From NCBI GenBank assembly GCA_036517335.1, contig DATDWX010000020.1:1-53365 (forward strand): a stretch of 53,365 bases of DNA, read 5' to 3'. The DNA comes from Minisyncoccota bacterium. GTDB lineage: Bacteria > Patescibacteriota > Minisyncoccia > Phycocordibacterales > UBA2100. Both the position numbers and the translations under genes were made by a program. Below are positions 1 through 53,365 of the stretch, one piece after another (position 1 is the first letter of the stretch; every line of letters starts with the position of its first letter). The notes beneath the pieces were generated by a model. It worked only from the letters and a program-made list of their open reading frames with translations, had not been told where the DNA came from and searched no databases.

Positions 1-35
1 ACTGATTCTCTCGGGCGCGCGAGTACGCGCGTCCT

Positions 36-120
36 CGCCCCCGCCCCGCCGCACTCTCTCCCATGCACATCTATTTCGCGGGGGTTTTTGAAGAATTGAA
101 TGGGCGGCGGGGCGGGGGCG
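36..120. repeat. Perfect 17-bp all-G/C inverted repeat bracketing 51 nt, just 5' of mod
   Basis: 36-52 CGCCCCCGCCCCGCCGC is the exact reverse complement of 104-120 GCGGCGGGGCGGGGGCG. The right arm ends 23 nt before the mod ATG at 144. Confidence 0.9.
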
Positions 121-143
121 GTTTGGGGTATACTGGATTCCAA

Positions 144-2210
144 ATGGACAAAGAGCGAAGGCAAAAAATATACGATTTGTTAAAGCGAGGACTCAAACTG
201 GCCGAAAGCGGCGAGGAGCTTCCGGCAGAATGGGCACGCGAACTTTTTCCACCAGAGCGACAGGAGTACGAACTCGTCTATAACGGCAAGGCGAGCGAAG
301 AGCAAATCCTCGCCGACACGATGGCGGTACCATTTCAGCCCGTTAGCACATTCGGACAAAATGGTGTTGATTGGCAGAATAAACTCATTTTCGGCGATAA
401 CCTTCAAGCATTGAAAACGCTTTTGAAAATGAAACACGATGGCGAGTTAGTAAATGCCGATGGTACACCAGGTGTTCGGCTCGTCTATATTGATCCGCCA
501 TTTTCGACAAAAAGAGATTTTCGCGGAAGCCAAGATCAAAAGGCTTACCAGGATAAAATTGCTGGCGCGATGTTCTTAGAGTTTCTACGCAAGAGACTCG
601 TTCTATTGAAAGAATTACTGTCGAGTGATGGAAATATTTTTGTACATATTGACCAGCGTAAAGGTCATTATGTAAAGGTTTTGATGGATGAGATCTTTGG
701 GGAACAATTTTTTACAAATGAAATTATTTGGAAAAGAACATTTTCTCATGGTGACATGGGGCAAGGCGCTCAGCACTTAGGAAGACTCCATGATGTAATT
801 TTACTTTATCGGAAATCTCCAACTACAAAACTGAACTCTGTTTATACTCCATATAGCAAAAAGTATCTTGAGGATTTTTATAAATATTCCGACCCTGACG
901 GTCGAGTGTATCGGTTAGTATCGCTTTTGGGGCCGGGCGGACAAGCAAAAGGAAACCCTTATTATGAATTTATGGGAGTAAAACGCTACTGGGTGTATTC
1001 CGAGAAGAAAATGCAAGAATTGTTCAACAAAGGTTTGATAGTTCAAAACAAATCCGGTTCGGTGCCTCAAAAAAAGAGATATTTGGATGAATCTGAGGGA
1101 GTTTCGCTTCAAGATATTTGGATAGATATTCCGCCAGTACAAGGAGGAGCTCGAGAGAAGACCGACTACCCAACTCAGAAACCCGAACAACTATTAGCAA
1201 GAATAGTCGAGGTGGCTTCACAAGAGGGTGATATTGTTCTGGACGCTTTTGCGGGATCCGGTACAACTTGTGCAGTCGCGGAAAAGCTGAAGCGAAGATG
1301 GATTGGTATTGACTGTGGCAAGCTCGCTATATATACCACTCAGAAACGCATGCTGACTTTACATTCAGAAATTGGAAATTCGGGGAAAGCTCATGTCATA
1401 AAGCCATTTACGCTTTACAACGCTGGTCTATACGATTTTGAAACCTTGCGACAATTACCATGGGAAGGATGGCGCTCTATCGCGCTGCAGCTTTTTGAGT
1501 GTAAGGATGCGCCACATAAAATTCGGGGTTTCCAAATGGATGGAAAACGCCAAGGATCAAGTGTGTTTGTATTTGACCATTTCAACAAAGGAACAATAAG
1601 CCGAGAGACAATTGCTGATTTACACGCGAGTATTGGAAAGCAAGTCGGTGAGCGGTGTTTTATTATCGCTCCACGCGGTGCATTTCTCTTTCAGGAAGAT
1701 TACATCGAGATGGATAATGTTCGGTATTACGCGCTTCGTATTCCGTATTCTTACATTAATGAATTACATCGCCGAGAGTTTTCTGCACTCATTCAGCCGA
1801 GCGATGAAATGGCGGTAAATGAAACTGTGGAGGCCGTCGGGTTCGACTTTATCCAACCGCCTATTGTTGAGCTCGAAATAAAAGCGCGGGGGGCAAACGT
1901 ATTACTCAAAATCAGAAATTTTGGAAGTCGCGCCCGCCTAAAAGGTAAGGAGAAAATCGGTAAGCACGAGGCACTTTCAATGGTCATGGTTGATTTTAAT
2001 TATGATGGCGAGGTGTTTGACCTAGATAGAGTATTCTATGCGGTTGCTCTCAAAGACAATGGATGGAAGATCGAATTTCCTCGCCAGGACGTTGTCGGTG
2101 ATGTGATGTTGGTATTTTTGGATATATACGGCAACGAATCCCGCATGGTAATTGAAAGAATAAAATTAGCACAAAGCTCGAAACCAACGGGCAAGCGGGT
2201 AAAGAAATAA
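144..2210 (+). CDS. mod: Type III restriction-modification DNA methyltransferase (Mod), beta-class N6A/N4C
   Basis: Motif IV VYIDPPFS lies upstream of motif I DAFAGSGTTCAVA (beta-class order). ~690 aa, followed 3 nt later by a Res-type helicase-nuclease. The track ORF starts at 63, but codons 1-27 lie in the G/C inverted repeat, so ATG 144 (MDKERRQKIY) is preferred. Start uncertain. Confidence 0.85.
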   Translation: MDKERRQKIYDLLKRGLKLAESGEELPAEWARELFPPERQEYELVYNGKASEEQILADTMAVPFQPVSTFGQNGVDWQNKLIFGDNLQALKTLLKMKHDGELVNADGTPGVRLVYIDPPFSTKRDFRGSQDQKAYQDKIAGAMFLEFLRKRLVLLKELLSSDGNIFVHIDQRKGHYVKVLMDEIFGEQFFTNEIIWKRTFSHGDMGQGAQHLGRLHDVILLYRKSPTTKLNSVYTPYSKKYLEDFYKYSDPDGRVYRLVSLLGPGGQAKGNPYYEFMGVKRYWVYSEKKMQELFNKGLIVQNKSGSVPQKKRYLDESEGVSLQDIWIDIPPVQGGAREKTDYPTQKPEQLLARIVEVASQEGDIVLDAFAGSGTTCAVAEKLKRRWIGIDCGKLAIYTTQKRMLTLHSEIGNSGKAHVIKPFTLYNAGLYDFETLRQLPWEGWRSIALQLFECKDAPHKIRGFQMDGKRQGSSVFVFDHFNKGTISRETIADLHASIGKQVGERCFIIAPRGAFLFQEDYIEMDNVRYYALRIPYSYINELHRREFSALIQPSDEMAVNETVEAVGFDFIQPPIVELEIKARGANVLLKIRNFGSRARLKGKEKIGKHEALSMVMVDFNYDGEVFDLDRVFYAVALKDNGWKIEFPRQDVVGDVMLVFLDIYGNESRMVIERIKLAQSSKPTGKRVKK

Positions 2211-2212
2211 TT

Positions 2213-4729
2213 ATGTCAAGACGAACAAGCACCGGAATACAACGCTTTCATAATGAAAACCTCGTGCTTGAGGTAAGTGCGTCTGTGGATCGTCGGAAAT
2301 GGGATGAGAGTAAATACGAGCCATTTATAGATGAGTTATGCGGCACACGAGAATATCAAAAGGATGCAATCCGAGTCGCACTCCGGTATCTTTTGGGTGG
2401 AGAATATCGCAATTTGAGAGAGATCGCGGCAAAAAACTTTTCAAGCAATGAGGTATTGCGAGACAGATATGGAAGTAGCGAGAGCATGGAAAGAAATTTG
2501 CAGTTTCCGAACCAACTTTCGGCCTCACTTGATTTGGCGACAGGCACAGGCAAAAGCTATGTGATGTATGGCATTGCAGCGGTCATGCTCGCTGAAGGAG
2601 CAGTTGATCGCGTGCTTTTGCTTTGCCCATCAACAACAATTGAAGACGGCCTTTTGGAGAAATTTGAGGCATTGGCGGGAAATGCCGATTTGCGCGATCT
2701 TCTTCCGACCAGCGCGGTTGTGAACGCTCCTCGGATTATCAACGCGAGCGAAAGTATTGTTTCGGGAAGCATTTGTATTGAAAATTATCACGCAATTCTT
2801 GCTCATGTGCGCTCGTCTATTCGCGATAGCTTGCTTGGCAAAGGTGAACGAACGCTCATTCTCAACGACGAAGCACACCATGTTGCAAATGCGCCGACTG
2901 GCGAAGCCGGACGTTGGAAAAGTTTTTTGACAGATTCAGATTTTGGTTTTCGCTATATCATTGGCGTTTCCGGAACTTGCTATATTGGTAACGATTACTT
3001 TTCTGACGTAATTTACCGCTACTCTTTGCGTCAGGCGATGGAGCAGAGATTCGTAAAAAAAGTCCAGTACATAGCTGAAATGACCCGGACTAACCGGCCG
3101 GAAGAAGAAAAGTGGCAATTGGTACTTAATCGACACGAAGAAATCAGGCGTAAGCTCCGCCCGCACAAATTGCGCCCCCTTACAATCGTTATCACGCGCG
3201 ATATTCGCGGGTGTAAAGATGTTGCGGATAAGCTTAAGGCATTTTTAATGGAGCAAGCAGGTAAAAGCCCTGAGCAAATTGATGAACAAGTGCTTGTCAT
3301 CCATAGTGACGCACCCGATCTTGCACGCTTACCCAGCGTAAATAATGCGAATAGTAAAGTTGAATGGATTTTGTCCGTTTCTATGCTCAATGAAGGCTGG
3401 GATGTGAAGCGGGTATTTCAGATCGTACCTCACGAGAAAAAAGCGTTTGAAAGCAAGTTGCTCATCGCACAAGTGCTCGGTCGCGGTTTGCGAATACCAG
3501 ACAAGTGGACCGGTGAACAACCCGAGGTTACAGTTTTTAATCACGACAACTGGGCCGAGGATATTCGGCATCTTGTCTATGAAGTGATGGAATTTGAGAA
3601 ACGCATCCCGACCTTTCCGCTTCCTGAATCAGAGTTTAATTTTGAATTGATAAACATTGAGTACGACCCGAAAGCGTATGTTGAAACCTACCCAATGGAT
3701 AGTAAATATAAACTGTTCGCAAGAGGATATGTTGATCTTTCAACGGAAAAGCAGGTTGAGGAAGTAAAAATTGAGTTTGAAGAAGCCGATACTGGAGTGC
3801 GCACGCAGTGGAAAACTAAAATAAAACATAAGACCTACACTCCACGCGAAGTCGCTGAGGTTATGTATCAACGATTTGAGGATTTGTTAGAAGATGAAGA
3901 TAGAAAATATTACTCCAAACAATTTCCGGTTGAAAAACTTGAGGAAATAATCAAAAAATCACTTCGGGAGACTGACAACAAGGTGATAACCGACAGCATA
4001 CGACAAAAATTCCTACAGTCGCTTGGTACGCTTCAGCGTAAAGCGGCGCAAGTGGTGAGGTATGATTTCGAGCCAAAAAATTATTTTGCTGTTCTCACGA
4101 GCAGTCGCCCGCAAGAAACCGCCAGCGCATCGGAATTGAAAGGGGCAAAAACGCTCTACCTCACTGCGGCAACAGCGGAAAGTATGCCGGACGAGTACAA
4201 GGAATTTTATGACGAAGCAACCGAAAGTGGCAGCGGGTTCAAGTGTGTGCCAATCAGCAATCATTACGATTTCAAAACGCCGCTCAACGCCGTTATTGCG
4301 GATCACGAAAATGAGCGCCGATTTGTGAAAGAATTAATCAGTACGGATAACTTGTCACAGATTGACGCTTGGATAAAATCAACACCGATGGGATTTTACG
4401 AGATTGATTACTTCTGGAAAAAAGGAGAACACCCAAAACGTGGCAGGTTCAATCCCGATTTTTTCATCAAAACCGGCAAACTCATTTTGGTCGTTGAAAT
4501 AAAAGATGATGAGGAGATAAATGACCCATCGCCGGAGAACAAAAAGAAGTACGAATACGCTTTTGTACACTTTGACCGGATTAACGCGCATTTGAAAAAG
4601 AAGCGAGCGGGAATCAACTACAAATTCAATTTTCTTACGCCATCCGATTTCAGTAGTTATTTCCAAAGTATCAGAGACGGAAGCATTGTGAATTTCCGCT
4701 CAGCGTTGGATGTTGAACTGGGAAAATAA
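2213..4729 (+). CDS. res: Type III restriction endonuclease Res subunit (SF2 helicase + PD-(D/E)xK nuclease)
   Basis: Walker A LATGTGKSYV and motif II LNDEAHHV (DEAH). C-terminal nuclease-like NPDFF...VVEIKDD. 838 aa, immediately downstream of mod. Confidence 0.85.
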   Translation: MSRRTSTGIQRFHNENLVLEVSASVDRRKWDESKYEPFIDELCGTREYQKDAIRVALRYLLGGEYRNLREIAAKNFSSNEVLRDRYGSSESMERNLQFPNQLSASLDLATGTGKSYVMYGIAAVMLAEGAVDRVLLLCPSTTIEDGLLEKFEALAGNADLRDLLPTSAVVNAPRIINASESIVSGSICIENYHAILAHVRSSIRDSLLGKGERTLILNDEAHHVANAPTGEAGRWKSFLTDSDFGFRYIIGVSGTCYIGNDYFSDVIYRYSLRQAMEQRFVKKVQYIAEMTRTNRPEEEKWQLVLNRHEEIRRKLRPHKLRPLTIVITRDIRGCKDVADKLKAFLMEQAGKSPEQIDEQVLVIHSDAPDLARLPSVNNANSKVEWILSVSMLNEGWDVKRVFQIVPHEKKAFESKLLIAQVLGRGLRIPDKWTGEQPEVTVFNHDNWAEDIRHLVYEVMEFEKRIPTFPLPESEFNFELINIEYDPKAYVETYPMDSKYKLFARGYVDLSTEKQVEEVKIEFEEADTGVRTQWKTKIKHKTYTPREVAEVMYQRFEDLLEDEDRKYYSKQFPVEKLEEIIKKSLRETDNKVITDSIRQKFLQSLGTLQRKAAQVVRYDFEPKNYFAVLTSSRPQETASASELKGAKTLYLTAATAESMPDEYKEFYDEATESGSGFKCVPISNHYDFKTPLNAVIADHENERRFVKELISTDNLSQIDAWIKSTPMGFYEIDYFWKKGEHPKRGRFNPDFFIKTGKLILVVEIKDDEEINDPSPENKKKYEYAFVHFDRINAHLKKKRAGINYKFNFLTPSDFSSYFQSIRDGSIVNFRSALDVELGK

Positions 4730-4796
4730 GTAAGCCATCGGCAAGTATCCACCGCGCTGATCCGATGCGCCGCTTGTTCGATGTACAATCGTTGCT

Positions 4797-4967
4797 ATGG
4801 GATGGATCCTTTTGCTTGCTGGACTATTCTGTTTTTTGCTCGTGCTCGGTGTCATTCTCGGCAAAGACCCGTTTTCGTTCGCGATAGGCGGAGTAGTGGT
4901 GCTGGGCGCTATCTGCTTTGCCGCTTTCGTACTCATTATCGGATGGGCGCTGCTCGGCTCGCATTGA
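4797..4967 (+). CDS. Micro-ORF, 56-aa two-helix hydrophobic peptide (below the track cut-off)
   Basis: Hand translation: MGWILLLAGLFCFLLVLGVILGKDPFSFAIGGVVVLGAICFAAFVLIIGWALLGSH. TACAAT (4784-4789) lies 7 nt upstream of the ATG and there is no SD. Confidence 0.35.
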   Translation: MGWILLLAGLFCFLLVLGVILGKDPFSFAIGGVVVLGAICFAAFVLIIGWALLGSH

Positions 4968-4968
4968 T

Positions 4969-5097
4969 ATGGACGAGGAGATCCTCCGTCTGATGGTGGA
5001 ACACGAAATCGACAAAGACACCGCCGAGCATGTGCAGGAGCTCATTGACGAGGGGATTGAGGAGGACGATGCGGTTGAACTTGCCGAGGAGCTATAA
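4969..5097 (+). CDS. Micro-ORF, 42-aa highly acidic peptide, coupled to the preceding micro-ORF
   Basis: The ATG starts 1 nt after the TGA of the 56-aa ORF. Translation: MDEEILRLMVEHEIDKDTAEHVQELIDEGIEEDDAVELAEEL. Confidence 0.3.
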   Translation: MDEEILRLMVEHEIDKDTAEHVQELIDEGIEEDDAVELAEEL

Positions 5098-5119
5098 CAT
5101 CTCTTACGAAGGTGAGTTT

Positions 5120-5410
5120 TTACTTCAAAAGTCCTAACCCTCTCCAGAGTTCGTCTTCATTGATTCCGGCTCTCACTAAATTCTTAAAGATCTTCATCTT
5201 CATTTGTTTAGACATGTCTGCGTATACGGTTGTAACGAACCCTTTGAAATCAGCAGGATCGAAGCCTGGGCGTCTCACGGCATAATGTGAGCCGCTGGAA
5301 AGATTAGTCACTAGGAAACCGACTTTTTGGACTGCTTTAATAAAGTCATCGCGTGAGGCCTTGTCTATCTGCTGGATCAGGCCTTTACGTTTTATCAGCT
5401 CATCAGCCAT
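5120..5410 (-). CDS. HicA-like toxin (putative mRNA interferase)
   Basis: 96 aa. The core KVGFLVTNLSSGSHYAVRRPG resembles the HicA GSH-containing dsRBD-like fold. Lies 33 nt downstream of a HicB-like gene. Confidence 0.45.
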   Translation of the reverse strand: MADELIKRKGLIQQIDKASRDDFIKAVQKVGFLVTNLSSGSHYAVRRPGFDPADFKGFVTTVYADMSKQMKMKIFKNLVRAGINEDELWRGLGLLK

Positions 5411-5443
5411 AGTTATCAGCGATAAGCCGATCCTACCAAGAGA

Positions 5444-5845
5444 CTACGCGGCAACTCTTTCACCTCCGGCCACTGTATACAAGGCGGTTACCTGCTCGCT
5501 ATTGTAGACTTTCACTGTTTTTGAAGTCTCAACATTAAAGGTTGTACGGATCGCTTCTTGCACGTTGTGATTTATTTCATCATCTGAAGGATTCGGGTTT
5601 TTACCTCCCGTGAGTATTCCCTCAATTTCCACACACTCTGCCGTCCAACCGTCAGCATCTTTGTGAACCTTGAAACGCAAAACGCCTCCGACTTTCCGGA
5701 TTTCATCATTCATTATTTGAACAGCGCGAGCATCCTTTGCAGCCTCATCCCTGCCAAAGATATTCCGCAATTTTCCTTGCAACATAGTATAGTTCGACGC
5801 CAGATTCAAAGTAATCTTACCTCGCTTTTTGACGTGGAGGGGCAT
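5444..5845 (-). CDS. HicB/UPF0150-like antitoxin domain protein
   Basis: LRFKVHKDADGWTAECVEIEGILTGGKNP matches the HicB N-terminal pattern (DGGYxAxxPxLPGxxTxG). No obvious DNA-binding tail. Start uncertain. Confidence 0.55.
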   Translation of the reverse strand: MPLHVKKRGKITLNLASNYTMLQGKLRNIFGRDEAAKDARAVQIMNDEIRKVGGVLRFKVHKDADGWTAECVEIEGILTGGKNPNPSDDEINHNVQEAIRTTFNVETSKTVKVYNSEQVTALYTVAGGERVAA

Positions 5846-5890
5846 TTTAGCACGGGCTGGGGGAAAACGATGGAAGACCCGCTCCTAACG

Positions 5891-6145
5891 TTAGCGGCTA
5901 GTCCGCGCTTTTTTAACGTCTTTCTGCCGTTCAGCGTCGTACTCGAACAGCCGCATTCGCGCCTCGCGCGATAGCGATTGAGTGAAATGATGCGCCGCGC
6001 CCAAGACACCGCTCCTATCATGCTTGCTCCATTCCTCGGATAATTCTTTCCCCGAGCGCTGGTCATTCTGCATGAGAACTATTCTAACAAAGAGATCGGC
6101 TCGGGCACGCGGGGCCAGAGCCGATCGTCGCGGACGGTAGGCCAT
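5891..6145 (-). CDS. Hypothetical protein (84 aa), high-G+C islet
   Basis: ATG lies 4 nt after the stop of the upstream Cys-rich ORF (the track starts it one TTG codon earlier). No recognisable motif. Confidence 0.35.
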   Translation of the reverse strand: MAYRPRRSALAPRARADLFVRIVLMQNDQRSGKELSEEWSKHDRSGVLGAAHHFTQSLSREARMRLFEYDAERQKDVKKARTSR

Positions 6146-6149
6146 CAAA

Positions 6150-6398
6150 TCAAGACCTACTCATAGAGACGCGTGCCGTTATGCACTGCAGGTGGCAGAA
6201 CGGATACCAGCCCGGCGATCCGCCGTCTTGATGCTGAGCCCAGCACCAGTAAACCTTGTTGGCTGAGCATCTGTCGCCGCAACCGCAAAAAATCATCTCT
6301 CCTGCATTTTTCGGCACCTCCTTCACGGTAATGGGGCGCAGGGAAGAGAGCAGATTTTCGAAATCGAGACTCTCGAGTGTGCACGGAACTGACGTCAT
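6150..6398 (-). CDS. Small Cys-rich protein (82 aa, 7 Cys), putative metal-binding
   Basis: SD GGAGG lies 6 nt upstream of the internal ATG (MTSVPCTLES...). Contains FCGCGDRC and FCHLQC clusters. A perfect minus-strand TATAAT (6496-6491) lies ~90 nt upstream. Confidence 0.45.
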   Translation of the reverse strand: MTSVPCTLESLDFENLLSSLRPITVKEVPKNAGEMIFCGCGDRCSANKVYWCWAQHQDGGSPGWYPFCHLQCITARVSMSRS

Positions 6399-6511
6399 GA
6401 ACCACCTCCCCAAAAAGAGCTCGCTTCACAGCCCGCTCCGCAGCAGGCGACAAGATATTCGCGGAATCGCCTATCCAGTATCAGGGTAGCATTATATTTG
6501 TGTAGCTTGGT

Positions 6512-6546
6512 ACCAATAAAAGGATAGCCCCGCCGAAGCGGAGCTA
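6512..6546 (-). terminator. Intrinsic terminator after the 154-aa ORF
   Basis: Minus strand reads TAGCTCCGC-TTCG-GCGGGGCTA followed by TCCTTTTATT. This is a 9-bp stem with one mismatch and a UUCG loop. Confidence 0.7.
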
Positions 6547-6611
6547 TATCGGGTGCACACGGCTGCCAGTGTCTCGGGTGTGGATCAATCCTTTCCGCTC
6601 CGTCACATGAT

Positions 6612-7076
6612 CTACTCGCCCTCCTCTTGGAAGAGAAGACCAAGCACTGGATCTTGCGTCTTGACGTAAAGAGCGAGCAGAAGCTTTGCGCCGACCGATC
6701 CTGCCGCCGCGGCTCCCTGCCAGCGGTCCAACCATTCGCCGAGCGTCTTGACCGCACGGCTCACCTGGCCGATCGCACGTGCGTCGAGATAGACGGTCTC
6801 GTTGTATGCGGCGAATTCCGGAGCAGCGTAATCTCGCTTCGTATTTGCAGAGCGGTGCGTTCGCACTCGGTATGCGCGTCGCGCATCTTTATGCGCCTGC
6901 TGACGAGCATAGTTGTGCTCAAGCGCGAAACTATGCAGTTCGTCGAGCGACGCGTACCGGTACTGCGCACGAAGGTGTCTCGGAACATCGACGACGCCGA
7001 TGGGAGCGCCCTCTTCGTTGAACTCGATGTACACCAAGGGATGCCGCGAAAGCGGCTCGTAACGGCGGAATGCCAT
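6612..7076 (-). CDS. Hypothetical protein (154 aa), high-G+C islet
   Basis: SD AGGAGA lies 6 nt upstream of the internal ATG (MAFRRYEPLSRHPLVYIEF...). The 144 upstream codons of track ORF 6612..7508 look non-coding. Has its own terminator. Confidence 0.55.
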   Translation of the reverse strand: MAFRRYEPLSRHPLVYIEFNEEGAPIGVVDVPRHLRAQYRYASLDELHSFALEHNYARQQAHKDARRAYRVRTHRSANTKRDYAAPEFAAYNETVYLDARAIGQVSRAVKTLGEWLDRWQGAAAAGSVGAKLLLALYVKTQDPVLGLLFQEEGE

Positions 7077-7214
7077 GGCTGATCTCCTGTAAAACCCACG
7101 GCACCATACACCGGCATGTACGCAAAGACAATGAGCGTGCTGGCATTTATCTGAAAATCGTGGTATGGTACTTGCGGATAAGAGTGAACACCCAGCAACT
7201 GAAGGAACAGCAAC

Positions 7215-7346
7215 ATGATGTCCCGTCTTGAGTATGCCGGTGGCCTGTTTGCCGGTGGAAGTTACGCGTTCGTTGCCGCCGCACTGCTGTGTGCGGCATT
7301 CGTCGCGTCGGTGCATGCCGCTGCCGATGCAGTGCTCAGCTTCTAA
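7215..7346 (+). CDS. Micro-ORF, 43-aa hydrophobic peptide
   Basis: GAAGGAA lies upstream of ATGATG. Translation: MMSRLEYAGGLFAGGSYAFVAAALLCAAFVASVHAAADAVLSF. Confidence 0.25.
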   Translation: MMSRLEYAGGLFAGGSYAFVAAALLCAAFVASVHAAADAVLSF

Positions 7347-7585
7347 ATCGTAGAGCAGAAATGGCACACCTGCTACATCCTCAGGACTTTCAGGTCCGTG
7401 ACGCCGTCGTCGATGGATGGACACCCGGACAAAAAAAGTTCTTGATGAGTTCGGCTTTAATACGGCTCTATGCAAGATCGAAGTCGACGAAACCCGCTTT
7501 CTCCTCATCTCGCAGAAGGGGAAAAACTTGTCGTTCGGATGTACGCCCGAGTTCTGGAGGCCAACCTCTTAAAGGAGCAGGAATC

Positions 7586-7741
7586 ATGGCATTCAACTCG
7601 GAAGACGGATGGCCGTGCGCTTGTCCGCGCAAGCTGCCGGTTTCTCCCGACGATTGGGAAAACGGCGACCTGTGCCCGCACTGCCAGATGCCGCTCATTG
7701 ATCCCGACTACTACGAGCCGCAGCCGCTCGCGTACCATTAG
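7586..7741 (+). CDS. Small zinc-ribbon-like protein (51 aa)
   Basis: SD AAGGAG lies 8 nt upstream. MAFNSEDGWPCACPRK...DLCPHCQMPL carries a CxC...CxxC arrangement. Confidence 0.4.
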   Translation: MAFNSEDGWPCACPRKLPVSPDDWENGDLCPHCQMPLIDPDYYEPQPLAYH

Positions 7742-7820
7742 CTCACGCCGAACCTTTCACCGTCCCCATCCTCGCGCTGGGGGCGGTTTCTCTTTGCTGC
7801 ACAGCTGATATCCTTTCCAC

Positions 7821-8108
7821 ATGCGCGAAGAGTTCACTCACAGAAAAGCGAAGCTTGAGGGCGAGACTGGCGATCATTTCAATAATCTCTACGACGAAGA
7901 CGAAGACCGCGCAGGGCAAAAAATCAACGAGGCAACCGGTAAGCGAATCAACAACACTCCCGTTGTCAGTGGGATGGATGAACAACTCACTGTGCAAAAA
8001 ATCAAGCGTGGAAGGAGTGAGGATGTACTGGGAAAATTATCGGAGAAGAATGATGCGGCAGCCCGGTGGCTCCGCGAACACGGAGACGATACGCAGGAGG
8101 CGGCCTGA
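7821..8108 (+). CDS. Hypothetical charged protein (95 aa)
   Basis: Open frame with plausible hydrophilic composition. No SD and no recognised motif. Confidence 0.35.
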   Translation: MREEFTHRKAKLEGETGDHFNNLYDEDEDRAGQKINEATGKRINNTPVVSGMDEQLTVQKIKRGRSEDVLGKLSEKNDAAARWLREHGDDTQEAA

Positions 8109-8240
8109 TTTACTATTCGCGACTTTTCCAAAATAGCCTTGCGAAAAACGCTCCCAATTGATACGGTTCAAAAGGAACGCCAAGCACAGCGTCTTGGCTT
8201 GTTCTGGCAATCCTGCCATTTGACACAAAGAGGTAGCACA

Positions 8241-8618
8241 ATGCCATTCGATGACATGCCAGCGATTGCGCAGCGGAGCGCAACGAAGCTTGTGAACCCG
8301 ACCCGCAACGACCTGCTCATTCTCGCCGCCGAGCAGCTCGAACGGAATCCCGACCTGATGTACCGGCCGCTCTACAACGTCGAGGGCACCGACGACGGGA
8401 TGCTGCGAACCCAAATCACGACCGGTACCGTGCTCGAACCCATCGTCGGCGCAATCTTGCCGTACCGCGAGGTCAGCAACACCGTCGGCAGCCTGATGAG
8501 CGCACTCGATCTGACGAAGGGCGACGTGCACCAGGTCGCCTGCTACTGCCACCACGGCGCTGGGGGAGCCAAGGCCGCAATCGTCGCGCAGCGCCTCCGG
8601 GCTATCGCCGCCAAGTAG
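8241..8618 (+). CDS. Hypothetical protein (125 aa)
   Basis: Internal ATG (MPFDDMPAIAQRS...) preferred over the track start at 8139. Followed by a strong terminator. Confidence 0.45.
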   Translation: MPFDDMPAIAQRSATKLVNPTRNDLLILAAEQLERNPDLMYRPLYNVEGTDDGMLRTQITTGTVLEPIVGAILPYREVSNTVGSLMSALDLTKGDVHQVACYCHHGAGGAKAAIVAQRLRAIAAK

Positions 8619-8640
8619 GCCGCGTCCCGGCCTAACCGAA

Positions 8641-8699
8641 GCCGCCCGTCGCGGAGATCCACACGGATCTTCTGCGACGAGGCGGTCTTTCTATTTTTT
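8641..8699 (+). terminator. Long imperfect hairpin plus T-tract
   Basis: GCCGCCCGTCGCGGAGATCC-ACAC-GGATCTTCTGCGACGAGGCGGT followed by CTTTCTATTTTTT. Confidence 0.75.
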
Positions 8700-8819
8700 G
8701 CTTGCTGTGGGCCTCTGGGGCGCGAGCATTACCGCCGCCTTATGGGTTCCCTTATAGCCCCTGAAAACCCTTGTGTTTCCTCGCCGTCGCAGGTTCTGAC
8801 ATCGACCAACATACGCAGT

Positions 8820-8847
8820 TTGAGATAGGTTATCGCGCTCGAGTCGC
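8820..8847 (+). repeat. 28-nt direct repeat, copy 1 (upstream of the ATPase)
   Basis: TTGAGATAGGTTATCGCGCTCGAGTCGC. Differs at 1 of 28 positions from the copy at 11729-11756. Confidence 0.9.
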
Positions 8848-9009
8848 GCCGATGTACTCGTCTGTAGTAGCCTATAATAGGGACGTGGCTATCCATTCTG
8901 AAAAAAAGTTGGGAGAAGCACGTGAATCCATTGAACGGACGGTTATTTTGTACGATAGGGACAAATCCTTACCGCACACTGAGCCGCGCGCGACCGACTC
9001 GCCGACGCT

Positions 9010-11718
9010 ATGACATCTTCCTGGCACGATAGAGATATACCAGCGGTCTTTGGGGTGCTGCGCTCCAACGATGGGGGACTCAGTGCAAGTGAAGCCCTTC
9101 GGCGGCTCAAAGAAGACGGACCAAACGCGCTGCCCGAAGCGAAGCCTGACGGCCTGTGGCTTATTTTTCTGCGCCAGTTTCAGAGTCCGCTCATTTATAT
9201 CCTTCTTGCTGCAAGTGGGGCGGTATTTCTTCTGGGCGAGGTCGTCGATGGAGCAATTATCCTCTTCGTACTCATCTTTAACGCCGCTGTCGGTACCGTG
9301 CAGGAGGGCAGGGCGCAGAATACGCTCCTTGCACTTAAGAAGTTTACAGAGACGACGGCGACCGCCGTGCGAGATGGACATGAGGTCATCGTACCTGACC
9401 GCGAGATCGTGCGTGGCGACATACTTATCGTGCTGGAAGGCGAGAAGATCCCCGCTGACGCTCGGATCATCGCTGCGAGTGGCCTGAAGATAGATGAGGC
9501 GTCACTCACGGGGGAGTCAGAGCCGGTCGGCAAGATGGCAGAGTCAATACCTACAGAAACTCTTCCAACGTCCGAGCAGCGCAACATGCTTTTCAAAGGC
9601 ACTATTATCGTTGCCGGCAGCGGCAAGGCAGTAGTGGTAGAGACCGGAGTGGGCACTGTCATCGGCAAAATCGCCGCAGAAATATCAGCGATCGATTCCG
9701 AGATCCCGCTAAAAACAAATATGCGCTACCTCTCACGCGCCATTATCGTCGCAGTGGCTGGAATAAGCACCCTCCTTTTTGTGCTCGGACTGTATAGAGG
9801 TGAGGATCTGGTAACGATCTTTGCTACGGTTGTCTCGCTCTCGGTCTCAATTATCCCCGAAGGGCTCCCTATAGTTATCACGCTTGTCCTTGCAACCGGC
9901 GTATGGCGCATGTCTAAGCGGAACGCGCTCGTAAAAAAGTTGCAGGCAGTCGAAGCCCTGGGCCAGGCGCAGGTCATAGCGGTAGACAAGACAGGTACAA
10001 TCACCAAGAACGAGCTCGTCATCCGCGAAGTTTGGACAGAGGGAAGAGTGTTCAAAATTGGCGGTGTTGGCTTTGAGCCCAAAGGTTCGGTCGAACTCGG
10101 CGGTGTAATCGTTGATGCTGCAAATCATCCGGAGCTTCTTCTGGCCGGCAAGATGGCAGCTTTTAGTACGCATGCCCACGTCTCATACTCAGAGATTGAA
10201 GGACGCTGGCGGGTTGCAGGCGACCCGACAGAGGCGGCGATAGGCATCTTTGGAGAGAAGGTCGGCTTTAAAAAGGATGACCTGGTACAAGAGTCTCCGC
10301 TTGTTGCAGAGATACCGTTCGACTATAGGCTCAAATTCCAGGCAACGTCACATCTCGTGGATGGAAAGAATTTTTTAGTCGTCGAGGGTGCGCCGGAAGT
10401 CGTGCTTGCGTTTTGTAACCATATATACCGCGATGGCGAGAGCCGCCCCCTGAGGAAAAAAGATGTTGAGGAACTCGAGGCGGTCATTGCAGAAATGTCC
10501 GAGCGAGGTTTGCGCGTCGTAGCGGGTGCCATGCGGGAGAGTGCCCCGTCTGGCCTAACGCACGAATCCGTAACGGGCCTCACGTTCGTACATTTGTTTG
10601 GTATGCAGGATATCTTGCGCCCGGAGGTTGCCGAGGCGATGGAGCGTGCAACAGCCGCTGGTATCAAAGTCGTCATGATCACCGGCGATCATAAGATCAC
10701 CGCCCATGCCATTGCCAGGGAGGCGGGTATTTGGAAAGAGGGCGACAAGGTACTTTCAGGAGCGGAAGTGGACGGCATGTCCGACACCGAGCTTGCGGCC
10801 CGACTTTCTGACGTGTCCGTTTTTGCGCGAATGACACCCGAGCATAAGCTTCGCATCATTCAGGCGTACAAGGGGCGCAAGGAGATCGTTGCCATGACTG
10901 GCGACGGCGTAAACGACGCACCCCCCTTGGTTGCTGCGGACCTGGGCGTTGCTATGGGGAAAATCGGTACCGAGGTAGCCAAGGAAGCGGCCGACATCGT
11001 GCTCCTCGACGACAATTTTGGCAGCATCGTCTCCGCGATAGAGGAAGGGCGGAGCATCTACAAGACGATCAAGAAGGTCATTCTGTACCTCTTCTCGACC
11101 AGTCTCGGCGAGGTACTGGTCATTATTGTCGCCCTCTTGCTCGGGTACCCGCTCCCCATCCTTGCGGCGCAGATCATCTGGCTGAACTTCATTACCGACG
11201 GCTTTCTTGATGTTTCGCTCGCCATGGAGCCAAAGGAGGATGGTTTGCTGAGAGGCACATTCGAGCGGCCGAACAAATATATCGTCGACGGCCTCATGGT
11301 GCGGCGCATGGTGGTCATGGCGTTGCCGATGATGTTTGGGACACTCTTCATGTTCCAGGGATACTTCGAGTCCGATCTGGCGAAGGCGTGGACGATATCG
11401 CTCACGACACTCGCGGTGTTTCAGTGGTTCAATGCATGGAACTGCCGCTCAGAGAGTGAGTCGGTATTCCAAATGAACCCTCTCTCCAATATGTGGCTCC
11501 TTGGGGCAACGGCGATCGTCATAACACTTCAATTTCTCGCGGTGTATCACCCGCTTCTTCAGTCGATACTCCGTACTGTACCCCTTTCGCTTGCGGAGTG
11601 GCTCATGGTCATTCCGATTGCTGCATCAATCGTGGTGGTGGAAGAGGTTCGCAAGTTCTTCTACCGCAGAAAAAAAGACCGAGTGACAACAATTGTTCCG
11701 GCCTCAGCTTCGCTCTAG
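9010..11718 (+). CDS. P-type cation-transporting ATPase (type II, Ca2+/cation-pump-like)
   Basis: Motifs TGES, phosphorylation site DKTGTITKN, PEGLP, MITGDH, TGDGVNDAPPL. 902 aa with about 10 TM segments. Confidence 0.9.
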   Translation: MTSSWHDRDIPAVFGVLRSNDGGLSASEALRRLKEDGPNALPEAKPDGLWLIFLRQFQSPLIYILLAASGAVFLLGEVVDGAIILFVLIFNAAVGTVQEGRAQNTLLALKKFTETTATAVRDGHEVIVPDREIVRGDILIVLEGEKIPADARIIAASGLKIDEASLTGESEPVGKMAESIPTETLPTSEQRNMLFKGTIIVAGSGKAVVVETGVGTVIGKIAAEISAIDSEIPLKTNMRYLSRAIIVAVAGISTLLFVLGLYRGEDLVTIFATVVSLSVSIIPEGLPIVITLVLATGVWRMSKRNALVKKLQAVEALGQAQVIAVDKTGTITKNELVIREVWTEGRVFKIGGVGFEPKGSVELGGVIVDAANHPELLLAGKMAAFSTHAHVSYSEIEGRWRVAGDPTEAAIGIFGEKVGFKKDDLVQESPLVAEIPFDYRLKFQATSHLVDGKNFLVVEGAPEVVLAFCNHIYRDGESRPLRKKDVEELEAVIAEMSERGLRVVAGAMRESAPSGLTHESVTGLTFVHLFGMQDILRPEVAEAMERATAAGIKVVMITGDHKITAHAIAREAGIWKEGDKVLSGAEVDGMSDTELAARLSDVSVFARMTPEHKLRIIQAYKGRKEIVAMTGDGVNDAPPLVAADLGVAMGKIGTEVAKEAADIVLLDDNFGSIVSAIEEGRSIYKTIKKVILYLFSTSLGEVLVIIVALLLGYPLPILAAQIIWLNFITDGFLDVSLAMEPKEDGLLRGTFERPNKYIVDGLMVRRMVVMALPMMFGTLFMFQGYFESDLAKAWTISLTTLAVFQWFNAWNCRSESESVFQMNPLSNMWLLGATAIVITLQFLAVYHPLLQSILRTVPLSLAEWLMVIPIAASIVVVEEVRKFFYRRKKDRVTTIVPASASL

Positions 11719-11728
11719 TAAGAAAGAG

Positions 11729-11756
11729 TTGAGCTAGGTTATCGCGCTCGAGTCGC
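11729..11756 (+). repeat. 28-nt direct repeat, copy 2 (between the ATPase and otsA)
   Basis: TTGAGCTAGGTTATCGCGCTCGAGTCGC, 2909 bp downstream of copy 1. Confidence 0.9.
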
Positions 11757-11762
11757 TCTCTA

Positions 11763-11789
11763 TGGGGTCAAATCCCCACATGTTTATTT
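11763..11789 (+). terminator. Weak terminator-like hairpin after the ATPase
   Basis: TGGGG-TCAAAT-CCCCA followed by CATGTTTATTT. Confidence 0.35.
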
Positions 11790-11792
11790 GGT

Positions 11793-11821
11793 TTGAGTTG
11801 AACTACAGATACAGGTATCAT
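11793..11821 (+). promoter_or_regulatory. Putative sigma70-like promoter giving a leaderless otsA mRNA
   Basis: TTGAGT, 17 nt, TATCAT, then 7 nt to ATG 11829. No SD. Confidence 0.45.
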
Positions 11822-11828
11822 CTATCGA

Positions 11829-14036
11829 ATGCGGCAGATACTCCTTGTAATAGGCGCCCTTATACTCATGGTGAGCCTCGTTGTGGGGTTTTCTGTACTA
11901 AGCCAGGCAAATCGGGAGCAGGTTGAGCTTACTGCCCGTCTGCAATCACGCAGCCAAGTCTTGGCCGATTCTCTCGCAGAAAGTATCGGTTCTTCATACA
12001 ATGCCCGCGCTACGAGCTCGACACAGCGCATCATAGACAAATTCGTGAGTAACGAACGCCTTGCGGGTCTCGGCGTTTTTAATAACTCCGGATTGATCGT
12101 TGCCACTTCCAAAGACCTCCCGCTTATGGATGATACTGCGTTCATTACCGGCGTGATGGACAGCGACGAATCGCAGGGTGATTTCGTGCGCAAAGACGGA
12201 GAAGTGTATTACGTACAAGTAACCCCGCTTCACGATGATAACGAACGAGTCATCGGAGCCCTCGCGGTCGCGCAAAATGCAACGTACATAGATAATGGTA
12301 TTCGCGACATCTGGCAGCGCAATCTGATACGATTTTTCTCGCTCATCCTTATTTTTGCTGGCACCATCTTTATTTTGGTACGGTGGGTCTTTTTCCGTTC
12401 GATATCAAAGCTGGTCGAATCACTGCAAGCGGCCCGCAAAGGTGATTCCGATGGCATGGTACCGAGCGCTGGCTTCCTTGCGCCGCTTGCAGGGGAAATA
12501 TCAAAAGTAACGACCAGTCTGCGTCAAGCGCGTCTCGCGGCGAGCGAAGAGGCGCGTATGCGGCTCGAAAAGATAGATTCGCCTTGGACGGCCGAACGGC
12601 TTCGCGAATTCATCAAGGCCTATCTCAAAGACAGGCCGATATTCGTCGTTTCAAATGCCGAACCGTATATGAATACCCGAACAAAGAACACCATCGAATG
12701 GAACGTCCCGGCGGGCGGCGTCATCACTGCTATAGAGCCGGTGATGGAGGCTTGCGGCGGCATGTGGATAGCCAATGGCTCAGGGCCAGCCGACAGGGAC
12801 ACTGCCGACGCCGAAGGCAAGGTGCGTGTCCCGCACGACGAGCCGAGATACACGCTCAAGCGCGTGTGGCTTTCCGAGGAGGAGACTCGCGGCTACTACA
12901 ATGGATTCTCCAACGAAGCCCTGTGGCCGCTCTGTCACATGGCGCACGTCCGCCCGGAGTTCCGCAAAGAGGATTGGGCTGAGTATCGCAAAGTCAACGC
13001 ATTGTTTGCGAAATCGCTGCTCGACGAGATACGTCGCGTCGAACGGCCGATCGTCTTGGTGCAGGACTATCACCTCGCGCTCGTTCCCGCGCTCATAAAG
13101 AAAAGCAGGCCCGACGCGCAAGTGGCGATATTCTGGCATATTCCGTGGCCGTCAGCCGCGCAATTCAGTATTTGTCCGTGGCGCGTCGAGCTGCTCGAAG
13201 GGATGCTCGGCGCCGACCTTATTGGCTTTCACACACAGCAGTACGGTAACAATTTCATGGACACCGTAGCAAGTGAAATAGAATCGCGCATTGATTACGA
13301 GCACTTCTCCGTGTTCCGCGAAGACCATCAGACCTTCGTGAAGCCATTCCCTATTTCGATCGCCTTCCCGGGAAGTGCCGAACGGCTTGAGAAACCCGAC
13401 CAGAGCGTCCTGGATCGGCTCAACATCCGCACACCGCATGTGGTGCTGGGCGTTGATCGCTTCGACTACACCAAGGGCATCCCGGAGCGCCTGCGCGGTA
13501 TCGAATTTCTTCTGGATATGCATCCCGAATATCGGGGCCAGCTTACGATGCTGCAGATAGCATCACCCACCCGCGAGTCGCTGGGCTCCTACGCGCGCTA
13601 CCGCGAGCTGGTGCGAGGCGAAGTGGCGCGTATAAACGAAAAATTCGCCACGCGTGATTGGGTGCCGATCGTGCTTGAAGAACGCAGCTATTCCCACGCA
13701 GAATTGCGGCAGCTGTATCAGGTGGCCAACATCTGCGTAGTCACCTCGCTGCACGACGGCATGAATTTGGTCGCCAAGGAATTTGCCGCAGCGCGCCACG
13801 ATGAAGCGGGAGTGCTGGTGCTGAGCCACTTCACAGGCGCATCGCGCGACCTAAAAGGCGCACTCCTTATCAATCCCTACAGCGCCGAGGAAACAGCGGC
13901 AGCCCTGCAGACCGCCCTCACCATGCCGAAAACCGAACAGCACCGCCGCATGAAGGTGATGCGCGCATCGGTGCGCGATTACAATATTTATCGCTGGTCG
14001 GCGGAGATCATAAAGGCGCTTTCACAACTGGAGTAG
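11829..14036 (+). CDS. otsA: Trehalose-6-phosphate synthase (GT20) fused to an N-terminal TM / extracytoplasmic / TM / HAMP-like module
   Basis: From residue ~270: FVVSNAEPY, YYNGFSNEALWPLCH, VLVQDYHLALVP, IFWHIPWPS, LIGFHT, GVDRFDYTKGI, VVTSLHDGMNLVAKEF. N-terminal part: TM ILLVIGALILMVSLVVGFSVL, a ~140-aa loop, TM FFSLILIFAGTIFILVRWVFF, then ISKLVESLQAARKGD...LAGEISKVTTSLRQARL. Confidence 0.85.
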   Translation: MRQILLVIGALILMVSLVVGFSVLSQANREQVELTARLQSRSQVLADSLAESIGSSYNARATSSTQRIIDKFVSNERLAGLGVFNNSGLIVATSKDLPLMDDTAFITGVMDSDESQGDFVRKDGEVYYVQVTPLHDDNERVIGALAVAQNATYIDNGIRDIWQRNLIRFFSLILIFAGTIFILVRWVFFRSISKLVESLQAARKGDSDGMVPSAGFLAPLAGEISKVTTSLRQARLAASEEARMRLEKIDSPWTAERLREFIKAYLKDRPIFVVSNAEPYMNTRTKNTIEWNVPAGGVITAIEPVMEACGGMWIANGSGPADRDTADAEGKVRVPHDEPRYTLKRVWLSEEETRGYYNGFSNEALWPLCHMAHVRPEFRKEDWAEYRKVNALFAKSLLDEIRRVERPIVLVQDYHLALVPALIKKSRPDAQVAIFWHIPWPSAAQFSICPWRVELLEGMLGADLIGFHTQQYGNNFMDTVASEIESRIDYEHFSVFREDHQTFVKPFPISIAFPGSAERLEKPDQSVLDRLNIRTPHVVLGVDRFDYTKGIPERLRGIEFLLDMHPEYRGQLTMLQIASPTRESLGSYARYRELVRGEVARINEKFATRDWVPIVLEERSYSHAELRQLYQVANICVVTSLHDGMNLVAKEFAAARHDEAGVLVLSHFTGASRDLKGALLINPYSAEETAAALQTALTMPKTEQHRRMKVMRASVRDYNIYRWSAEIIKALSQLE

Positions 14037-14037
14037 T

Positions 14038-14799
14038 ATGAAAAACGCGCTCCGGCACCTTCCTCATCTTCTCCCGCGGATCCGCAAGAATGGATTCCTT
14101 CTCATGCTTGATTTCGACGGCATCCTTGCACCCATTGTGGTGCACCCAGAGCGCGCACGCATGTCGGCCCGTACGCGCCGACTCCTAGCAGCATGCGCAC
14201 GGCGCGGGCGCGTTGCGGTCATCTCCGGACGTGCGCTCGCGGATGTGCGCTCGCGCGTCTCCCTTCGCAGGATCTGGTACGCAGGCAATCATGGCGCCGA
14301 ATGGGCGATGGGGGCCGCGCGTGGCCAAGCGCGGCCGTCGCGCGCTACTGCCGCCCAGCTGCGCGATGCCAAGCGCGCGTTCACCGAGCTCGTCCAACGC
14401 TACCCAGGCGCCGTGGTGGAAGACAAAAAAATTACCTTCAGCGTGCACTTCCGTGGGCTTGCTCGCACACGCATTCCGCGATTCAAAAAAGATGCCGTAC
14501 GCCTCGCGCGCGCATTCATACGCCTGCTCGACATTGCCGAGGGCAGCGAATATATTTTCAACGTACGTGGACGCTCCGGTCGCACCAAGGGCAGCGCGGT
14601 GCATCTCGCACGCCAGGCGGCCCCGCGGCGCATGGTGGCGATATACGTTGGCGACGACACAACGGATGAGGACGCCTTCAGAGCGCTTCCTCACGGTATA
14701 ACGATAAGGGTGGGCAAACGAGCGAAAAGCTCAGCGCGCTTTTGCATCCGCAACCGCTCCGAGGTTGATTCCATTCTCGCCGTTCTCGCCGCGATCTGA
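14038..14799 (+). CDS. otsB: Trehalose-6-phosphate phosphatase (HAD family)
   Basis: HAD motif I LMLDFDGILAP and motif IV VGDDTTDEDAF. Starts 1 nt after the otsA stop. Confidence 0.7.
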   Translation: MKNALRHLPHLLPRIRKNGFLLMLDFDGILAPIVVHPERARMSARTRRLLAACARRGRVAVISGRALADVRSRVSLRRIWYAGNHGAEWAMGAARGQARPSRATAAQLRDAKRAFTELVQRYPGAVVEDKKITFSVHFRGLARTRIPRFKKDAVRLARAFIRLLDIAEGSEYIFNVRGRSGRTKGSAVHLARQAAPRRMVAIYVGDDTTDEDAFRALPHGITIRVGKRAKSSARFCIRNRSEVDSILAVLAAI

Positions 14800-14804
14800 A
14801 GCGC

Positions 14805-16007
14805 TCATGCCTCATTCATATCAAGCACCAAGGCGCCCCAAGTGAATCCCCGCGCGCCCTGTCCTTCGCCCGTATCCGGATTGAAGCACTCTCTAAAGCC
14901 GGAGCGCCGTAGCAATGCGAGACTTTTTTCTCGAATGTCGGCCGCTTCTGCCTTACGTCCATATCGCAAAAGGCCGCGATAGATAAACCAATGCACCGCC
15001 ATCCACGCAGGACCGCGCCACGAAAACCCGTCAGCGTACCCATCGGCGCGATACGCTTCTTCTCGTTTTGATACCGTCCGTATACCAAACGTACCATAAA
15101 ATGTATCAGGGTTGAGCAAGTGTGTACGCACCACGCGGTCTGCCTCCTCTTCGGAATATAGGCCAGCGAACATAGGCGCGAAATGGGCCCACGTAGCGAT
15201 TTTGAGTTTTGTGTAATCTAAGCCAGAGGCCGACCAATATACACCGTCTTCAAACAATCTCTCGCGCATGGCGTCGGCGATCAGATCGGCATGCAGATTG
15301 GCAAAGCGCTCTCCATCGCCGTGCTTGAGTAGTGATGCGATGTGGGCGAGCGCGCGCAAATTTTCCACAAGTATCGAATTGAAAGGTACATCCTTCACCC
15401 AAAAGTAGTCGCGCATACAGAGCTCCGCGTCGAATTTGCATGCGGTATTTTCGCCGATGAGTTTCTCGCGAAGCGCGAGGTGCTCTTTGTACGTGATGTC
15501 AGGGGCGGCCGACATTGGCCCATCGAATCGCGATGAATTATCCTCGCCGGATTCGTCGGGGTTGACAATGCCGATCAGATGATGATCTTGGGGATCCCTT
15601 TTTTCGATAAGAAATCGATAGTATGCGAGAAGCGCAAGGTAGATAGATTCGAGAAACGCGACATCGGGATTGCGGCGGTGTATTTCCCACGCCGCATAAG
15701 CGGGCATCGGCGGCTGTGTAAGCGAACTCGTGCCCTCCACCCCCCAATCAAAGAGATGCAAAATGCCCGGTTTCCAATAGATGATGTGTGGCACCATGCC
15801 GCTTGGCAATTGGCGCGAAAGTATTGAGCGCAATTCTTCACGAGCCGCCTCCGGATCGAATTGCGCCAAAATAATAGCGTGGAAGCACGAGTCCCACAGC
15901 CACTGGTAGGGGTAATGCTCTTCTGAAGGGACTGTGTATTGGTGCCCGTCAGTGATCCGACGGTTCTGCTCCAACAATTTTTTTGCCTGCGTGAAAATGT
16001 CCACCAA
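14805..16007 (-). CDS. (alpha/alpha)6-barrel glycoside hydrolase, GH63/MGH1-like (candidate compatible-solute or trehalose hydrolase)
   Basis: YPYQWLWDSCFHAIIL, FSWRGPAWMAVHWFIYRGL and CFNPDTGEG resemble mannosylglycerate/glucosylglycerate-hydrolase-type GH63 enzymes. Convergent with otsB, with a 5-nt gap. Confidence 0.55.
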   Translation of the reverse strand: MVDIFTQAKKLLEQNRRITDGHQYTVPSEEHYPYQWLWDSCFHAIILAQFDPEAAREELRSILSRQLPSGMVPHIIYWKPGILHLFDWGVEGTSSLTQPPMPAYAAWEIHRRNPDVAFLESIYLALLAYYRFLIEKRDPQDHHLIGIVNPDESGEDNSSRFDGPMSAAPDITYKEHLALREKLIGENTACKFDAELCMRDYFWVKDVPFNSILVENLRALAHIASLLKHGDGERFANLHADLIADAMRERLFEDGVYWSASGLDYTKLKIATWAHFAPMFAGLYSEEEADRVVRTHLLNPDTFYGTFGIRTVSKREEAYRADGYADGFSWRGPAWMAVHWFIYRGLLRYGRKAEAADIREKSLALLRRSGFRECFNPDTGEGQGARGFTWGALVLDMNEA

Positions 16008-16025
16008 TCGAGTATACCAAAGCGG

Positions 16026-16451
16026 TTACTCTTTGTGCTTACGCTCCCTCGCTCGCACCTCCCCCTCATCCATCCCAAAATGATGCGCGAATTCGTGCCA
16101 GATGGTTTCGGCAACGACCTCTTTGACTACTTCTTTAAATATACGGGTTTCGTAAACCCGTAATATGTCCCGGGCTTCTTCTTCAATCGGAATTTGGTAG
16201 AGTGTGATGGTGTCGGGCAGAGTCATGCCCACTCCGTAATTCTCTCCACGTGCCGCGAGCGGAATACCGTGATAGAGACCAAGCAATGTCTCATCGTCAG
16301 CCAATCCCTCTTGCCTCCGCACCTCATCCGACGGCTCATCATCAATAAGTACAGCAACATTCGTAATCTTCTCCCGCACCCAAAGCGGCAGCCGCTCAAA
16401 ACTTTCTTCGACTAGTTTTTCAAATTCACTTCGAGTCATACGCCATTTCAT
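16026..16451 (-). CDS. Zincin-like metallopeptidase family protein (PF06262-like)
   Basis: HExxH in ETIWHEFAHHFGMDE. ~140 aa. Start taken at MKWRMTRSEF (alternative ATG at 16439). Confidence 0.6.
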   Translation of the reverse strand: MKWRMTRSEFEKLVEESFERLPLWVREKITNVAVLIDDEPSDEVRRQEGLADDETLLGLYHGIPLAARGENYGVGMTLPDTITLYQIPIEEEARDILRVYETRIFKEVVKEVVAETIWHEFAHHFGMDEGEVRARERKHKE

Positions 16452-16475
16452 AAAAGAGGGCGTGATTACGCCCTC
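16450..16475 (-). terminator. Strong minus-strand hairpin plus T-tract abutting the peptidase start codon
   Basis: Minus strand reads GAGGGCGT-AATC-ACGCCCTC-TTTTATG. It could terminate the upstream 40-codon ORF or act as a 5' structure of the peptidase mRNA. Confidence 0.6.
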
Positions 16476-16493
16476 ATAGGATTGCAAGCCAGA

Positions 16494-16616
16494 TTAGTCC
16501 GATGCTTGCTCGCGCCCGTTCGCCTCATTGGGCGTATTTATGATTATGCTCGTCGGCACTTCCCCCTTCGCTAAAGGGAAAGACGAGGGAGCGTGAGTGC
16601 ATTTTAATACATTCAT
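16494..16616 (-). CDS. Candidate 40-aa ORF in the unassigned spacer
   Basis: MNVLKCTHAPSSFPLAKGEVPTSIIINTPNEANGREQASD. GGGGAG lies ~13 nt upstream and the hairpin terminator lies 18 nt downstream. Confidence 0.25.
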   Translation of the reverse strand: MNVLKCTHAPSSFPLAKGEVPTSIIINTPNEANGREQASD

Positions 16617-16868
16617 ACTGTTTTACAAGCTCCCCTTGAGGCATACAAAAAAGCAATTAAGCCTTTATAGAGGCCCTCAAGTCGCGTTCATTCAAACAGG
16701 GTATAACCCACCACGGTTCTAGCTCAAGTCGGCCAGCAACCGAGCGTCGAGCGACATTGTTTTCTTACGAGCGAAGCGAATTAGAAAACAAGAAGTACCC
16801 ATGTGGTGCGAGGGCGTATGGTCTATGACTACGGGCTGAATCTAGTAGGCCGAATGTGTCCGAATAAA

Positions 16869-16898
16869 ACTCGCGTCGGAATCCCGAGTGGATTTTTT
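16869..16898 (+). promoter_or_regulatory. Weak terminator/attenuator-like hairpin plus T6 upstream of the ABC-F gene
   Basis: Either ACTCG...CGAGT or AATCC-CGAGT-GGATT, followed by TTTTTT. Lies 37 nt before ATG 16935. Confidence 0.3.
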
Positions 16899-16900
16899 AT

Positions 16901-16928
16901 TTGCAAATGGTCCAACATACTGTACGTT
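16901..16928 (+). promoter_or_regulatory. Putative promoter for a leaderless ABC-F mRNA
   Basis: TTGCAA, 16 nt, TACGTT, then 6 nt to the ATG. No SD. Confidence 0.35.
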
Positions 16929-16934
16929 CTTGCA

Positions 16935-18392
16935 ATGGCGAATGAAACAATCGTTCGATTCGAAGATGTGTCGTATGAATATGGTCCGCAAAAAATAGTG
17001 CTCGACAATGTCTCCTTCGGCTTGCGCCGTGGTACCAAGACGACGCTCATGGGGCAGAATGGCGCGGGGAAAAGTACGCTCTTTGGACTTATTACTAAAG
17101 CGATCATACCGGAGGCGGGTGAGATTTATATCGACAAAGGGCTTTCGATAGCGATCGCGCGGCAGGTGATACCGCGCAGTGAAATGCAGCTCTCGGTGCG
17201 GGAATTTTTTGAAAAGTGTTTTGACGAACGCGTATATGATATCGATCTACGCATTGACGCGATGCTCGAGATCGTCAATCTCAAACAGCACGAAAAAGTC
17301 CACGAGCGGAAGATCATCTCGTTCTCCGGGGGTCAGCAGGCGCGGCTCTTGCTTGCCTCGGCCTTGATCCAGGATCCCGATCTTTTGCTCCTCGACGAGC
17401 CGACCAACAACCTCGACAAAGCGGGCATCGCCCATCTTACGCAGTTCCTCGTCGACTATCAGAAGACGTGCATTGTCATTTCCCACGATGCGGACTTCCT
17501 CAACGCGTTCACGCAAGGCGTCTTGTATCTCGACGTACATTCCCACAAGGTAGAGCAGTACGCGGGCAACTACTTCGACGTGGTCGCAGAGATCAGTGCG
17601 CGGGTGGAGAAAGAGCGGATGAAAAATGCGCAGCTCACCAAGACCATCATTGCCAATAAGGAGCAGGCCAACAAATTTGCCAAAAAGGGCGGCGGACTGC
17701 GACTCGTCGCCAAGCGTATGCGCACCAAAGCGGCGGAAGCGGAAGAGTCGATGGTGGAGGTGCGGCGTGAAGACAAAACGATCAAATCTTTTACGATTAC
17801 CGTGCAGGAGGGGCTTTCGGGTGAGCTGCTCCACATCACGAGCGTAAAAACGATCAAAAACTATAAACCCGTTACAAAAAAGAAATCGGTATCACTCCGT
17901 AAAAACCAGCATCTACTCTTGAAGGGCCCCAACGGCATCGGCAAGTCGACACTACTGGAATCTTTGGCACATGGTAGCGCAGAAGGATCGCACATCGCGC
18001 CGGGCGTGAAAGTGGGGTACTATCGCCAGGATTTTTCCAATCTCGACTTCGAAAGATCAGTGCGCGATGAGCTCATGGCGGCGATGGACAAGCAAATAGA
18101 GGAGCGGCTCCGCACCGTTGCCGCCGGCTTTCTCATTTCGGGTGATCTCATTCATGCGAAGATCGGACATTTGTCAGAAGGGCAAAAAGGTTTGGTGGCC
18201 TTCGCACGGCTCGTACTGCTTCAGCCCGGCCTGCTCATTCTCGACGAGCCGACCAATCACATCAACTTCCGCCATTTGCCGGTCATTGCTAGGGCGCTCG
18301 ATGCCTATCAAGGTGCAATGATACTCGTCTCGCACGCGCCCGAATTCGTGAGCAAGATACGCATTGATGAAGTGCTGAATCTGGAGGGATAG
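16935..18392 (+). CDS. ABC-F family ATPase (two ABC domains, no TM domain)
   Basis: Walker A GQNGAGKST and GPNGIGKST. Signatures FSGGQQARL and LSEGQKGL. Walker B LLLLDEPTN and LLILDEPTN. Start at MANETIVRFEDV rather than the track start at 16803. Confidence 0.85.
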   Translation: MANETIVRFEDVSYEYGPQKIVLDNVSFGLRRGTKTTLMGQNGAGKSTLFGLITKAIIPEAGEIYIDKGLSIAIARQVIPRSEMQLSVREFFEKCFDERVYDIDLRIDAMLEIVNLKQHEKVHERKIISFSGGQQARLLLASALIQDPDLLLLDEPTNNLDKAGIAHLTQFLVDYQKTCIVISHDADFLNAFTQGVLYLDVHSHKVEQYAGNYFDVVAEISARVEKERMKNAQLTKTIIANKEQANKFAKKGGGLRLVAKRMRTKAAEAEESMVEVRREDKTIKSFTITVQEGLSGELLHITSVKTIKNYKPVTKKKSVSLRKNQHLLLKGPNGIGKSTLLESLAHGSAEGSHIAPGVKVGYYRQDFSNLDFERSVRDELMAAMDKQIEERLRTVAAGFLISGDLIHAKIGHLSEGQKGLVAFARLVLLQPGLLILDEPTNHINFRHLPVIARALDAYQGAMILVSHAPEFVSKIRIDEVLNLEG

Positions 18393-18405
18393 ATCAGAGG
18401 GAAGT

Positions 18406-18666
18406 ATGTATTACGTCTACATATTGAAATGCAAAGATGGCAGCCTCTACACCGGTATCACCACCGACCTCAAGCGTCGCTTTGCAGAGCATAAGGAGGG
18501 AAATGGGGGACACTACACTCGTGCAAAGCGAGTCATAAAAATCGTTCATACCGAAGAGCATCCCAACAAATCCTCTGCATTGAAACGCGAAGCCGAGATC
18601 AAAGGCTGGACACGACAAAAGAAGCTGGAATTGATACAGTTCGGTTGTCGGGTGAAAAGTACCTGA
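18406..18666 (+). CDS. GIY-YIG nuclease superfamily protein (UPF0213 type)
   Basis: MYYVYILKCKDGSLYTGITTDLKRRFAEHK...ALKREAEIKGW is the canonical small GIY-YIG pattern. Confidence 0.8.
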   Translation: MYYVYILKCKDGSLYTGITTDLKRRFAEHKEGNGGHYTRAKRVIKIVHTEEHPNKSSALKREAEIKGWTRQKKLELIQFGCRVKST

Positions 18667-18677
18667 CACATGACACC
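18654..18677 (+). repeat. GTACCTGACAC motif, copy A
   Basis: GAAAAGTACCTGACACATGACACC, overlapping the GIY-YIG stop codon. Confidence 0.85.
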
Positions 18678-18741
18678 GCTCTCTCTGACCTCGCCTCACC
18701 CAAGTCCGACACGATGCCGTACGTCCAATGAATTTTAAATT

Positions 18742-19395
18742 ATGCCCAAAATACTGTCATTTCTAAAAAAACAGAAAATCAGATGTTTGAGGTATTTAAA
18801 AATGCTTAAGGATAATGCTTCTCTTTTTGCGTCCATAGTAACTATTTTTGGGGTTATACTAATATTTCTTCAATTACAACTAACAAACCAGCAGCTAAAA
18901 GAGTTAAAAGCAAATGCTCAAATAGATATTGAGTTGGTCTTGGCAACCTCGACCATCTCCGTGGGGCCGACCAAATCTGAACCATTTAGTTTTTTTGTTA
19001 CTGCCCATAATTCTGGCAGCTTCACCCCCTCACTCTGGCGAGCGAGCCTGCTCTTTTGTAGCGGTGTTGAGGTTGTTGAAGCCGATAATAAATGGAGAAA
19101 TGGCGATGGTCCCTGGTATTTCTTGGAATCTCAAAAGCCACTCATACCTCATTTGATGATACATGCGACCGCCATAGATGCGGTCGGTGCGTTTAGGATT
19201 AGTCTACCAACCAAAGATAATGCAAACCTTGATCGGATAATACCTATTACGATAGTTTATGCGTCAGGAGAAAGGAGCGAATCAACAGCAAAATTAGTTT
19301 CTTTATCGAAAGCAGGTTTAATTTACGAAAACTTTGAGACACAGGATGGGAGAATAATCTCTGATTTACGAGGTTGTTGGGATGTCCGAGAGTAG
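18742..19395 (+). CDS. Hypothetical N-terminally anchored protein (217 aa) in an AT-rich segment
   Basis: TM LFASIVTIFGVILIFLQLQL, then a beta-rich region with no recognised motif. Flanked by inverted GTACCTGACAC motifs. Confidence 0.6.
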   Translation: MPKILSFLKKQKIRCLRYLKMLKDNASLFASIVTIFGVILIFLQLQLTNQQLKELKANAQIDIELVLATSTISVGPTKSEPFSFFVTAHNSGSFTPSLWRASLLFCSGVEVVEADNKWRNGDGPWYFLESQKPLIPHLMIHATAIDAVGAFRISLPTKDNANLDRIIPITIVYASGERSESTAKLVSLSKAGLIYENFETQDGRIISDLRGCWDVRE

Positions 19396-19403
19396 AAAAT
19401 GAC

Positions 19404-19422
19404 GGTGTCAGGTACCATTTCC
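19404..19422 (-). repeat. GTACCTGACAC motif, copy B (inverted)
   Basis: Reverse complement reads GGAAATGGTACCTGACACC. Confidence 0.85.
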
Positions 19423-19439
19423 AAGAAAACAATACTAAC

Positions 19440-19859
19440 ATGACCGGAAAGGAAATCATTGAAAAAGTTAAGGCGCTGAATCTTCCGAGCGATTCCTATG
19501 TCGTCGATGGCAGTTGCCCTATGGCAATCGCTGGGCTGCGTGAATCGAATGACATCGATCTCTTGGTTAGCAAGGAGCTATTTGAGCAGCTGAGGGAGAG
19601 GGGATGGCGGGAGCACGAAAAAGGACCCGATGATAAACCACTCGTCTACGATGTTTTCGAAGCACACTCCCACTGGGACTTCAGCCCCTACGTATTTACT
19701 CTTGAACAGCTCCTTAAAACGGTGACGATAGTCGAGGGCATTCCTTTTGCTTCGCTCCAAGAGGTGCGCAACTGGAAAGCCGCAGCAGCACGGCCGAAAG
19801 ATCTTAAAGATATTGAACTGATCGATGCATATTTGCAGTCCAAGAATGACCGAGGGTAG
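19440..19859 (+). CDS. Minimal nucleotidyltransferase-fold protein (Pol-beta superfamily, MNT-like)
   Basis: DGSCPMAIAGLRESNDIDLLV matches the GS-x(n)-DxD NTase signature. 139 aa from the internal ATG (MTGKEIIEKV). Confidence 0.55.
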   Translation: MTGKEIIEKVKALNLPSDSYVVDGSCPMAIAGLRESNDIDLLVSKELFEQLRERGWREHEKGPDDKPLVYDVFEAHSHWDFSPYVFTLEQLLKTVTIVEGIPFASLQEVRNWKAAAARPKDLKDIELIDAYLQSKNDRG

Positions 19860-19970
19860 TCCTCGTACAATGCAGAAATTTAATTTTGTACCAGCAATCG
19901 AAGTCATAACGGCAGGTTTATAACTTAATTCGGGCGGAATTCGGGAGCCTGTAGGTAGAACGATACAAAC

Positions 19971-19999
19971 AAAAAGAGTCCGCTAGCAGGACTCTTTTT
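19971..19999. terminator. Bidirectional intrinsic terminator
   Basis: AAAAAGAGTCC-GCTAGCA-GGACTCTTTTT, between convergent genes. Confidence 0.85.
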
Positions 20000-20016
20000 G
20001 CAGGCGAGCCGTTGCT

Positions 20017-20325
20017 CTAGCTGGCCCAGATTGCCGAGTAGTCGGTGTCGCCGGGTGAAGCGTGGTCTCCCGCAGGTACGCCGGTGCCGTCGCCGTTGGT
20101 GGCATGCACCGGTACGTTCACATCGGGCCCTCCTATGGTGTAGTCTCCCGTGTCGCCGAGTGCGCCCCCTTTGGGACTATTTAGCACAGCGTCCGTCGTG
20201 ATGACGGGGCACACGAAGCCGTCGGTTTTCTCGACTGCCGCGTGAGACATGACCGGCGCGAGGGTGAGCGAGAGCACCGCTGCTGCGATTGCGATGAATA
20301 GCGCACGTGATAGGGTTGTAGTCAT
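20017..20325 (-). CDS. Small secreted protein (102 aa)
   Basis: Signal peptide MTTTLSRALFIAIAAAVLSLTLAPVMSHA, followed by a G/D/T-rich mature part. Confidence 0.6.
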   Translation of the reverse strand: MTTTLSRALFIAIAAAVLSLTLAPVMSHAAVEKTDGFVCPVITTDAVLNSPKGGALGDTGDYTIGGPDVNVPVHATNGDGTGVPAGDHASPGDTDYSAIWAS

Positions 20326-20368
20326 AGCATAGTGTGATTATTGCTCGTAAAATCGACCTATGTGCCAG

Positions 20369-20406
20369 TGTAAAGAATACTTTACATATGTAAAGTTGAC
20401 TTTACA
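20369..20406. promoter_or_regulatory. Tandem palindromic operators in the divergent intergenic region
   Basis: TGTAAAG-aata-CTTTACA-ta-TGTAAAG-ttga-CTTTACA. Overlaps promoter-like TTGACT/TTTACA and TACATT/TACAGT hexamers. Confidence 0.7.
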
Positions 20407-20441
20407 TTCCGCCCATGATACAGTCGCCCACTGAACCTCGC

Positions 20442-20654
20442 ATGAAAGAATCTGTTTCCAATCGTGTATTTGAGGCGCGCTCTAGGCGAAGCGTCACGCA
20501 GGAGGATCTCGCGTCGGCTGTGGGTGTGACGCGACAAACCGTTATCGCTATCGAGAAGGGGAATTATACGCCGTCGGTCCTCCTCGCGATAAAGCTCGCC
20601 CGCTTCTTCAAAATGTCGGTTGAAGAGCTTTTTGTTATTAGTAAACATTCATAA
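20442..20654 (+). CDS. XRE-family helix-turn-helix transcriptional regulator
   Basis: RSVTQEDLASAVGVTRQTVIAIEKGNYTPSVLLAIKLARFF. The alternative start at 20415 would fit a leaderless layout. Confidence 0.8.
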   Translation: MKESVSNRVFEARSRRSVTQEDLASAVGVTRQTVIAIEKGNYTPSVLLAIKLARFFKMSVEELFVISKHS

Positions 20655-20660
20655 AAACGT

Positions 20661-21023
20661 ATGCGACTTTTTAACAATGAAATAACAATCTCGGTACTTT
20701 TCCTTCTCATCTTGCTCGCCTTTCTCGATCCGGTGATGATTTTCATGCCCTCGCCAGCGCTGTATATGGCAATGGCAGGCATGGTAATACTCTTTGCCTT
20801 CTTTGCCGGCCTCGTCTGGCGTGAGCGGGCACGCGATGAGCGCGACGAGCTCCACAAGATGCTTGCTGGTAGGATAGGCTACCTCCTCGGCGCCGTGACG
20901 CTGCTCGTCGGCATACTCGTGGAGAGCGCCGCTGGTCATGTTGATCCATGGCTGGTCTATGGGCTCGGAGCGATGGTTGTCGGCAAACTCGTCGGGCTCT
21001 TCTGGAGTCGTCGATACCGCTGA
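20661..21023 (+). CDS. Four-TM membrane protein partnered with the XRE regulator (DUF2178-like, family name from memory)
   Basis: Four hydrophobic helices with a central RERARDERDELHK loop. Starts 6 nt after the regulator's stop. Confidence 0.6.
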   Translation: MRLFNNEITISVLFLLILLAFLDPVMIFMPSPALYMAMAGMVILFAFFAGLVWRERARDERDELHKMLAGRIGYLLGAVTLLVGILVESAAGHVDPWLVYGLGAMVVGKLVGLFWSRRYR

Positions 21024-21036
21024 CTCCGCTCTAGTG

Positions 21037-21054
21037 TTTTGCAAAAGACTGGAA
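21037..21054 (+). repeat. Promoter-like 18-mer, copy 1
   Basis: TTTTGCAAAAGACTGGAA, matching TTTTGCAAAGACTGGAA at 25709-25725. Confidence 0.8.
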
Positions 21055-21086
21055 TAAGGAGTGAAGTGGTGCGATCTCGGTCAGCT

Positions 21087-21113
21087 GTGCCGCGAGGCGG
21101 CGCCTCGCGGCAC
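21087..21113. repeat. 27-nt G/C-rich palindrome (11-bp stem)
   Basis: GTGCCGCGAGG-CGGCG-CCTCGCGGCAC, with no T-tract on either side. Confidence 0.85.
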
Positions 21114-21213
21114 ATGGGGTGCCGGTAAAGAAACAGGGTCGCGGCCATGATGGTCGTAACCCTGCGGGGTCCGCGGCTGCGCGACGTGTTTACCGCCGGC
21201 GCGAGCCAGACTC

Positions 21214-21666
21214 CTATCGCGGCGACTTGCCGTACCGCGTGTTCATCGGTTGTCCTCGTCCGCCGCGTCGCCGCCGCACGAACTGCAGCTTGTTCTGCGC
21301 ACCAGCGGGTCGATACACCTCGACCGATACCATGAGCGGTGTCCAGCAATACAATGCCCGTGGATATAGCGACTGCGGGTCGTCGCTCGTGTCGCTGAGC
21401 CAACTGTCCATACCGACCTTCCGCAATTTACGCTTGACGGAGGCCAAAATCCGAGCCAACAAGGGGCCTTGAGGCAAGCTGATGCCCTTTTTGTCAAGTA
21501 GAAGACGGATCGTCCTCTCGCCAAGTTGCCGTCGTTGATGCTCATCGAGCACCGCAAAAAGCGCCGCTTCTTTTTCACTCAGCGAAACACTCTTTCCATC
21601 GATAGAATGGAGTGTGTTGTCGGGGTCGATCCTGTAGCAGGGCTCGACTCGCTCTGTAGGCTTCAT
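21214..21666 (-). CDS. Putative OmpR/CadC-type winged-helix DNA-binding protein
   Basis: SD GGGGAGG lies upstream of the internal ATG. YRIDPDNTLHSIDGKSVSLSEKEAALFAVL...LARILASVKRKLRKVG resembles the Trans_reg_C pattern. The C-terminal third is uninformative. Confidence 0.4.
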   Translation of the reverse strand: MKPTERVEPCYRIDPDNTLHSIDGKSVSLSEKEAALFAVLDEHQRRQLGERTIRLLLDKKGISLPQGPLLARILASVKRKLRKVGMDSWLSDTSDDPQSLYPRALYCWTPLMVSVEVYRPAGAQNKLQFVRRRRGGRGQPMNTRYGKSPR

Positions 21667-21932
21667 CCGGCACCTCCCCTCGCCGATCATTGTCCACCAC
21701 TGACGAGACAGTAGCATGCTTCGGCTCACTGCGAAATGCGCCCAACTTAAGCCCTAATACCATGCGTAGCTTATGCACCGGCTCCCCTGTACAAGACATC
21801 GTGAAAAGTGTATGAAGGTCGTAGGCCCTTTGATACAAGGGTTTTGCCGTGGCCGATAGAGGCTATTCATAAGGCCTCTGCCTGCCGCGGCGAACCGAAA
21901 ATACGTTTCGAGCCGACGGCGGGAGAGATGCC

Positions 21933-22130
21933 ATGACTTACGGGAACGATCGCGTGAATTTTTTCGAAGGCCCCGACAAAGGGATCGAGCCGATCTCTGG
22001 AGAGCCGAGGGGGTATATGGTCACACGCGTGAACGGAAGGTTCGTGCTGGAGCCGCCGCCGGCGGTCGTCCAGTTCAAACTTTCCCGCGCCGTGGCGCAA
22101 GAGCACCGCACCCTTAAGGAGGCCGCATAA
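21933..22130 (+). CDS. Hypothetical small protein (65 aa)
   Basis: GGGAGAG lies upstream of the ATG. Located 30 nt upstream of the MarR gene. Confidence 0.3.
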   Translation: MTYGNDRVNFFEGPDKGIEPISGEPRGYMVTRVNGRFVLEPPPAVVQFKLSRAVAQEHRTLKEAA

Positions 22131-22160
22131 GGCCGACCACTTCATCAGGAGGCTAAAACA

Positions 22161-22643
22161 ATGAACGTTATGATGAAGCAACAGGCGGCAGCCCCAAGAG
22201 CGGATGCCCTCATTGAAATTCGGGCACTGATAGCGTGGCAGCATGCGCAATTCACCAACCTCCTCAAGAAGGTGCTTGCTGGCAGCCACGACCTTAACCC
22301 AACGCAGGCCTTCATGCTGCTCAAGATGGGTGACGAACCCATGTCCGCGGGTGACGTCATCCTATCGGGCGTATATCAGGGCACCAATGAAAACTACAAT
22401 GTTGGGGCTCTGGTGGACATGGGTTATCTACGCAAGAAGAGATCAGACCATGACCGCCGCAGGGACATCATTGGGATCACCTTAGAGGGGAAGGCGCGCC
22501 GGAGGCAAATCAACAGGACCCTCAATCAGGTCTTTTCCGCTTCCAGTACGAGGAATCTACGGCAGGAACTGGCCGTCGCTGTGCCCGTGCTGAAGCACAT
22601 TCTGCGATCAGTCGATCTCGCGTCGTTGTACGCACGACGCTGA
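22161..22643 (+). CDS. MarR-family transcriptional regulator
   Basis: SD AGGAGG lies 8 nt upstream. LNPTQAFMLLKMGDEPMSAGDV...VGALVDMGYLRKKRSDHDRRRDIIGITLEGK is a winged-helix MarR pattern. Confidence 0.65.
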   Translation: MNVMMKQQAAAPRADALIEIRALIAWQHAQFTNLLKKVLAGSHDLNPTQAFMLLKMGDEPMSAGDVILSGVYQGTNENYNVGALVDMGYLRKKRSDHDRRRDIIGITLEGKARRRQINRTLNQVFSASSTRNLRQELAVAVPVLKHILRSVDLASLYARR

Positions 22644-22689
22644 ACGGCCGCGGATAACATCGGCCTTGGTAACAGAATGAGCTCTGAAA

Positions 22690-22734
22690 ATCCTAGTCGG
22701 CGCTGCGCAACAGCCCGACTAGGATCTCTTTTCT
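22690..22734 (+). terminator. Intrinsic terminator after marR-like gene
   Basis: ATCCTAGTCGG...CCGACTAGGAT (11-bp stem) followed by CTCTTTTCT. Confidence 0.8.
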
Positions 22735-22800
22735 AATGGCGCCAGAAACAATGGTGCGGGTGCGCGTCGCACGTCCCTCGGGGTGGTATGATGATTGATA

Positions 22801-24195
22801 ATGGTGAAGAAAATTCTCGCGGGTGTGCCGGCGTTGCTTGCGTTTGCCGTACTATTCTCTTCTCCCTCGCCACTCTACGCTGCTGAAATGGGCGTCAATC
22901 TCGCCGGCGCCGAATTTGGCAGCACCTACCCCGGCACATACGGCACCGACTATACATACCCGACCGCAAGCGAACTCGATTATTACAAGAGCAAAGGATT
23001 CACTCTCATTCGCCTCCCATTCATGTGGGAACGTGTGCAGCGATCGCTGGGCGGCCCGCTTGATCCGACAGAAATCGGTCGCATCCAAAGCTTCCTTTCG
23101 GCCGCGGGTACGCGCGGCATGCAGGTGGTACTCGACGCGCACAATTACGGCCGCTACGGACTCGGCACATTTTCCGATGTGACGTGGCATGGCAATATCA
23201 TCGGCTCTTCAGCTGTGCCTGTATCCACGTTCGCCGATTTCTGGACAAAAATGGCGAGCACGTTCAAGGGAAACCCTGCCGTTTTCGGGTACGATCTCTC
23301 CAACGAACCCCACGATATGGGCGCGTACTCGTGGCAGGCAGCTGCGCAAGCTGCAGTAAATGGCATCCGCTCGATAGATACCACGACGACCATCATCGTC
23401 GAAGGCGATTGCTGGTCGGGTGCGTGGACCTGGGGCTCGTGCAATGGCAATCTCACCATCAATGACTCTTCAAACAAGATCATCTACGAGGCGCACCAAT
23501 ATTTCGACGGCAACGGCTCGGGCTCGTATGCAAACGGGTATGACACCTCGAGTCAGAGCGTCGGTACGGCGCGCGTGATGCCCTTCATCAATTGGCTGCA
23601 GCAGCACAACTATCGCGGATACCTTGGCGAATACGGCGTACCCAAGAGCGATTCGCGCTGGTTCCCGGTGCTCGATGATTTCCTGGCAACACTAAGGCAG
23701 TACAACATCCCGGGCACCGTCTGGGCCGGAGGGCCGTGGTGGGGCAACTACATTCTTTCAGTAGAATCCTCTGGCGGTGTCGACAGCCCCGTGATGAGCA
23801 CCTTGGCAAAGTATCCGAGCACGAGCACTGCCACCTCCTCTCCTCCCGCGCCCATCCCCACCACGTTCGGGATCGGCACTCGCGTCAAGACCACTGCCAA
23901 TCTCAACGTCCGCAGCAAGCCTCATACCAGGAGCGGCAAGATCCTATGCACCCAGCCAAACGGTGCAACTGGCACCATTGTGGGAGGTCCCACATCAGCC
24001 CAAGGCTACACGTGGTGGCAGGTCAATTTCGACACGGGCTGCGACGGCTGGAGCGTGCAATCGTACTTAAGTGTAGTGCTCGCCGTAGCCCCGCCTTCAC
24101 CAGTCGCCGAGCTTGAATCCCAGCTGTCCAGTCTCTTGGCACAACTCACCGCGCTAAAAGAGCGCCTCACGGCCGCAGCGGGCGCGGTACGGTAA
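22801..24195 (+). CDS. Secreted GH5 glycoside hydrolase (cellulase-family) with C-terminal bacterial SH3 domain
   Basis: Signal peptide present. GVNLAGAEFG, LIRLPFMWERVQ, VVLDAHNYGRY, acid/base LSNEPHD, nucleophile LGEYGVP. SH3b-like NLNVRSKPHTRSGKIL...YTWWQVNF. TATGAT lies 8 nt upstream of ATG 22801. Confidence 0.8.
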   Translation: MVKKILAGVPALLAFAVLFSSPSPLYAAEMGVNLAGAEFGSTYPGTYGTDYTYPTASELDYYKSKGFTLIRLPFMWERVQRSLGGPLDPTEIGRIQSFLSAAGTRGMQVVLDAHNYGRYGLGTFSDVTWHGNIIGSSAVPVSTFADFWTKMASTFKGNPAVFGYDLSNEPHDMGAYSWQAAAQAAVNGIRSIDTTTTIIVEGDCWSGAWTWGSCNGNLTINDSSNKIIYEAHQYFDGNGSGSYANGYDTSSQSVGTARVMPFINWLQQHNYRGYLGEYGVPKSDSRWFPVLDDFLATLRQYNIPGTVWAGGPWWGNYILSVESSGGVDSPVMSTLAKYPSTSTATSSPPAPIPTTFGIGTRVKTTANLNVRSKPHTRSGKILCTQPNGATGTIVGGPTSAQGYTWWQVNFDTGCDGWSVQSYLSVVLAVAPPSPVAELESQLSSLLAQLTALKERLTAAAGAVR

Positions 24196-24204
24196 AATAA
24201 TGCA

Positions 24205-24759
24205 GTGAAGAAGAGCAAAGAAACGTGGACGTACAAGAATACATCGCTGCTTATTGTCAGCCTCGCTGTCCTCTTTTTTGTCGCCGACACAGATGTGGCG
24301 CACTCCTTGATCAGGGCAATAGGCAGCTACGGCTACTGGGGTGCGAGTATTGCTGGCGTATTCTCGGTTTCGACGTTTACCGTCGCGCCGGCTTTGGTAA
24401 TTCTTTTTCATCTCGCGCAGGAATTCAACCCCGTTTTGGTAGCGCTTTGCGCAGGGATCGGCGCAACCATCAGCGATTTGCTGATATTTCGTTTCCTCAA
24501 AGACGGTGTCTTTGAAGAGTTAAAACCGCTCTATCGTGAATACGGCGGCTCGCACATATCCACCCTGTTTAGAACACGGCACTTTGCGTGGCTTGCGCCG
24601 GTCGTCGGAGCTCTCATTATCGCATCACCCTTGCCCGACGAGATCGGCGTAGCTCTGATGGGACTTTCTCGTATAAAAACGTGGCAATTTGTAGGACTGT
24701 CCTTCGCACTGAACGCCGTAGGAATCCTTGCCGTTGTACTCCTGGCCCGGAGTATATAA
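24205..24759 (+). CDS. Integral membrane protein, unknown family
   Basis: GTG start. Five or six hydrophobic segments and no diagnostic motif. Confidence 0.55.
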   Translation: MKKSKETWTYKNTSLLIVSLAVLFFVADTDVAHSLIRAIGSYGYWGASIAGVFSVSTFTVAPALVILFHLAQEFNPVLVALCAGIGATISDLLIFRFLKDGVFEELKPLYREYGGSHISTLFRTRHFAWLAPVVGALIIASPLPDEIGVALMGLSRIKTWQFVGLSFALNAVGILAVVLLARSI

Positions 24760-24779
24760 GCTTCGGTTATACTGTACGC

Positions 24780-25351
24780 ATGAGCCTCAAGTACCTCGCC
24801 ACCGTCTTTATCCTTTGCGCCCTTGTGGTCGGCGCCTTTTTTCTTCTACAACAGTACATCTCTCCGCAGGGCGGCGAGCCAATTCCCTCGGGAGACCAGC
24901 AGTATTCAAATGAGGAGTACGGCCTCTCATTCACGTATCCCGAGGAGTATGTGCTTTTAGTGAGCTGGACACTCCGGGGAGCGCGATGCGTAAGCATCAC
25001 GTGATCACCTTGATGCGCAAAGAGGATTTGCCTTTGCCGGAAGGGGGAGAGGGACCGTCCGCGATCACTATTGACGTGTATCAAAATGATCTCGACCATC
25101 TGGGGGCGGAAGCCTGGGCGCGCAATACAAGCTCATCCAATTTCAAGCTTGGCGACGGGCGATTTTCATCTACGACCGTGAGTGACCTGCCAGCACTTTC
25201 ATATCTGTGGTCGGGCTTGTATGAGGGAACGACGATAGTGGTGGCCCAACCGAAATGGATCTACGCCTTTAGCGTAACCTACCTAGAAATGGGCGCTTCC
25301 ATCGTGCAGGATTTTGTGACTGTTCGGGATAGCGTGCGCATTGCGCAGTAG
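24780..25351 (+). pseudogene. Signal-anchored hypothetical gene split by a frameshift at a T4 run
   Basis: The MSLKYLATVF... frame ends at 25004. The second frame is open from 24914 and continues ...SELDTPGSAMRKHHVITL to 25351. One extra T at 24955-24958 would fuse them into ~190 aa. Confidence 0.6.
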
Positions 25352-25454
25352 CTGTCGCAATTTTTTGATGTTGGTGCTTTTGCGGGCCCCGAGCTCACCT
25401 TGATTTCATTCGTTTTACGATATATTTATTAACGGGACGTTAATCCTGTGTGGA

Positions 25455-25625
25455 GCTTATCGCAAGTAAGTGGCGTATTCCGTCACCGAAGCATAGGTAG
25501 TCTTGAGGAGCCCTGCGGGGCTTTTCTGATATGTAGGAGCGCACAGAAGCTCGTCGTGGGGGCATGAAATCAAAAGTTGGACGAGACAAAAGAAGCTGGA
25601 GTTGATACAGCTTGCTCGTTCTTGA
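25455..25625 (+). pseudogene. Decayed 3' remnant of a GIY-YIG (UPF0213) paralogue
   Basis: GACAAAAGAAGCTGGAGTTGATACAG differs by 1 nt from 18613-18638. EIKSWTRQKKLELIQ parallels EIKGWTRQKKLELIQ. The upstream part contains stop codons. Confidence 0.7.
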
Positions 25626-25634
25626 ATAGCAGAT

Positions 25635-25647
25635 GGCACCCGACACC
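25635..25647 (+). repeat. Degenerate GTACCTGACAC-type motif, copy D
   Basis: GGCACCCGACACC versus GGTACCTGACACC (2 mismatches). Occupies the same position relative to the GIY-YIG remnant as copy A does to the intact gene. Confidence 0.5.
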
Positions 25648-25708
25648 ATTGTCCTCATGTGCGCATCCTAACACCTAAAAAATGATGCGAACGAGTTATA
25701 CTCTTGCA

Positions 25709-25738
25709 TTTTGCAAAGACTGGAACGCGGTTTATAAT
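25709..25738 (+). promoter_or_regulatory. Promoter (includes 18-mer copy 2) for a leaderless transcript
   Basis: TTGCAA, 16 nt, TATAAT, then 6 nt to ATG 25745. Confidence 0.55.
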
Positions 25739-25744
25739 CTCCGT

Positions 25745-26029
25745 ATGGCAAAGAAGGCAAAGAAGATGACTTTGGAGACGCTCGCCACCCATATCGACGG
25801 CCGTTTTGAAAAGATTGAGACCCTTATGGAACGAGGTTTTTCCGCAGTAGCAGAAGACATCGGTGATATCAAGCACGGCATCACGAAGCTCGCTACAAAA
25901 GAAGGGGTTGTGGTCGTCCACGAACAGGTCAATTCAATTGAAAGCCAACTCCGTGGTATGAAGTATATAAAGCTCGAGGGTCGCATCGCCGACGTGGAAG
26001 AAAAACTTTTCGGCAAAGTCCGCGCCTAA
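25745..26029 (+). CDS. Hypothetical coiled-coil-like protein (94 aa)
   Basis: MAKKAKKMTLETLATHIDGRFEKIETLMERGF... Internal start preferred because of the promoter geometry. Confidence 0.5.
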   Translation: MAKKAKKMTLETLATHIDGRFEKIETLMERGFSAVAEDIGDIKHGITKLATKEGVVVVHEQVNSIESQLRGMKYIKLEGRIADVEEKLFGKVRA

Positions 26030-26246
26030 CCTGATCGGACTCTCTAGAGACAGACTGATATCGTTTCCCCGTTAGTGTCAAAAAACACCCTTAATCCGAA
26101 GATGCCCCATCCCCATCGTTTTCGATATCTGTCTGCCGCAAGCCGCTGGGGGTTTTGGAAAGTGAATGGACTGCTTGATGTGATGGCAATCCTGTGTTAT
26201 GGATTGGCTAGGCAAACCTGCCTAAAGCTTGCGAGAGGAAGCTACC

Positions 26247-26504
26247 ATGCAGGCAGTAGTCGGAACCATCGTGCTCATCATTTTGTGCCTCGGTGCGGTC
26301 TTTCTTAACCTCCGATGGAAGGGCGTCATGGCAAAGATTTGGCGGCTTCCGGGCGATTTTGGCATCGCGATTGTCGCAGGCTATGGCTGCCTGGCAATCC
26401 TCGGAGGTACCCTGTGGGGCATCTCGTGGATTGGAATCAAGCTGCACGAAATCCTCCCGTGGCTTGTTGGTGCGGTGCTGTATCCATGGCACTGGATATT
26501 TTAG
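26247..26504 (+). CDS. Small membrane protein (85 aa, 3 TM)
   Basis: GAGAGGAAG lies upstream of the ATG (MQAVVGTIVLIILCLGAVFL...). Confidence 0.55.
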   Translation: MQAVVGTIVLIILCLGAVFLNLRWKGVMAKIWRLPGDFGIAIVAGYGCLAILGGTLWGISWIGIKLHEILPWLVGAVLYPWHWIF

Positions 26505-26522
26505 TCGAGTTTGCCGTCGGTG

Positions 26523-26562
26523 GACTCCGCGCTTGCTTTTGCGCGGAGTCGTCCCTTTTTTA
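26523..26562 (+). terminator. Intrinsic terminator
   Basis: GACTCCGCGC-TTGCTTTT-GCGCGGAGTC followed by GTCCCTTTTTTA. Confidence 0.85.
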
Positions 26563-26643
26563 TGAGGGGCCAGTACATCATCAACCCTGATGCGCTAGAG
26601 GAGTGCGGGTAGCAGCTTGGTTTTTGAGCTGTACAATGCATCT

Positions 26644-26913
26644 ATGGAAAAGTTTAATGTTTTTGCGCTCGCGAACACGTTGGCAATAATTGATCTCATT
26701 TTGCACCCGCTGTTCCATTTGTGGATCTCTATATCTCCTCAATCGTACGAATGGCTTATGCATATTTTCGTTGCAGGTTTGCAGCTTCAGGTCACGGAAT
26801 TCGATTCCAGCTTTAGTCACATCGTATCCGGAACAATAGTTGAGGCGGCCGCTTTTTGGGGTCTCGGCGCGGCGATTGCTCTGATTTATAACCGTCTCAT
26901 AAAGCAAAAGTGA
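26644..26913 (+). CDS. Small membrane protein (89 aa)
   Basis: MEKFNVFALANTLAIIDLILHPLFHLW... Two or three hydrophobic helices. Confidence 0.5.
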   Translation: MEKFNVFALANTLAIIDLILHPLFHLWISISPQSYEWLMHIFVAGLQLQVTEFDSSFSHIVSGTIVEAAAFWGLGAAIALIYNRLIKQK

Positions 26914-27007
26914 AGAGGAAATTCGAAGTATGATCGCTTACCGTGTTCTTGAGAAATGTCGAAATGTTAGCCAGCCTGAACGATTTTAGTGTCTTCTAAA
27001 TCTCACA

Positions 27008-27619
27008 ATGAACAAAACGCGACTTGAAAACCTGACCGACGGCGTGTTTGCGATCGTCATGACGCTGCTTGTCATTGAGATCAAAGTGCCCGAAGTGCAT
27101 GGGCCTCTCGTGGAAGCGCTCGCCGATCTCACGCCGCTTTTCATCAGCTATTTTCTAAGCTTTGCGGTACTCTCGGCATTCTGGCTCTCTCATCATGGCC
27201 TTTTTCACCTCTTCATCCGTACGATCAATCGGCCACTCATTCAGCTCAACATCCTCTATCTTTCCTTCATATCGCTGATCCCATTTTCAGCGCATCTTCT
27301 CGGCTCGCATCCCCACGAGCAATTCGCGGTGATGTGGTATGGCGCAAATATTCTACTCGCGGGCCTTGGAGCCGTGGGTCTTTTTTGCTATGCCATCCAG
27401 TGCCGCGAGATCGAAAATGTCGACTTCAGCAAACGCATGATGCGACAAGCAGCAGTACGCTACACGCTTTACCCCACGATGGCGGTGCTAGGGATTGCCG
27501 CGTCATTCGTCTCAATCCCGGCCGCTATTATTCTCTATCTCGTGCCTGTCATTATCAACGCGATCCCCGGAAGCCTCAATTTTCTCGAGAAGCTCCTGCG
27601 TTTCCGCATTCCCGAATGA
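27008..27619 (+). CDS. TMEM175/DUF1211-family potassium channel homologue
   Basis: The N-terminal signature RLENLTDGVFAIVMTLLVIEIKVP matches RxxxFSDGVFAIAITLLVLE. Six TM segments. Confidence 0.8.
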   Translation: MNKTRLENLTDGVFAIVMTLLVIEIKVPEVHGPLVEALADLTPLFISYFLSFAVLSAFWLSHHGLFHLFIRTINRPLIQLNILYLSFISLIPFSAHLLGSHPHEQFAVMWYGANILLAGLGAVGLFCYAIQCREIENVDFSKRMMRQAAVRYTLYPTMAVLGIAASFVSIPAAIILYLVPVIINAIPGSLNFLEKLLRFRIPE

Positions 27620-27671
27620 AGCCGCCGCGCCGCTTTACAAAAACGGAACATATATGGCATGATGGGGGCAT

Positions 27672-28334
27672 ATGATGAAATACATAACGGGGCTCGTGAT
27701 ATTAATCGTTGTTATTGGTGGCGGATACTATCTTCTGCAAGGTCAAAAAGGTGCTGAAATGACGCCGCCTACAGATGAAAACACTCCCGCAATGGGCATG
27801 GCGACCTCTACATATGCCACTTCTACCTTCTCAATCGTCTACCCAGCTGACTACACGGTGGACGAATCCTACGTGTATGACCAGGTAAATCCCAAGAAAC
27901 CGATCAGCGGCGTGAAATTTACCATTCCCATGACGATGGCGACCGGCACCAATCTCGCGAGCGACACCTACACGGCGGTTGAGTGGCTACCGAATGCCAA
28001 GAGCTGTACGGGCGACATTTACCTTGCGGCGAATGTGAAGTCGGAGTCACTGGTAGACGCCAACGGTGTCACGTATTCTGTCGCGACCAGCTCGGGCGCT
28101 GCGGCAGGTAATCTCTATGAAGAAGCGGTCTACGCGCTCCCGGGTAGCTCACCGTGCACCGCCGTGCGTTACTACATCCACTCTTCGGATATCCATAATT
28201 ATGAGCCGGGTGCCGTGCAGGAGTTCAACCGCGCTGCACTCGTTGCCGCGTTCGATACCATTCGCCAATCAATGACCGTGGGCCCCGCAGCTCCCGCCGC
28301 GCCCGCTGCGATGCCGGACACTACGACCCCATAG
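27672..28334 (+). CDS. Signal-anchored hypothetical protein (220 aa)
   Basis: TM YITGLVILIVVIGGGYYLL and a low-complexity PAAPAAPAAMP tail. Confidence 0.6.
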   Translation: MMKYITGLVILIVVIGGGYYLLQGQKGAEMTPPTDENTPAMGMATSTYATSTFSIVYPADYTVDESYVYDQVNPKKPISGVKFTIPMTMATGTNLASDTYTAVEWLPNAKSCTGDIYLAANVKSESLVDANGVTYSVATSSGAAAGNLYEEAVYALPGSSPCTAVRYYIHSSDIHNYEPGAVQEFNRAALVAAFDTIRQSMTVGPAAPAAPAAMPDTTTP

Positions 28335-28350
28335 CATCGAAGGTACGTAC

Positions 28351-28583
28351 ATGAACGCTCGGTACATTGGGGGCGGCAAAGCGCTCATGGTGCTCGCGGC
28401 TGCCCTCTGGTACTTCGTGCCCCCAGCCCCACCTCCTCGATCCGCAACTACCCGTCTCAAGGCACCGACATCGTTGCTTTCGGCCGCCAGGAATTTATGT
28501 TCGATCAAGTGCATCCCAACGATGCAGGATATGCCAAAATCGCCACCAAAATGTATCCAATCCTCGCGCCGCTCCTGAAATGA
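28351..28583 (+). pseudogene. Frameshifted C-terminal remnant of an SGNH/GDSL hydrolase gene
   Basis: The phase ending at TGA 28581-28583 reads ...DIVAFGRQEFMFDQVHPNDAGYAKIATKMYPILAPLLK (block V DxxHPN motif). It has no start codon, and the upstream part sits in another phase. Confidence 0.5.
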
Positions 28584-28620
28584 TTCCTAAAAGGGGGAAT
28601 GTATGCAATGATGAACCCAT

Positions 28621-28887
28621 ATGGATCTCACTAAAGTACCGAAACAATTTTGCGAGAATATTTCCGTCGCCTTTTCACAGGAGTTTTACGTAATGGCGAT
28701 GTTGACGGGCGAAAACGGCATTGCCTACGCGCTCTCTCCCCAACACATGAAGCGCCTTGCGCAGTACCTTGCCCACCAAATAGCGGATTATGAAAAGCAG
28801 TTCGGCGAGATCAAGGCCGAGTGGAAGCCGGGCATCCAGAGCCCTATCCAGACAAAGGATGTGATGGGAGGTGGCGCCAAGCAATAA
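28621..28887 (+). CDS. DUF3467-like protein
   Basis: FCENISVAFSQEFYVMAM...ALSPQHMKRLAQYLAHQIADYEKQFGEI fits my recollection of DUF3467. Confidence 0.5.
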   Translation: MDLTKVPKQFCENISVAFSQEFYVMAMLTGENGIAYALSPQHMKRLAQYLAHQIADYEKQFGEIKAEWKPGIQSPIQTKDVMGGGAKQ

Positions 28888-28938
28888 TCGCGAGCACCGT
28901 CAATTCCGCAACGGCGGGATCTGTGAGAATATAGACGT

Positions 28939-29661
28939 ATGGCAGATAAGGAATATCGGTTCGTTCCACACGTAGGGGTCGCCAAGGCCACCAGTGATCT
29001 GAATGTCCGAAAGGGTGCCCCTACCACGAAGTCCGTCCCCATTGCGCGGCTCGCTCAAGCGCCGACCACACTCTCATATATCGGCTATGTAAATGATGGT
29101 GAGGTGATAGGCAACACCGGAAAGTGGTTCGTCACCCCGGAAGGTGATTTCTTTTGGTCAGGTGCGGTGTCTACGGAAGGCAACATACTTGCGCCGAGCA
29201 CCGACCGCTGTTTGTCGAAGCCGCTCGACCAGCTCATATGCACCCAGCGGTTTGGTGAGCGACCGGCATACTACGCGCCGATCGGATCCCCTGGCGGGCA
29301 CAATGGCATGGACTTTCGCACGCGGCAGGTTTCCGGCAGCTGGACCGTGCCTGTTTACGCAGCGCTTGAAGGCACGGTCGCCGAAGCCACCGAGAATACG
29401 GTAAGCGGCAGATTCATCCGCATCGATCACCCCAATGGATTCCAGACCGTGTACCTCCACCTCTCCGAAGTCAAGGTGAAGCAAGGCGACACTGTGAAGA
29501 CGGGGCAGCAAATCGCGGTTTCCGGTAATTCCGGCTCCGCCGCTGAAGCGCCGCGCTTGCACTTCGGCTACCGCCCGCAAAAATTCGATCAGGCGAGCGG
29601 CTTCATGGGCTTCGTAGACCCCGCTCCGTATTTTCTCGACCCCGTCCACTACGTGACGTAG
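28939..29661 (+). CDS. M23-family peptidoglycan metalloendopeptidase with N-terminal SH3-like domain
   Basis: GGHNGMDF (HxxxD), VYLHLSE, APRLHFGY (HxH-type). Confidence 0.8.
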   Translation: MADKEYRFVPHVGVAKATSDLNVRKGAPTTKSVPIARLAQAPTTLSYIGYVNDGEVIGNTGKWFVTPEGDFFWSGAVSTEGNILAPSTDRCLSKPLDQLICTQRFGERPAYYAPIGSPGGHNGMDFRTRQVSGSWTVPVYAALEGTVAEATENTVSGRFIRIDHPNGFQTVYLHLSEVKVKQGDTVKTGQQIAVSGNSGSAAEAPRLHFGYRPQKFDQASGFMGFVDPAPYFLDPVHYVT

Positions 29662-29684
29662 CATGTGGTCCTAGGCGTAATGGT

Positions 29685-29978
29685 ATGCACCTGAATATCC
29701 CGCACAAGTTCTCCCGCGAGGAGGCGCTCGAGCGCGTGAAAAAAGTCCTCGTGGACGCCAGGCCACAACTCACAGGCAAGGCAACGATAGAAGAGGAGCG
29801 CTGGGAAAGCGACATCCTGCACTTCGCCTTTACCACGGAGGGGCAGCATATAAGTGGACAGCTCAAGGTGAAGGACAAGGAATTCGAGCTCGACGCAAAG
29901 CTACCACTCATGTTGCGGATGTTTGAGGGCAAAATAGAAAAAATGATCGCAGCCCAGGCTACACAGATATTGGGTTAG
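29685..29978 (+). CDS. PHA_gran_rgn-like small protein (putative polyhydroxyalkanoic acid system protein family)
   Basis: 97 aa. IPHKFSREEALERVKKVL...WESDILHFAF...ISGQLKVKDKEFELDAKLPLMLRMFEGKIEKMI fits the family layout as I recall it. Confidence 0.45.
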   Translation: MHLNIPHKFSREEALERVKKVLVDARPQLTGKATIEEERWESDILHFAFTTEGQHISGQLKVKDKEFELDAKLPLMLRMFEGKIEKMIAAQATQILG

Positions 29979-30006
29979 TAGGGCAAGGGGGGAGTATTAT
30001 GGCGGC

Positions 30007-30333
30007 ATGGGTGCTAGGGAGACGTACAAATTGCGCTCCAAGGTAGTGATCTGGCCCGTAGATCAGGGCGCGTGGCATTTTGTGCACCTGGATGCAAAAA
30101 AGTCGGAGGAGATAAAAAGGAAGCATGGTATGGTAAAAAGAGGATTCGGCTCGATTCCCGTGATGGCGACCATAGGCCAGACCACCTGGCAAACCTCCAT
30201 CTTCCCCGACAAACGATCCGGCACTTACCTCCTGCCCCTCAAAGTCAAAGTCCGTCAAGCCGAAGGCATTGCCGCGGATGACACGGTCTCATTCTTCATC
30301 ACCATCCGGGACCAGGGGAAGATGGAAAAATGA
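30007..30333 (+). CDS. DUF1905 domain protein
   Basis: GAWHFVHLD...GFGSIPVMATIGQTTWQTSIFPDKRSGTYLLPLKVKVR. Confidence 0.6.
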   Translation: MGARETYKLRSKVVIWPVDQGAWHFVHLDAKKSEEIKRKHGMVKRGFGSIPVMATIGQTTWQTSIFPDKRSGTYLLPLKVKVRQAEGIAADDTVSFFITIRDQGKMEK

Positions 30334-30398
30334 TTGCGGAGCAGGCTGGGCGGGTGTTGAGGTGGGGTATAATCCACGTGTTTCTCAGGAAAATAAAT

Positions 30399-31244
30399 AT
30401 GACACTCGTAAAACTTATTTTGAAGGCTATGCAAGACGCCGGAGGCCCACTTGCTCAGGGAGAAATTCTTGAGCGGGTTCTTACGAATCCCGAAAGCGAG
30501 CGATGCGAAGAACTGTCTCGCGTCAAAGTGCCCTTGTCTGCCGTGGCGAGACAGCTCACTAAATACTCAGGTGGATCGAGCCCGCTGTTTCAAAAAGTGG
30601 GCCCGCGTCGGTATCAAATTCTTTCGAGCGATATACCTCCCGAGACGCAAGTCATGGAGTCGGAGCTGCATCCCATTTTAGTAAGCTACGCCAATGCCCG
30701 CTTCAATGTTTATTGCAAAACAATCAACGCATTGAAAGTACAGAAGCGAAGAAATAATCAAATCAACAAATGGTCAAACCCAGATATTGTCGGAGTCAGT
30801 CCTGAAATCCTAAATCTTGGAGAAATTTTCCAAAATGAGGTGCGGAAGCTTGGTATATTTTCTACAAAGGTACTGCAATTTTATAGTTTTGAGTTGAAAT
30901 CGTCAATACACAAAAGTAATCTCACAGAATCATATTTCCAAGCTGTTTCCAATTCGAGTTGGGCCAACTTTGGCTACCTTGTCGTGGGAGATATGAGCAT
31001 GGACAAAGACTTTTTAGCAAATCTCTTTCGCCTGAACCATGGCTACGGTATTGGGGTAATCCACCTCAACTATAAAGATCCAACGCGTAGCGAAATCATC
31101 GTCTCAGCCAGAGAGCGAGAAGTGGCAGACATAAATTTTATGAATTTTCTTACAGAATCGAATGTGGACTTCAAAGATTTTGTTGAAGAGGCTCAAAAGA
31201 TTGTAAGCAGTGGAGATATCGACCAAAGCTTTTTCGACGTGTAA
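30399..31244 (+). CDS. HARE-HTH/winged-helix plus PD-(D/E)xK-like protein (COG2958/HrgA-like, from memory)
   Basis: N-terminal MTLVKLILKAMQDAGGPLAQGEILERVL. ESELHPILVSYANARFNVYCKTI. WSNPDIVGV...FYSFELKSS (D...ExK). FQAVSNSSWANFGYLVVGD. AGGA lies 8 nt upstream of ATG 30399. AT-rich. Confidence 0.6.
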   Translation: MTLVKLILKAMQDAGGPLAQGEILERVLTNPESERCEELSRVKVPLSAVARQLTKYSGGSSPLFQKVGPRRYQILSSDIPPETQVMESELHPILVSYANARFNVYCKTINALKVQKRRNNQINKWSNPDIVGVSPEILNLGEIFQNEVRKLGIFSTKVLQFYSFELKSSIHKSNLTESYFQAVSNSSWANFGYLVVGDMSMDKDFLANLFRLNHGYGIGVIHLNYKDPTRSEIIVSAREREVADINFMNFLTESNVDFKDFVEEAQKIVSSGDIDQSFFDV

Positions 31245-31247
31245 AAT

Positions 31248-31595
31248 ATGAAGAAAGAATATCTACTCATTGGCAGTAATAATTTCTGAGACGCGACGCA
31301 TGCCAACAAGCACGACGCAAAAACAGAAGCAAAAATATTGTTGCGGTGGAAGGCAGGAGGCAATCAAGGAAATACGTTCACTGATGTTGAACAATTCCTC
31401 AGGGAGGCAAATGAGTCCAGATTACCGGATACAGTTTTCATGGCAATTTGCGATGGTGAATTTTATGAGGGAAAGGGACCCTCAGGGTTAACTCGACTGC
31501 AGGAGCTTAAGGACATCGCCAACCGGCGCAATGTGTTTGCGATTTCGATTGATGAGCTCGACGATTTCCTTGTAAAGATCTGTACAAAGAAATAG
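31248..31595 (+). pseudogene. 115-codon reading frame with an in-frame TGA at codon 14 (pseudogene or recoded)
   Basis: The ATG lies 4 nt after the upstream stop. MKKEYLLIGSNNF-TGA(31287-31289)-DATHANKHDAKTEAKILLRWKAGGNQGNTFTDVEQFL... all read in one phase. The track only reports the TTG-started tail 31338..31595. Confidence 0.5.
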
Positions 31596-31606
31596 GTGGG
31601 GTATCA

Positions 31607-31948
31607 GTGTCGGGGGTATCGATGGCGGGTGGCATTTATTCGGGAAGGAGTATACTGGGGTCATTAGTAGCTTTCTTTATTTTTATGCATACAGATCCAA
31701 ACAAATCAGGGCTGGTGGGTGCGATCATGCTCGGTGGGTTGCATGTCGTGTGGTCATTATTCATAGGCTTAGGCTGGGCGCAATGGCTCCTCGATTTTTC
31801 CATGTGGGCGCACATGGCCCGCTTTCCGGTCGCCCTCGGCCCGTTTGACATGGTAGCGGCAGCGACGGTCATCGTGGTTGCCGCAATCCTCGGCTACTGC
31901 GCCCTGTACATCTTGGCGACGGTGTGGAACAAGGTACACGGCACCTAA
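31607..31948 (+). CDS. Small membrane protein (113 aa)
   Basis: GGTGGGG lies upstream of the GTG start. Three or four hydrophobic helices. Confidence 0.5.
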   Translation: MSGVSMAGGIYSGRSILGSLVAFFIFMHTDPNKSGLVGAIMLGGLHVVWSLFIGLGWAQWLLDFSMWAHMARFPVALGPFDMVAAATVIVVAAILGYCALYILATVWNKVHGT

Positions 31949-32116
31949 AATCCCTTCCGCCGCGCTGCGCCTGCTTAGGGGCCGTTCACGAATAACCTCC
32001 CAGTTATTTGGGATTACGACCCCTTGTGCCGCGTTCATATCATTAGGAAGTTATCGATGAACGCGGCCTTTTGAAAATATTGGTGCGGCAGGTATACTGC
32101 CTGCCATAAGTTTTTT

Positions 32117-32836
32117 ATGGCAAGGATCATCATAACGCTTGGAGTGTTGGTCGCATTGGTCGGTGGGGGACTTTGGTATTTTTCCGGTCGCGACGAAGGA
32201 GCGGCCGCAATCGAGGGGGAGGCCGCCCAGCAGGCAGCCGAGATGATGGCGTCGCTTAATCCAAATAGCGCGAGTGTACCGCCGACGGGGGAGGGCGCGA
32301 CCGTTGTACCTGTGGAGGAGGCACCAGCCCCGATTACCAAAAATAATACTCAAAAAATTATGCACGCTACATTGCACACCAATAAGGGGGACATTACGAT
32401 CGAATTTTTCGATGCGCAGGCGCCGAATACGGTCGCGAATTTCGTCAAACTCGCCGGGAGCGGTTTCTACAATGGCACCAAATTCCACCGTGTCATCAAG
32501 GGATTCATGATCCAAGGTGGCGATCCACTCACCAAAGACGACGCACAGATGGCGCGCTGGGGGACCGGCGGCCCAGGATATGCATTCAACGATGAGATAT
32601 ATGCGGGCAATAAAAATGATGTTGGCACCATTGCCATGGCCAATGCGGGCACCAACACCAACGGCAGTCAATTCTTCATCAACACGGCGCTCAACATTTC
32701 CCTTAATGACAAGCACACCGTCTTCGGCCGCGTCACGAGTGGCATGGATGTGGTGAGCGCGATCGAAAATACGAAAACAGGTGAAGCCGATAGACCGCTT
32801 GAGCCAATCAGTATCACCAGCATCTCGCTCAAGTAG
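32117..32836 (+). CDS. Membrane-anchored cyclophilin-type peptidyl-prolyl isomerase
   Basis: FHRVIKGFMIQGGDP, GTIAMANAGTNTNGSQFFI, HTVFGRV. N-terminal TM anchor. Confidence 0.9.
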   Translation: MARIIITLGVLVALVGGGLWYFSGRDEGAAAIEGEAAQQAAEMMASLNPNSASVPPTGEGATVVPVEEAPAPITKNNTQKIMHATLHTNKGDITIEFFDAQAPNTVANFVKLAGSGFYNGTKFHRVIKGFMIQGGDPLTKDDAQMARWGTGGPGYAFNDEIYAGNKNDVGTIAMANAGTNTNGSQFFINTALNISLNDKHTVFGRVTSGMDVVSAIENTKTGEADRPLEPISITSISLK

Positions 32837-32888
32837 CGACCTGCTTTCGCGGCCGGTGTGACAGCGGTGGGTATGGTAGTATTTCCCC

Positions 32889-33026
32889 ATGGATTCAATC
32901 GCGGTTTACTTGGGTACCATCCTCGCGTTCCTCCTACAGCTCCTCACCCTGTTGGTCAATTTCCTCATTTCGGTACTCAAACTCATCCTTAACTTTGCAC
33001 AATCGATCGTCGGCATAGCCCGCTGA
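32889..33026 (+). CDS. Micro-ORF, 45-aa hydrophobic peptide
   Basis: MDSIAVYLGTILAFLLQLLTLLVNFLISVLKLILNFAQSIVGIAR. TAGTAT lies 6 nt upstream of the ATG. Confidence 0.3.
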   Translation: MDSIAVYLGTILAFLLQLLTLLVNFLISVLKLILNFAQSIVGIAR

Positions 33027-33105
33027 CCTGCTTGACTAGCGTCTGGTAATCAAGCACAGTATCTGCGGCGTGTGTATTTGCACGCGGCTTAGAAAGGAGG
33101 TAGCT

Positions 33106-33483
33106 ATGGCTACCAAAACCCGTTCATCGACACTGCCCGAGGGGATCCGCATCCTCGGCAAAGCTCTGGTGACGCTCGCCGCCATGATTGTCATTGCGGG
33201 GATTTGGCGTCTCGTGTACGGCCCCGAACCTTCAGGCGTGGACGATGTGCTTCATGGCTTCGGTGCCATCCTGATCGCTCTGGCGTTTTACAGCACGGTC
33301 AACGACATCAAGCGTTTCCCTGTCGCCGCGGCTTTTGGTCTGGCGGTGGCGGTCCTTGCAACCTACTGGGCCGTCGGTGTCTATCTCCTCCCGAAGATCC
33401 TTAGCGCGCTCCCGTTCATGTTCGGCATTATCTGCGCGACATTCGCGGTGCGGTGGACGAGGAGCTCGGTTCACACCACCTGA
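33106..33483 (+). CDS. Membrane protein (125 aa, 4 TM)
   Basis: SD AGGAGG lies 5 nt upstream of the internal ATG (MATKTRSSTL...). Confidence 0.6.
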   Translation: MATKTRSSTLPEGIRILGKALVTLAAMIVIAGIWRLVYGPEPSGVDDVLHGFGAILIALAFYSTVNDIKRFPVAAAFGLAVAVLATYWAVGVYLLPKILSALPFMFGIICATFAVRWTRSSVHTT

Positions 33484-33590
33484 CGCGGCCGGCATGTTCT
33501 GGTACGCGAAGAGGACGGCACCAACCACTGGTGCCGTCCTTCTGCTATGGATTGTGTTCGTGCGAATACCTACTCGCTATACTTGGACGT

Positions 33591-34124
33591 ATGGCTATCA
33601 CGTATGATTTGAAGCGGAGTCTGCGTGCACGCAGGGTGCGGATCTCGGTGTATCCGGATTCTCGAGTAGTAGTGACGATACCGCGATTGTTCAGCGTACG
33701 CTCTGCCGAGAGGTTCTTGGCCAAACAAGCGCGGTGGATCGAGCACTCGCTCGCCCAAACGAGGGGCAAGAAAGTCATACCGCTCGCACGTGCGGACATT
33801 CCGGTTTTGAAAAAGCGCGCGGCAGCCTTGGCGGCCGCGCGCTGCACGTATTTTGCCAAGATGTATGGAGTGCGATTCAAGAAAATTTCAATATGCGCGC
33901 AGAAAAGCCGGTGGGGCAGCTGTTCCCGAAGCGGCGCTTTGAGCTTCAATTACAAAATTGCCGCACTGCCGGAGCATATCGCCGATTACATCATCGTGCA
34001 CGAGTTATGCCACTTGAGCGAAATGAACCACTCCAAAAAATTCTGGCACCTCGTGGCGCGCGAGGTGCCGGAGCATCGCGCAATCAGGAAAGAATTGCGC
34101 AATACTGTCATCATGTTTCGGTGA
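33591..34124 (+). CDS. YgjP/DUF45 (M48-like) metal-dependent hydrolase
   Basis: HELCHLSEMNHSKKFW. Start at MAITYDLKRSLRARRVRISV preferred over the track start at 33453. Confidence 0.75.
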   Translation: MAITYDLKRSLRARRVRISVYPDSRVVVTIPRLFSVRSAERFLAKQARWIEHSLAQTRGKKVIPLARADIPVLKKRAAALAAARCTYFAKMYGVRFKKISICAQKSRWGSCSRSGALSFNYKIAALPEHIADYIIVHELCHLSEMNHSKKFWHLVAREVPEHRAIRKELRNTVIMFR

Positions 34125-34159
34125 TAAAGGGCGGAAGGCATATATGCTACTATGCATAC

Positions 34160-34318
34160 ATGAATAAACGAATGTTGACAGACAAGAAAAAGCTCTTGCG
34201 GCAGGAGGATCATCTGACGCGCCCGCCGCGATTGGAAGGCAAAGCGAAGAATGCGGGACTTGAGCCAGTGCGCAAGAAAAAGAAATCGCACTCCAAGACT
34301 GAAAAAAAGGCGAAATGA
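34160..34318 (+). CDS. Small lysine-rich protein (52 aa)
   Basis: TACTAT lies 6 nt upstream of the ATG. Its stop overlaps the next gene's start (ATGA). Confidence 0.35.
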   Translation: MNKRMLTDKKKLLRQEDHLTRPPRLEGKAKNAGLEPVRKKKKSHSKTEKKAK

Positions 34319-34977
34319 TATTGCACGATCGGGCAGATGCTGGCAAGCGCCTTGCGAAGGCGCTTGCCGTCTATCGCGCTACAAACGCGGTCGTTCTTGC
34401 GCTACCGCGCGGAGGCGTGGTGGTCGGAGCGGTAATTGCCAGCACGCTGGGGCTTCCGCTTGATATCATAGCGGTACGCAAGATTGGCCATCCAAACAAT
34501 GAAGAATATGCAATCGGCGCGGTGAATGCTGAAGGAACACTGCTGTGGGACGAGGCCGCGCGCGGAGTGGACGAAGTGTGGTTGCAGGAAGAGGCCGCTC
34601 GGCAGCAGCGGGAGGCGCAGCGCCGCGCGATCCTGTATCGCGGAGCGCGGGCGCCGCTTGATCTTGCCGGGAAGATTGCAATCATCGTAGACGACGGCAT
34701 TGCAACTGGTCTTACGATGCGACTTGCGATCGCGTCGGTGAAGGCGCAAAATCCCGCGCGTGTTGTCGTTGCGGTTCCCGTTGCTCCGTCGGATTCAGTA
34801 CACGCGATAAGTAATGAAGTCGATGAAACCATCGTGCTCGCTCCGGCCGACGAATTTCTCGGCGCGGTCGGCGCTCATTATGATAGGTTCGAGCAGGTGG
34901 ATGATGATGAGGTTGTCCGGCTCATGGATGCAGCATCACCGATCGCATATTCCGAAAGGCACGAGAAGGGGAAATAG
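34315..34977 (+). CDS. Phosphoribosyltransferase-family protein
   Basis: PRPP loop KIAIIVDDGIATGLTM. N-terminal VVLALPRGGVVVG. Confidence 0.7.
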   Translation: MILHDRADAGKRLAKALAVYRATNAVVLALPRGGVVVGAVIASTLGLPLDIIAVRKIGHPNNEEYAIGAVNAEGTLLWDEAARGVDEVWLQEEAARQQREAQRRAILYRGARAPLDLAGKIAIIVDDGIATGLTMRLAIASVKAQNPARVVVAVPVAPSDSVHAISNEVDETIVLAPADEFLGAVGAHYDRFEQVDDDEVVRLMDAASPIAYSERHEKGK

Positions 34978-35077
34978 CCGAGCCGAGTATTTTCAGAAAT
35001 TCCTCGAACTATTATGGTGCAAAACAAATCCTCCACGCGCGCAGGGGCGTGGAGGATCGAGGCGGACCGCGGGGCGG

Positions 35078-35668
35078 TCAGATAGGCTGTACGTCGGGTA
35101 CTGCGGATCCCCGGGCTTGTGGGAAATTGCGCGGTGCTCGCAGAAGCAATGTCCTGAACAACCAATCGGCGAACGGGAACACGACATTGTAGTTTTTCCA
35201 CATGTATTGGTGGTGCAAGAGGTGGTGAGCATTGAGCCAGCGAAATATTCGTCTCCCCTCGATCCACCGATCCATCGGGGCGTGGAAGCACCAGTGCAGT
35301 CGTTCGTACACCCCGTAGTATCCCGCGAAGGTAAAGAGAGCCGTCCAAAAGATGGTCCACCCTTCGGCGTCGCCGATGAAGTGACCGACTAGACTTGCGA
35401 CTGGCACGACCGGAATCATTCCGACCACCACCAATGCCGGACCATTCCACCACGTCATGGGGATTTGTGTATCCCCACACGAGTCGAGTAAGTGGTAAGA
35501 CGCATCAGCTTTGTATCTCACGTGGTGAACCAGGGCATGTTTCCTGTACGGATAGTCGAACCATCGTCTCCGTGTGTGCATCAGGTGCTTGTGCAGATTC
35601 CACTCTGCTATCGAGGCGTACAGTATGCCGAACGCCAGGGTCGAAAAGATCGTCAGAGCAATCGACAT
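35078..35668 (-). CDS. Fatty-acid hydroxylase/sterol-desaturase superfamily membrane protein
   Basis: His boxes HKHLMH, HALVHH and HHLLHH in a multi-TM protein. Confidence 0.6.
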   Translation of the reverse strand: MSIALTIFSTLAFGILYASIAEWNLHKHLMHTRRRWFDYPYRKHALVHHVRYKADASYHLLDSCGDTQIPMTWWNGPALVVVGMIPVVPVASLVGHFIGDAEGWTIFWTALFTFAGYYGVYERLHWCFHAPMDRWIEGRRIFRWLNAHHLLHHQYMWKNYNVVFPFADWLFRTLLLRAPRNFPQARGSAVPDVQPI

Positions 35669-35750
35669 ATCGTTCCCCCTCTTCCAGACAGTTCAGTTGC
35701 TCACACTAGTATAGCAAAATAAAAACAGGCTCAGCCAATTAATCGGCGGA

Positions 35751-36458
35751 CTATGCCAAAGCTAACGCACGTAAAAATGATGCAAGCTCTGCGTCTTTGA
35801 GCGCGCGGTGTTCGCCCAGCTTTAGCCCGGCGAGTTTGATATTCATGATGCGTATGCGCTCCAAATCGGCAGTGACGTAGCCTAAGCTCGCGCACATGCG
35901 GCGGATTTGATGCTTCTTGCCTTCGGTGAGCGTGATGGAGAATTTTTTCTCGCCTAAAATTTTCACTGTGCAGGGTTTGGTCGTATATCCTTCGATATTC
36001 ACACCTTTTTCCATACGTTCTCTGAAATTCGCGGCAAGCGTTTCTTTGACGGTCACGACATATTCTTTTTCGTGCTCGTATTCGGGATTCAGTAGCTTGT
36101 CAGTGATGCGGCCGTCGTCGGTAAGGATGATGAGGCCGTGTGAATCCTTATCGAGTCGGCCCACCGGAAAGACGCCCACTAGCGAAGTAGCCTGCCGTAT
36201 CTCTTTTTCGCCGAGCTGTGGCGAGTGCGTGATGATGCCGCGCGATTTGTTATAAGCGAAGTAGCGCATATTCTTGGCGCGGAAATGCACATCCACTTTG
36301 TCGGCCTCGGCAACGATGTCGCCGAGCTTGGCTTTGCGACCATTGATGAGCACTTTACCCGCCGAAATCAGTGTGTCCGCCTCGCGGCGCGTGCAGTAAT
36401 TCTTGTGCGCGAGGTACTTATTGATGCGCATGGGAAATATGGCGGTGTCGGTGGTCAT
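35751..36458 (-). CDS. Pseudouridine synthase, RsuA/RluB/E/F family
   Basis: S4 domain RINKYLAHKNYCTRREADTLISAGKVLING plus catalytic GRLDKDSHGLIILTDDG. The ATG overlaps the upstream stop. Confidence 0.85.
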   Translation of the reverse strand: MTTDTAIFPMRINKYLAHKNYCTRREADTLISAGKVLINGRKAKLGDIVAEADKVDVHFRAKNMRYFAYNKSRGIITHSPQLGEKEIRQATSLVGVFPVGRLDKDSHGLIILTDDGRITDKLLNPEYEHEKEYVVTVKETLAANFRERMEKGVNIEGYTTKPCTVKILGEKKFSITLTEGKKHQIRRMCASLGYVTADLERIRIMNIKLAGLKLGEHRALKDAELASFLRALALA

Positions 36459-37702
36459 ACAGCATTGCCTGCGACGTACCCGGTGGTCCAACATAATTGT
36501 AGCGAATAGCCGCCCGAGGGCCGACTGATATGCAGCACGTCGCCGATGAGATAGAGGTTGGAAATGATGCGCGAGCGCATCGTACGTGTATCCACCTCTT
36601 CCAGTATGACGCCGCCATCAGAGACGACCGCGCGATCGAATCCCATGAGACCGATGATGTCGGCTTGCATAGCCTTTAGGAGGTGAACGAGTCGCCGACG
36701 ATCTTCTTTTGGAAAACTGTGCGCCTTGGTATCAGTTCCCACTTTCATCAGTGCGAGTACAGCGTTGGCCACTCCGCGCGGCACGATCTCGGGGAGCACA
36801 TTAATCAATTGCCTATTCTTGCCAGCGTCGATCGCCGCAAGTATCTTCTTGTCCAGCGCGGGAAAATCCATTTCGGGGAAAAGGTCTATAGCACAGGTGA
36901 CGTCGCCAGCAAGCAGAAGGTCGCCCACCTGTGCCGCGCTGTTGAGTATCATTGGGCCAGAGAGCCCGAAGTGAGTGAAGAGGAGCGGTCCTGCTTTTGA
37001 GAATGCACGTTTTCCCTCACAGAAAAAGATGATCTTCACGTTTTCAATGGTCGTTCCTGCCAATTTTTTGACCCATGCATCGCTCATCTTGAGCGGCACG
37101 ATGGAGGGAGAGGCCGGGCGCACCGTGTGTCCCATCTCCGCGAGCCAGCGGAAGCCGTCGCCCGTCGAGCCCGTTTCGGGATGGGACATGCCGCCCGTTG
37201 CGATTATGAACGAATCCGCCGTGTAAGTGCCGCCATTGTAAACCGCTGCCATGATACGGCCACTTTTGGCGCGGAGTGCGCTCACGGCCGTTCTCGTTCG
37301 GACAGCAACACCGGCATCCTGAAGATATTTTTCAAGCGTTTTGGTGACGTCGGTTGCCCGGTGTGTAGCAGGAAATGCGCGCTTGCGTGCCTCGACCACC
37401 AGCGGCAGGCCGCGCGTGGTAAAAAGATCGAAAGTATCCTGCACACTGAATTGCGAGAGCGGGGAGTGGAGGAATTTCTCTCCCGAGCCGTAGTGTTTGA
37501 GGAATGCACGCTTATCGAACTCGGCATTGGTGATGTTGCATCTACCACCGCCCGTGATGTCGAGCTTTTTGCCGAGCTTGGTATTTTTCTCCAGAAGCAC
37601 GACGGATTTTCCGCGCTCTGCAGCCCGCAGCGCGGCCATCATGCCCGCCGGCCCCCCACCGATGACGGCGACGTCATAGTGATCTGCAGCCTTCATTCCC
37701 AC
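36455..37702 (-). CDS. HI0933/BaiN-like FAD-dependent flavoprotein
   Basis: YDVAVIGGGPAGMMAA and TGGGRCNITN. Confidence 0.8.
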   Translation of the reverse strand: MGMKAADHYDVAVIGGGPAGMMAALRAAERGKSVVLLEKNTKLGKKLDITGGGRCNITNAEFDKRAFLKHYGSGEKFLHSPLSQFSVQDTFDLFTTRGLPLVVEARKRAFPATHRATDVTKTLEKYLQDAGVAVRTRTAVSALRAKSGRIMAAVYNGGTYTADSFIIATGGMSHPETGSTGDGFRWLAEMGHTVRPASPSIVPLKMSDAWVKKLAGTTIENVKIIFFCEGKRAFSKAGPLLFTHFGLSGPMILNSAAQVGDLLLAGDVTCAIDLFPEMDFPALDKKILAAIDAGKNRQLINVLPEIVPRGVANAVLALMKVGTDTKAHSFPKEDRRRLVHLLKAMQADIIGLMGFDRAVVSDGGVILEEVDTRTMRSRIISNLYLIGDVLHISRPSGGYSLQLCWTTGYVAGNAV

Positions 37703-37890
37703 TGTATAACAGCATTCGCGATTACTTGCGAATAGTTCTGGAGTGGTAGGACTTATGGAAATTGATGCAGTTCTAGGAGCACAAACAAAATAGAGTGGAG
37801 TGTACTATTCGTACACTGAGCGAAATTTTGTGCAGTGCGACAACGAAATGCGCGATTTCCGTAAGTCCTCACAAGTGATAGCATGCGAAT

Positions 37891-38853
37891 ATGTTGGTAG
37901 ACGAAATAACAATACGGTTGCGCGGCGGCAACGGCGGCAAGGGTGCCGTGGCTTTTCAAAAGGTGAAACTTATGCAAGGCCCTACCGGCGCTGACGGCGG
38001 CCGGGGCGGCAATGTCTACCTCGAAGGCGTGACCGATATCGGGGCTCTGATGAACTATGCGAGCCGCAAGGAAATGCATGCCGAAGACGGCAAGAATGGT
38101 CGCGGACAATTCATCGACGGCCGCGCGGGAGAAGATCTGGTGCTGAAAATCCCAACGGGCACGACCATCACCAATCTTGATACTGGCTATGTGAAGGAAA
38201 TTACGCGGGCGGGGGAGCGCATCCTCGCAGCAGGCGGAGGCGAGAGTGGCCGCGGCAATTTCAAATTTCGCTCCTCCATCAATACCACACCAATGGAATC
38301 CGAAGAGGGGAAAGTGGGCGACGTGGCGAATTTTCGTCTCGAGCTCCGCCTCATCGCCGACGTAGGGCTCGTCGGCTTGCCCAATGCTGGCAAATCGAGC
38401 TTGCTCAATGAGCTTACTGCTGCCAAGAGCCGCGTGGCCAATTACGCCTTCACCACGCTTGAGCCCAATTTGGGCGCATACTATGGGCTTATCATCGCCG
38501 ACATCCCCGGCCTCATCGAAGGCGCCTCGGGAGGCAAGGGCCTCGGCGTAAAATTTCTCAAGCACATCGAACGTACCAAAGTACTCTTCCATCTTCTATC
38601 CGCCGAGTCCGACGACCCCGCAAGAGATTACAAAATCATTCGTGACGAGCTGGATAAATACAATCCCGAACTAACGAAAAAAACCGAGCTCGTTTTCCTC
38701 ACCAAGACCGACGCAGTATCTGCGAAAGAATTGAAAGAAAAATTAGCGAAGCTTAAGAAAATAAAAATCAAAGCAACGCCGGTTTCTATTCTCGACGCAG
38801 AAAGTTTGAACGCGGTAAAAAAGATACTCAATAAAATCGCGAGCGAAGCTTGA
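37891..38853 (+). CDS. obg: GTPase Obg
   Basis: GGNGGKGAVAF...GGRGGNVYLEG, G1 GLPNAGKSSLL, G3 DIPGLIEGA. TAGCAT lies 6 nt upstream of the ATG. Confidence 0.9.
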   Translation: MLVDEITIRLRGGNGGKGAVAFQKVKLMQGPTGADGGRGGNVYLEGVTDIGALMNYASRKEMHAEDGKNGRGQFIDGRAGEDLVLKIPTGTTITNLDTGYVKEITRAGERILAAGGGESGRGNFKFRSSINTTPMESEEGKVGDVANFRLELRLIADVGLVGLPNAGKSSLLNELTAAKSRVANYAFTTLEPNLGAYYGLIIADIPGLIEGASGGKGLGVKFLKHIERTKVLFHLLSAESDDPARDYKIIRDELDKYNPELTKKTELVFLTKTDAVSAKELKEKLAKLKKIKIKATPVSILDAESLNAVKKILNKIASEA

Positions 38854-38879
38854 CAGGAATATAGCGATTTTGCTATACT
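38850..38879 (+). promoter_or_regulatory. Promoter with embedded inverted repeat upstream of higB-like gene
   Basis: TTGACA, 18 nt, TATACT. ATAGC-GATTTT-GCTAT (38861-38876) overlaps the spacer and the -10. Confidence 0.5.
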
Positions 38880-38911
38880 GCTCGCAGCCGATAGGAGTGT
38901 ATTATTAGGCT

Positions 38912-39220
38912 ATGCAAAAGCAGTTGCAGACGATTGTTCTAAGAGGGGTAAAGAGCTATATCGCTGAAATCTCTGAAGCAGATCGCGGTAGGATTTATCG
39001 GAATATAGAAGCGTTGGCACTCGGTAACCTAGAGGGACTGCGTACGAAACAGTTGCGAGGGCCGATACACGAATTGATCAGAGGCAATCATCGCCTGACA
39101 TATTTCAAGTTGAATGACAGACTCTACTTGGTCCGAGGATTCCGCAAGAAGAGTGCGAAGACCCCGAAGCAAGAAATTGAGTATGCCGAGGACATATTAA
39201 TGAGGATCAGAGAATCATAA
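38912..39220 (+). CDS. HigB/Gp49-like RelE-fold toxin
   Basis: LRGPIHELIRGNHRLTYFKLNDRLYLVRGFRKKSAKTPKQEIEYA. Followed by an XRE antitoxin. Confidence 0.6.
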   Translation: MQKQLQTIVLRGVKSYIAEISEADRGRIYRNIEALALGNLEGLRTKQLRGPIHELIRGNHRLTYFKLNDRLYLVRGFRKKSAKTPKQEIEYAEDILMRIRES

Positions 39221-39230
39221 AAAATAGCTT

Positions 39231-39530
39231 ATGAAAAAAATCAAAATTACGAAGAAAGATCTCAAATTCTACATGCTTGCCGAGGTGTTTAAGGACAGGA
39301 ACACCAAAGAGTTTCAAAGAGGGTACCGAGAAGAATCGGGTCGCATCGCGCTTGCCCAAAAAATCCGAGAGACTCGGGAGAAAAAGCACCTGACGCAAAA
39401 GGCGGTCGCACACAAAGCATTGATGCCGCAATCGGTGATCGCCCGCCTCGAAAGCGGTGATCATGGCGTCTCGCTCGACACCTTGAGTCGCGTCGCCCAC
39501 GCGCTGGGGAAGCGGGTTGAGATCGTTTAG
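39231..39530 (+). CDS. HigA-like XRE-family antitoxin
   Basis: KHLTQKAVAHKALMPQSVIARLESGDHGVSLDTLSRVAHALG. Confidence 0.65.
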   Translation: MKKIKITKKDLKFYMLAEVFKDRNTKEFQRGYREESGRIALAQKIRETREKKHLTQKAVAHKALMPQSVIARLESGDHGVSLDTLSRVAHALGKRVEIV

Positions 39531-39536
39531 GTTTTA

Positions 39537-39560
39537 GAAAACGGTACCTGACACCTGACC
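39537..39560 (+). repeat. GTACCTGACAC motif, copy C
   Basis: GAAAACGGTACCTGACACCTGACC, 7 nt after the antitoxin stop. Confidence 0.85.
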
Positions 39561-39571
39561 CTTGATCAGTT

Positions 39572-39808
39572 CTATGAGGAGGCTCTTGTCACGATCTTGT
39601 ATATTTTGTAAGAAAGGTATCCTGCTGCCAACAGCGCAAGAAGATCATTTAAATTGCCGCCGATAAATGCCACGGTAGGATTTTCAGCAGCATGCAGACC
39701 CATTGCTCCAAGAACAAAAGAAATAATCACAACAAATACATTTCGCAGAATAAAGGTACCTGCTACGAATACCACGATTGCCAATACTACACCTGAAGCT
39801 TTTTTCAT
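39572..39808 (-). CDS. Small membrane protein (78 aa)
   Basis: Two hydrophobic helices. Tandem with the next small membrane ORF. Confidence 0.45.
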   Translation of the reverse strand: MKKASGVVLAIVVFVAGTFILRNVFVVIISFVLGAMGLHAAENPTVAFIGGNLNDLLALLAAGYLSYKIYKIVTRASS

Positions 39809-39810
39809 AC

Positions 39811-40017
39811 TTAAACGCTTTGAATACTTAATAAAAGAAAAACGATAAAAAGTACAACGCTCAGAATCGACACTAATTTAATCCACATGGGTAAAGAACG
39901 CAGCGGCGTGCCGTAATAACGAAAAGCAATAGCCAACAACACGTTGGCGAATGCGGTAGCAAGGGAGTGCGAAATTACCAAACTATATGCCGCATACCCT
40001 AAAAACAAGAGAGGCAA
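39811..40017 (-). CDS. Small membrane protein (68 aa)
   Basis: Two hydrophobic helices. Its stop lies 2 nt before the downstream ORF's start. Confidence 0.45.
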   Translation of the reverse strand: MPLLFLGYAAYSLVISHSLATAFANVLLAIAFRYYGTPLRSLPMWIKLVSILSVVLFIVFLLLSIQSV

Positions 40018-40132
40018 TTATAGTAGTCCTAAATAATGTAAGGCCGTAGGCCTGCATTTCCTTGGGAGATTTCGACCTCAAGTCCATATCGGCTCACTGT
40101 ACCATGTATTGTGTGTCGAATAGCCATGAATG

Positions 40133-40161
40133 TTGACAACCTCCTTGCAATCTGCTACCAT
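40133..40161 (+). promoter_or_regulatory. Promoter for the DEAD-box helicase (long 5' UTR)
   Basis: TTGACA, 17 nt, TACCAT, ~175 nt upstream of ATG 40337. Confidence 0.5.
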
Positions 40162-40275
40162 TCATCTTGTCAGACATTCTCTATTGGTTTTTTGTCTTGG
40201 GATACCCAAGGCCGCCCGCTAGCTAGCACACGAGGCGTGAACCTTCCCGAGATAGTTCGACACTATTTTACCCCG

Positions 40276-40304
40276 GGCACTTTCTTAAAATTCTAGAAAG
40301 TGCC
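40276..40304 (+). promoter_or_regulatory. 10-bp perfect hairpin in the helicase 5' UTR
   Basis: GGCACTTTCT-TAAAATTCT-AGAAAGTGCC, followed by a second hairpin GCCGG-TCAACT-CCGGC. Confidence 0.7.
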
Positions 40305-40336
40305 GGGCAAGCCGGTCAACTCCGGCATATACACTT

Positions 40337-41643
<1,307 letters not shown>

Positions 41644-41647
<4 letters not shown>

Positions 41648-41772
41648 AGTGGGCCGTTCGAGTAGCCGAGCCGCTCCGCACCGCCATCTCGGTGTGTGCT
41701 TGCGGCGGCAAATACATCAAAACGCGGAAAGATCAGCGGACCTGTTTGCGTTGCCTCAAGGAGGCCAAATAG
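41644..41772 (+). CDS. Micro-ORF, 42-aa zinc-ribbon-like protein coupled to the helicase
   Basis: The ATG overlaps the helicase TGA (GTATGA). MKWAVRVAEPLRTAISVCACGGKYIKTRKDQRTCLRCLKEAK (CxC...CxxC). Confidence 0.4.
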
Positions 41773-41840
41773 GGGCAGCGAGGGTAGACGGTGGCGAACG
41801 AAGTGCTATTATGATTGACATATTAGTCAATGATTTTCAT

Positions 41841-42341
41841 ATGGCGACAAGAAAACAAACGATCGTGGCACGACGCAACATCAAAAAGGCGCAGGCAAAA
41901 TGGAAGGGGATGACGCACCGGCAACGCGCGCTCGCACAGCCGCAAGGTCGTGCGCGCAAGTTGCCCGGCACGACCGGCAAAGGGCAATTTTATCGCATCG
42001 AAGTGCGACCGAAAGGCGATTTCGTCACCTTCCGCAATCAGGATGTCGGCAAGAAGGGCGGCTTGGAGCGCCTCGCGGGCAAGCGCCGGAGCGGCAGCTG
42101 GGATACCGTGTCGTGGCTCGTGAGCAAAAAAGATGCACACGTAAAGAGCGGACACCTGATGATCACTGACAAAAAGGCACGCACTGTTCTCAAAAGCATC
42201 CGCGGCCACATCGTGCATGTAAAGGGTGATGTATTCAAGGCGCATCCACGCAAAAATGTTCCGGAAGCAGCGAAGCCAACCCCCGCAATGCACCGCGCGC
42301 AAAAAGCAAATATCAAAAAAGCGCAGCGAAGACGATGGTGA
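41841..42341 (+). CDS. Conserved-looking basic protein of unknown function (166 aa)
   Basis: Core GQFYRIEVRPKGDFVTFRNQDVGKKGGLERLAGKRRSGSWDTVSWLVSKKDAH. The upstream part of track ORF 41364..42341 is an alternate frame of the helicase tail. Confidence 0.6.
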   Translation: MATRKQTIVARRNIKKAQAKWKGMTHRQRALAQPQGRARKLPGTTGKGQFYRIEVRPKGDFVTFRNQDVGKKGGLERLAGKRRSGSWDTVSWLVSKKDAHVKSGHLMITDKKARTVLKSIRGHIVHVKGDVFKAHPRKNVPEAAKPTPAMHRAQKANIKKAQRRRW

Positions 42342-42416
42342 TAGTGTTTTGTTGGTCCAACAATCCACAAATTCCTGCAATGCGCTCGGCCTGTACGCGG
42401 TGCATACTGCTCTGAT

Positions 42417-43736
42417 ATGCGCACGACGGTATGGTACACATTGGGGTATTTCAAACAGCGCGCGCGGTCTACCTTCTCCTCGCTTTCCATACGCAATTAT
42501 CGGCTGTATTTTATCGGGCAGGGAATTTCGATCTCCGGCACGTGGATGCAGACCGTCGCACAAGGCTGGCTCGTATTGCAGCTTACCGGCTCTGGCACGC
42601 AGGTAGGCTTCGTCGTTGCGCTTCAATTCTTACCGCTTCTCTTCATCACACCCTTCGGTGGAATGATAGCCGACTCGTTCCCAAAGCGTCGCACGCTCTT
42701 CATCACACAAGGGTTTTTTATCCTGCAGCAACTCACGCTCGGCATCATCGTCCTTACCGGTGTTGTAGAGATGTGGATGATCTACTATCTCGCGCTCACC
42801 TTTGGCCTCATAAATGCGGTAGACAATCCCACGCGGCAGGCCTTCGTCTCCGAACTCGTTGATCGCGACCATGTGAGGAACGCAATTGCACTGAACGCTA
42901 CCGAGAACAATCTCGCACGCGCCGTCGGCCCATCTATCGGCGCCATCTTGATCGCGGGTATTGGCATCGGATTTTGTTTTATTGCCAATGCTTTCTCTAC
43001 GCTCGCGGTCATCACTGCGCTTTTTATGCTCGATACGAAAAGGTTGCAACCGCATGCATCACCTGTGCGCCTGCATCCCCTAAAGCAGCTCTCCGAAGCC
43101 TGGCGCTATGTGAAGAAAACACCGCTCATTCGCAACACGCTCATCATGGCGGTGGTGATAGGCACGTTCGCGTACGAATTCCAGATTACGCTGCCGATCC
43201 TAGCCAAATTCGCTTTCGGCACCGATGCGGCAGCTTATTCACGCTTGTGGGTGGCTTTTGGGCTTGGGTCGGTAGTGGGAGGATTGGTGGCAGCAGGGCG
43301 CAAGCGAGTCGCTCCGCACACGCTGGTCGGCGCGGCGATTCTCTTCGGCTTCTCAATGCTTCTCGTTTCTTTGATGCCCACGCTCGACTGGGCGGTGGCT
43401 GGGATGCTCCTTGTGGGATTCTTCTCGATCAATTTCACCTCGCTCGCCAACACCAGCTTGCAGCTCAAAGCAGAGCCTGCGATGCGTGGGCGCGTTATGA
43501 GCCTTTGGACGATGGCGATGCTCGGCTCGACCCCCATAGGTGGCCCCATCGTGGGCGCTGTCGCCGAGCATTTTGGGGCGAGGTGGGGGATAGCGCTCGG
43601 TGGATTGGCCGCGCTCGTTGCTGGGGCATTCGCCGCACGGACACTTCTGAAGAACGATCGCTCCGAAGTAGTGCCAGAGAGCATCCGCACCGCCGATCTC
43701 GAGGCCGAAGGCCGCGAGGAAGCGAAGTTTAAGTGA
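42417..43736 (+). CDS. MFS transporter (MFS_3/EntS-like exporter)
   Basis: ~12 TM segments. FSSLSIRNYRLYFIGQGISISGTWMQTVAQGWLVL is typical of this MFS subgroup. Confidence 0.75.
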   Translation: MRTTVWYTLGYFKQRARSTFSSLSIRNYRLYFIGQGISISGTWMQTVAQGWLVLQLTGSGTQVGFVVALQFLPLLFITPFGGMIADSFPKRRTLFITQGFFILQQLTLGIIVLTGVVEMWMIYYLALTFGLINAVDNPTRQAFVSELVDRDHVRNAIALNATENNLARAVGPSIGAILIAGIGIGFCFIANAFSTLAVITALFMLDTKRLQPHASPVRLHPLKQLSEAWRYVKKTPLIRNTLIMAVVIGTFAYEFQITLPILAKFAFGTDAAAYSRLWVAFGLGSVVGGLVAAGRKRVAPHTLVGAAILFGFSMLLVSLMPTLDWAVAGMLLVGFFSINFTSLANTSLQLKAEPAMRGRVMSLWTMAMLGSTPIGGPIVGAVAEHFGARWGIALGGLAALVAGAFAARTLLKNDRSEVVPESIRTADLEAEGREEAKFK

Positions 43737-43806
43737 GAGTTGCGTGCCTTGCGCAAAGGGCAGGGGGGTACTATTTCACCATTAGATAATAATCTCACTT
43801 TGAAGT

Positions 43807-44874
43807 ATGTCTGAAATACTTGCCTTTTTTGTTGGTCTCCTGCAGGCAACACTCTCCCTCCTGGGCTTCGTCCAAGCCAACCCTACGCTTCCGCCAGAAC
43901 AGCGCGATCAAGCCGTACAAGTCGCGCAGCAGGCGATTACCACTGCGACGAATGCGATCGCGTCTAATCGAAATTCGCAGGCACAGGGATTTTCAGCTTC
44001 CCCGAGTTCGGGACCAGCACCGCTGACCGTGACATTTTCCAACATTCCGACCAGTGCGGCTGAAGAAAATATACACTTCGGCGACGGGAAGGAAGCTTCT
44101 AATGGATTAAATGGTTGGCCTAGCAGTGGTGTTGTCCATACGTACACTGTACCAGGTACGTATACCGTCACCGTAATAAGTGGCATGTCTAATGGTGAAA
44201 TAGGACGCCTTACCGTAACCGTTACCAGCGCAAACACTCAATCATTTATCTCCATCCCCGGCATGAGCAAATACACATATCGAGACTTGAGCTTTTCTTT
44301 CTGGTATCCGAGTACAGCCCAGTCGGGTTATTATTCCTCGAAAGAGCTCTCTTTCATGCCCTTTTTCGATAATTATTCTCTTGCCGCCGGTTTGTTCATC
44401 AAAGGGAAAGTTGGTGAAATTTTTTTCGTAATACAAGATGCACCCTCTCGCAGCATAACGGTTGGAGCGGGCGACACACTGTATCAAAGTGAACAAGAAC
44501 CGAACTTGAAGCCAGTCAAGTATTATTTCGATACGGATACTCATACGTGGATGAAGGCGTATCCGTACGGAGCACCAAGTGGAACATCATCTGCGACAAC
44601 GACTGCATACACGGGCGATAACACAATGGGCGGACTTCACATGTTCGCTGGACCTGAATATGGAACGTGGATTGTTCCAATTAGTGCGCAACGTTTTTTG
44701 GTGATTCACAGTGGCACTTCGTATTCGAAAGGCCAAAATACAGAATTAGGCAAACAGGCGTATGCGCTTGCAAAAACCATCCTCGCCACTGACCCATCTG
44801 TCGCCACGCCGGTCTCTGCTGCCGAGCAGATTAAAATCATCCAGGCGGAAAAGGATGCATACACGGTGCAATAA
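43807..44874 (+). CDS. Signal-anchored protein with PKD domain
   Basis: SASPSSGPAPLTVTFS...FGDG...VVHTYTVPGTYTVTV. Confidence 0.65.
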   Translation: MSEILAFFVGLLQATLSLLGFVQANPTLPPEQRDQAVQVAQQAITTATNAIASNRNSQAQGFSASPSSGPAPLTVTFSNIPTSAAEENIHFGDGKEASNGLNGWPSSGVVHTYTVPGTYTVTVISGMSNGEIGRLTVTVTSANTQSFISIPGMSKYTYRDLSFSFWYPSTAQSGYYSSKELSFMPFFDNYSLAAGLFIKGKVGEIFFVIQDAPSRSITVGAGDTLYQSEQEPNLKPVKYYFDTDTHTWMKAYPYGAPSGTSSATTTAYTGDNTMGGLHMFAGPEYGTWIVPISAQRFLVIHSGTSYSKGQNTELGKQAYALAKTILATDPSVATPVSAAEQIKIIQAEKDAYTVQ

Positions 44875-44908
44875 AATAAAAGAGGGCGGTGTGCTATAGT
44901 GGGCGGAT

Positions 44909-45142
44909 ATGAACGTGGTTACCATTCCCAAAAGAGCGTACGACGAGATCATCAAGCGTCAGACGCGTACCGAAGCTACCGTCAAGCATCTTGTACATGC
45001 GGTCAAGGAACTTTCGCAAGACGAGGAACTGCGGCCCGAAGTTGTCGCACGAATTGATCGTCATTCGCTAGCGATGGATGCTGGGAAAGGCAAGCGCCTC
45101 AAGACTGTAAGAGAAGTCCGGGCATACTTTCGCAGTCTATAA
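44909..45142 (+). CDS. Putative antitoxin of the RelE-like toxin
   Basis: 77 aa, ending 7 nt before the toxin gene. N-terminal VVTIPKRAYDEI. Confidence 0.4.
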   Translation: MNVVTIPKRAYDEIIKRQTRTEATVKHLVHAVKELSQDEELRPEVVARIDRHSLAMDAGKGKRLKTVREVRAYFRSL

Positions 45143-45148
45143 TCTTCG

Positions 45149-45427
45149 ATGGCCACACCTGCTCGCTACACGCTCGCAGTAGAGTCAGATGTCGAGCGTA
45201 TCTTTACATCGCTCAAGCGTAAGAATCCGGACGTATTTCGAGACGTAGAGGCCGGCATCTTAAAGATTCTCCGCAGCCCCGAGCTTGGCAAGCCTCTGCG
45301 TAACGTCTTGCGCAATCGTCGTCGTCTCCACATCGCAGGCTCGTTCGTGCTGATTTACGAGATTACAGCGAACGAAGTTCGCCTCCTCGATTTTGACCAT
45401 CACGATAAGATTTATAAAAAGCGCTAA
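45149..45427 (+). CDS. RelE/StbE-family toxin
   Basis: LRNVLRNRRRLHIAGSFVLIYEITANEVRLLDFDHHDKIY. Confidence 0.6.
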   Translation: MATPARYTLAVESDVERIFTSLKRKNPDVFRDVEAGILKILRSPELGKPLRNVLRNRRRLHIAGSFVLIYEITANEVRLLDFDHHDKIYKKR

Positions 45428-45492
45428 CCACCCTTTCCATTCCAGCCAGCGTACGCGGGGCAGTAAAATGGGGGATATGGTACAGTGCCGAC

Positions 45493-45711
45493 ATGGTAAA
45501 CATTTCCATCCCGAAATCAAAAATCACCAAAGCAGCGGGGGTAGTTATCCTTCCCATCAAAGAGTATCAGCGCCTGCTTGCCGGACGCTTTCCCGATGTG
45601 TACCTCACGGGCAAAGAGGCGGAAGATCTCGACAAACTGGTGGAAGAGGGACTGCGTGAGCATCGCGCCGGAATGACTCGTAAACTTCGCTCCTTAGCAG
45701 ATTTAGACTAA
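45493..45711 (+). CDS. Orphan antitoxin-like small protein
   Basis: 72 aa. ISIPKSKI...LPIKEYQRLL and a C-terminus resembling the 44909 product. No adjacent toxin. Confidence 0.35.
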   Translation: MVNISIPKSKITKAAGVVILPIKEYQRLLAGRFPDVYLTGKEAEDLDKLVEEGLREHRAGMTRKLRSLADLD

Positions 45712-45783
45712 CCATGCACATTTCTGAAAGAGAACAGCGTTTTGTTTTTGTATGTTGGTGATCACTCGATATATAAATAATTT

Positions 45784-46071
45784 TTACAGATGCCGGTTTT
45801 CTTGCGCGCCGTGGAAGATGCCCGTGATGATGAGTTCGGCGCGTGCGTCCGGAAGTTCGTACACGATGATGTAGGGAAGCCCCTTTACGACCCACTCAAA
45901 TGTGCCGCGCGCCTTGCCGGGGTGTCCGAGGTTAGGAAAGCGCGCGAGGTATTCTGCAACAACGAGAATACGTTCGATGACTGAATCTGCTGCAGCCGAG
46001 TTATCTTTTGCGATCCACGCATAAATCCTATCGAGGTCGCTGCGCGCTTCCTCGTCGAGGATGACTTTCAT
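45784..46071 (-). CDS. ParE-family toxin
   Basis: DLDRIYAWIAKDNSAAADSVIERI...FPNLGHPG...LPYIIVYEL...ITGIFHGAQ. Confidence 0.7.
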   Translation of the reverse strand: MKVILDEEARSDLDRIYAWIAKDNSAAADSVIERILVVAEYLARFPNLGHPGKARGTFEWVVKGLPYIIVYELPDARAELIITGIFHGAQENRHL

Positions 46072-46295
46072 GCACGACGTCGTGCGAAATATTCGCGCAC
46101 TTCTTTCAATGTCAGGAATTTCCGATTGAGATTCTTTCGCCGCCTTTCCACTTCCACAACCTGTTCATCCGAGAGCTGATACGTTGCAACACCTTGTTCC
46201 TCCATATCCATAAGTACACGAGCGGCCGCTTCCTGGCGTTCTTCCGGCCATGCACCGACACGTTTGATAACTTCCTCGAGAACTTTGCTTGTCAT
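46068..46295 (-). CDS. Putative ParD-like antitoxin
   Basis: 75 aa. Overlaps the ParE start by 4 nt. Confidence 0.45.
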   Translation of the reverse strand: MTSKVLEEVIKRVGAWPEERQEAAARVLMDMEEQGVATYQLSDEQVVEVERRRKNLNRKFLTLKEVREYFARRRA

Positions 46296-46379
46296 TTTTT
46301 CATTGTATCACATTCGCATGGATTCGGTTCAAAACCGCACCCACTTGCATTCTTTTCCAATACGATGCATAGTGCGGGG

Positions 46380-48113
46380 ATGAAAACATCCATTATTTCG
46401 GGGGTGGCTCTATTTAGCCTTTTAATAGCCCCTTTAGCTCTCGCCCAGACCTATTACCCGACATCCTACGGATGTGTGTCCGTGCCGGTCGGCATCTCGC
46501 TTGGCTCGCGCGGCAGCTCTGTACTGACGCTCCAGAACTTCCTCATTAGCCGCAACTATCCGGGTGGCGGCGCTTGGATGGCTACGAGCTACTTCGGCGC
46601 AGCCACGCAAGCGGCGGTGCGCAATTTTCAGCAGTCACAAAATCTTTTCCAGACAGGTATGGTGGATGCTACGACAGCCTCCGCGATCTCGCGCGTTTCG
46701 TGTCTACCTCTGGCCGGCCAGAGTGGTAGTGTTTTGGGCTCGGTATATACGACGCCCACGTATCCATACACGTACCCGACACCAACGCTCACGTATCCAC
46801 AATACCCCACGTACCCGAATTATTATGGTAATGCCCCGGTCATCACATCACTCTCGCAGAATACCGGCATGCCTGGCAATGTGGTAATCATCTACGGCGT
46901 CGGTTTTGACACTTGGAACAACACGGTCAATTTCGGCGGGACTATGCTCTCGAATATTTCGTCGCCAAACGGTACGTCGCTCACATTTACCGTACCCTCC
47001 ACGTACTATTCATACTCGCTTGCGGGTACTGCGGTACAACTCTCGGTCTCGGGCGGCCGTGGCACGAGCAACACACTCGGCTTCACCGTGTGGGGGACGC
47101 AGAATAATTGTGGCCTCTACGGGTATAATAACTGCGGCTGCAACAATTACTACCCCTATACCTACGGCTACAATAGCGCCGCTTCTTGTTTGCCGGCAAA
47201 CACCGCAACGCCCGTCATCAACTACCTCTCACCGACTTCTGGCCCAGTCGGCACTACGGTCACCGTTTACGGCTCCGGATTTTCTACCGCGGGCAACACG
47301 GTACACTTCGGCACAGGCATTATCACAAATCTTAATTCCCATGACGGCCGCTCTGTTTCGTTCATCGTCCCGAATACCTTGACCGGTTTCGGCAGCCAGC
47401 CCATCACTTTCTCGACGTACCAGGTGTCCGTTACAAACAACGTGGGCATCACATCGGGCAGTGTGCCCTTCACCGTGACAGGCCTTATTTCTAGCGGCGC
47501 ACCCGTCATCACGAGCGTGAATGGTCCGACCGCCCTCTCGACGGGAAGTAGCGGTCTTTGGACGGTCAACGTCAATACGGCGAGCAACACCTATCTCACG
47601 CTTTCTGTGAATTGGGGCGATCAAAATGTATACGGAGCGGCTTCCACGCAGCAAATGGCGTATGGCAGCGTACAACAAACAAACACTCTGACCCACACGT
47701 ACTACCAGAGCGGCACATACACGATCGTTTTCACCATCTCAAACAGCGCGGGTCAGAATAATAGCTTCACGACCACCGTCGTTGTTTCCGGTACGCAGGG
47801 CAATCTTGCGCTTTCTTACCTCTCACCGCAAAGCGGCCGCGCCCAGACCGTGATCGCGATCGTGGGAACGGGATTCTCGACTTCCGACAACATCGTTCGA
47901 TTCGGCGTGGGTGGCACGCAGCACGTGTCGAGTGTGGGTGGCACAACGATCTATTTTCAGGTTCCGCAGTATGTCTCACCGTGCGATGTATTAGCGGCGG
48001 GTTCTGTATGCGCACAATACCTCCAGCAGGTTTCCCCGGGCACGTATCCGATCTCGGTGTCCAATACATCGGGACAAACTTCGGGCATCCTGACCTTTAC
48101 GGTCGTGCAGTAG
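46380..48113 (+). CDS. Secreted wall protein: PG_binding_1 domain plus IPT/TIG and PKD-like repeats
   Basis: Signal MKTSIISGVALFSLLIAPLALA. GSRGSSVLTLQNFL...AATQAAVRNFQ. IPT-like PVITSLSQNTGMPGNVVIIYGVGF, PVINYLSPTSGPVGTTVTVYGSGF and LSYLSPQSGRAQTVIAIVGTGF. WGD...THTYYQSGTYT. Confidence 0.7.
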   Translation: MKTSIISGVALFSLLIAPLALAQTYYPTSYGCVSVPVGISLGSRGSSVLTLQNFLISRNYPGGGAWMATSYFGAATQAAVRNFQQSQNLFQTGMVDATTASAISRVSCLPLAGQSGSVLGSVYTTPTYPYTYPTPTLTYPQYPTYPNYYGNAPVITSLSQNTGMPGNVVIIYGVGFDTWNNTVNFGGTMLSNISSPNGTSLTFTVPSTYYSYSLAGTAVQLSVSGGRGTSNTLGFTVWGTQNNCGLYGYNNCGCNNYYPYTYGYNSAASCLPANTATPVINYLSPTSGPVGTTVTVYGSGFSTAGNTVHFGTGIITNLNSHDGRSVSFIVPNTLTGFGSQPITFSTYQVSVTNNVGITSGSVPFTVTGLISSGAPVITSVNGPTALSTGSSGLWTVNVNTASNTYLTLSVNWGDQNVYGAASTQQMAYGSVQQTNTLTHTYYQSGTYTIVFTISNSAGQNNSFTTTVVVSGTQGNLALSYLSPQSGRAQTVIAIVGTGFSTSDNIVRFGVGGTQHVSSVGGTTIYFQVPQYVSPCDVLAAGSVCAQYLQQVSPGTYPISVSNTSGQTSGILTFTVVQ

Positions 48114-48171
48114 CAGCCGCGCACGCCGCCCGCGTTCATAAATAACCGCGCAAAAATGCTACGATTGACGG

Positions 48172-48813
48172 GTGCGACGCTTGTTCAGGTGGTTGCTTCT
48201 ATCGCTTTTGTGTGCGCTCACGGTTTTTCTTGTTGTCCCACTCTTGATGCGGACATCGGTGTCGGGCAATTTGTATGATGCTGCCGATCTGGCGCCGCAA
48301 ACCGATGTCGCCATCGTTCTTGGGGCATCCGTCGCGCGCGGCGTGCCGTCGCCCGTGCTCGCCGCTCGCGCGCAAGAAGCAGTCGATTTATATCTGAAGG
48401 GAAGAGTACGAAAGATTTTGGTCACTGGAGACAGTGCTGCGCTCTCGCATGACGAAGTGACGCCAGTGCGAAAATACCTGATCACGTCGGGTGTCTTGGC
48501 AGAGGATATTTTTCTCGATCACGCCGGACTCGACACCTATAGCAGTATGTACCGGGCGCGCGCTGTCTTTGGAGCGACGAGCGCGACCATCGTGACGCAA
48601 AATTTCCATCTGCCGCGTGCGCTCTTTATTGCACGGGCGCTCGGCATTGATGCCGTCGGCGTCGTAGCCTCCGGTGGCACCAATTTTAATGACTATCTAC
48701 GAGAAATTCCGGCTTCATGGAAAGCACTTCTCGACCTGCTCACCAGGCGTCAACCTCAGTATCTCGGTGAGTCCATCCCACTCTCGGGAGACGGCCAGGC
48801 GACGTGGTATTAG
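48172..48813 (+). CDS. sanA: SanA/YdcF/ElyC (DUF218) family envelope protein
   Basis: N-terminal TM, then DVAIVLGASV, KILVTGD, DTYSSMYRA, VTQNFHLPRALFIA. Confidence 0.6.
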   Translation: MRRLFRWLLLSLLCALTVFLVVPLLMRTSVSGNLYDAADLAPQTDVAIVLGASVARGVPSPVLAARAQEAVDLYLKGRVRKILVTGDSAALSHDEVTPVRKYLITSGVLAEDIFLDHAGLDTYSSMYRARAVFGATSATIVTQNFHLPRALFIARALGIDAVGVVASGGTNFNDYLREIPASWKALLDLLTRRQPQYLGESIPLSGDGQATWY

Positions 48814-48915
48814 TGGGGATACTCACCGGTTTATCCCCAGCGTGCTGTGGGGACGCCTGTTTTCGAAAGGTGAATGGTGTTAGCATTGGTTCGTTCAGAA
48901 CACAGGTTTTATTTT

Positions 48916-49437
48916 ATGATAAAGCAACTCACCTCCGCCGCAGCCGCACTTATCTTGTTGACGTCGCCCGTTCTCGCCCTTGCTGCAGTCCAAACAACCC
49001 CCACCGCATGCCCAGTACTCGCACGCACTCTCGCGCGCGGCGCGAGGGGAGCCGATGTTTCCGCACTCCAAACGTTCCTGATAGCGCAAGGACTCCTTGC
49101 CAGCGGTTCTGCTACGGGATTCTTCGGCGCTCTCACACAGGGAGCAGTACAAAAGTTCCAAGCTTCACAGAATATCGTCTCCTCGGGCACTCCCGCCTCG
49201 ACCGGCTACGGCTCGGTAGGCAAAAAGACTCGCGCAGCCATCGGATTGGCCTGCACGCACACCAATTATTCCACCAACACTGCCTCGAGTTCTGCACCAA
49301 AAGCCGCTCCTCCCTCGTCGCTCCAACCAAACTGTCCTCTCGTCGCACTCCCCATCGGCAAGTCATGCACCGGCTCGTGGAAAGAAGTGAAAGACACCAA
49401 GGGCTGCACCGCTTCGTGGCAATGCGCTGCTAAATAA
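48916..49437 (+). CDS. Secreted peptidoglycan-binding (PG_binding_1) protein
   Basis: Signal peptide present. GARGADVSALQTFLIAQGLL...GFFGALTQGAVQKFQ. Confidence 0.65.
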   Translation: MIKQLTSAAAALILLTSPVLALAAVQTTPTACPVLARTLARGARGADVSALQTFLIAQGLLASGSATGFFGALTQGAVQKFQASQNIVSSGTPASTGYGSVGKKTRAAIGLACTHTNYSTNTASSSAPKAAPPSSLQPNCPLVALPIGKSCTGSWKEVKDTKGCTASWQCAAK

Positions 49438-49439
49438 TT

Positions 49440-52400
49440 ATGAATACACTACAACGTACCAAACGATTCCAGCTACTCATCCTCCTCATTGCAGCCATCT
49501 GTTCGCTTGTCGTTTTTAGTCCAACTAAATCGTCCGCTGCGTGTGGGACTTTGGCGAGCGGTGCCTCACTCACTCCCGGGCAATCCATCGCTTCTTGCAA
49601 CGCTAAATACACCCTTGCTTTCCAAACCGACGGCAACGTCGTGCTCTATGTAGGAAAAGTATTCACCCCAGAGTACGCGCTCTGGAGCACCAAGACAGAT
49701 GGCAAAACAGCAACCCTGCTTGCCATGCAAACCGACGGCAACCTCGTCCTCTACAACGGCTCGACCGCGCTATGGGCATCTGCTTCAAACGGCGGTACAT
49801 ACGGCAAATCCGGCTATCTCGCCGTGCAAGATGATGGCAACCTCGTCGTCTATGCGACTTCTGACGCCTCTGTTTTGTGGGCATCAAACACGATGCAAAA
49901 ACCGACTGAGCTCATAGACTCGGTCGCGAATGGCTACACATGGGGATACGCGCCAAGCATCATCAAGGTGGATAACACGTGGCACATGTATTATTGCAGT
50001 ACGGGGAATCCTGGGTGGGACGATGTACGCCACGCCACATCGCAGGATGGCACAAAATGGTCAGTTCCCGACAGAATTCTGTATACATCCGATATGATCA
50101 ACGAGCGCGCCTCGTGTGATCCGTCAGTCGTCTATTACGATGCGGGGGATGGGCCGTATTACTATTTGTTTTACTCGGGAAATCAAAAGGACGTGCAGAC
50201 GGTGAACTTGGTTGCTCGTTCTCAATATCCTGTCGGACCATTCTCGAAATTCACCACGCGAGGCACGTGGGAAATAAATCCGCCGGACCCGAAGGTCATT
50301 CTTTCGCCTGTGCATCTTGTTCCCGACCCGGCAGATAATGATTTTATCAACCCCATTTCATACGGTCTCGGCCAGCCTTCAGTGGTCGTGCATGACGGTG
50401 TATTGTACCAATGGTTTACTGACTCAACACGACAGTATCCAAGTGTGCCATGGGGTAACGATATTTATTTTGCCACCTCTACCGATCCGACCGTATGGTC
50501 CACGCGCACGCAGACGAATGTTGTCGGCGCTTCGGTGGATGTGAAGTATGACTCGCTTTCACAACAGTTTGTTATGTTTGGCGTGGGTTACACTGAAAGC
50601 ACCGGCGATTCGATCTTGGCTATACGAACGTCCAGCGATGGCATCACGTGGTCTGATCCAACGACTATTTTGTATGGTGCAGAGATGGCGCTTTTTTCAC
50701 ACAACCCCGGCGTCAGCGGCTCGCGCAAGGGAGAATTGATGCGCGACTTCGTTCTTGCGGCATATGGCGCTCCATACAATCTTAGGAATTATAATAACTG
50801 GGCGCAGTGGGACCTCTACGGGCAAACGATCAGCACCCTGGTTCGTGCCGCTCTTGCCTCCACAGTTACAACCCCAACACCACTCCCACTCCCCACCGGC
50901 GCTCCCACCCTCACACTCACTGCCAATGGAGTCACTAACCCCACCGTCGCCGAAGGCGATTCACACACGCTGGAGTGGTACAGTACCGATGTCTCATCTT
51001 GTACGCTCTCCTACACGCTGCCAGGCGTAATCACCGTAGGAACTATCTCACTAATACCAAATGCAGCAGGGAGCGGGACAGCGCAGGTCGGCGGTACTCG
51101 GACTATCAGTTGCCTCGGCACCGACGGCACGACTATCACAAAGACCGTAACAATCACGGTAACCCCCCCCATCCCCACCGCAACTTCAAACTATCCCCGC
51201 GGCTACATCGAATCCTCAACCTACGCGACTATCACCGGCTGGGCACAGGACAAAGACATTCCCGACTCACCAATTTACGTCCACTTCTATATCGACAAGC
51301 CGCCCACCGCTACCGACTTCTCTGGCTACGCGGGAATGGTGAGTGCCAAAGACTCCCGAGCCGATCTGTGTAACGAAATCGGCTCCTGCAACCACGCTTT
51401 CTTATTTACTGTTCCTGCAAAATTCAAAGACGGCCTAGCGCACACAGTCTATGCATACGGCATCGATGAAGATGGAGTCGGCGCTCACAATCTCGCGCTC
51501 ACACCATATTCAAGCGCCTCGAACACCTTCCAGTACCTCGCTGCTACCACGACCACATCCACCGCCACCCTCACCGCAATGAAGCAGTCCGTAGTCTTGG
51601 GCGAGACCGCCATCCTCGTATGGGAATCCACCAACACCTCATCGTGCACTGGAACCAACTTCTATACGGGAGGAAAGAGGTACGGGTTGGCGGGCCCCTA
51701 TCCGATAGCCACTACCACCTACTCCATCACCTGTGCTGGGAACGACGACACCTCGCCTACAGCAAGCGTGACCGTGGGGGTCGGCGCCGCAACCTCCAAC
51801 ATATTTTATCCCCGCGGCTACATCGAATCCTCAAACTACGCGACTATCACTGGCTGGGCGCAGGACCAAGACATCCCCGACTCACCAATTTACGTCCATA
51901 TTTACATCGACAAGCCACCCACCGCCACCGACTTCTCTGGCTATGTGGGAATGGTGAGTGCCAAAGACTACCGCAGCGATCTGTGTACTAACATCGGCTC
52001 CTGTAGTCATGGATACTCGTTCACTCTGCCGACCACATTCAAAGACGGCAAAACACACACTGTCTATGTCTACGGTATTGATGAAGACGGTATCGGCGCT
52101 CACAATATCGCGCTCACACCATATTCAAGCACCTCGAACACATTCAAATACCTCGCTCCCACCGGCGCCCCCACCATCACCTCCATCTCACCCTCCTCCG
52201 GCTCCGGCAGCGTCCCCATCACCATTACGGGTACGGGCTTCAACGCCACCCAGAACCTCGTCTTCCTAGGAGGAATCGGCGGCCTGTGCGGCCTCTCGTA
52301 CCTCACCTCGACCGCAAGCGGCACCAGTATCGCCTGCACGCTCGGCCTCGGTCGCTGGTCAACAGGCACCTACTCGCTCACTGTCAAGAACGTGACGACC

Positions 52401-53365
52401 GGCCTTACCTCTACCGGAGTGAACTTCACTGTCAACTCGTCGGAAGCCCTCTCGCCGGAAGTTCTCTCGATTACCACTGTCTCTCCGACCTCCGGCATCG
52501 CTGGCAGCACTCTAACCCTCACCGGAACCGGCTTCGACGCCAATACCTCCGTCCGCTTCAGCGGCACCTCTGGCGCGTACGCCACCGTCTCTTCGTACAC
52601 CTCGACATCCATTGTCGCGACTGTCCCCACGCTTGCTCCTGGATCATACAGCGTCTACGCAAGCAACGCCTCCGGCAATTCCGCTTCCCTCACGTACAGC
52701 ATCACCGCCTCCACCGGCGCCCCCACCATCACCTCCATCTCACCCTCCTCCGGCTCCGGCAGCGTCCCCATCACCATTACTGGCACGGGCTTCAACGCCA
52801 CCCAGAACCTCGTCTTCCTAGGAGGAATCGGCGGCCTGTGCGGCCTCTCGTACCTCACCTCGACCGCAAGCGGCACCAGTATCGCCTGCACGCTCGGCCT
52901 CGGCGGCTGGTCAACAGGCACCTACTCGCTCACCGTCAAGAACGTGACGACCGGCCTTACCTCCACCGGAGTGAACTTCACTGTTAGCGCGCCGAGAGTC
53001 CTCTCGATTACCACTGTCTCTCCGACCTCCATCGCCCCCACGGGCATCCTCACTATCACGGGCACCAACTTCGACACGACGAGCACCAACGTAGTCAGGA
53101 TCTCGGGCCCCCAGGGCGTCAACGTGACCGTCGCTTCGACCAACGGCACCACTCTCTTGGTTACTGTCCCCACGCTCCTTTCCGGCACGTACTCGGTGAG
53201 CGTTTCCAACGCCGCTGGCAGCATCGCCTACGCGCCCAGCTCCATCACCATTACCGCAAGCACCGCCTCCGGCGCCCCCACCATCACCTCCATCTCACCC
53301 TCCTCCGGCTCCGGTAGCGTGCCGATCGTAATCACGGGCACGGGCTTCAACGCCACCCAGAACCT
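49440..53365 (+). CDS. Giant secreted lectin / propeller / Ig-IPT repeat protein, 3' end beyond the window (>=1308 aa); not in the ORF track
   Basis: Hand translation found no stop in the phase of ATG 49440. Signal MNTLQRTKRFQLLILLIAAICSLVVF. Three QxDxNxVxY motifs (QTDGNVVLY, QTDGNLVLY, QDDGNLVVY). Asp-box-like SQDGTKWS and SSDGITWS. Duplicated YPRGYIESS modules. Repeated PTITSISPSSGSGSVPITITGTGF units. Confidence 0.8.
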   Translation, partial: MNTLQRTKRFQLLILLIAAICSLVVFSPTKSSAACGTLASGASLTPGQSIASCNAKYTLAFQTDGNVVLYVGKVFTPEYALWSTKTDGKTATLLAMQTDGNLVLYNGSTALWASASNGGTYGKSGYLAVQDDGNLVVYATSDASVLWASNTMQKPTELIDSVANGYTWGYAPSIIKVDNTWHMYYCSTGNPGWDDVRHATSQDGTKWSVPDRILYTSDMINERASCDPSVVYYDAGDGPYYYLFYSGNQKDVQTVNLVARSQYPVGPFSKFTTRGTWEINPPDPKVILSPVHLVPDPADNDFINPISYGLGQPSVVVHDGVLYQWFTDSTRQYPSVPWGNDIYFATSTDPTVWSTRTQTNVVGASVDVKYDSLSQQFVMFGVGYTESTGDSILAIRTSSDGITWSDPTTILYGAEMALFSHNPGVSGSRKGELMRDFVLAAYGAPYNLRNYNNWAQWDLYGQTISTLVRAALASTVTTPTPLPLPTGAPTLTLTANGVTNPTVAEGDSHTLEWYSTDVSSCTLSYTLPGVITVGTISLIPNAAGSGTAQVGGTRTISCLGTDGTTITKTVTITVTPPIPTATSNYPRGYIESSTYATITGWAQDKDIPDSPIYVHFYIDKPPTATDFSGYAGMVSAKDSRADLCNEIGSCNHAFLFTVPAKFKDGLAHTVYAYGIDEDGVGAHNLALTPYSSASNTFQYLAATTTTSTATLTAMKQSVVLGETAILVWESTNTSSCTGTNFYTGGKRYGLAGPYPIATTTYSITCAGNDDTSPTASVTVGVGAATSNIFYPRGYIESSNYATITGWAQDQDIPDSPIYVHIYIDKPPTATDFSGYVGMVSAKDYRSDLCTNIGSCSHGYSFTLPTTFKDGKTHTVYVYGIDEDGIGAHNIALTPYSSTSNTFKYLAPTGAPTITSISPSSGSGSVPITITGTGFNATQNLVFLGGIGGLCGLSYLTSTASGTSIACTLGLGRWSTGTYSLTVKNVTTGLTSTGVNFTVNSSEALSPEVLSITTVSPTSGIAGSTLTLTGTGFDANTSVRFSGTSGAYATVSSYTSTSIVATVPTLAPGSYSVYASNASGNSASLTYSITASTGAPTITSISPSSGSGSVPITITGTGFNATQNLVFLGGIGGLCGLSYLTSTASGTSIACTLGLGGWSTGTYSLTVKNVTTGLTSTGVNFTVSAPRVLSITTVSPTSIAPTGILTITGTNFDTTSTNVVRISGPQGVNVTVASTNGTTLLVTVPTLLSGTYSVSVSNAAGSIAYAPSSITITASTASGAPTITSISPSSGSGSVPIVITGTGFNATQN
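51192..51543 (+). repeat. Intragenic repeat, YPRGY-module core, copy 1 (approximate ends)
   Basis: TATCCCCGCGGCTACATCGAATCC... recurs 615 nt downstream with scattered substitutions. Confidence 0.8.
51807..52157 (+). repeat. Intragenic repeat, YPRGY-module core, copy 2 (approximate ends)
   Basis: Same module, encoding YPRGYIESSNYATITGWAQDQDIPDSPIYVHIYIDKPPTATDFSGY... Confidence 0.8.
52161..52712 (+). repeat. Intragenic tandem repeat, double-IPT unit 1 (552 nt)
   Basis: The first 272 nt differ at 7 positions (hand alignment) from 52713-52984. The second half is more divergent. Confidence 0.85.
52713..53267 (+). repeat. Intragenic tandem repeat, double-IPT unit 2 (555 nt)
   Basis: See unit 1. 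Confidence 0.85.
53268..53365 (+). repeat. Intragenic tandem repeat, unit 3 (truncated by the window end)
   Basis: TCCGGCGCCCCCACCATCACCTCCATCTCACCCTCCTCCGGCTCCGG... begins again. Confidence 0.8.

Follow-up and report, generated by a model that had tools for sequence, protein, structure and literature searches.

Can a sensory module of the kind that feeds histidine kinases and chemoreceptors be joined in one polypeptide to an enzyme of primary metabolism, and could it control that enzyme directly? The question is raised by a gene in a stretch of 53,365 nucleotides (GCA_036517335.1, DATDWX010000020.1:1-53365; hereafter the window) from a Minisyncoccota bacterium, an uncultured, ultra-small, Kaiserbacteria-like organism. 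The known outputs of HAMP-linked receptors, namely kinases, chemotaxis arrays, cyclases and phosphatases, all belong to signalling. An earlier note, made from the window alone, had proposed that a histidine kinase- or chemoreceptor-type input is here joined to a biosynthetic glycosyltransferase, an architecture that is borne out by the TM, Cache, HAMP and GT20 evidence presented below. It is considered probable, at roughly 0.6, that the gene product is a one-protein transmembrane receptor-enzyme. The gene and the successive parts of its product are the following.

11829..14036, + strand: sensor-fused trehalose-6-phosphate synthase, whole gene (open reading frame, Pfam, homologues; fusion in frame in 78 of 80 related loci).
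11838..11894, + strand: first TM helix (TM1), residues 4-22 (hydropathy 2.81, conserved in homologues; part of helix 2-58 in AlphaFold2).
11895..12323, + strand: predicted extracytoplasmic sensor, a stalk helix and a single Cache/PAS-like (WalK-type) domain, residues 23-165 (Pfam, PDB profile, Foldseek).
12324..12380, + strand: second TM helix (TM2), residues 166-184 (hydropathy 2.55; continuous with helix 152-203).
12381..12536, + strand: divergent HAMP, residues 185-236 (hhalign, NCBIfam CreC/AtoS alignment, predicted helices).
12537..12638, + strand: family-specific helical linker, residues 237-270, ASEEARMRLEKIDSPWTAERLREFIKAYLKD (conservation, invariant spacing).
12639..14033, + strand: GT20 (OtsA-type) catalytic domain, residues 271-735 (Pfam PF00982, structures, conserved residues).

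All of these parts lie on one uninterrupted open reading frame of 735 aa, closed by a stop codon at 14034-14036, which encodes a single protein. Sensor and GT20 also share a frame, with no stop between them, in all but two of the 80 related loci, the exceptions being L004, a frameshifted copy, and L024, which carries two intact paralogues. The proposal that a sensor-type N-terminus and a GT20 enzyme form one protein is upheld by this single frame and its recurrence; the span first given to the N-terminal part, 11829-12640, is correct at its start and not at its end, since residues 1-270 occupy 11829-12638 and position 12640 falls two bases into codon 271. The automatic gene call (P0002, 722 aa) begins at Met14, 13 codons after the ATG at 11829, a start from which TM1 would be cut, and the conserved MRQ(V/I)LL N-terminus shared by the homologues supports ATG 11829 as the true start. 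That later call and the split of L004 by a frameshift might be taken to indicate an assembly or frameshift artefact joining two genes, or a separate N-terminal gene. Such an origin has next to no chance of being correct, and it is refuted by the in-frame fusion in 78 independent loci from many studies, by more than 100 full-length homologues of 733-738 aa, and by the assembly of near-identical sequence in at least six separate metagenome runs. No separate gene was found among the 80 related loci, and both TM helices and a HAMP-like signal were found, these being the three points on which the earlier note had made its reading depend.

The membrane topology was derived from Kyte-Doolittle hydropathy in 19-residue windows, which peaks at residues 4-22 and 166-184, in agreement with the two TM helices initially described, and both peaks recur in essentially all of the 120 homologues examined. 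TM1 probably serves as a signal-anchor that stays uncleaved and leaves only the three residues MRQ in the cytoplasm; a possible cleavage site, SQA|N, follows it. The hydrophilic domain between the peaks, at ~143 aa, matches the ~140 aa anticipated for it. Two AlphaFold2 models (mean pLDDT 84.7 and 85.0) give the topology as helix 2-58, a PAS-like fold at 62-150, helix 152-203, loop 204-217 and helix 218-248, followed by GT20, with pLDDT values of 86-96 across ectodomain residues 30-160. The predicted PAS-like α/β fold, with its long N-terminal helix and its position outside the cell between two TM helices, has the features of a Cache domain. The Pfam Cache models all score below their gathering thresholds, namely dCache_1 (24 versus 45 bits, E 3e-5), Cache_WalK (22.5 versus 27 bits, E 1.5e-4) and sCache_3_2 (15.8 versus 28.4 bits), and similar sub-threshold matches occur in 8-12 of 23 relatives. 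A sequence profile compared with the PDB retrieved the WalK ectodomains 5is1, 4ywz and 7dud at E 6e-4 to 2e-3, and Foldseek superposed the domain on the WalK ectodomain 4ywz with a TM score of 0.75 and an rmsd of 3.1 Å. For the 268-aa module as a whole, the top Foldseek match was a full-length WalK model (9a5d, E 3.8e-10), aligned over 252 columns that include the TM helices and HAMP; the Cache domains of KinD, CitA, DctB and PctC followed at E 1e-6 to 1e-3. The NCBIfam model HK_WalK matched over its positions 10-263 at E 6.8e-9. Together, the PDB profile, Foldseek and NCBIfam place the loop, for which a Cache/CHASE-like fold had been suggested, in the Cache/PAS type closest to WalK, and on this fold and profile evidence the sensor is a predicted WalK-type single Cache domain. 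Across 68 aligned proteins, 27 ectodomain positions are at least 90% conserved.

Directly after TM2, which ends at residue 184, a predicted helix-connector-helix unit of ~50 residues follows, with helix to 203, loop 204-217 and helix from 218. Its AS1 comprises residues 185-205 and ends at G205; the variable connector comprises residues 206-217, with 16-20 residues between R203 and P219; and AS2 comprises residues 218-236, in which P219, L220, E223 and L231 are invariant. The Pfam HAMP model PF00672 gave no match at E ≤ 1 in the window protein or in 23 relatives, which makes 'HAMP-like' the right wording. A profile of residues 183-270 compared with all PDB sequences returned no solved HAMP at E ≤ 10 and only noise (Exo70, E 0.23), and a HAMP profile was therefore built from nine Pfam-delimited E. 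coli HAMPs. When 52 family linkers were compared with it by hhalign, residues 184-236 matched at a probability of 88.8% (E 2.5e-6), with the landmark Pro, Gly and Glu in register, and the HAMP segment was the only match when the whole N-terminus was used. AS1 begins with K/R-P-I/L in most relatives and with R-S-I in the window protein, G205 is nearly invariant and E223 invariant across relatives, and the connector is longer than in the E. coli HAMPs. The NCBIfam CreC and AtoS models align across their own TM2-HAMP regions. As the Pfam and PDB searches were empty, the HAMP call draws on the profile-profile comparison, position and predicted secondary structure; the hhalign probability and the helix/loop/helix in both AlphaFold2 models agree with the HAMP-like segment noted at the outset, residues 200-250 having a pLDDT of only 52-54 in the full-length monomer model.

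The cytoplasmic part is filled by GT20. Pfam PF00982 (Glyco_transf_20) matches residues 272-732 at E 2.7e-118 (396 bits versus a cut-off of 32.5; model positions 4-472 of 473), in keeping with the GT20 start near residue 270 proposed earlier, and the domain matches 23 solved structures of TPS/OtsA enzymes at E ≤ 1e-20. It is 32% identical to E. coli OtsA. We take the site residues of that enzyme, in crystal numbering, to be R9, G22, Y76, W85, D130, H154, R262, K267, R300, D361 and E369. Ten of these 11 are present in the window protein, as G297, Y357, W366, D413, H437, R544, K549, R582, D643 and E651, each invariant or found in at least 44 of 48 relatives (D413, H437, K549 and E651 invariant; R544, R582 and D643 in 47 of 48 sequences). 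The eleventh, Arg9, reported as a ligand of the G6P phosphate in E. coli OtsA (Gibson et al. 2002), corresponds to A277 and varies among the 48 relatives (R 23, G 16, A 5), so that kinetics or acceptor may differ from those of canonical OtsA. Two genes that bear on the product of this enzyme lie downstream.

14038..14799, + strand: otsB, trehalose-6-phosphate phosphatase, 253 aa (Pfam Trehalose_PPase E 2.9e-33; TIGR00685 124 bits versus a cut-off of 68).
14805..16007, - strand: GH63 / MGH1-like (alpha/alpha)6 glycoside hydrolase, 400 aa, convergent (Pfam MGH1-like_GH E 3e-74; weak Trehalase match, E 5e-5).

The otsB gene begins 1 nt past the otsA stop codon and, given this gap, is probably translationally coupled to it. 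From Pfam coverage, the largely conserved UDP-glucose and G6P site residues and the adjacent otsB, the predicted GT20 enzyme is judged to be intact. The hydrolase is a candidate for breakdown of the solute and is found at varying positions in 13 of the 80 related loci. It is improbable that the protein is a receptor serving something other than bulk-osmolyte trehalose, with T6P or another GT20 product acting as a metabolic signal, or with GT20 acting as a ligand-sensing or regulatory domain like the plant class II TPS, in which case signalling could even run from inside to outside. Such a role would fit the variable Arg9 position, the NCBIfam scores below the equivalog cut-offs (433 versus 565 bits for TIGR02400, OtsA; 482 versus 634 bits for NF011071, bifunctional TPS/TPP), the additional match to GgpS (glucosylglycerol-phosphate synthase) at 304 bits, and the finding that, with the thresholds applied, otsB was the next gene downstream in no more than 36 of the 65 related loci open to this test. 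Yet OtsA and TPS/TPP remain the top-scoring NCBIfam families, with GgpS lower, and true T6P synthases give the top matches; the positions checked for catalysis and UDP binding show little or no variation, unlike those of the inactive class II TPS, and the probably coupled partner is a bona fide T6P phosphatase that scores above its cut-off.

No segment of the protein is better conserved than the linker of residues 237-270, between AS2 and the first strand of GT20: mean pairwise identity is 79% there, 62% in the catalytic domain and 24% in the HAMP connector, and 22 of the 34 linker columns are at least 90% conserved. Spacing was compared in 68 proteins that are only ~40-70% identical overall. 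From W162 to R203 there are 41 residues, from P219 to W253 there are 34 and from W253 to E278 there are 25 (59 from P219 to E278) in every one of them, without a single indel; indels occur nowhere but in the loops of the ectodomain and in the HAMP connector. A linker that simply formed part of the structure of an enzyme docked at the membrane would also be expected to be conserved, in sequence and in spacing.

The N-terminal 270 aa alone retrieve 302 homologues, down to E 1e-157, and a profile of the N-terminal sensor matches 1441 representative clusters (50% identity) at E ≤ 1e-3, numbers from which the homology of the predicted sensor module is far beyond chance. The fusion occurs in 150 species-level genomes, all assigned to Patescibacteria by record title or place in the tree, the contig scan having used CPR-type peptide patterns, so that it could recover only CPR relatives; the only signs of a spread outside CPR are P0134 and P0206. 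Nearly all members are publicly annotated as plain 'trehalose-6-phosphate synthase' with PF00982 only, which leaves the sensor half invisible to metabolic reconstructions. Five protein clusters carry the same TM-Cache-TM-HAMP module, with a profile match at E 6.6e-54, on a GCS2 carboxylate-amine ligase in place of GT20, and the one such cluster that was checked is intact on 10 contigs (JGI, Logan, NCBI). The junction lies just after AS2, the linker 237-270 is missing, and in a tree the GCS2-fused modules group together as a single clade within the larger Kaiserbacteria-type clade to which the window protein belongs. As read from these sequences, the cassette has moved once onto a different enzyme, the GCS2 ligase, cut just after the HAMP, and the swap suggests a general-purpose input for enzymes.

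A further gene, immediately upstream, bears on whether such an input switches the enzyme or only holds it at the membrane.

9010..11718, + strand: type IIA (Ca2+-ATPase-like) P-type cation pump, 902 aa (Pfam; NCBIfam).

The best NCBIfam models for the pump are of PMR1/SERCA type, below their own cut-offs, and a P-type pump is found in 13 of the 80 related loci. This recurrent neighbourhood could reflect co-localisation, as would be expected if the N-terminal module were a constitutive membrane anchor or scaffold derived from a sensor, placing the enzyme beside an ion pump or feeding its trehalose or T6P to an exporter or into the making of glycolipids. The sub-threshold Pfam HAMP and Cache models would be compatible with an anchor, and the linker conservation could be purely structural. 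We nevertheless regard an anchor as rather unlikely. One TM helix would suffice for it, leaving superfluous an ectodomain of 143 aa in which 27 positions hardly vary; a tether could change in length and would not need a path that preserves register, whereas zero indels are seen along that path in 68 diverged proteins, with only the HAMP connector and the ectodomain loops varying; and the re-use of the exact TM-Cache-TM-HAMP cassette on GCS2, an unrelated soluble enzyme, is typical of input modules. Linker conservation, invariant helix spacing and the move of the cassette onto GCS2 thus appear to favour signal transmission over mere anchoring.

In the protein, the two TM helices hold the predicted WalK-type single Cache domain outside the cell, TM2 runs unbroken into the divergent HAMP, with its predicted helix, connector and helix, and AS2 leads through the fixed-length, near-invariant linker into the cytoplasmic GT20. 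For the receptor-enzyme, a mechanism may be proposed in which this protein acts as a homodimer, by analogy with HAMP receptors. TM2 would shift when the Cache domain binds a ligand or meets a change in the envelope or in ionic conditions; the HAMP would turn this shift into a helix rotation or a change of packing; and the linker would relay it to the GT-B enzyme, acting either on the N-terminal Rossmann lobe or on how the two catalytic domains are placed relative to each other. The relayed change would raise or lower T6P synthesis, and OtsB would then yield trehalose. Candidate cues include ionic or osmotic stress and a cell-wall or host-derived small molecule. A signal may in this way control the enzyme directly, a reading for which the support is indirect, namely the invariant helical spacing, the hyper-conserved linker and the cassette swap. 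With direct gating, solute synthesis would respond post-translationally, without kinase, response regulator or transcription, and control of this type would suit an organism with a very small regulatory repertoire. If the enzyme is gated as its architecture suggests, the same transmembrane relay would throttle a GT-B metabolic glycosyltransferase directly, and a single protein would link a cue outside the cell to the making of compatible solutes. The protein would then also offer a simple model for the coupling of HAMP motion to a non-helical output, with an easy activity assay and a single fixed 34-residue linker, as well as a handle on the stress physiology of the uncultured CPR bacteria, in which classical regulators are very few.

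Several known systems share parts of this architecture. Receptor-enzymes coupled through HAMP include mycobacterial HAMP-adenylyl cyclases (Rv3645), Cache-HAMP-GGDEF diguanylate cyclases and Cache/HAMP-PP2C phosphatases of the RsbU type. Among the Foldseek matches was 6mab, a structure of the chlamydial RsbU periplasmic domain. Like these proteins, the window protein is a single polypeptide with a sensor, two TM helices, HAMP and a helical linker into an enzyme, without phosphotransfer; their outputs make or remove signalling molecules or phosphates, whereas here the output is a primary-metabolic biosynthetic glycosyltransferase (a GCS2 ligase in the sister clade). The closest input module is that of WalK (YycG), which has the same element order (TM1, extracellular sCache, TM2, HAMP) at similar sizes and is the best sequence-profile and fold match for both the ectodomain and the whole module, although identity is only ~17%. 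In contrast to WalK, the window protein lacks the cytoplasmic PAS, the DHp and the catalytic ATPase domain as well as a partner response regulator, GT20 being the output, and neither HisKA (DHp) nor HATPase_c was matched in it by Pfam or NCBIfam. Bacillus subtilis depends on the 148-aa sCache loop of WalK for sensing how D,L-endopeptidases act on its cell wall (PMC7299342). The soluble OtsA/Tps1 enzymes (E. coli 1gz5/1uqt, fungal 6jbi/5hut, mycobacterial 5jij) have the same GT-B GT20 fold and a full catalytic domain, and relative to E. coli OtsA most donor and acceptor site residues are kept and otsB is adjacent; the window protein differs from these enzymes in its additional 270-aa N-terminal membrane sensor, HAMP and linker, in its scores below the equivalog cut-offs and in its Ala at the Arg9 position. 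Arthrobacter OtsA is soluble and is reported to moonlight as an osmotic-stress sensor through self-assembly (PMC5685639), so that there too the T6P synthase protein itself, and not only its expression, is tied to stress sensing; unlike the window protein, it is not known to carry a TM, Cache or HAMP module. A full-text literature search found no description of the sensor-GT20 architecture or of a metabolic-enzyme output.

A broader reading is offered tentatively, as a possibility well short of even odds, in which Patescibacteria (CPR) would carry a class of receptor-enzymes where a portable WalK-like Cache-HAMP cassette gates primary-metabolic enzymes through a fixed-register linker, the enzyme being OtsA in most lineages and the GCS2 ligase after one swap in a Kaiserbacteria-related clade. 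Were this so, ultra-small cells with few regulators could switch protective-solute synthesis within seconds of an extracellular cue, possibly a fragment of cell wall or host surface, by analogy with WalK, and not osmolarity.

The DNA before the sensor-otsA start carries two further elements.

11729..11756, + strand: second copy of a 28-nt direct repeat (27 of 28 positions identical to the first copy, 8820-8847).
11793..11821, + strand: promoter-like hexamers TTGAGT-17-TATCAT, ending 7 nt before ATG 11829 (consensus scan, pattern match only).

One repeat copy lies upstream of the ATPase gene and the other 73 nt upstream of the sensor-otsA start, and the repeat may be the scar of an insertion or an operator shared by both genes. 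The idea of a conserved operator was rejected, the repeat being present in none of the 80 related loci with up to 6 mismatches allowed; it is specific to this genome. No Rfam family, a Li+/Na+ riboswitch included, reached its gathering score anywhere in the window, and between 8500 and 12000, where both repeat copies lie, none matched even at E ≤ 1. No Shine-Dalgarno sequence lies between the promoter-like hexamers and ATG 11829, and the sensor-otsA mRNA may therefore be leaderless; a search for transcript support for the start site or a leaderless mRNA found no RNA run with this stretch, the matching runs all being DNA metagenomes. Seven promoter-like sites were found in the 8-kb region versus 4.5 expected.

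In the window, the sensor module and the GT20 enzyme form a single protein, for which a homodimeric receptor-enzyme gated from a Cache domain through HAMP and linker to GT20 is our preferred reading (probability about 0.6, the gating steps being read from the architecture). The gene lies among the following features:

8820-8847 and 11729-11756: 28-nt direct repeat, copies 27/28 identical
9010-11718, upstream of sensor-otsA: type IIA P-type cation pump (Pfam, NCBIfam)
11793-11821: promoter-like hexamers ending 7 nt 5' of ATG 11829 (consensus scan)
11829-14036, + strand: sensor-otsA, single open frame of 735 aa
14038-14799, + strand: otsB (T6P phosphatase), above the NCBIfam T6P-phosphatase cut-off
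14805-16007, convergent, downstream: GH63/MGH1-like hydrolase (Pfam)

The automatic gene call begins at Met14 (P0002, 722 aa), omitting 11829-11867 and most of TM1; the MRQ(V/I)LL start conserved among relatives speaks for ATG 11829 (Met1). Since the hexamers end so close to this ATG and no Shine-Dalgarno sequence was found between them, the arrangement hints at a leaderless sensor-otsA mRNA. The 28-nt repeat precedes both the P-type ATPase gene and sensor-otsA, in the latter case at a distance of 73 nt from the start; it was missing from all 80 related loci searched, matched no Rfam family, and may represent either an operator common to the two genes or a scar left by an insertion. An Rfam search of the window for a Li+/Na+-type riboswitch was negative. 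The otsB gene starts one base past the sensor-otsA stop codon. Near-identical DNA is present in groundwater and soil metagenomes.

Residues 1-270 used as query retrieved 302 proteins, nearly all of 733-738 aa and with GT20 as the sole recorded Pfam domain, the named homologues coming from Candidatus Kaiserbacteria, Paceibacteria and Patescibacteria. Scanning a single genome per species with CPR-type peptide patterns yielded 150 relatives, of which 80 loci were retained, with record titles spanning Kaiser-, Taylor-, Nomura-, Yonath-, Doudna-, Jackson- and Magasanik-bacteria as well as Davies-, Curtiss- and Levy-bacteria (Microgenomates), and a profile of the N-terminal module matched 1441 clusters (50% identity) at E <= 1e-3, many of them fragments. 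Sensor and enzyme share one frame with no intervening stop in 78/80 loci, which excludes an assembly or frameshift artefact and also the alternative, raised in the earlier note, that 11829-12640 is a gene of its own. The two exceptions are a frameshifted copy in a Kaiserbacteria MAG (L004:6001-8093), split into overlapping ORFs 6001-7053 and 6870-8093 through a frameshift or else an error of assembly, and a locus (L024:5128-7407, 7365-8186, 8199-10448) in which two intact sensor-GT20 paralogues (759 and 749 aa) flank otsB in an operon-like row. Directly downstream of the fusion, otsB is found in 36/65 loci with enough 3' sequence; a GH63/MGH1-like hydrolase occurs in 13/80 loci, as does a type IIA pump, in varying orders and orientations. 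The recurrence of these last two genes weakly supports a putative, loosely conserved island for ion or osmotic (solute) stress.

No strong Kyte-Doolittle peak occurs besides the two TM segments quoted in the earlier note (residues 4-22, 2.81, and 166-184, 2.55), and both recur at the same positions in essentially all of the 120 homologues listed. AlphaFold2 was run on the full length (48 sequences, mean pLDDT 84.7) and on the N-terminus (23 sequences, 85.0), and both runs predicted a first helix (2-58), then an alpha/beta domain (62-150), a long helix that includes TM2 (152-203), a loop (204-217), a further helix (218-248) and a short one reaching residue 266, with GT20 starting at 271. The 143-aa domain between the TM segments must face outward because the GT20 substrates (nucleotide-sugar and G6P) are cytoplasmic. 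A Cache-type fold, among those that the earlier note suggested looking for in this loop, was borne out by both profile and Foldseek matches to WalK. Pfam dCache_1, Cache_WalK and sCache_3 matches were weak but consistent, all under gathering scores. The family profile matched three S. aureus WalK ectodomain crystal structures (E 6e-4 to 2e-3), and the NCBIfam WalK model aligned over its positions 10-263 (E 6.8e-9). The top Foldseek match of the 268-aa model was the full-length WalK model 9a5d (E 3.8e-10, 252 columns), followed by the WalK ectodomain (TM 0.75, rmsd 3.1 A) and then KinD, CitA, DctB and other Cache/PAS sensors. These fold matches give clear evidence for a predicted WalK-type Cache domain. 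The ectodomain is under selection, with 27 positions at least 90% conserved across 68 diverged proteins.

The HAMP-like segment described after TM2 also held up, by profile-to-profile comparison. Pfam HAMP (PF00672) gave no match at E <= 1 among 23 family members, and an HMM of the post-TM2 segment found no HAMP among solved structures. A reference was built from nine E. coli K-12 receptors (Tsr, Tap, Tar, EnvZ, CpxA, PhoQ, NarX, CreC and AtoS), whose HAMPs were delimited by Pfam, aligned and compared profile to profile by hhalign. Residues 184-236 aligned to HAMP columns 5-50 (probability 88.8%, E 2.5e-6) and were the sole matching segment of the whole N-terminal profile. HAMP landmarks fall in register, with G205 at the end of AS1 and E223 at the opening of AS2; AS1 starts with K/R-P-I/L in most relatives and with R-S-I in the window protein. 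The NCBIfam CreC and AtoS alignments extend through their own TM2-HAMP regions. As judged by profile comparison and landmark residues, the segment is classed as a divergent HAMP and would be expected to form a four-helix dimer, one of the features that define this domain.

Conservation was compared as mean pairwise identity by segment in 68 full-length CPR proteins. The highest value belongs to the linker, residues 237-270 (79%, consensus ASEEARMRLEKLDSPWTAERLKEF...), followed by the catalytic domain (62%) and AS2 (56%); the core of the Cache domain stands at 43% and the connector of the HAMP at 24%. Spacing is fixed in 68/68 proteins from W162 to R203 (stalk, TM2 and AS1; 41 residues), from P219 to W253 (34 residues) and from W253 to E278 in the first GT20 strand (25 residues), all indels being confined to ectodomain loops or the HAMP connector. 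Register is held fixed in the helical relays of HAMP receptors and would not be in a flexible tether.

The same input module is also found on another enzyme. P0136, a match to the sensor profile over residues 2-234 (E 6.6e-54), carries a GCS2 carboxylate-amine ligase in place of GT20, an architecture represented by five clusters at 72-100% identity (P0136, P0271-P0274); among these, P0274 was checked and proved intact on 10 contigs (JGI, Logan, NCBI). These YbdK-like fusions are encoded in related loci at:

L089:3373-5445
L092:10001-12049
L093:9102-11150
L094:2119-4167

Soluble GCS2 relatives (~440-480 aa) are frequent in CPR bacteria and DPANN archaea. In the sensor-module tree, the five GCS2-fused modules form one clade (100/100) nested within a Kaiserbacteria-type clade (100/99) that also holds the window's protein. 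Because the GCS2-fused sequences diverge from the OtsA family directly past AS2, they lack the conserved linker; since the swap leaves the linker behind, the TM-Cache-TM-HAMP unit behaves, on the sequence comparison, as a portable input cassette and the linker as an adaptor particular to GT20. A module serving only as a constitutive membrane anchor is unlikely, given how the ectodomain is conserved, that register does not vary and that the cassette was swapped in this way.

Under the receptor-enzyme reading, the protein would act as a homodimer in which a change at the Cache domain would move TM2, HAMP would transform that movement, and the fixed-register linker would pass it on to GT20. HAMP-coupled receptor-enzymes include cyclases, GGDEF proteins and PP2C phosphatases; the window protein belongs with them as a class, but its output is metabolic. 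Its sensor half is of the same kind as the WalK input module, to which it is distantly homologous. The protein is no histidine kinase. The sCache loop of WalK is needed to sense cell-wall cleavage activity (PMC7299342).

Regarding the enzyme, Pfam reports a complete GT20 at residues 272-732 (E 2.7e-118), whose closest solved relatives are true T6P synthases; identity to E. coli OtsA, the mapping reference, is 32%. The donor and acceptor site residues G297, Y357, W366, D413, H437, R544, K549, R582, D643 and E651 are kept, and each active-site residue checked, other than position 277, is either invariant or shared by no fewer than 44/48 relatives. We take the roles of the OtsA residues, including Arg9 (VVSN-R) as a G6P-phosphate ligand, to be those of Gibson et al. 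2002. The Arg9 equivalent is Ala277 in the window protein (codon at 12657-12659), and position 277 is R in 23, G in 16, A in 5 and other residues in 4 of 48 relatives. This variation, with scores under the NCBIfam OtsA equivalog cut-offs, is compatible with a non-osmolyte or regulatory GT20 output, an improbable alternative; T6P synthesis is most likely the activity because otsB adjoins. In its kinetics, or in the way it handles the acceptor, the enzyme may depart from canonical OtsA.

Full-text literature searches turned up no account of a T6P synthase fused to a sensor, Cache domain or HAMP, and the CPR papers found state only that trehalose genes exist. New here are the wide distribution of the family among CPR, the unvarying register, the peak of conservation in the linker, the transfer of the cassette to GCS2, the lack of a riboswitch at this locus and the variability at position 277.

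Many MAG records titled 'uncultured Candidatus Saccharibacteria' or 'Gammaproteobacteria' (L002, L005, L018, L050, L054, L055, L059, L066, L080 and others) carry the fusion. Those placed in the sensor tree, including L002, L005, L018, L050, L054, L066 and L080, group within Kaiser-, Nomura-, Doudna- or Davies-bacteria clades, and the taxonomic labels of these third-party records are probably unreliable. A 913-aa relative (P0134, L090:1968-4709) has two tandem Cache-like repeats followed by TM2-HAMP-linker-GT20, and its neighbours look unlike those of CPR genomes (ABC/FtsX, an RND-like gene, glycine-cleavage T protein and an FAD oxidase). The relative P0206, of high G+C content, seems to be frameshifted; along with P0134, it suggests that the family reaches beyond Patescibacteria.

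Follow-up and report, generated by a model that had tools for sequence, protein, structure and literature searches.

In MSL of M. smegmatis (PDB entry 4oit, deposited as "LysM domain protein"), a bacterial MMBL is coupled to a module that binds the wall; the MMBL has the same beta-prism II fold as the monocot plant mannose-binding lectins GNA (1msa) and gastrodianin (1xd5). These proteins consist of about 110 aa, or of a lectin plus LysM, and have neither an enzyme-like domain nor a stalk. LlpA consists of two tandem MMBL domains and a C-terminal extension (about 270 aa). In five-bladed glycoside hydrolases (GHs), the active site draws its residues from the first strand of each blade. A fusion of a B-lectin with an enzyme exists in Gram-positive bacteria in the form of albusin B (PMC6240691), in which the partner domain is a peptidase M15 rather than a propeller.

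Here we describe a protein of more than 1,300 aa in which a single MMBL domain is followed by a five-bladed propeller and a long repetitive stalk. It is mostly assembled from known kinds of parts, and it is encoded at the end of a 53,365-nucleotide stretch of metagenomic DNA (the window). We lean toward reading it as an exported, stalk-borne, lectin-guided protein that binds, and probably cleaves, glycans.

Gene, neighbors, and organism

The plus-strand frame that opens at ATG 49440 runs to position 53365 through 1,308 codons and zero stops, while the remaining five frames of the same interval contain 28, 31, 36, 44, and 92 stops, so that a chance origin is far excluded. Going upstream, the frame first meets a stop at TAA 49431, and no start lies between this codon and ATG 49440. 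The initial annotation had followed this open phase by hand and had attributed its absence from the list of open reading frames to the lack of a stop in the window; the computational translation, free of in-frame stops, agrees, and the list indeed omits frames that run off the end. The gene is real but incomplete. Its product has at least 1,308 aa in the window (27% of them Thr or Ser) and probably about 1,500 or more in full, for which the earlier description as "giant" is generous.

The first 33 residues (49440 to 49538) form a predicted Sec-type signal peptide, in keeping with the signal or anchor proposed earlier. This call, made by eye and from hydropathy, is based on an n-region (MNTLQRTKR), a 17-residue hydrophobic core (FQLLILLIAAICSLVVF), and a c-region (SPTKSSA/A); when the whole protein was scanned, the 19-aa Kyte-Doolittle mean exceeded 1.6 only in this stretch.

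Upstream on the same strand lie genes for an exported protein with PG_binding_1 and PKD/TIG-like repeats (46380 to 48113; 577 aa), a DUF218 (SanA-like) protein (48172 to 48813; Pfam 5.9e-23), and a small exported PG_binding_1 protein (48916 to 49437; 173 aa), the two PG_binding_1 lengths being as called on L001, an independent assembly of the locus. This is the wall-protein and SanA neighborhood that had been described. Only 2 nt separate the stop of the small PG_binding_1 gene from ATG 49440, so the two genes are probably cotranscribed; no terminator-like site was found in the gap. Exported GH5 and GH63-like enzymes are also encoded in the window.

Obg is 70 to 75% identical to homologs in Kaiserbacteria, Nomurabacteria, and Paceibacterota MAGs, and by this sequence measure the bacterium is placed among Kaiserbacteria/Paceibacterota-like CPR (Parcubacteria-type) organisms. 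The affiliation is in line with the episymbiont that the initial annotation had considered as a possibility, and the lifestyle is probably that of a tiny symbiont.

Lectin and propeller in the N-terminal head

Residues 34 to 152 (49539 to 49895) form a B-lectin/MMBL (beta-prism II) domain. Scanned alone, it scored 46.7 bits with Pfam B_lectin (gathering cutoff, 32.4), and in the PDB it matched pyocin L1 (1.4e-18) as well as MSL, GNA, and gastrodianin (2.7e-15 for MSL, up to 1e-9). The best sequence matches were LlpA/putidacin L1 and pyocin L1. A Cys35/Cys53 pair is conserved, and the three QxDxNxVxY sites, common to MSL, GNA, and gastrodianin, are all intact (QTDGNVVLY at aa 62, nt 49623; QTDGNLVLY at aa 97; QDDGNLVVY at aa 130), as the initial annotation had recognized in assigning the region to the bulb-type lectins. 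Among the matches, bacterial MMBL homologs are often fused to M23, GH25, trypsin, subtilase, patatin, or amidase_2 domains.

The following region (aa 153 to 480; 49896 to 50879) had been proposed to be a beta-propeller because of two SxDGxxW motifs. Both Asp-box-like motifs are conserved (SQDGTKW at aa 201, with S201-D203-W207; SSDGITW at aa 398, with S398-D400-G401-W404), and the AF2 model has five blades (pLDDT, 89; pTM, 0.90). In a Foldseek search of the PDB with this model, the top matches were enzymes throughout, led by GH117 (1.3e-10) and followed by GH62, GH43, GH130, and GH32. The fold is shared with these families and with the GH143/BT_1020 N-terminal propeller (TM, about 0.55 to 0.64; E, 1e-10 to 1e-8), although identity is only 10 to 18% and the two Asp-box-like motifs set the window family apart. 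The family profile found GH43 entry 3kst in the PDB (1.4e-5), and all 10 of 10 family members matched Pfam GH43 weakly. The GH43-like propeller expected from profile searches therefore holds for the fold and for weak profile similarity, but not for formal membership, as the domain scored 20.1 bits against a GH43 gathering threshold of 32.2 and lay under every Pfam gathering score. It is a divergent, distant relative of GH43/32/117/62/130/143.

Several residues are invariant in the family alignment: Y170/P172, C226-D227-P228-S229, Y308-G309, D367/K369, and N422/G424. When blades and strands are assigned from the DSSP list of the model, these residues map to the strand predicted to come first in each blade, and the Asp, Lys, Asn, and Tyr residues among them are kept across very distant lineages. 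In the HMM alignment with 3kst, this family has Ala or Gly (YAPS/YGPS) at the position of the ADP-motif Asp of that chain, the presumed catalytic base of GH43, so that a GH43-type mechanism is unlikely; the propeller could be noncatalytic. The invariant Asp of CDPS instead aligns with the EDP-motif Asp of a GH130 enzyme. In GH130, an invariant Asp next to Glu was the only candidate acid (Cuskin et al., PMC4599007), and, matched by motif, the aligned residue would be that Asp.

Five-bladed GHs are paired with CBM or lectin modules, as is the propeller here. In other lineages, members of the propeller family are fused to ricin-B, F5/8-C, PKD, FG-GAP, PG_binding_1, or T9SS sorting domains, and fusion to the YPRGY/GWA module of the stalk, described below, also occurs in two further proteins (P0004 and P0013).

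Stalk repeats and assemblies of the locus

The head is followed by a Pro/Thr linker (PLPLPTGAP) and a Thr/Ser-rich segment of about 86 aa (aa 490 to 575; linker and segment, 50880 to 51164), which recurs at aa 706 to 783 (51555 to 51788). Two Cys residues are invariant in the alignment of these segments. They had no Pfam match, and their profile gave only nonsignificant matches in the PDB (CD4 Ig domain, E of 0.06); we presume that the fold is Ig-like. Each segment precedes a YPRGY/GWA module (aa 580 to 705, 51177 to 51554; aa 785 to 908, 51792 to 52163). The YPRGY motif lies at aa 585 and aa 790, and the two repeated units noticed earlier are thus in place. The modules are 77% identical in protein, and the DNA repeat is 84% identical.

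The initial annotation did not recognize the YPRGY module, and neither do the databases: none of 40 diverse family members matched a Pfam or NCBIfam model, and no solved homolog was found by sequence or by significant PDB fold match. A profile search recovered 7,191 representative proteins at E of ≤1e-3, most with 2 to 9 tandem copies, and AF2 modeled module 1 as a beta-sandwich (pLDDT, 85; pTM, 0.80). YPRGY/GWA is a large domain family that neither Pfam nor NCBIfam has named.

The remainder is an array of IPT/TIG domains with at least 4.3 copies in the window (Pfam TIG, 111.7 bits, 1.7e-32, five stretches; NCBIfam choice-of-anchor Z repeat, 52.2 bits against a cutoff of 30). A first pair (52164 to 52715) comprises type a (aa 909 to 1007) and type b (aa 1008 to 1092); a second (aa 1093 to 1277; 52716 to 53270) repeats it with a period of 552 nt, its first 300 nt being 95% identical in DNA. 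Of the three or more double units claimed earlier, two are complete, and the third is represented by its first 31 aa (aa 1278 to 1308; 53271 to 53365) before the window ends.

Over 14.9 kb, L001 is 99.96% identical to the window up to position 53030, and the first ~1,212 aa are identical in L001, which comes from another sample set, and in a further assembly (L002). Over the final ~330 nt, the window and L001 disagree, and the arrangement diverges past aa ~1212, so the order and number of TIG domains at the far end depend on the assembly. Extension of the contig, as had been proposed, carries the frame to 1,339 aa in L001, where it is still open. All contigs found for the locus end within near-identical TIG DNA repeats, and for this reason the 3' end is missing. 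By analogy with a relative's fragment, the missing C terminus may run from TIG through a Cys-Ig domain to a short amphipathic helix.

Head exchange and possible roles

A close relative (P0003/P0124; [quoted passage not shown] an NCBI MAG protein) has the same signal peptide, MMBL lectin, two two-Cys/YPRGY units, and TIG pairs in the same order, and is likewise truncated within the TIG array. Its lectin is 69% identical and its stalk 89% identical over aa 486 to 1018, but aa 155 to 485 are nonhomologous: exactly the propeller is replaced, by an unrelated domain of about 360 aa that lacks Pfam and PDB sequence matches. Head domains are therefore swapped between close relatives. Another protein (P0010) combines the same lectin with a GH42-like barrel and PG_binding_1.

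We propose that Sec exports the protein, which then loses its signal peptide, and that the lectin, with three mannose/rhamnose-type sites, and the propeller together form a modular head, the second domain of which can be exchanged while lectin and stalk are retained. The head would sit at the distal end of the beta-sandwich stalk; its position at the cell surface is guessed from the architecture, since the anchor is unseen with the C terminus missing. Through the lectin, the head would dock onto a glycan that contains mannose or rhamnose, either in a partner or prey envelope or in an environmental polysaccharide, and the propeller would bind and most likely cleave a neighboring glycosidic bond, which could serve adhesion, sugar scavenging, or both. 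The same-strand exported PG-binding neighbors with the 2-nt gap and the GH5 and GH63-like enzymes support this reading, which would make the protein a plausible tool to bind or digest foreign glycans.

The host-attachment device proposed initially may fit the evidence too, but a lectin-guided glycan-degrading enzyme fits it at least as well. If attachment of a small cell to its host were the sole job, the propeller of this lectin-tipped fiber would be noncatalytic, as the Ala/Gly at the presumed GH43 base would allow. The intact lectin sites, a long Ig/TIG stalk typical of adhesins, and the CPR lineage agree with such a role, and head exchange would be consistent with shifts in host specificity. 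In the literature, lectin-type proteins on the surface of Patescibacteria are also counted among candidate attachment factors (PMC12911398). We nevertheless consider a pure adhesin rather unlikely, given that the invariant first-strand residues persist across very distant lineages, the family is paired elsewhere with CBM-type modules as enzymes are, and its top structural neighbors are all enzymes; moreover, the host is not known and no anchor is seen. An antibacterial weapon, secreted and lectin-targeted to lyse a competitor or prey through its envelope polysaccharide, is improbable. The L-type pyocins and putidacin as best lectin matches, the plentiful MMBL-lytic enzyme fusions among homologs, and albusin B (PMC6240691) speak for it, yet LlpA-type proteins need two tandem MMBL domains and a short C-terminal extension, the NCBIfam LLB model scored 66.6 against a cutoff of 275, and a stalk of >800 aa is foreign to diffusible bacteriocins. 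The second head domain is also not recognizable as a cell wall hydrolase, and the neighborhood shows no evident gene for immunity or lysis.

Abundant Thr and Ser, repetitive beta-sandwich domains, and the operon-like arrangement with peptidoglycan-binding proteins would suit a probably glycosylated S-layer, sheath, or fibril subunit that uses lectin and propeller for self-assembly or wall attachment. We think this very unlikely, as known S-layer or SLH-type modules are absent, head exchange among close relatives would be unusual for a lattice-forming subunit, and the functional domains lie at the far N terminus, as in adhesins and enzymes. Least credible is a chimeric or misjoined frame from a repeat-rich metagenome assembly. 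The disagreement past aa ~1212, the contig ends in repeats, and variants that lack most of the second two-Cys segment (P0002) or carry local error-like differences (P0001) are what such an artifact might leave; against it, the first ~1,212 aa recur in L001 and L002, every domain has independent homologs, and P0003/P0124 preserves the order of lectin, Ig/YPRGY units, and TIG domains.

Reading frame, predicted signal peptide, and lectin

The frame that begins at ATG 49440 on the forward strand stays open to the end of the window (49440-53365), and computational translation gave 1,308 codons with zero stops, in agreement with the hand translation of the initial annotation. The five alternative frames of this interval contain 28 to 92 stops each. 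By our own arithmetic, based on a stop density of ~2.3% per codon in the other two plus-strand frames, the chance of 1,308 consecutive open codons is near 1e-13. The gene is missing from the ORF list because ORFs running off an end go unlisted. There is an in-frame TAA at 49431, after which 49440 is the first ATG, and the upstream gene stops 2 nt before it.

All of the motifs quoted in the initial annotation were recovered by script where it had placed them, and its reading of the domains as a lectin, a beta-propeller, and IPT repeats is supported by profile, PDB, and model evidence. Among the profile matches that it anticipated, B_lectin and IPT/TIG scored above threshold; those to GH43 and BNR propeller profiles fell below.

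Residues 1 to 33 are the sole strongly hydrophobic stretch of the protein and comprise a basic n-region, a 17-residue hydrophobic core, and an SSA|A c-region, a layout that points to a predicted Sec signal peptide. The segment that follows (aa 34-152) is a B-lectin/MMBL domain in which all three of the predicted sugar-binding motifs (QxDxNxVxY at aa 62, 97, and 130) are intact, forming a threefold repeat that aligns to solved MMBL lectins. When aa 34-155 was scanned alone, Pfam PF01453 scored 46.7 bits against a gathering threshold of 32.4; in the whole-protein scan B_lectin reached 23.3 bits, under the cut-off. The PDB homologues of this domain include pyocin L1 (1.4e-18), the Mycobacterium smegmatis lectin 4oit (2.7e-15), gastrodianin, and snowdrop-type agglutinins.

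We considered and rejected a lectin-like bacteriocin of the LlpA type (NCBIfam NF033557), which matched at 66.6 bits against a cut-off of 275 and only in part (profile positions 135-217). LlpA proteins have two tandem MMBL domains and a short C-terminal extension, whereas the protein described here has a single MMBL domain. MMBL domains in phage tail proteins also appeared among the matches, which prompted us to consider a phage tail-fibre origin; this was dropped because there are no phage structural genes nearby.

A divergent five-bladed propeller

The AlphaFold (AF2) model of aa 153-480, built from an alignment of this domain and nine homologues that the first search had returned, has ~20 strands, with a pLDDT of 89 and a pTM of 0.90. 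The best PDB neighbours of the model in Foldseek were all five-bladed enzymes, led by GH117 (1.3e-10) and followed by GH62, GH43, GH130, and GH32, with TM scores of 0.55 to 0.64 and identities of 10 to 18%. Judging from the model and its Foldseek matches to GH43, GH62, and GH117, the domain shares the five-bladed beta-propeller fold of GH43. The Salmonella sialidase 2sil, which we take to be six-bladed, scored lower against the model, with a TM of 0.49 compared with 0.55 to 0.64 for GH117, GH62, and GH43.

Profile searches pointed in the same direction at lower scores. The domain scored 17.5 to 20.1 bits against Pfam GH43 (PF04616), short of the gathering threshold of 32.2, and 15.9 to 21.1 bits against the BNR/Asp-box sialidase-like family (PF13088), short of 31.4. 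Pfam GH43 was matched weakly by 10 of 10 members of the propeller family (best E of 2.8e-11), the BT_1020 N-terminal propeller by 8 of 10, GH32N by 7 of 10, and GH130 (PF04041) by 1 of 10, at 1.1e-5. Searched against the PDB, the profile of the family alignment found GH43 3kst at 1.4e-5, GH130 9fj8 at 0.0028, and 7fip at 0.15.

As the alignment shows, family members share two Asp-box-like motifs (S201-D203-W207 and S398-D400-G401-W404). Active-site residues of five-bladed glycoside hydrolases are located on the central strands. In the propeller family, every predicted blade opens with a strand that carries invariant residues (Y170/P172, C226-D227-P228-S229, Y308-G309, D367/K369, and N422/G424), the blades having been assigned by hand from the list of modelled strands and not from 3D coordinates. 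In one HMM alignment (20.3 bits, posterior accuracy of 0.82), the Asp of the 3kst ADP motif, which we take to be the GH43 catalytic base, aligns to the Ala/Gly of a YAPS/YGPS motif in the family. The presumed GH43 base, expected on the opening strand of blade I, is thus not matched; of the GH43 catalytic set, which also includes an Asp modulator and a Glu acid, this comparison covers the base residue only, and it comes from that single low-scoring alignment.

In GH130 enzymes, an invariant Asp beside a Glu is the sole candidate catalytic acid (PMC4599007). The invariant Asp227 of the CDPS motif aligns with the Asp of the EDP motif in the GH130 chain, and this motif correspondence would make Asp227 the counterpart of the GH130 candidate acid. 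We treat the possible GH130 relation of the propeller as a lead and not as membership.

The propeller family spans metagenome assemblies from CPR to Deltaproteobacteria-labelled ones (P0029). Elsewhere its members are joined to GWA modules (the YPRGY modules described below; P0004 and P0013), ricin-B, F5/8-C, PKD, FG-GAP, or PG_binding_1 domains or to a T9SS sorting domain. The closest named homologue of the protein comes from a Candidatus Paceibacterota MAG. For this relative, P0003, identity is 69% over the lectin and 89% over the region corresponding to aa 486-1018. Between them, aa 155-485 (window 49902-50894), which is exactly the propeller, has no counterpart in P0003 or P0124. The unrelated replacement domain of P0003 (~360 aa) had no Pfam match and no PDB sequence match. 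In another protein, P0010, a lectin of the same subtype (58% identity) occurs together with a GH42-like barrel, GWA-like modules, PG_binding_1, and a further lectin. By these sequence comparisons, the second head domain is exchanged between relatives in a cassette-like manner. Scanning genome contigs with the N-terminal 587 aa produced pattern matches and no relative, and encoding contigs for P0003 and P0001 are not on record.

Stalk modules and the missing 3' end

Behind the propeller, two Thr/Ser-rich segments with two invariant Cys residues (aa 490-575 and 706-783) alternate with two YPRGY modules (aa 580-705 and 785-908; nt 51177-51554 and 51792-52163, forward strand). The two-Cys segments had no Pfam match and no significant PDB match in profile searches, and an Ig-like fold is therefore only presumed. 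Downstream of the P0270 fragment, a JGI homologue, contig L086 encodes a signal-peptide protein (1521-3119, forward strand) in which a zincin-like HEIMH motif precedes two-Cys domains of the same, presumably Ig-like kind (LDYTWSSANGSTYSSTYKGDLSYCG), which indicates that two-Cys modules are common to several exported proteins of such organisms.

The YPRGY modules matched nothing in Pfam, NCBIfam, or PDB sequences, and none of 40 diverse family members matched any Pfam or NCBIfam model. An exhaustive search of 1.84 billion representatives (50%-identity clusters) with a seven-sequence profile found 7,191 representative proteins at E<=1e-3, of which 3,313 also passed E<=1e-10; among the best 148 of the 7,191 matches, tandem copies mostly number 2 to 9 per protein. 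A word-index search with the 118-aa module returned one fragment only, the matches listed in such searches being ~0.55 to 1.75 times the query length. The module was modelled as a beta-sandwich that includes a single short helix (pLDDT of 85, pTM of 0.80), for which no PDB fold was a significant match (best E of 2.4e-3, TM of at most 0.45, to generic FN3/Ig folds). One match, at 2e-6, was to a siphovirus protein that is uncharacterised. Polar residues predominate among the conserved positions (GW.D, D, R.D, H, H, D, N), which hints that the module is not just a spacer and carries a candidate binding site, perhaps for a ligand or a metal. In P0130, a 2,231-aa protein of another, high-GC lineage that came from the search of representatives, GWA modules and B-lectin domains alternate three to four times in the N-terminal part; the ~1,400-aa C-terminal part had no Pfam match at E<=0.001.

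The remainder of the protein (aa 909-1308) is an IPT/TIG array in which Pfam PF01833 matched five stretches, with 111.7 bits against a threshold of 20.9; the NCBIfam choice-of-anchor Z repeat also passed, with 52.2 bits against a cut-off of 30. The array consists of two a/b pairs and the first 31 residues of a further unit. At the DNA level, a repeat search showed that the pairs are 95% identical over 300 nt at a spacing of 552 nt, that a 103-nt segment opening each unit is present in three copies (90 to 96%), the third cut by the window end, and that the Ig/YPRGY units repeat at 84%. Tandem Repeats Finder reported none of these because the 552- to 615-nt period exceeds its limit. Metagenome contigs scanned with the TIG pair gave distant matches only (29 to 50% identity).

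The gene for the SanA-like neighbour is present on seven contigs, all of which stop inside the TIG array, and none of the assemblies that we found reaches the 3' end of the gene. Among the seven, the independent assembly L001 (ENA ERZ27254767, 53,496 nt) retains the most downstream DNA. It matches the window at 99.96% identity as far as 53030 and then diverges inside the TIG repeats (window 53030-53365 versus L001 14860-15285), extending the frame by 31 codons to 1,339 aa, still open. The database variants P0001, P0002, and P0124 likewise break off in the repeats or are rearranged there, with deletions or error-like changes in P0001 and P0002. As the assemblies disagree within the repeats, the number and order of TIG units are uncertain, and the repeat number in the last ~330 nt of the window is unreliable.

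The last unit of L001 is a distinct, c-type TIG. P0270, which is 64% identical, has this same c-type TIG followed by a two-Cys domain, a 25-residue amphipathic helical tail, and a stop; its C-terminus has neither LPXTG nor a TM segment. Similar tails close P0121 (65% identical to the YPRGY module), several further GWA-module proteins, and the exported GH5 enzyme encoded in the window at 22795-24195 (forward strand). By analogy, the full protein may extend to ~1,500 aa or more and end in such a tail.

Amphipathic tails directly before the stop recur on exported modular proteins (P0270, P0121, P0201, P0140, and P0256), for example, YAAALASIRSQLAAIEALITQLLGGR, YASLASVLAAIQAILEKMLGQ, and NLANALAALQSALQFFINTFGR. 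The tail of the GH5 enzyme, which has a signal peptide and an SH3-like domain, is ELESQLSSLLAQLTALKERLTAAAGAVR. Such tails may be a shared C-terminal signal for tethering or oligomerisation.

Possible roles and genomic setting

The best-supported model, which we regard as plausible on the predicted domains and fold, is an exported, stalk-borne protein that would be guided by its lectin, would bind glycans, and would probably cleave them. The main rival is a pure adhesin, a reading in which the head would bind and not cleave; the Ala/Gly at the presumed base position sits comfortably with it, and the enzyme neighbours of the propeller and the invariant residues on its predicted first strands fit a cleaving head better. 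We consider three other explanations less likely. An albusin-like antibacterial enzyme would hardly need so long a stalk, which diffusible bacteriocins lack. A structural surface-layer subunit would share the repeats of the stalk, but exchange of a head domain among close relatives would be unusual for it. An assembly artefact would agree with the disorder within the TIG repeats; up to 53030, L001 carries the same frame.

B-lectin domains joined to enzymes are documented (PMC6240691), and lectin-type surface proteins of Patescibacteria have been discussed as attachment factors (PMC12911398), so that this kind of protein is already known. What is new is the particular architecture, the divergent propeller with a predicted Ala/Gly where, in one HMM alignment, GH43 would have its presumed base Asp, and the assignment by profile of the YPRGY module to a very large family without a name in Pfam or NCBIfam.

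CPR bacteria, Parcubacteria among them, are regarded as living attached to other cells or relying on them. To our knowledge, almost none has been cultured, and we know of no identified contact molecules. With its three-site lectin, enzyme-like propeller, and long stalk, the gene is a concrete, testable candidate for one. We speculate, while thinking it unlikely, that the protein is a stalked fibre with which a Parcubacteria episymbiont recognizes its host or prey, and whose lectin and enzyme head is recombined between relatives to retarget it to the envelopes of different partners, much like phage receptor-binding proteins. If this were true, the propeller would represent an undescribed glycoside hydrolase family whose catalytic arrangement differs from that of GH43, the widespread unnamed GWA beta-sandwich would be an undescribed glycan- or Ca-binding module, and an undescribed C-terminal amphipathic tail would tether or oligomerise exported proteins in wall-bearing ultra-small bacteria. 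Should the protein prove to be no more than a common secreted glycosidase that carries accessory modules, its value would be confined to annotation. Formal description of two recurrent uncharacterised modules, the propeller family and the YPRGY family with its >7,000 representatives, could be worthwhile.

The genes upstream on the same strand encode, in order, an exported protein with PG_binding_1 and PKD/TIG-like domains, a DUF218/SanA-like protein, and a small PG_binding_1 protein; farther upstream are ParE-type toxins, an MFS transporter, and a DEAD-box helicase. No terminator-like site was found between the small PG-binding gene and ATG 49440, and a promoter/terminator scan of 44800-49700 gave results at chance level. 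The window also encodes GH5, GH63-like, and GT20 proteins, a P-type ATPase, and a type III restriction-modification pair. Its Obg is 70 to 75% identical to those of Candidatus Kaiserbacteria, Nomurabacteria, and Paceibacterota MAGs.

The type III restriction-modification-like pair (window 63-4729, forward strand) consists of an N6/N4 DNA methylase (715 aa) and, directly after it, a ResIII helicase-type protein (838 aa). GC content there is ~44 to 45%, compared with ~54 to 57% for most of the window, a difference suggestive of acquired DNA. Window 44900-46100 (L001 6738-8124), which separates the PKD protein from the PG-binding/TIG protein, contains two oppositely oriented ParE_toxin-family genes, each next to a small ORF, and a Gp49/HTH pair follows obg. 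These look like toxin-antitoxin-like cassettes among envelope genes.
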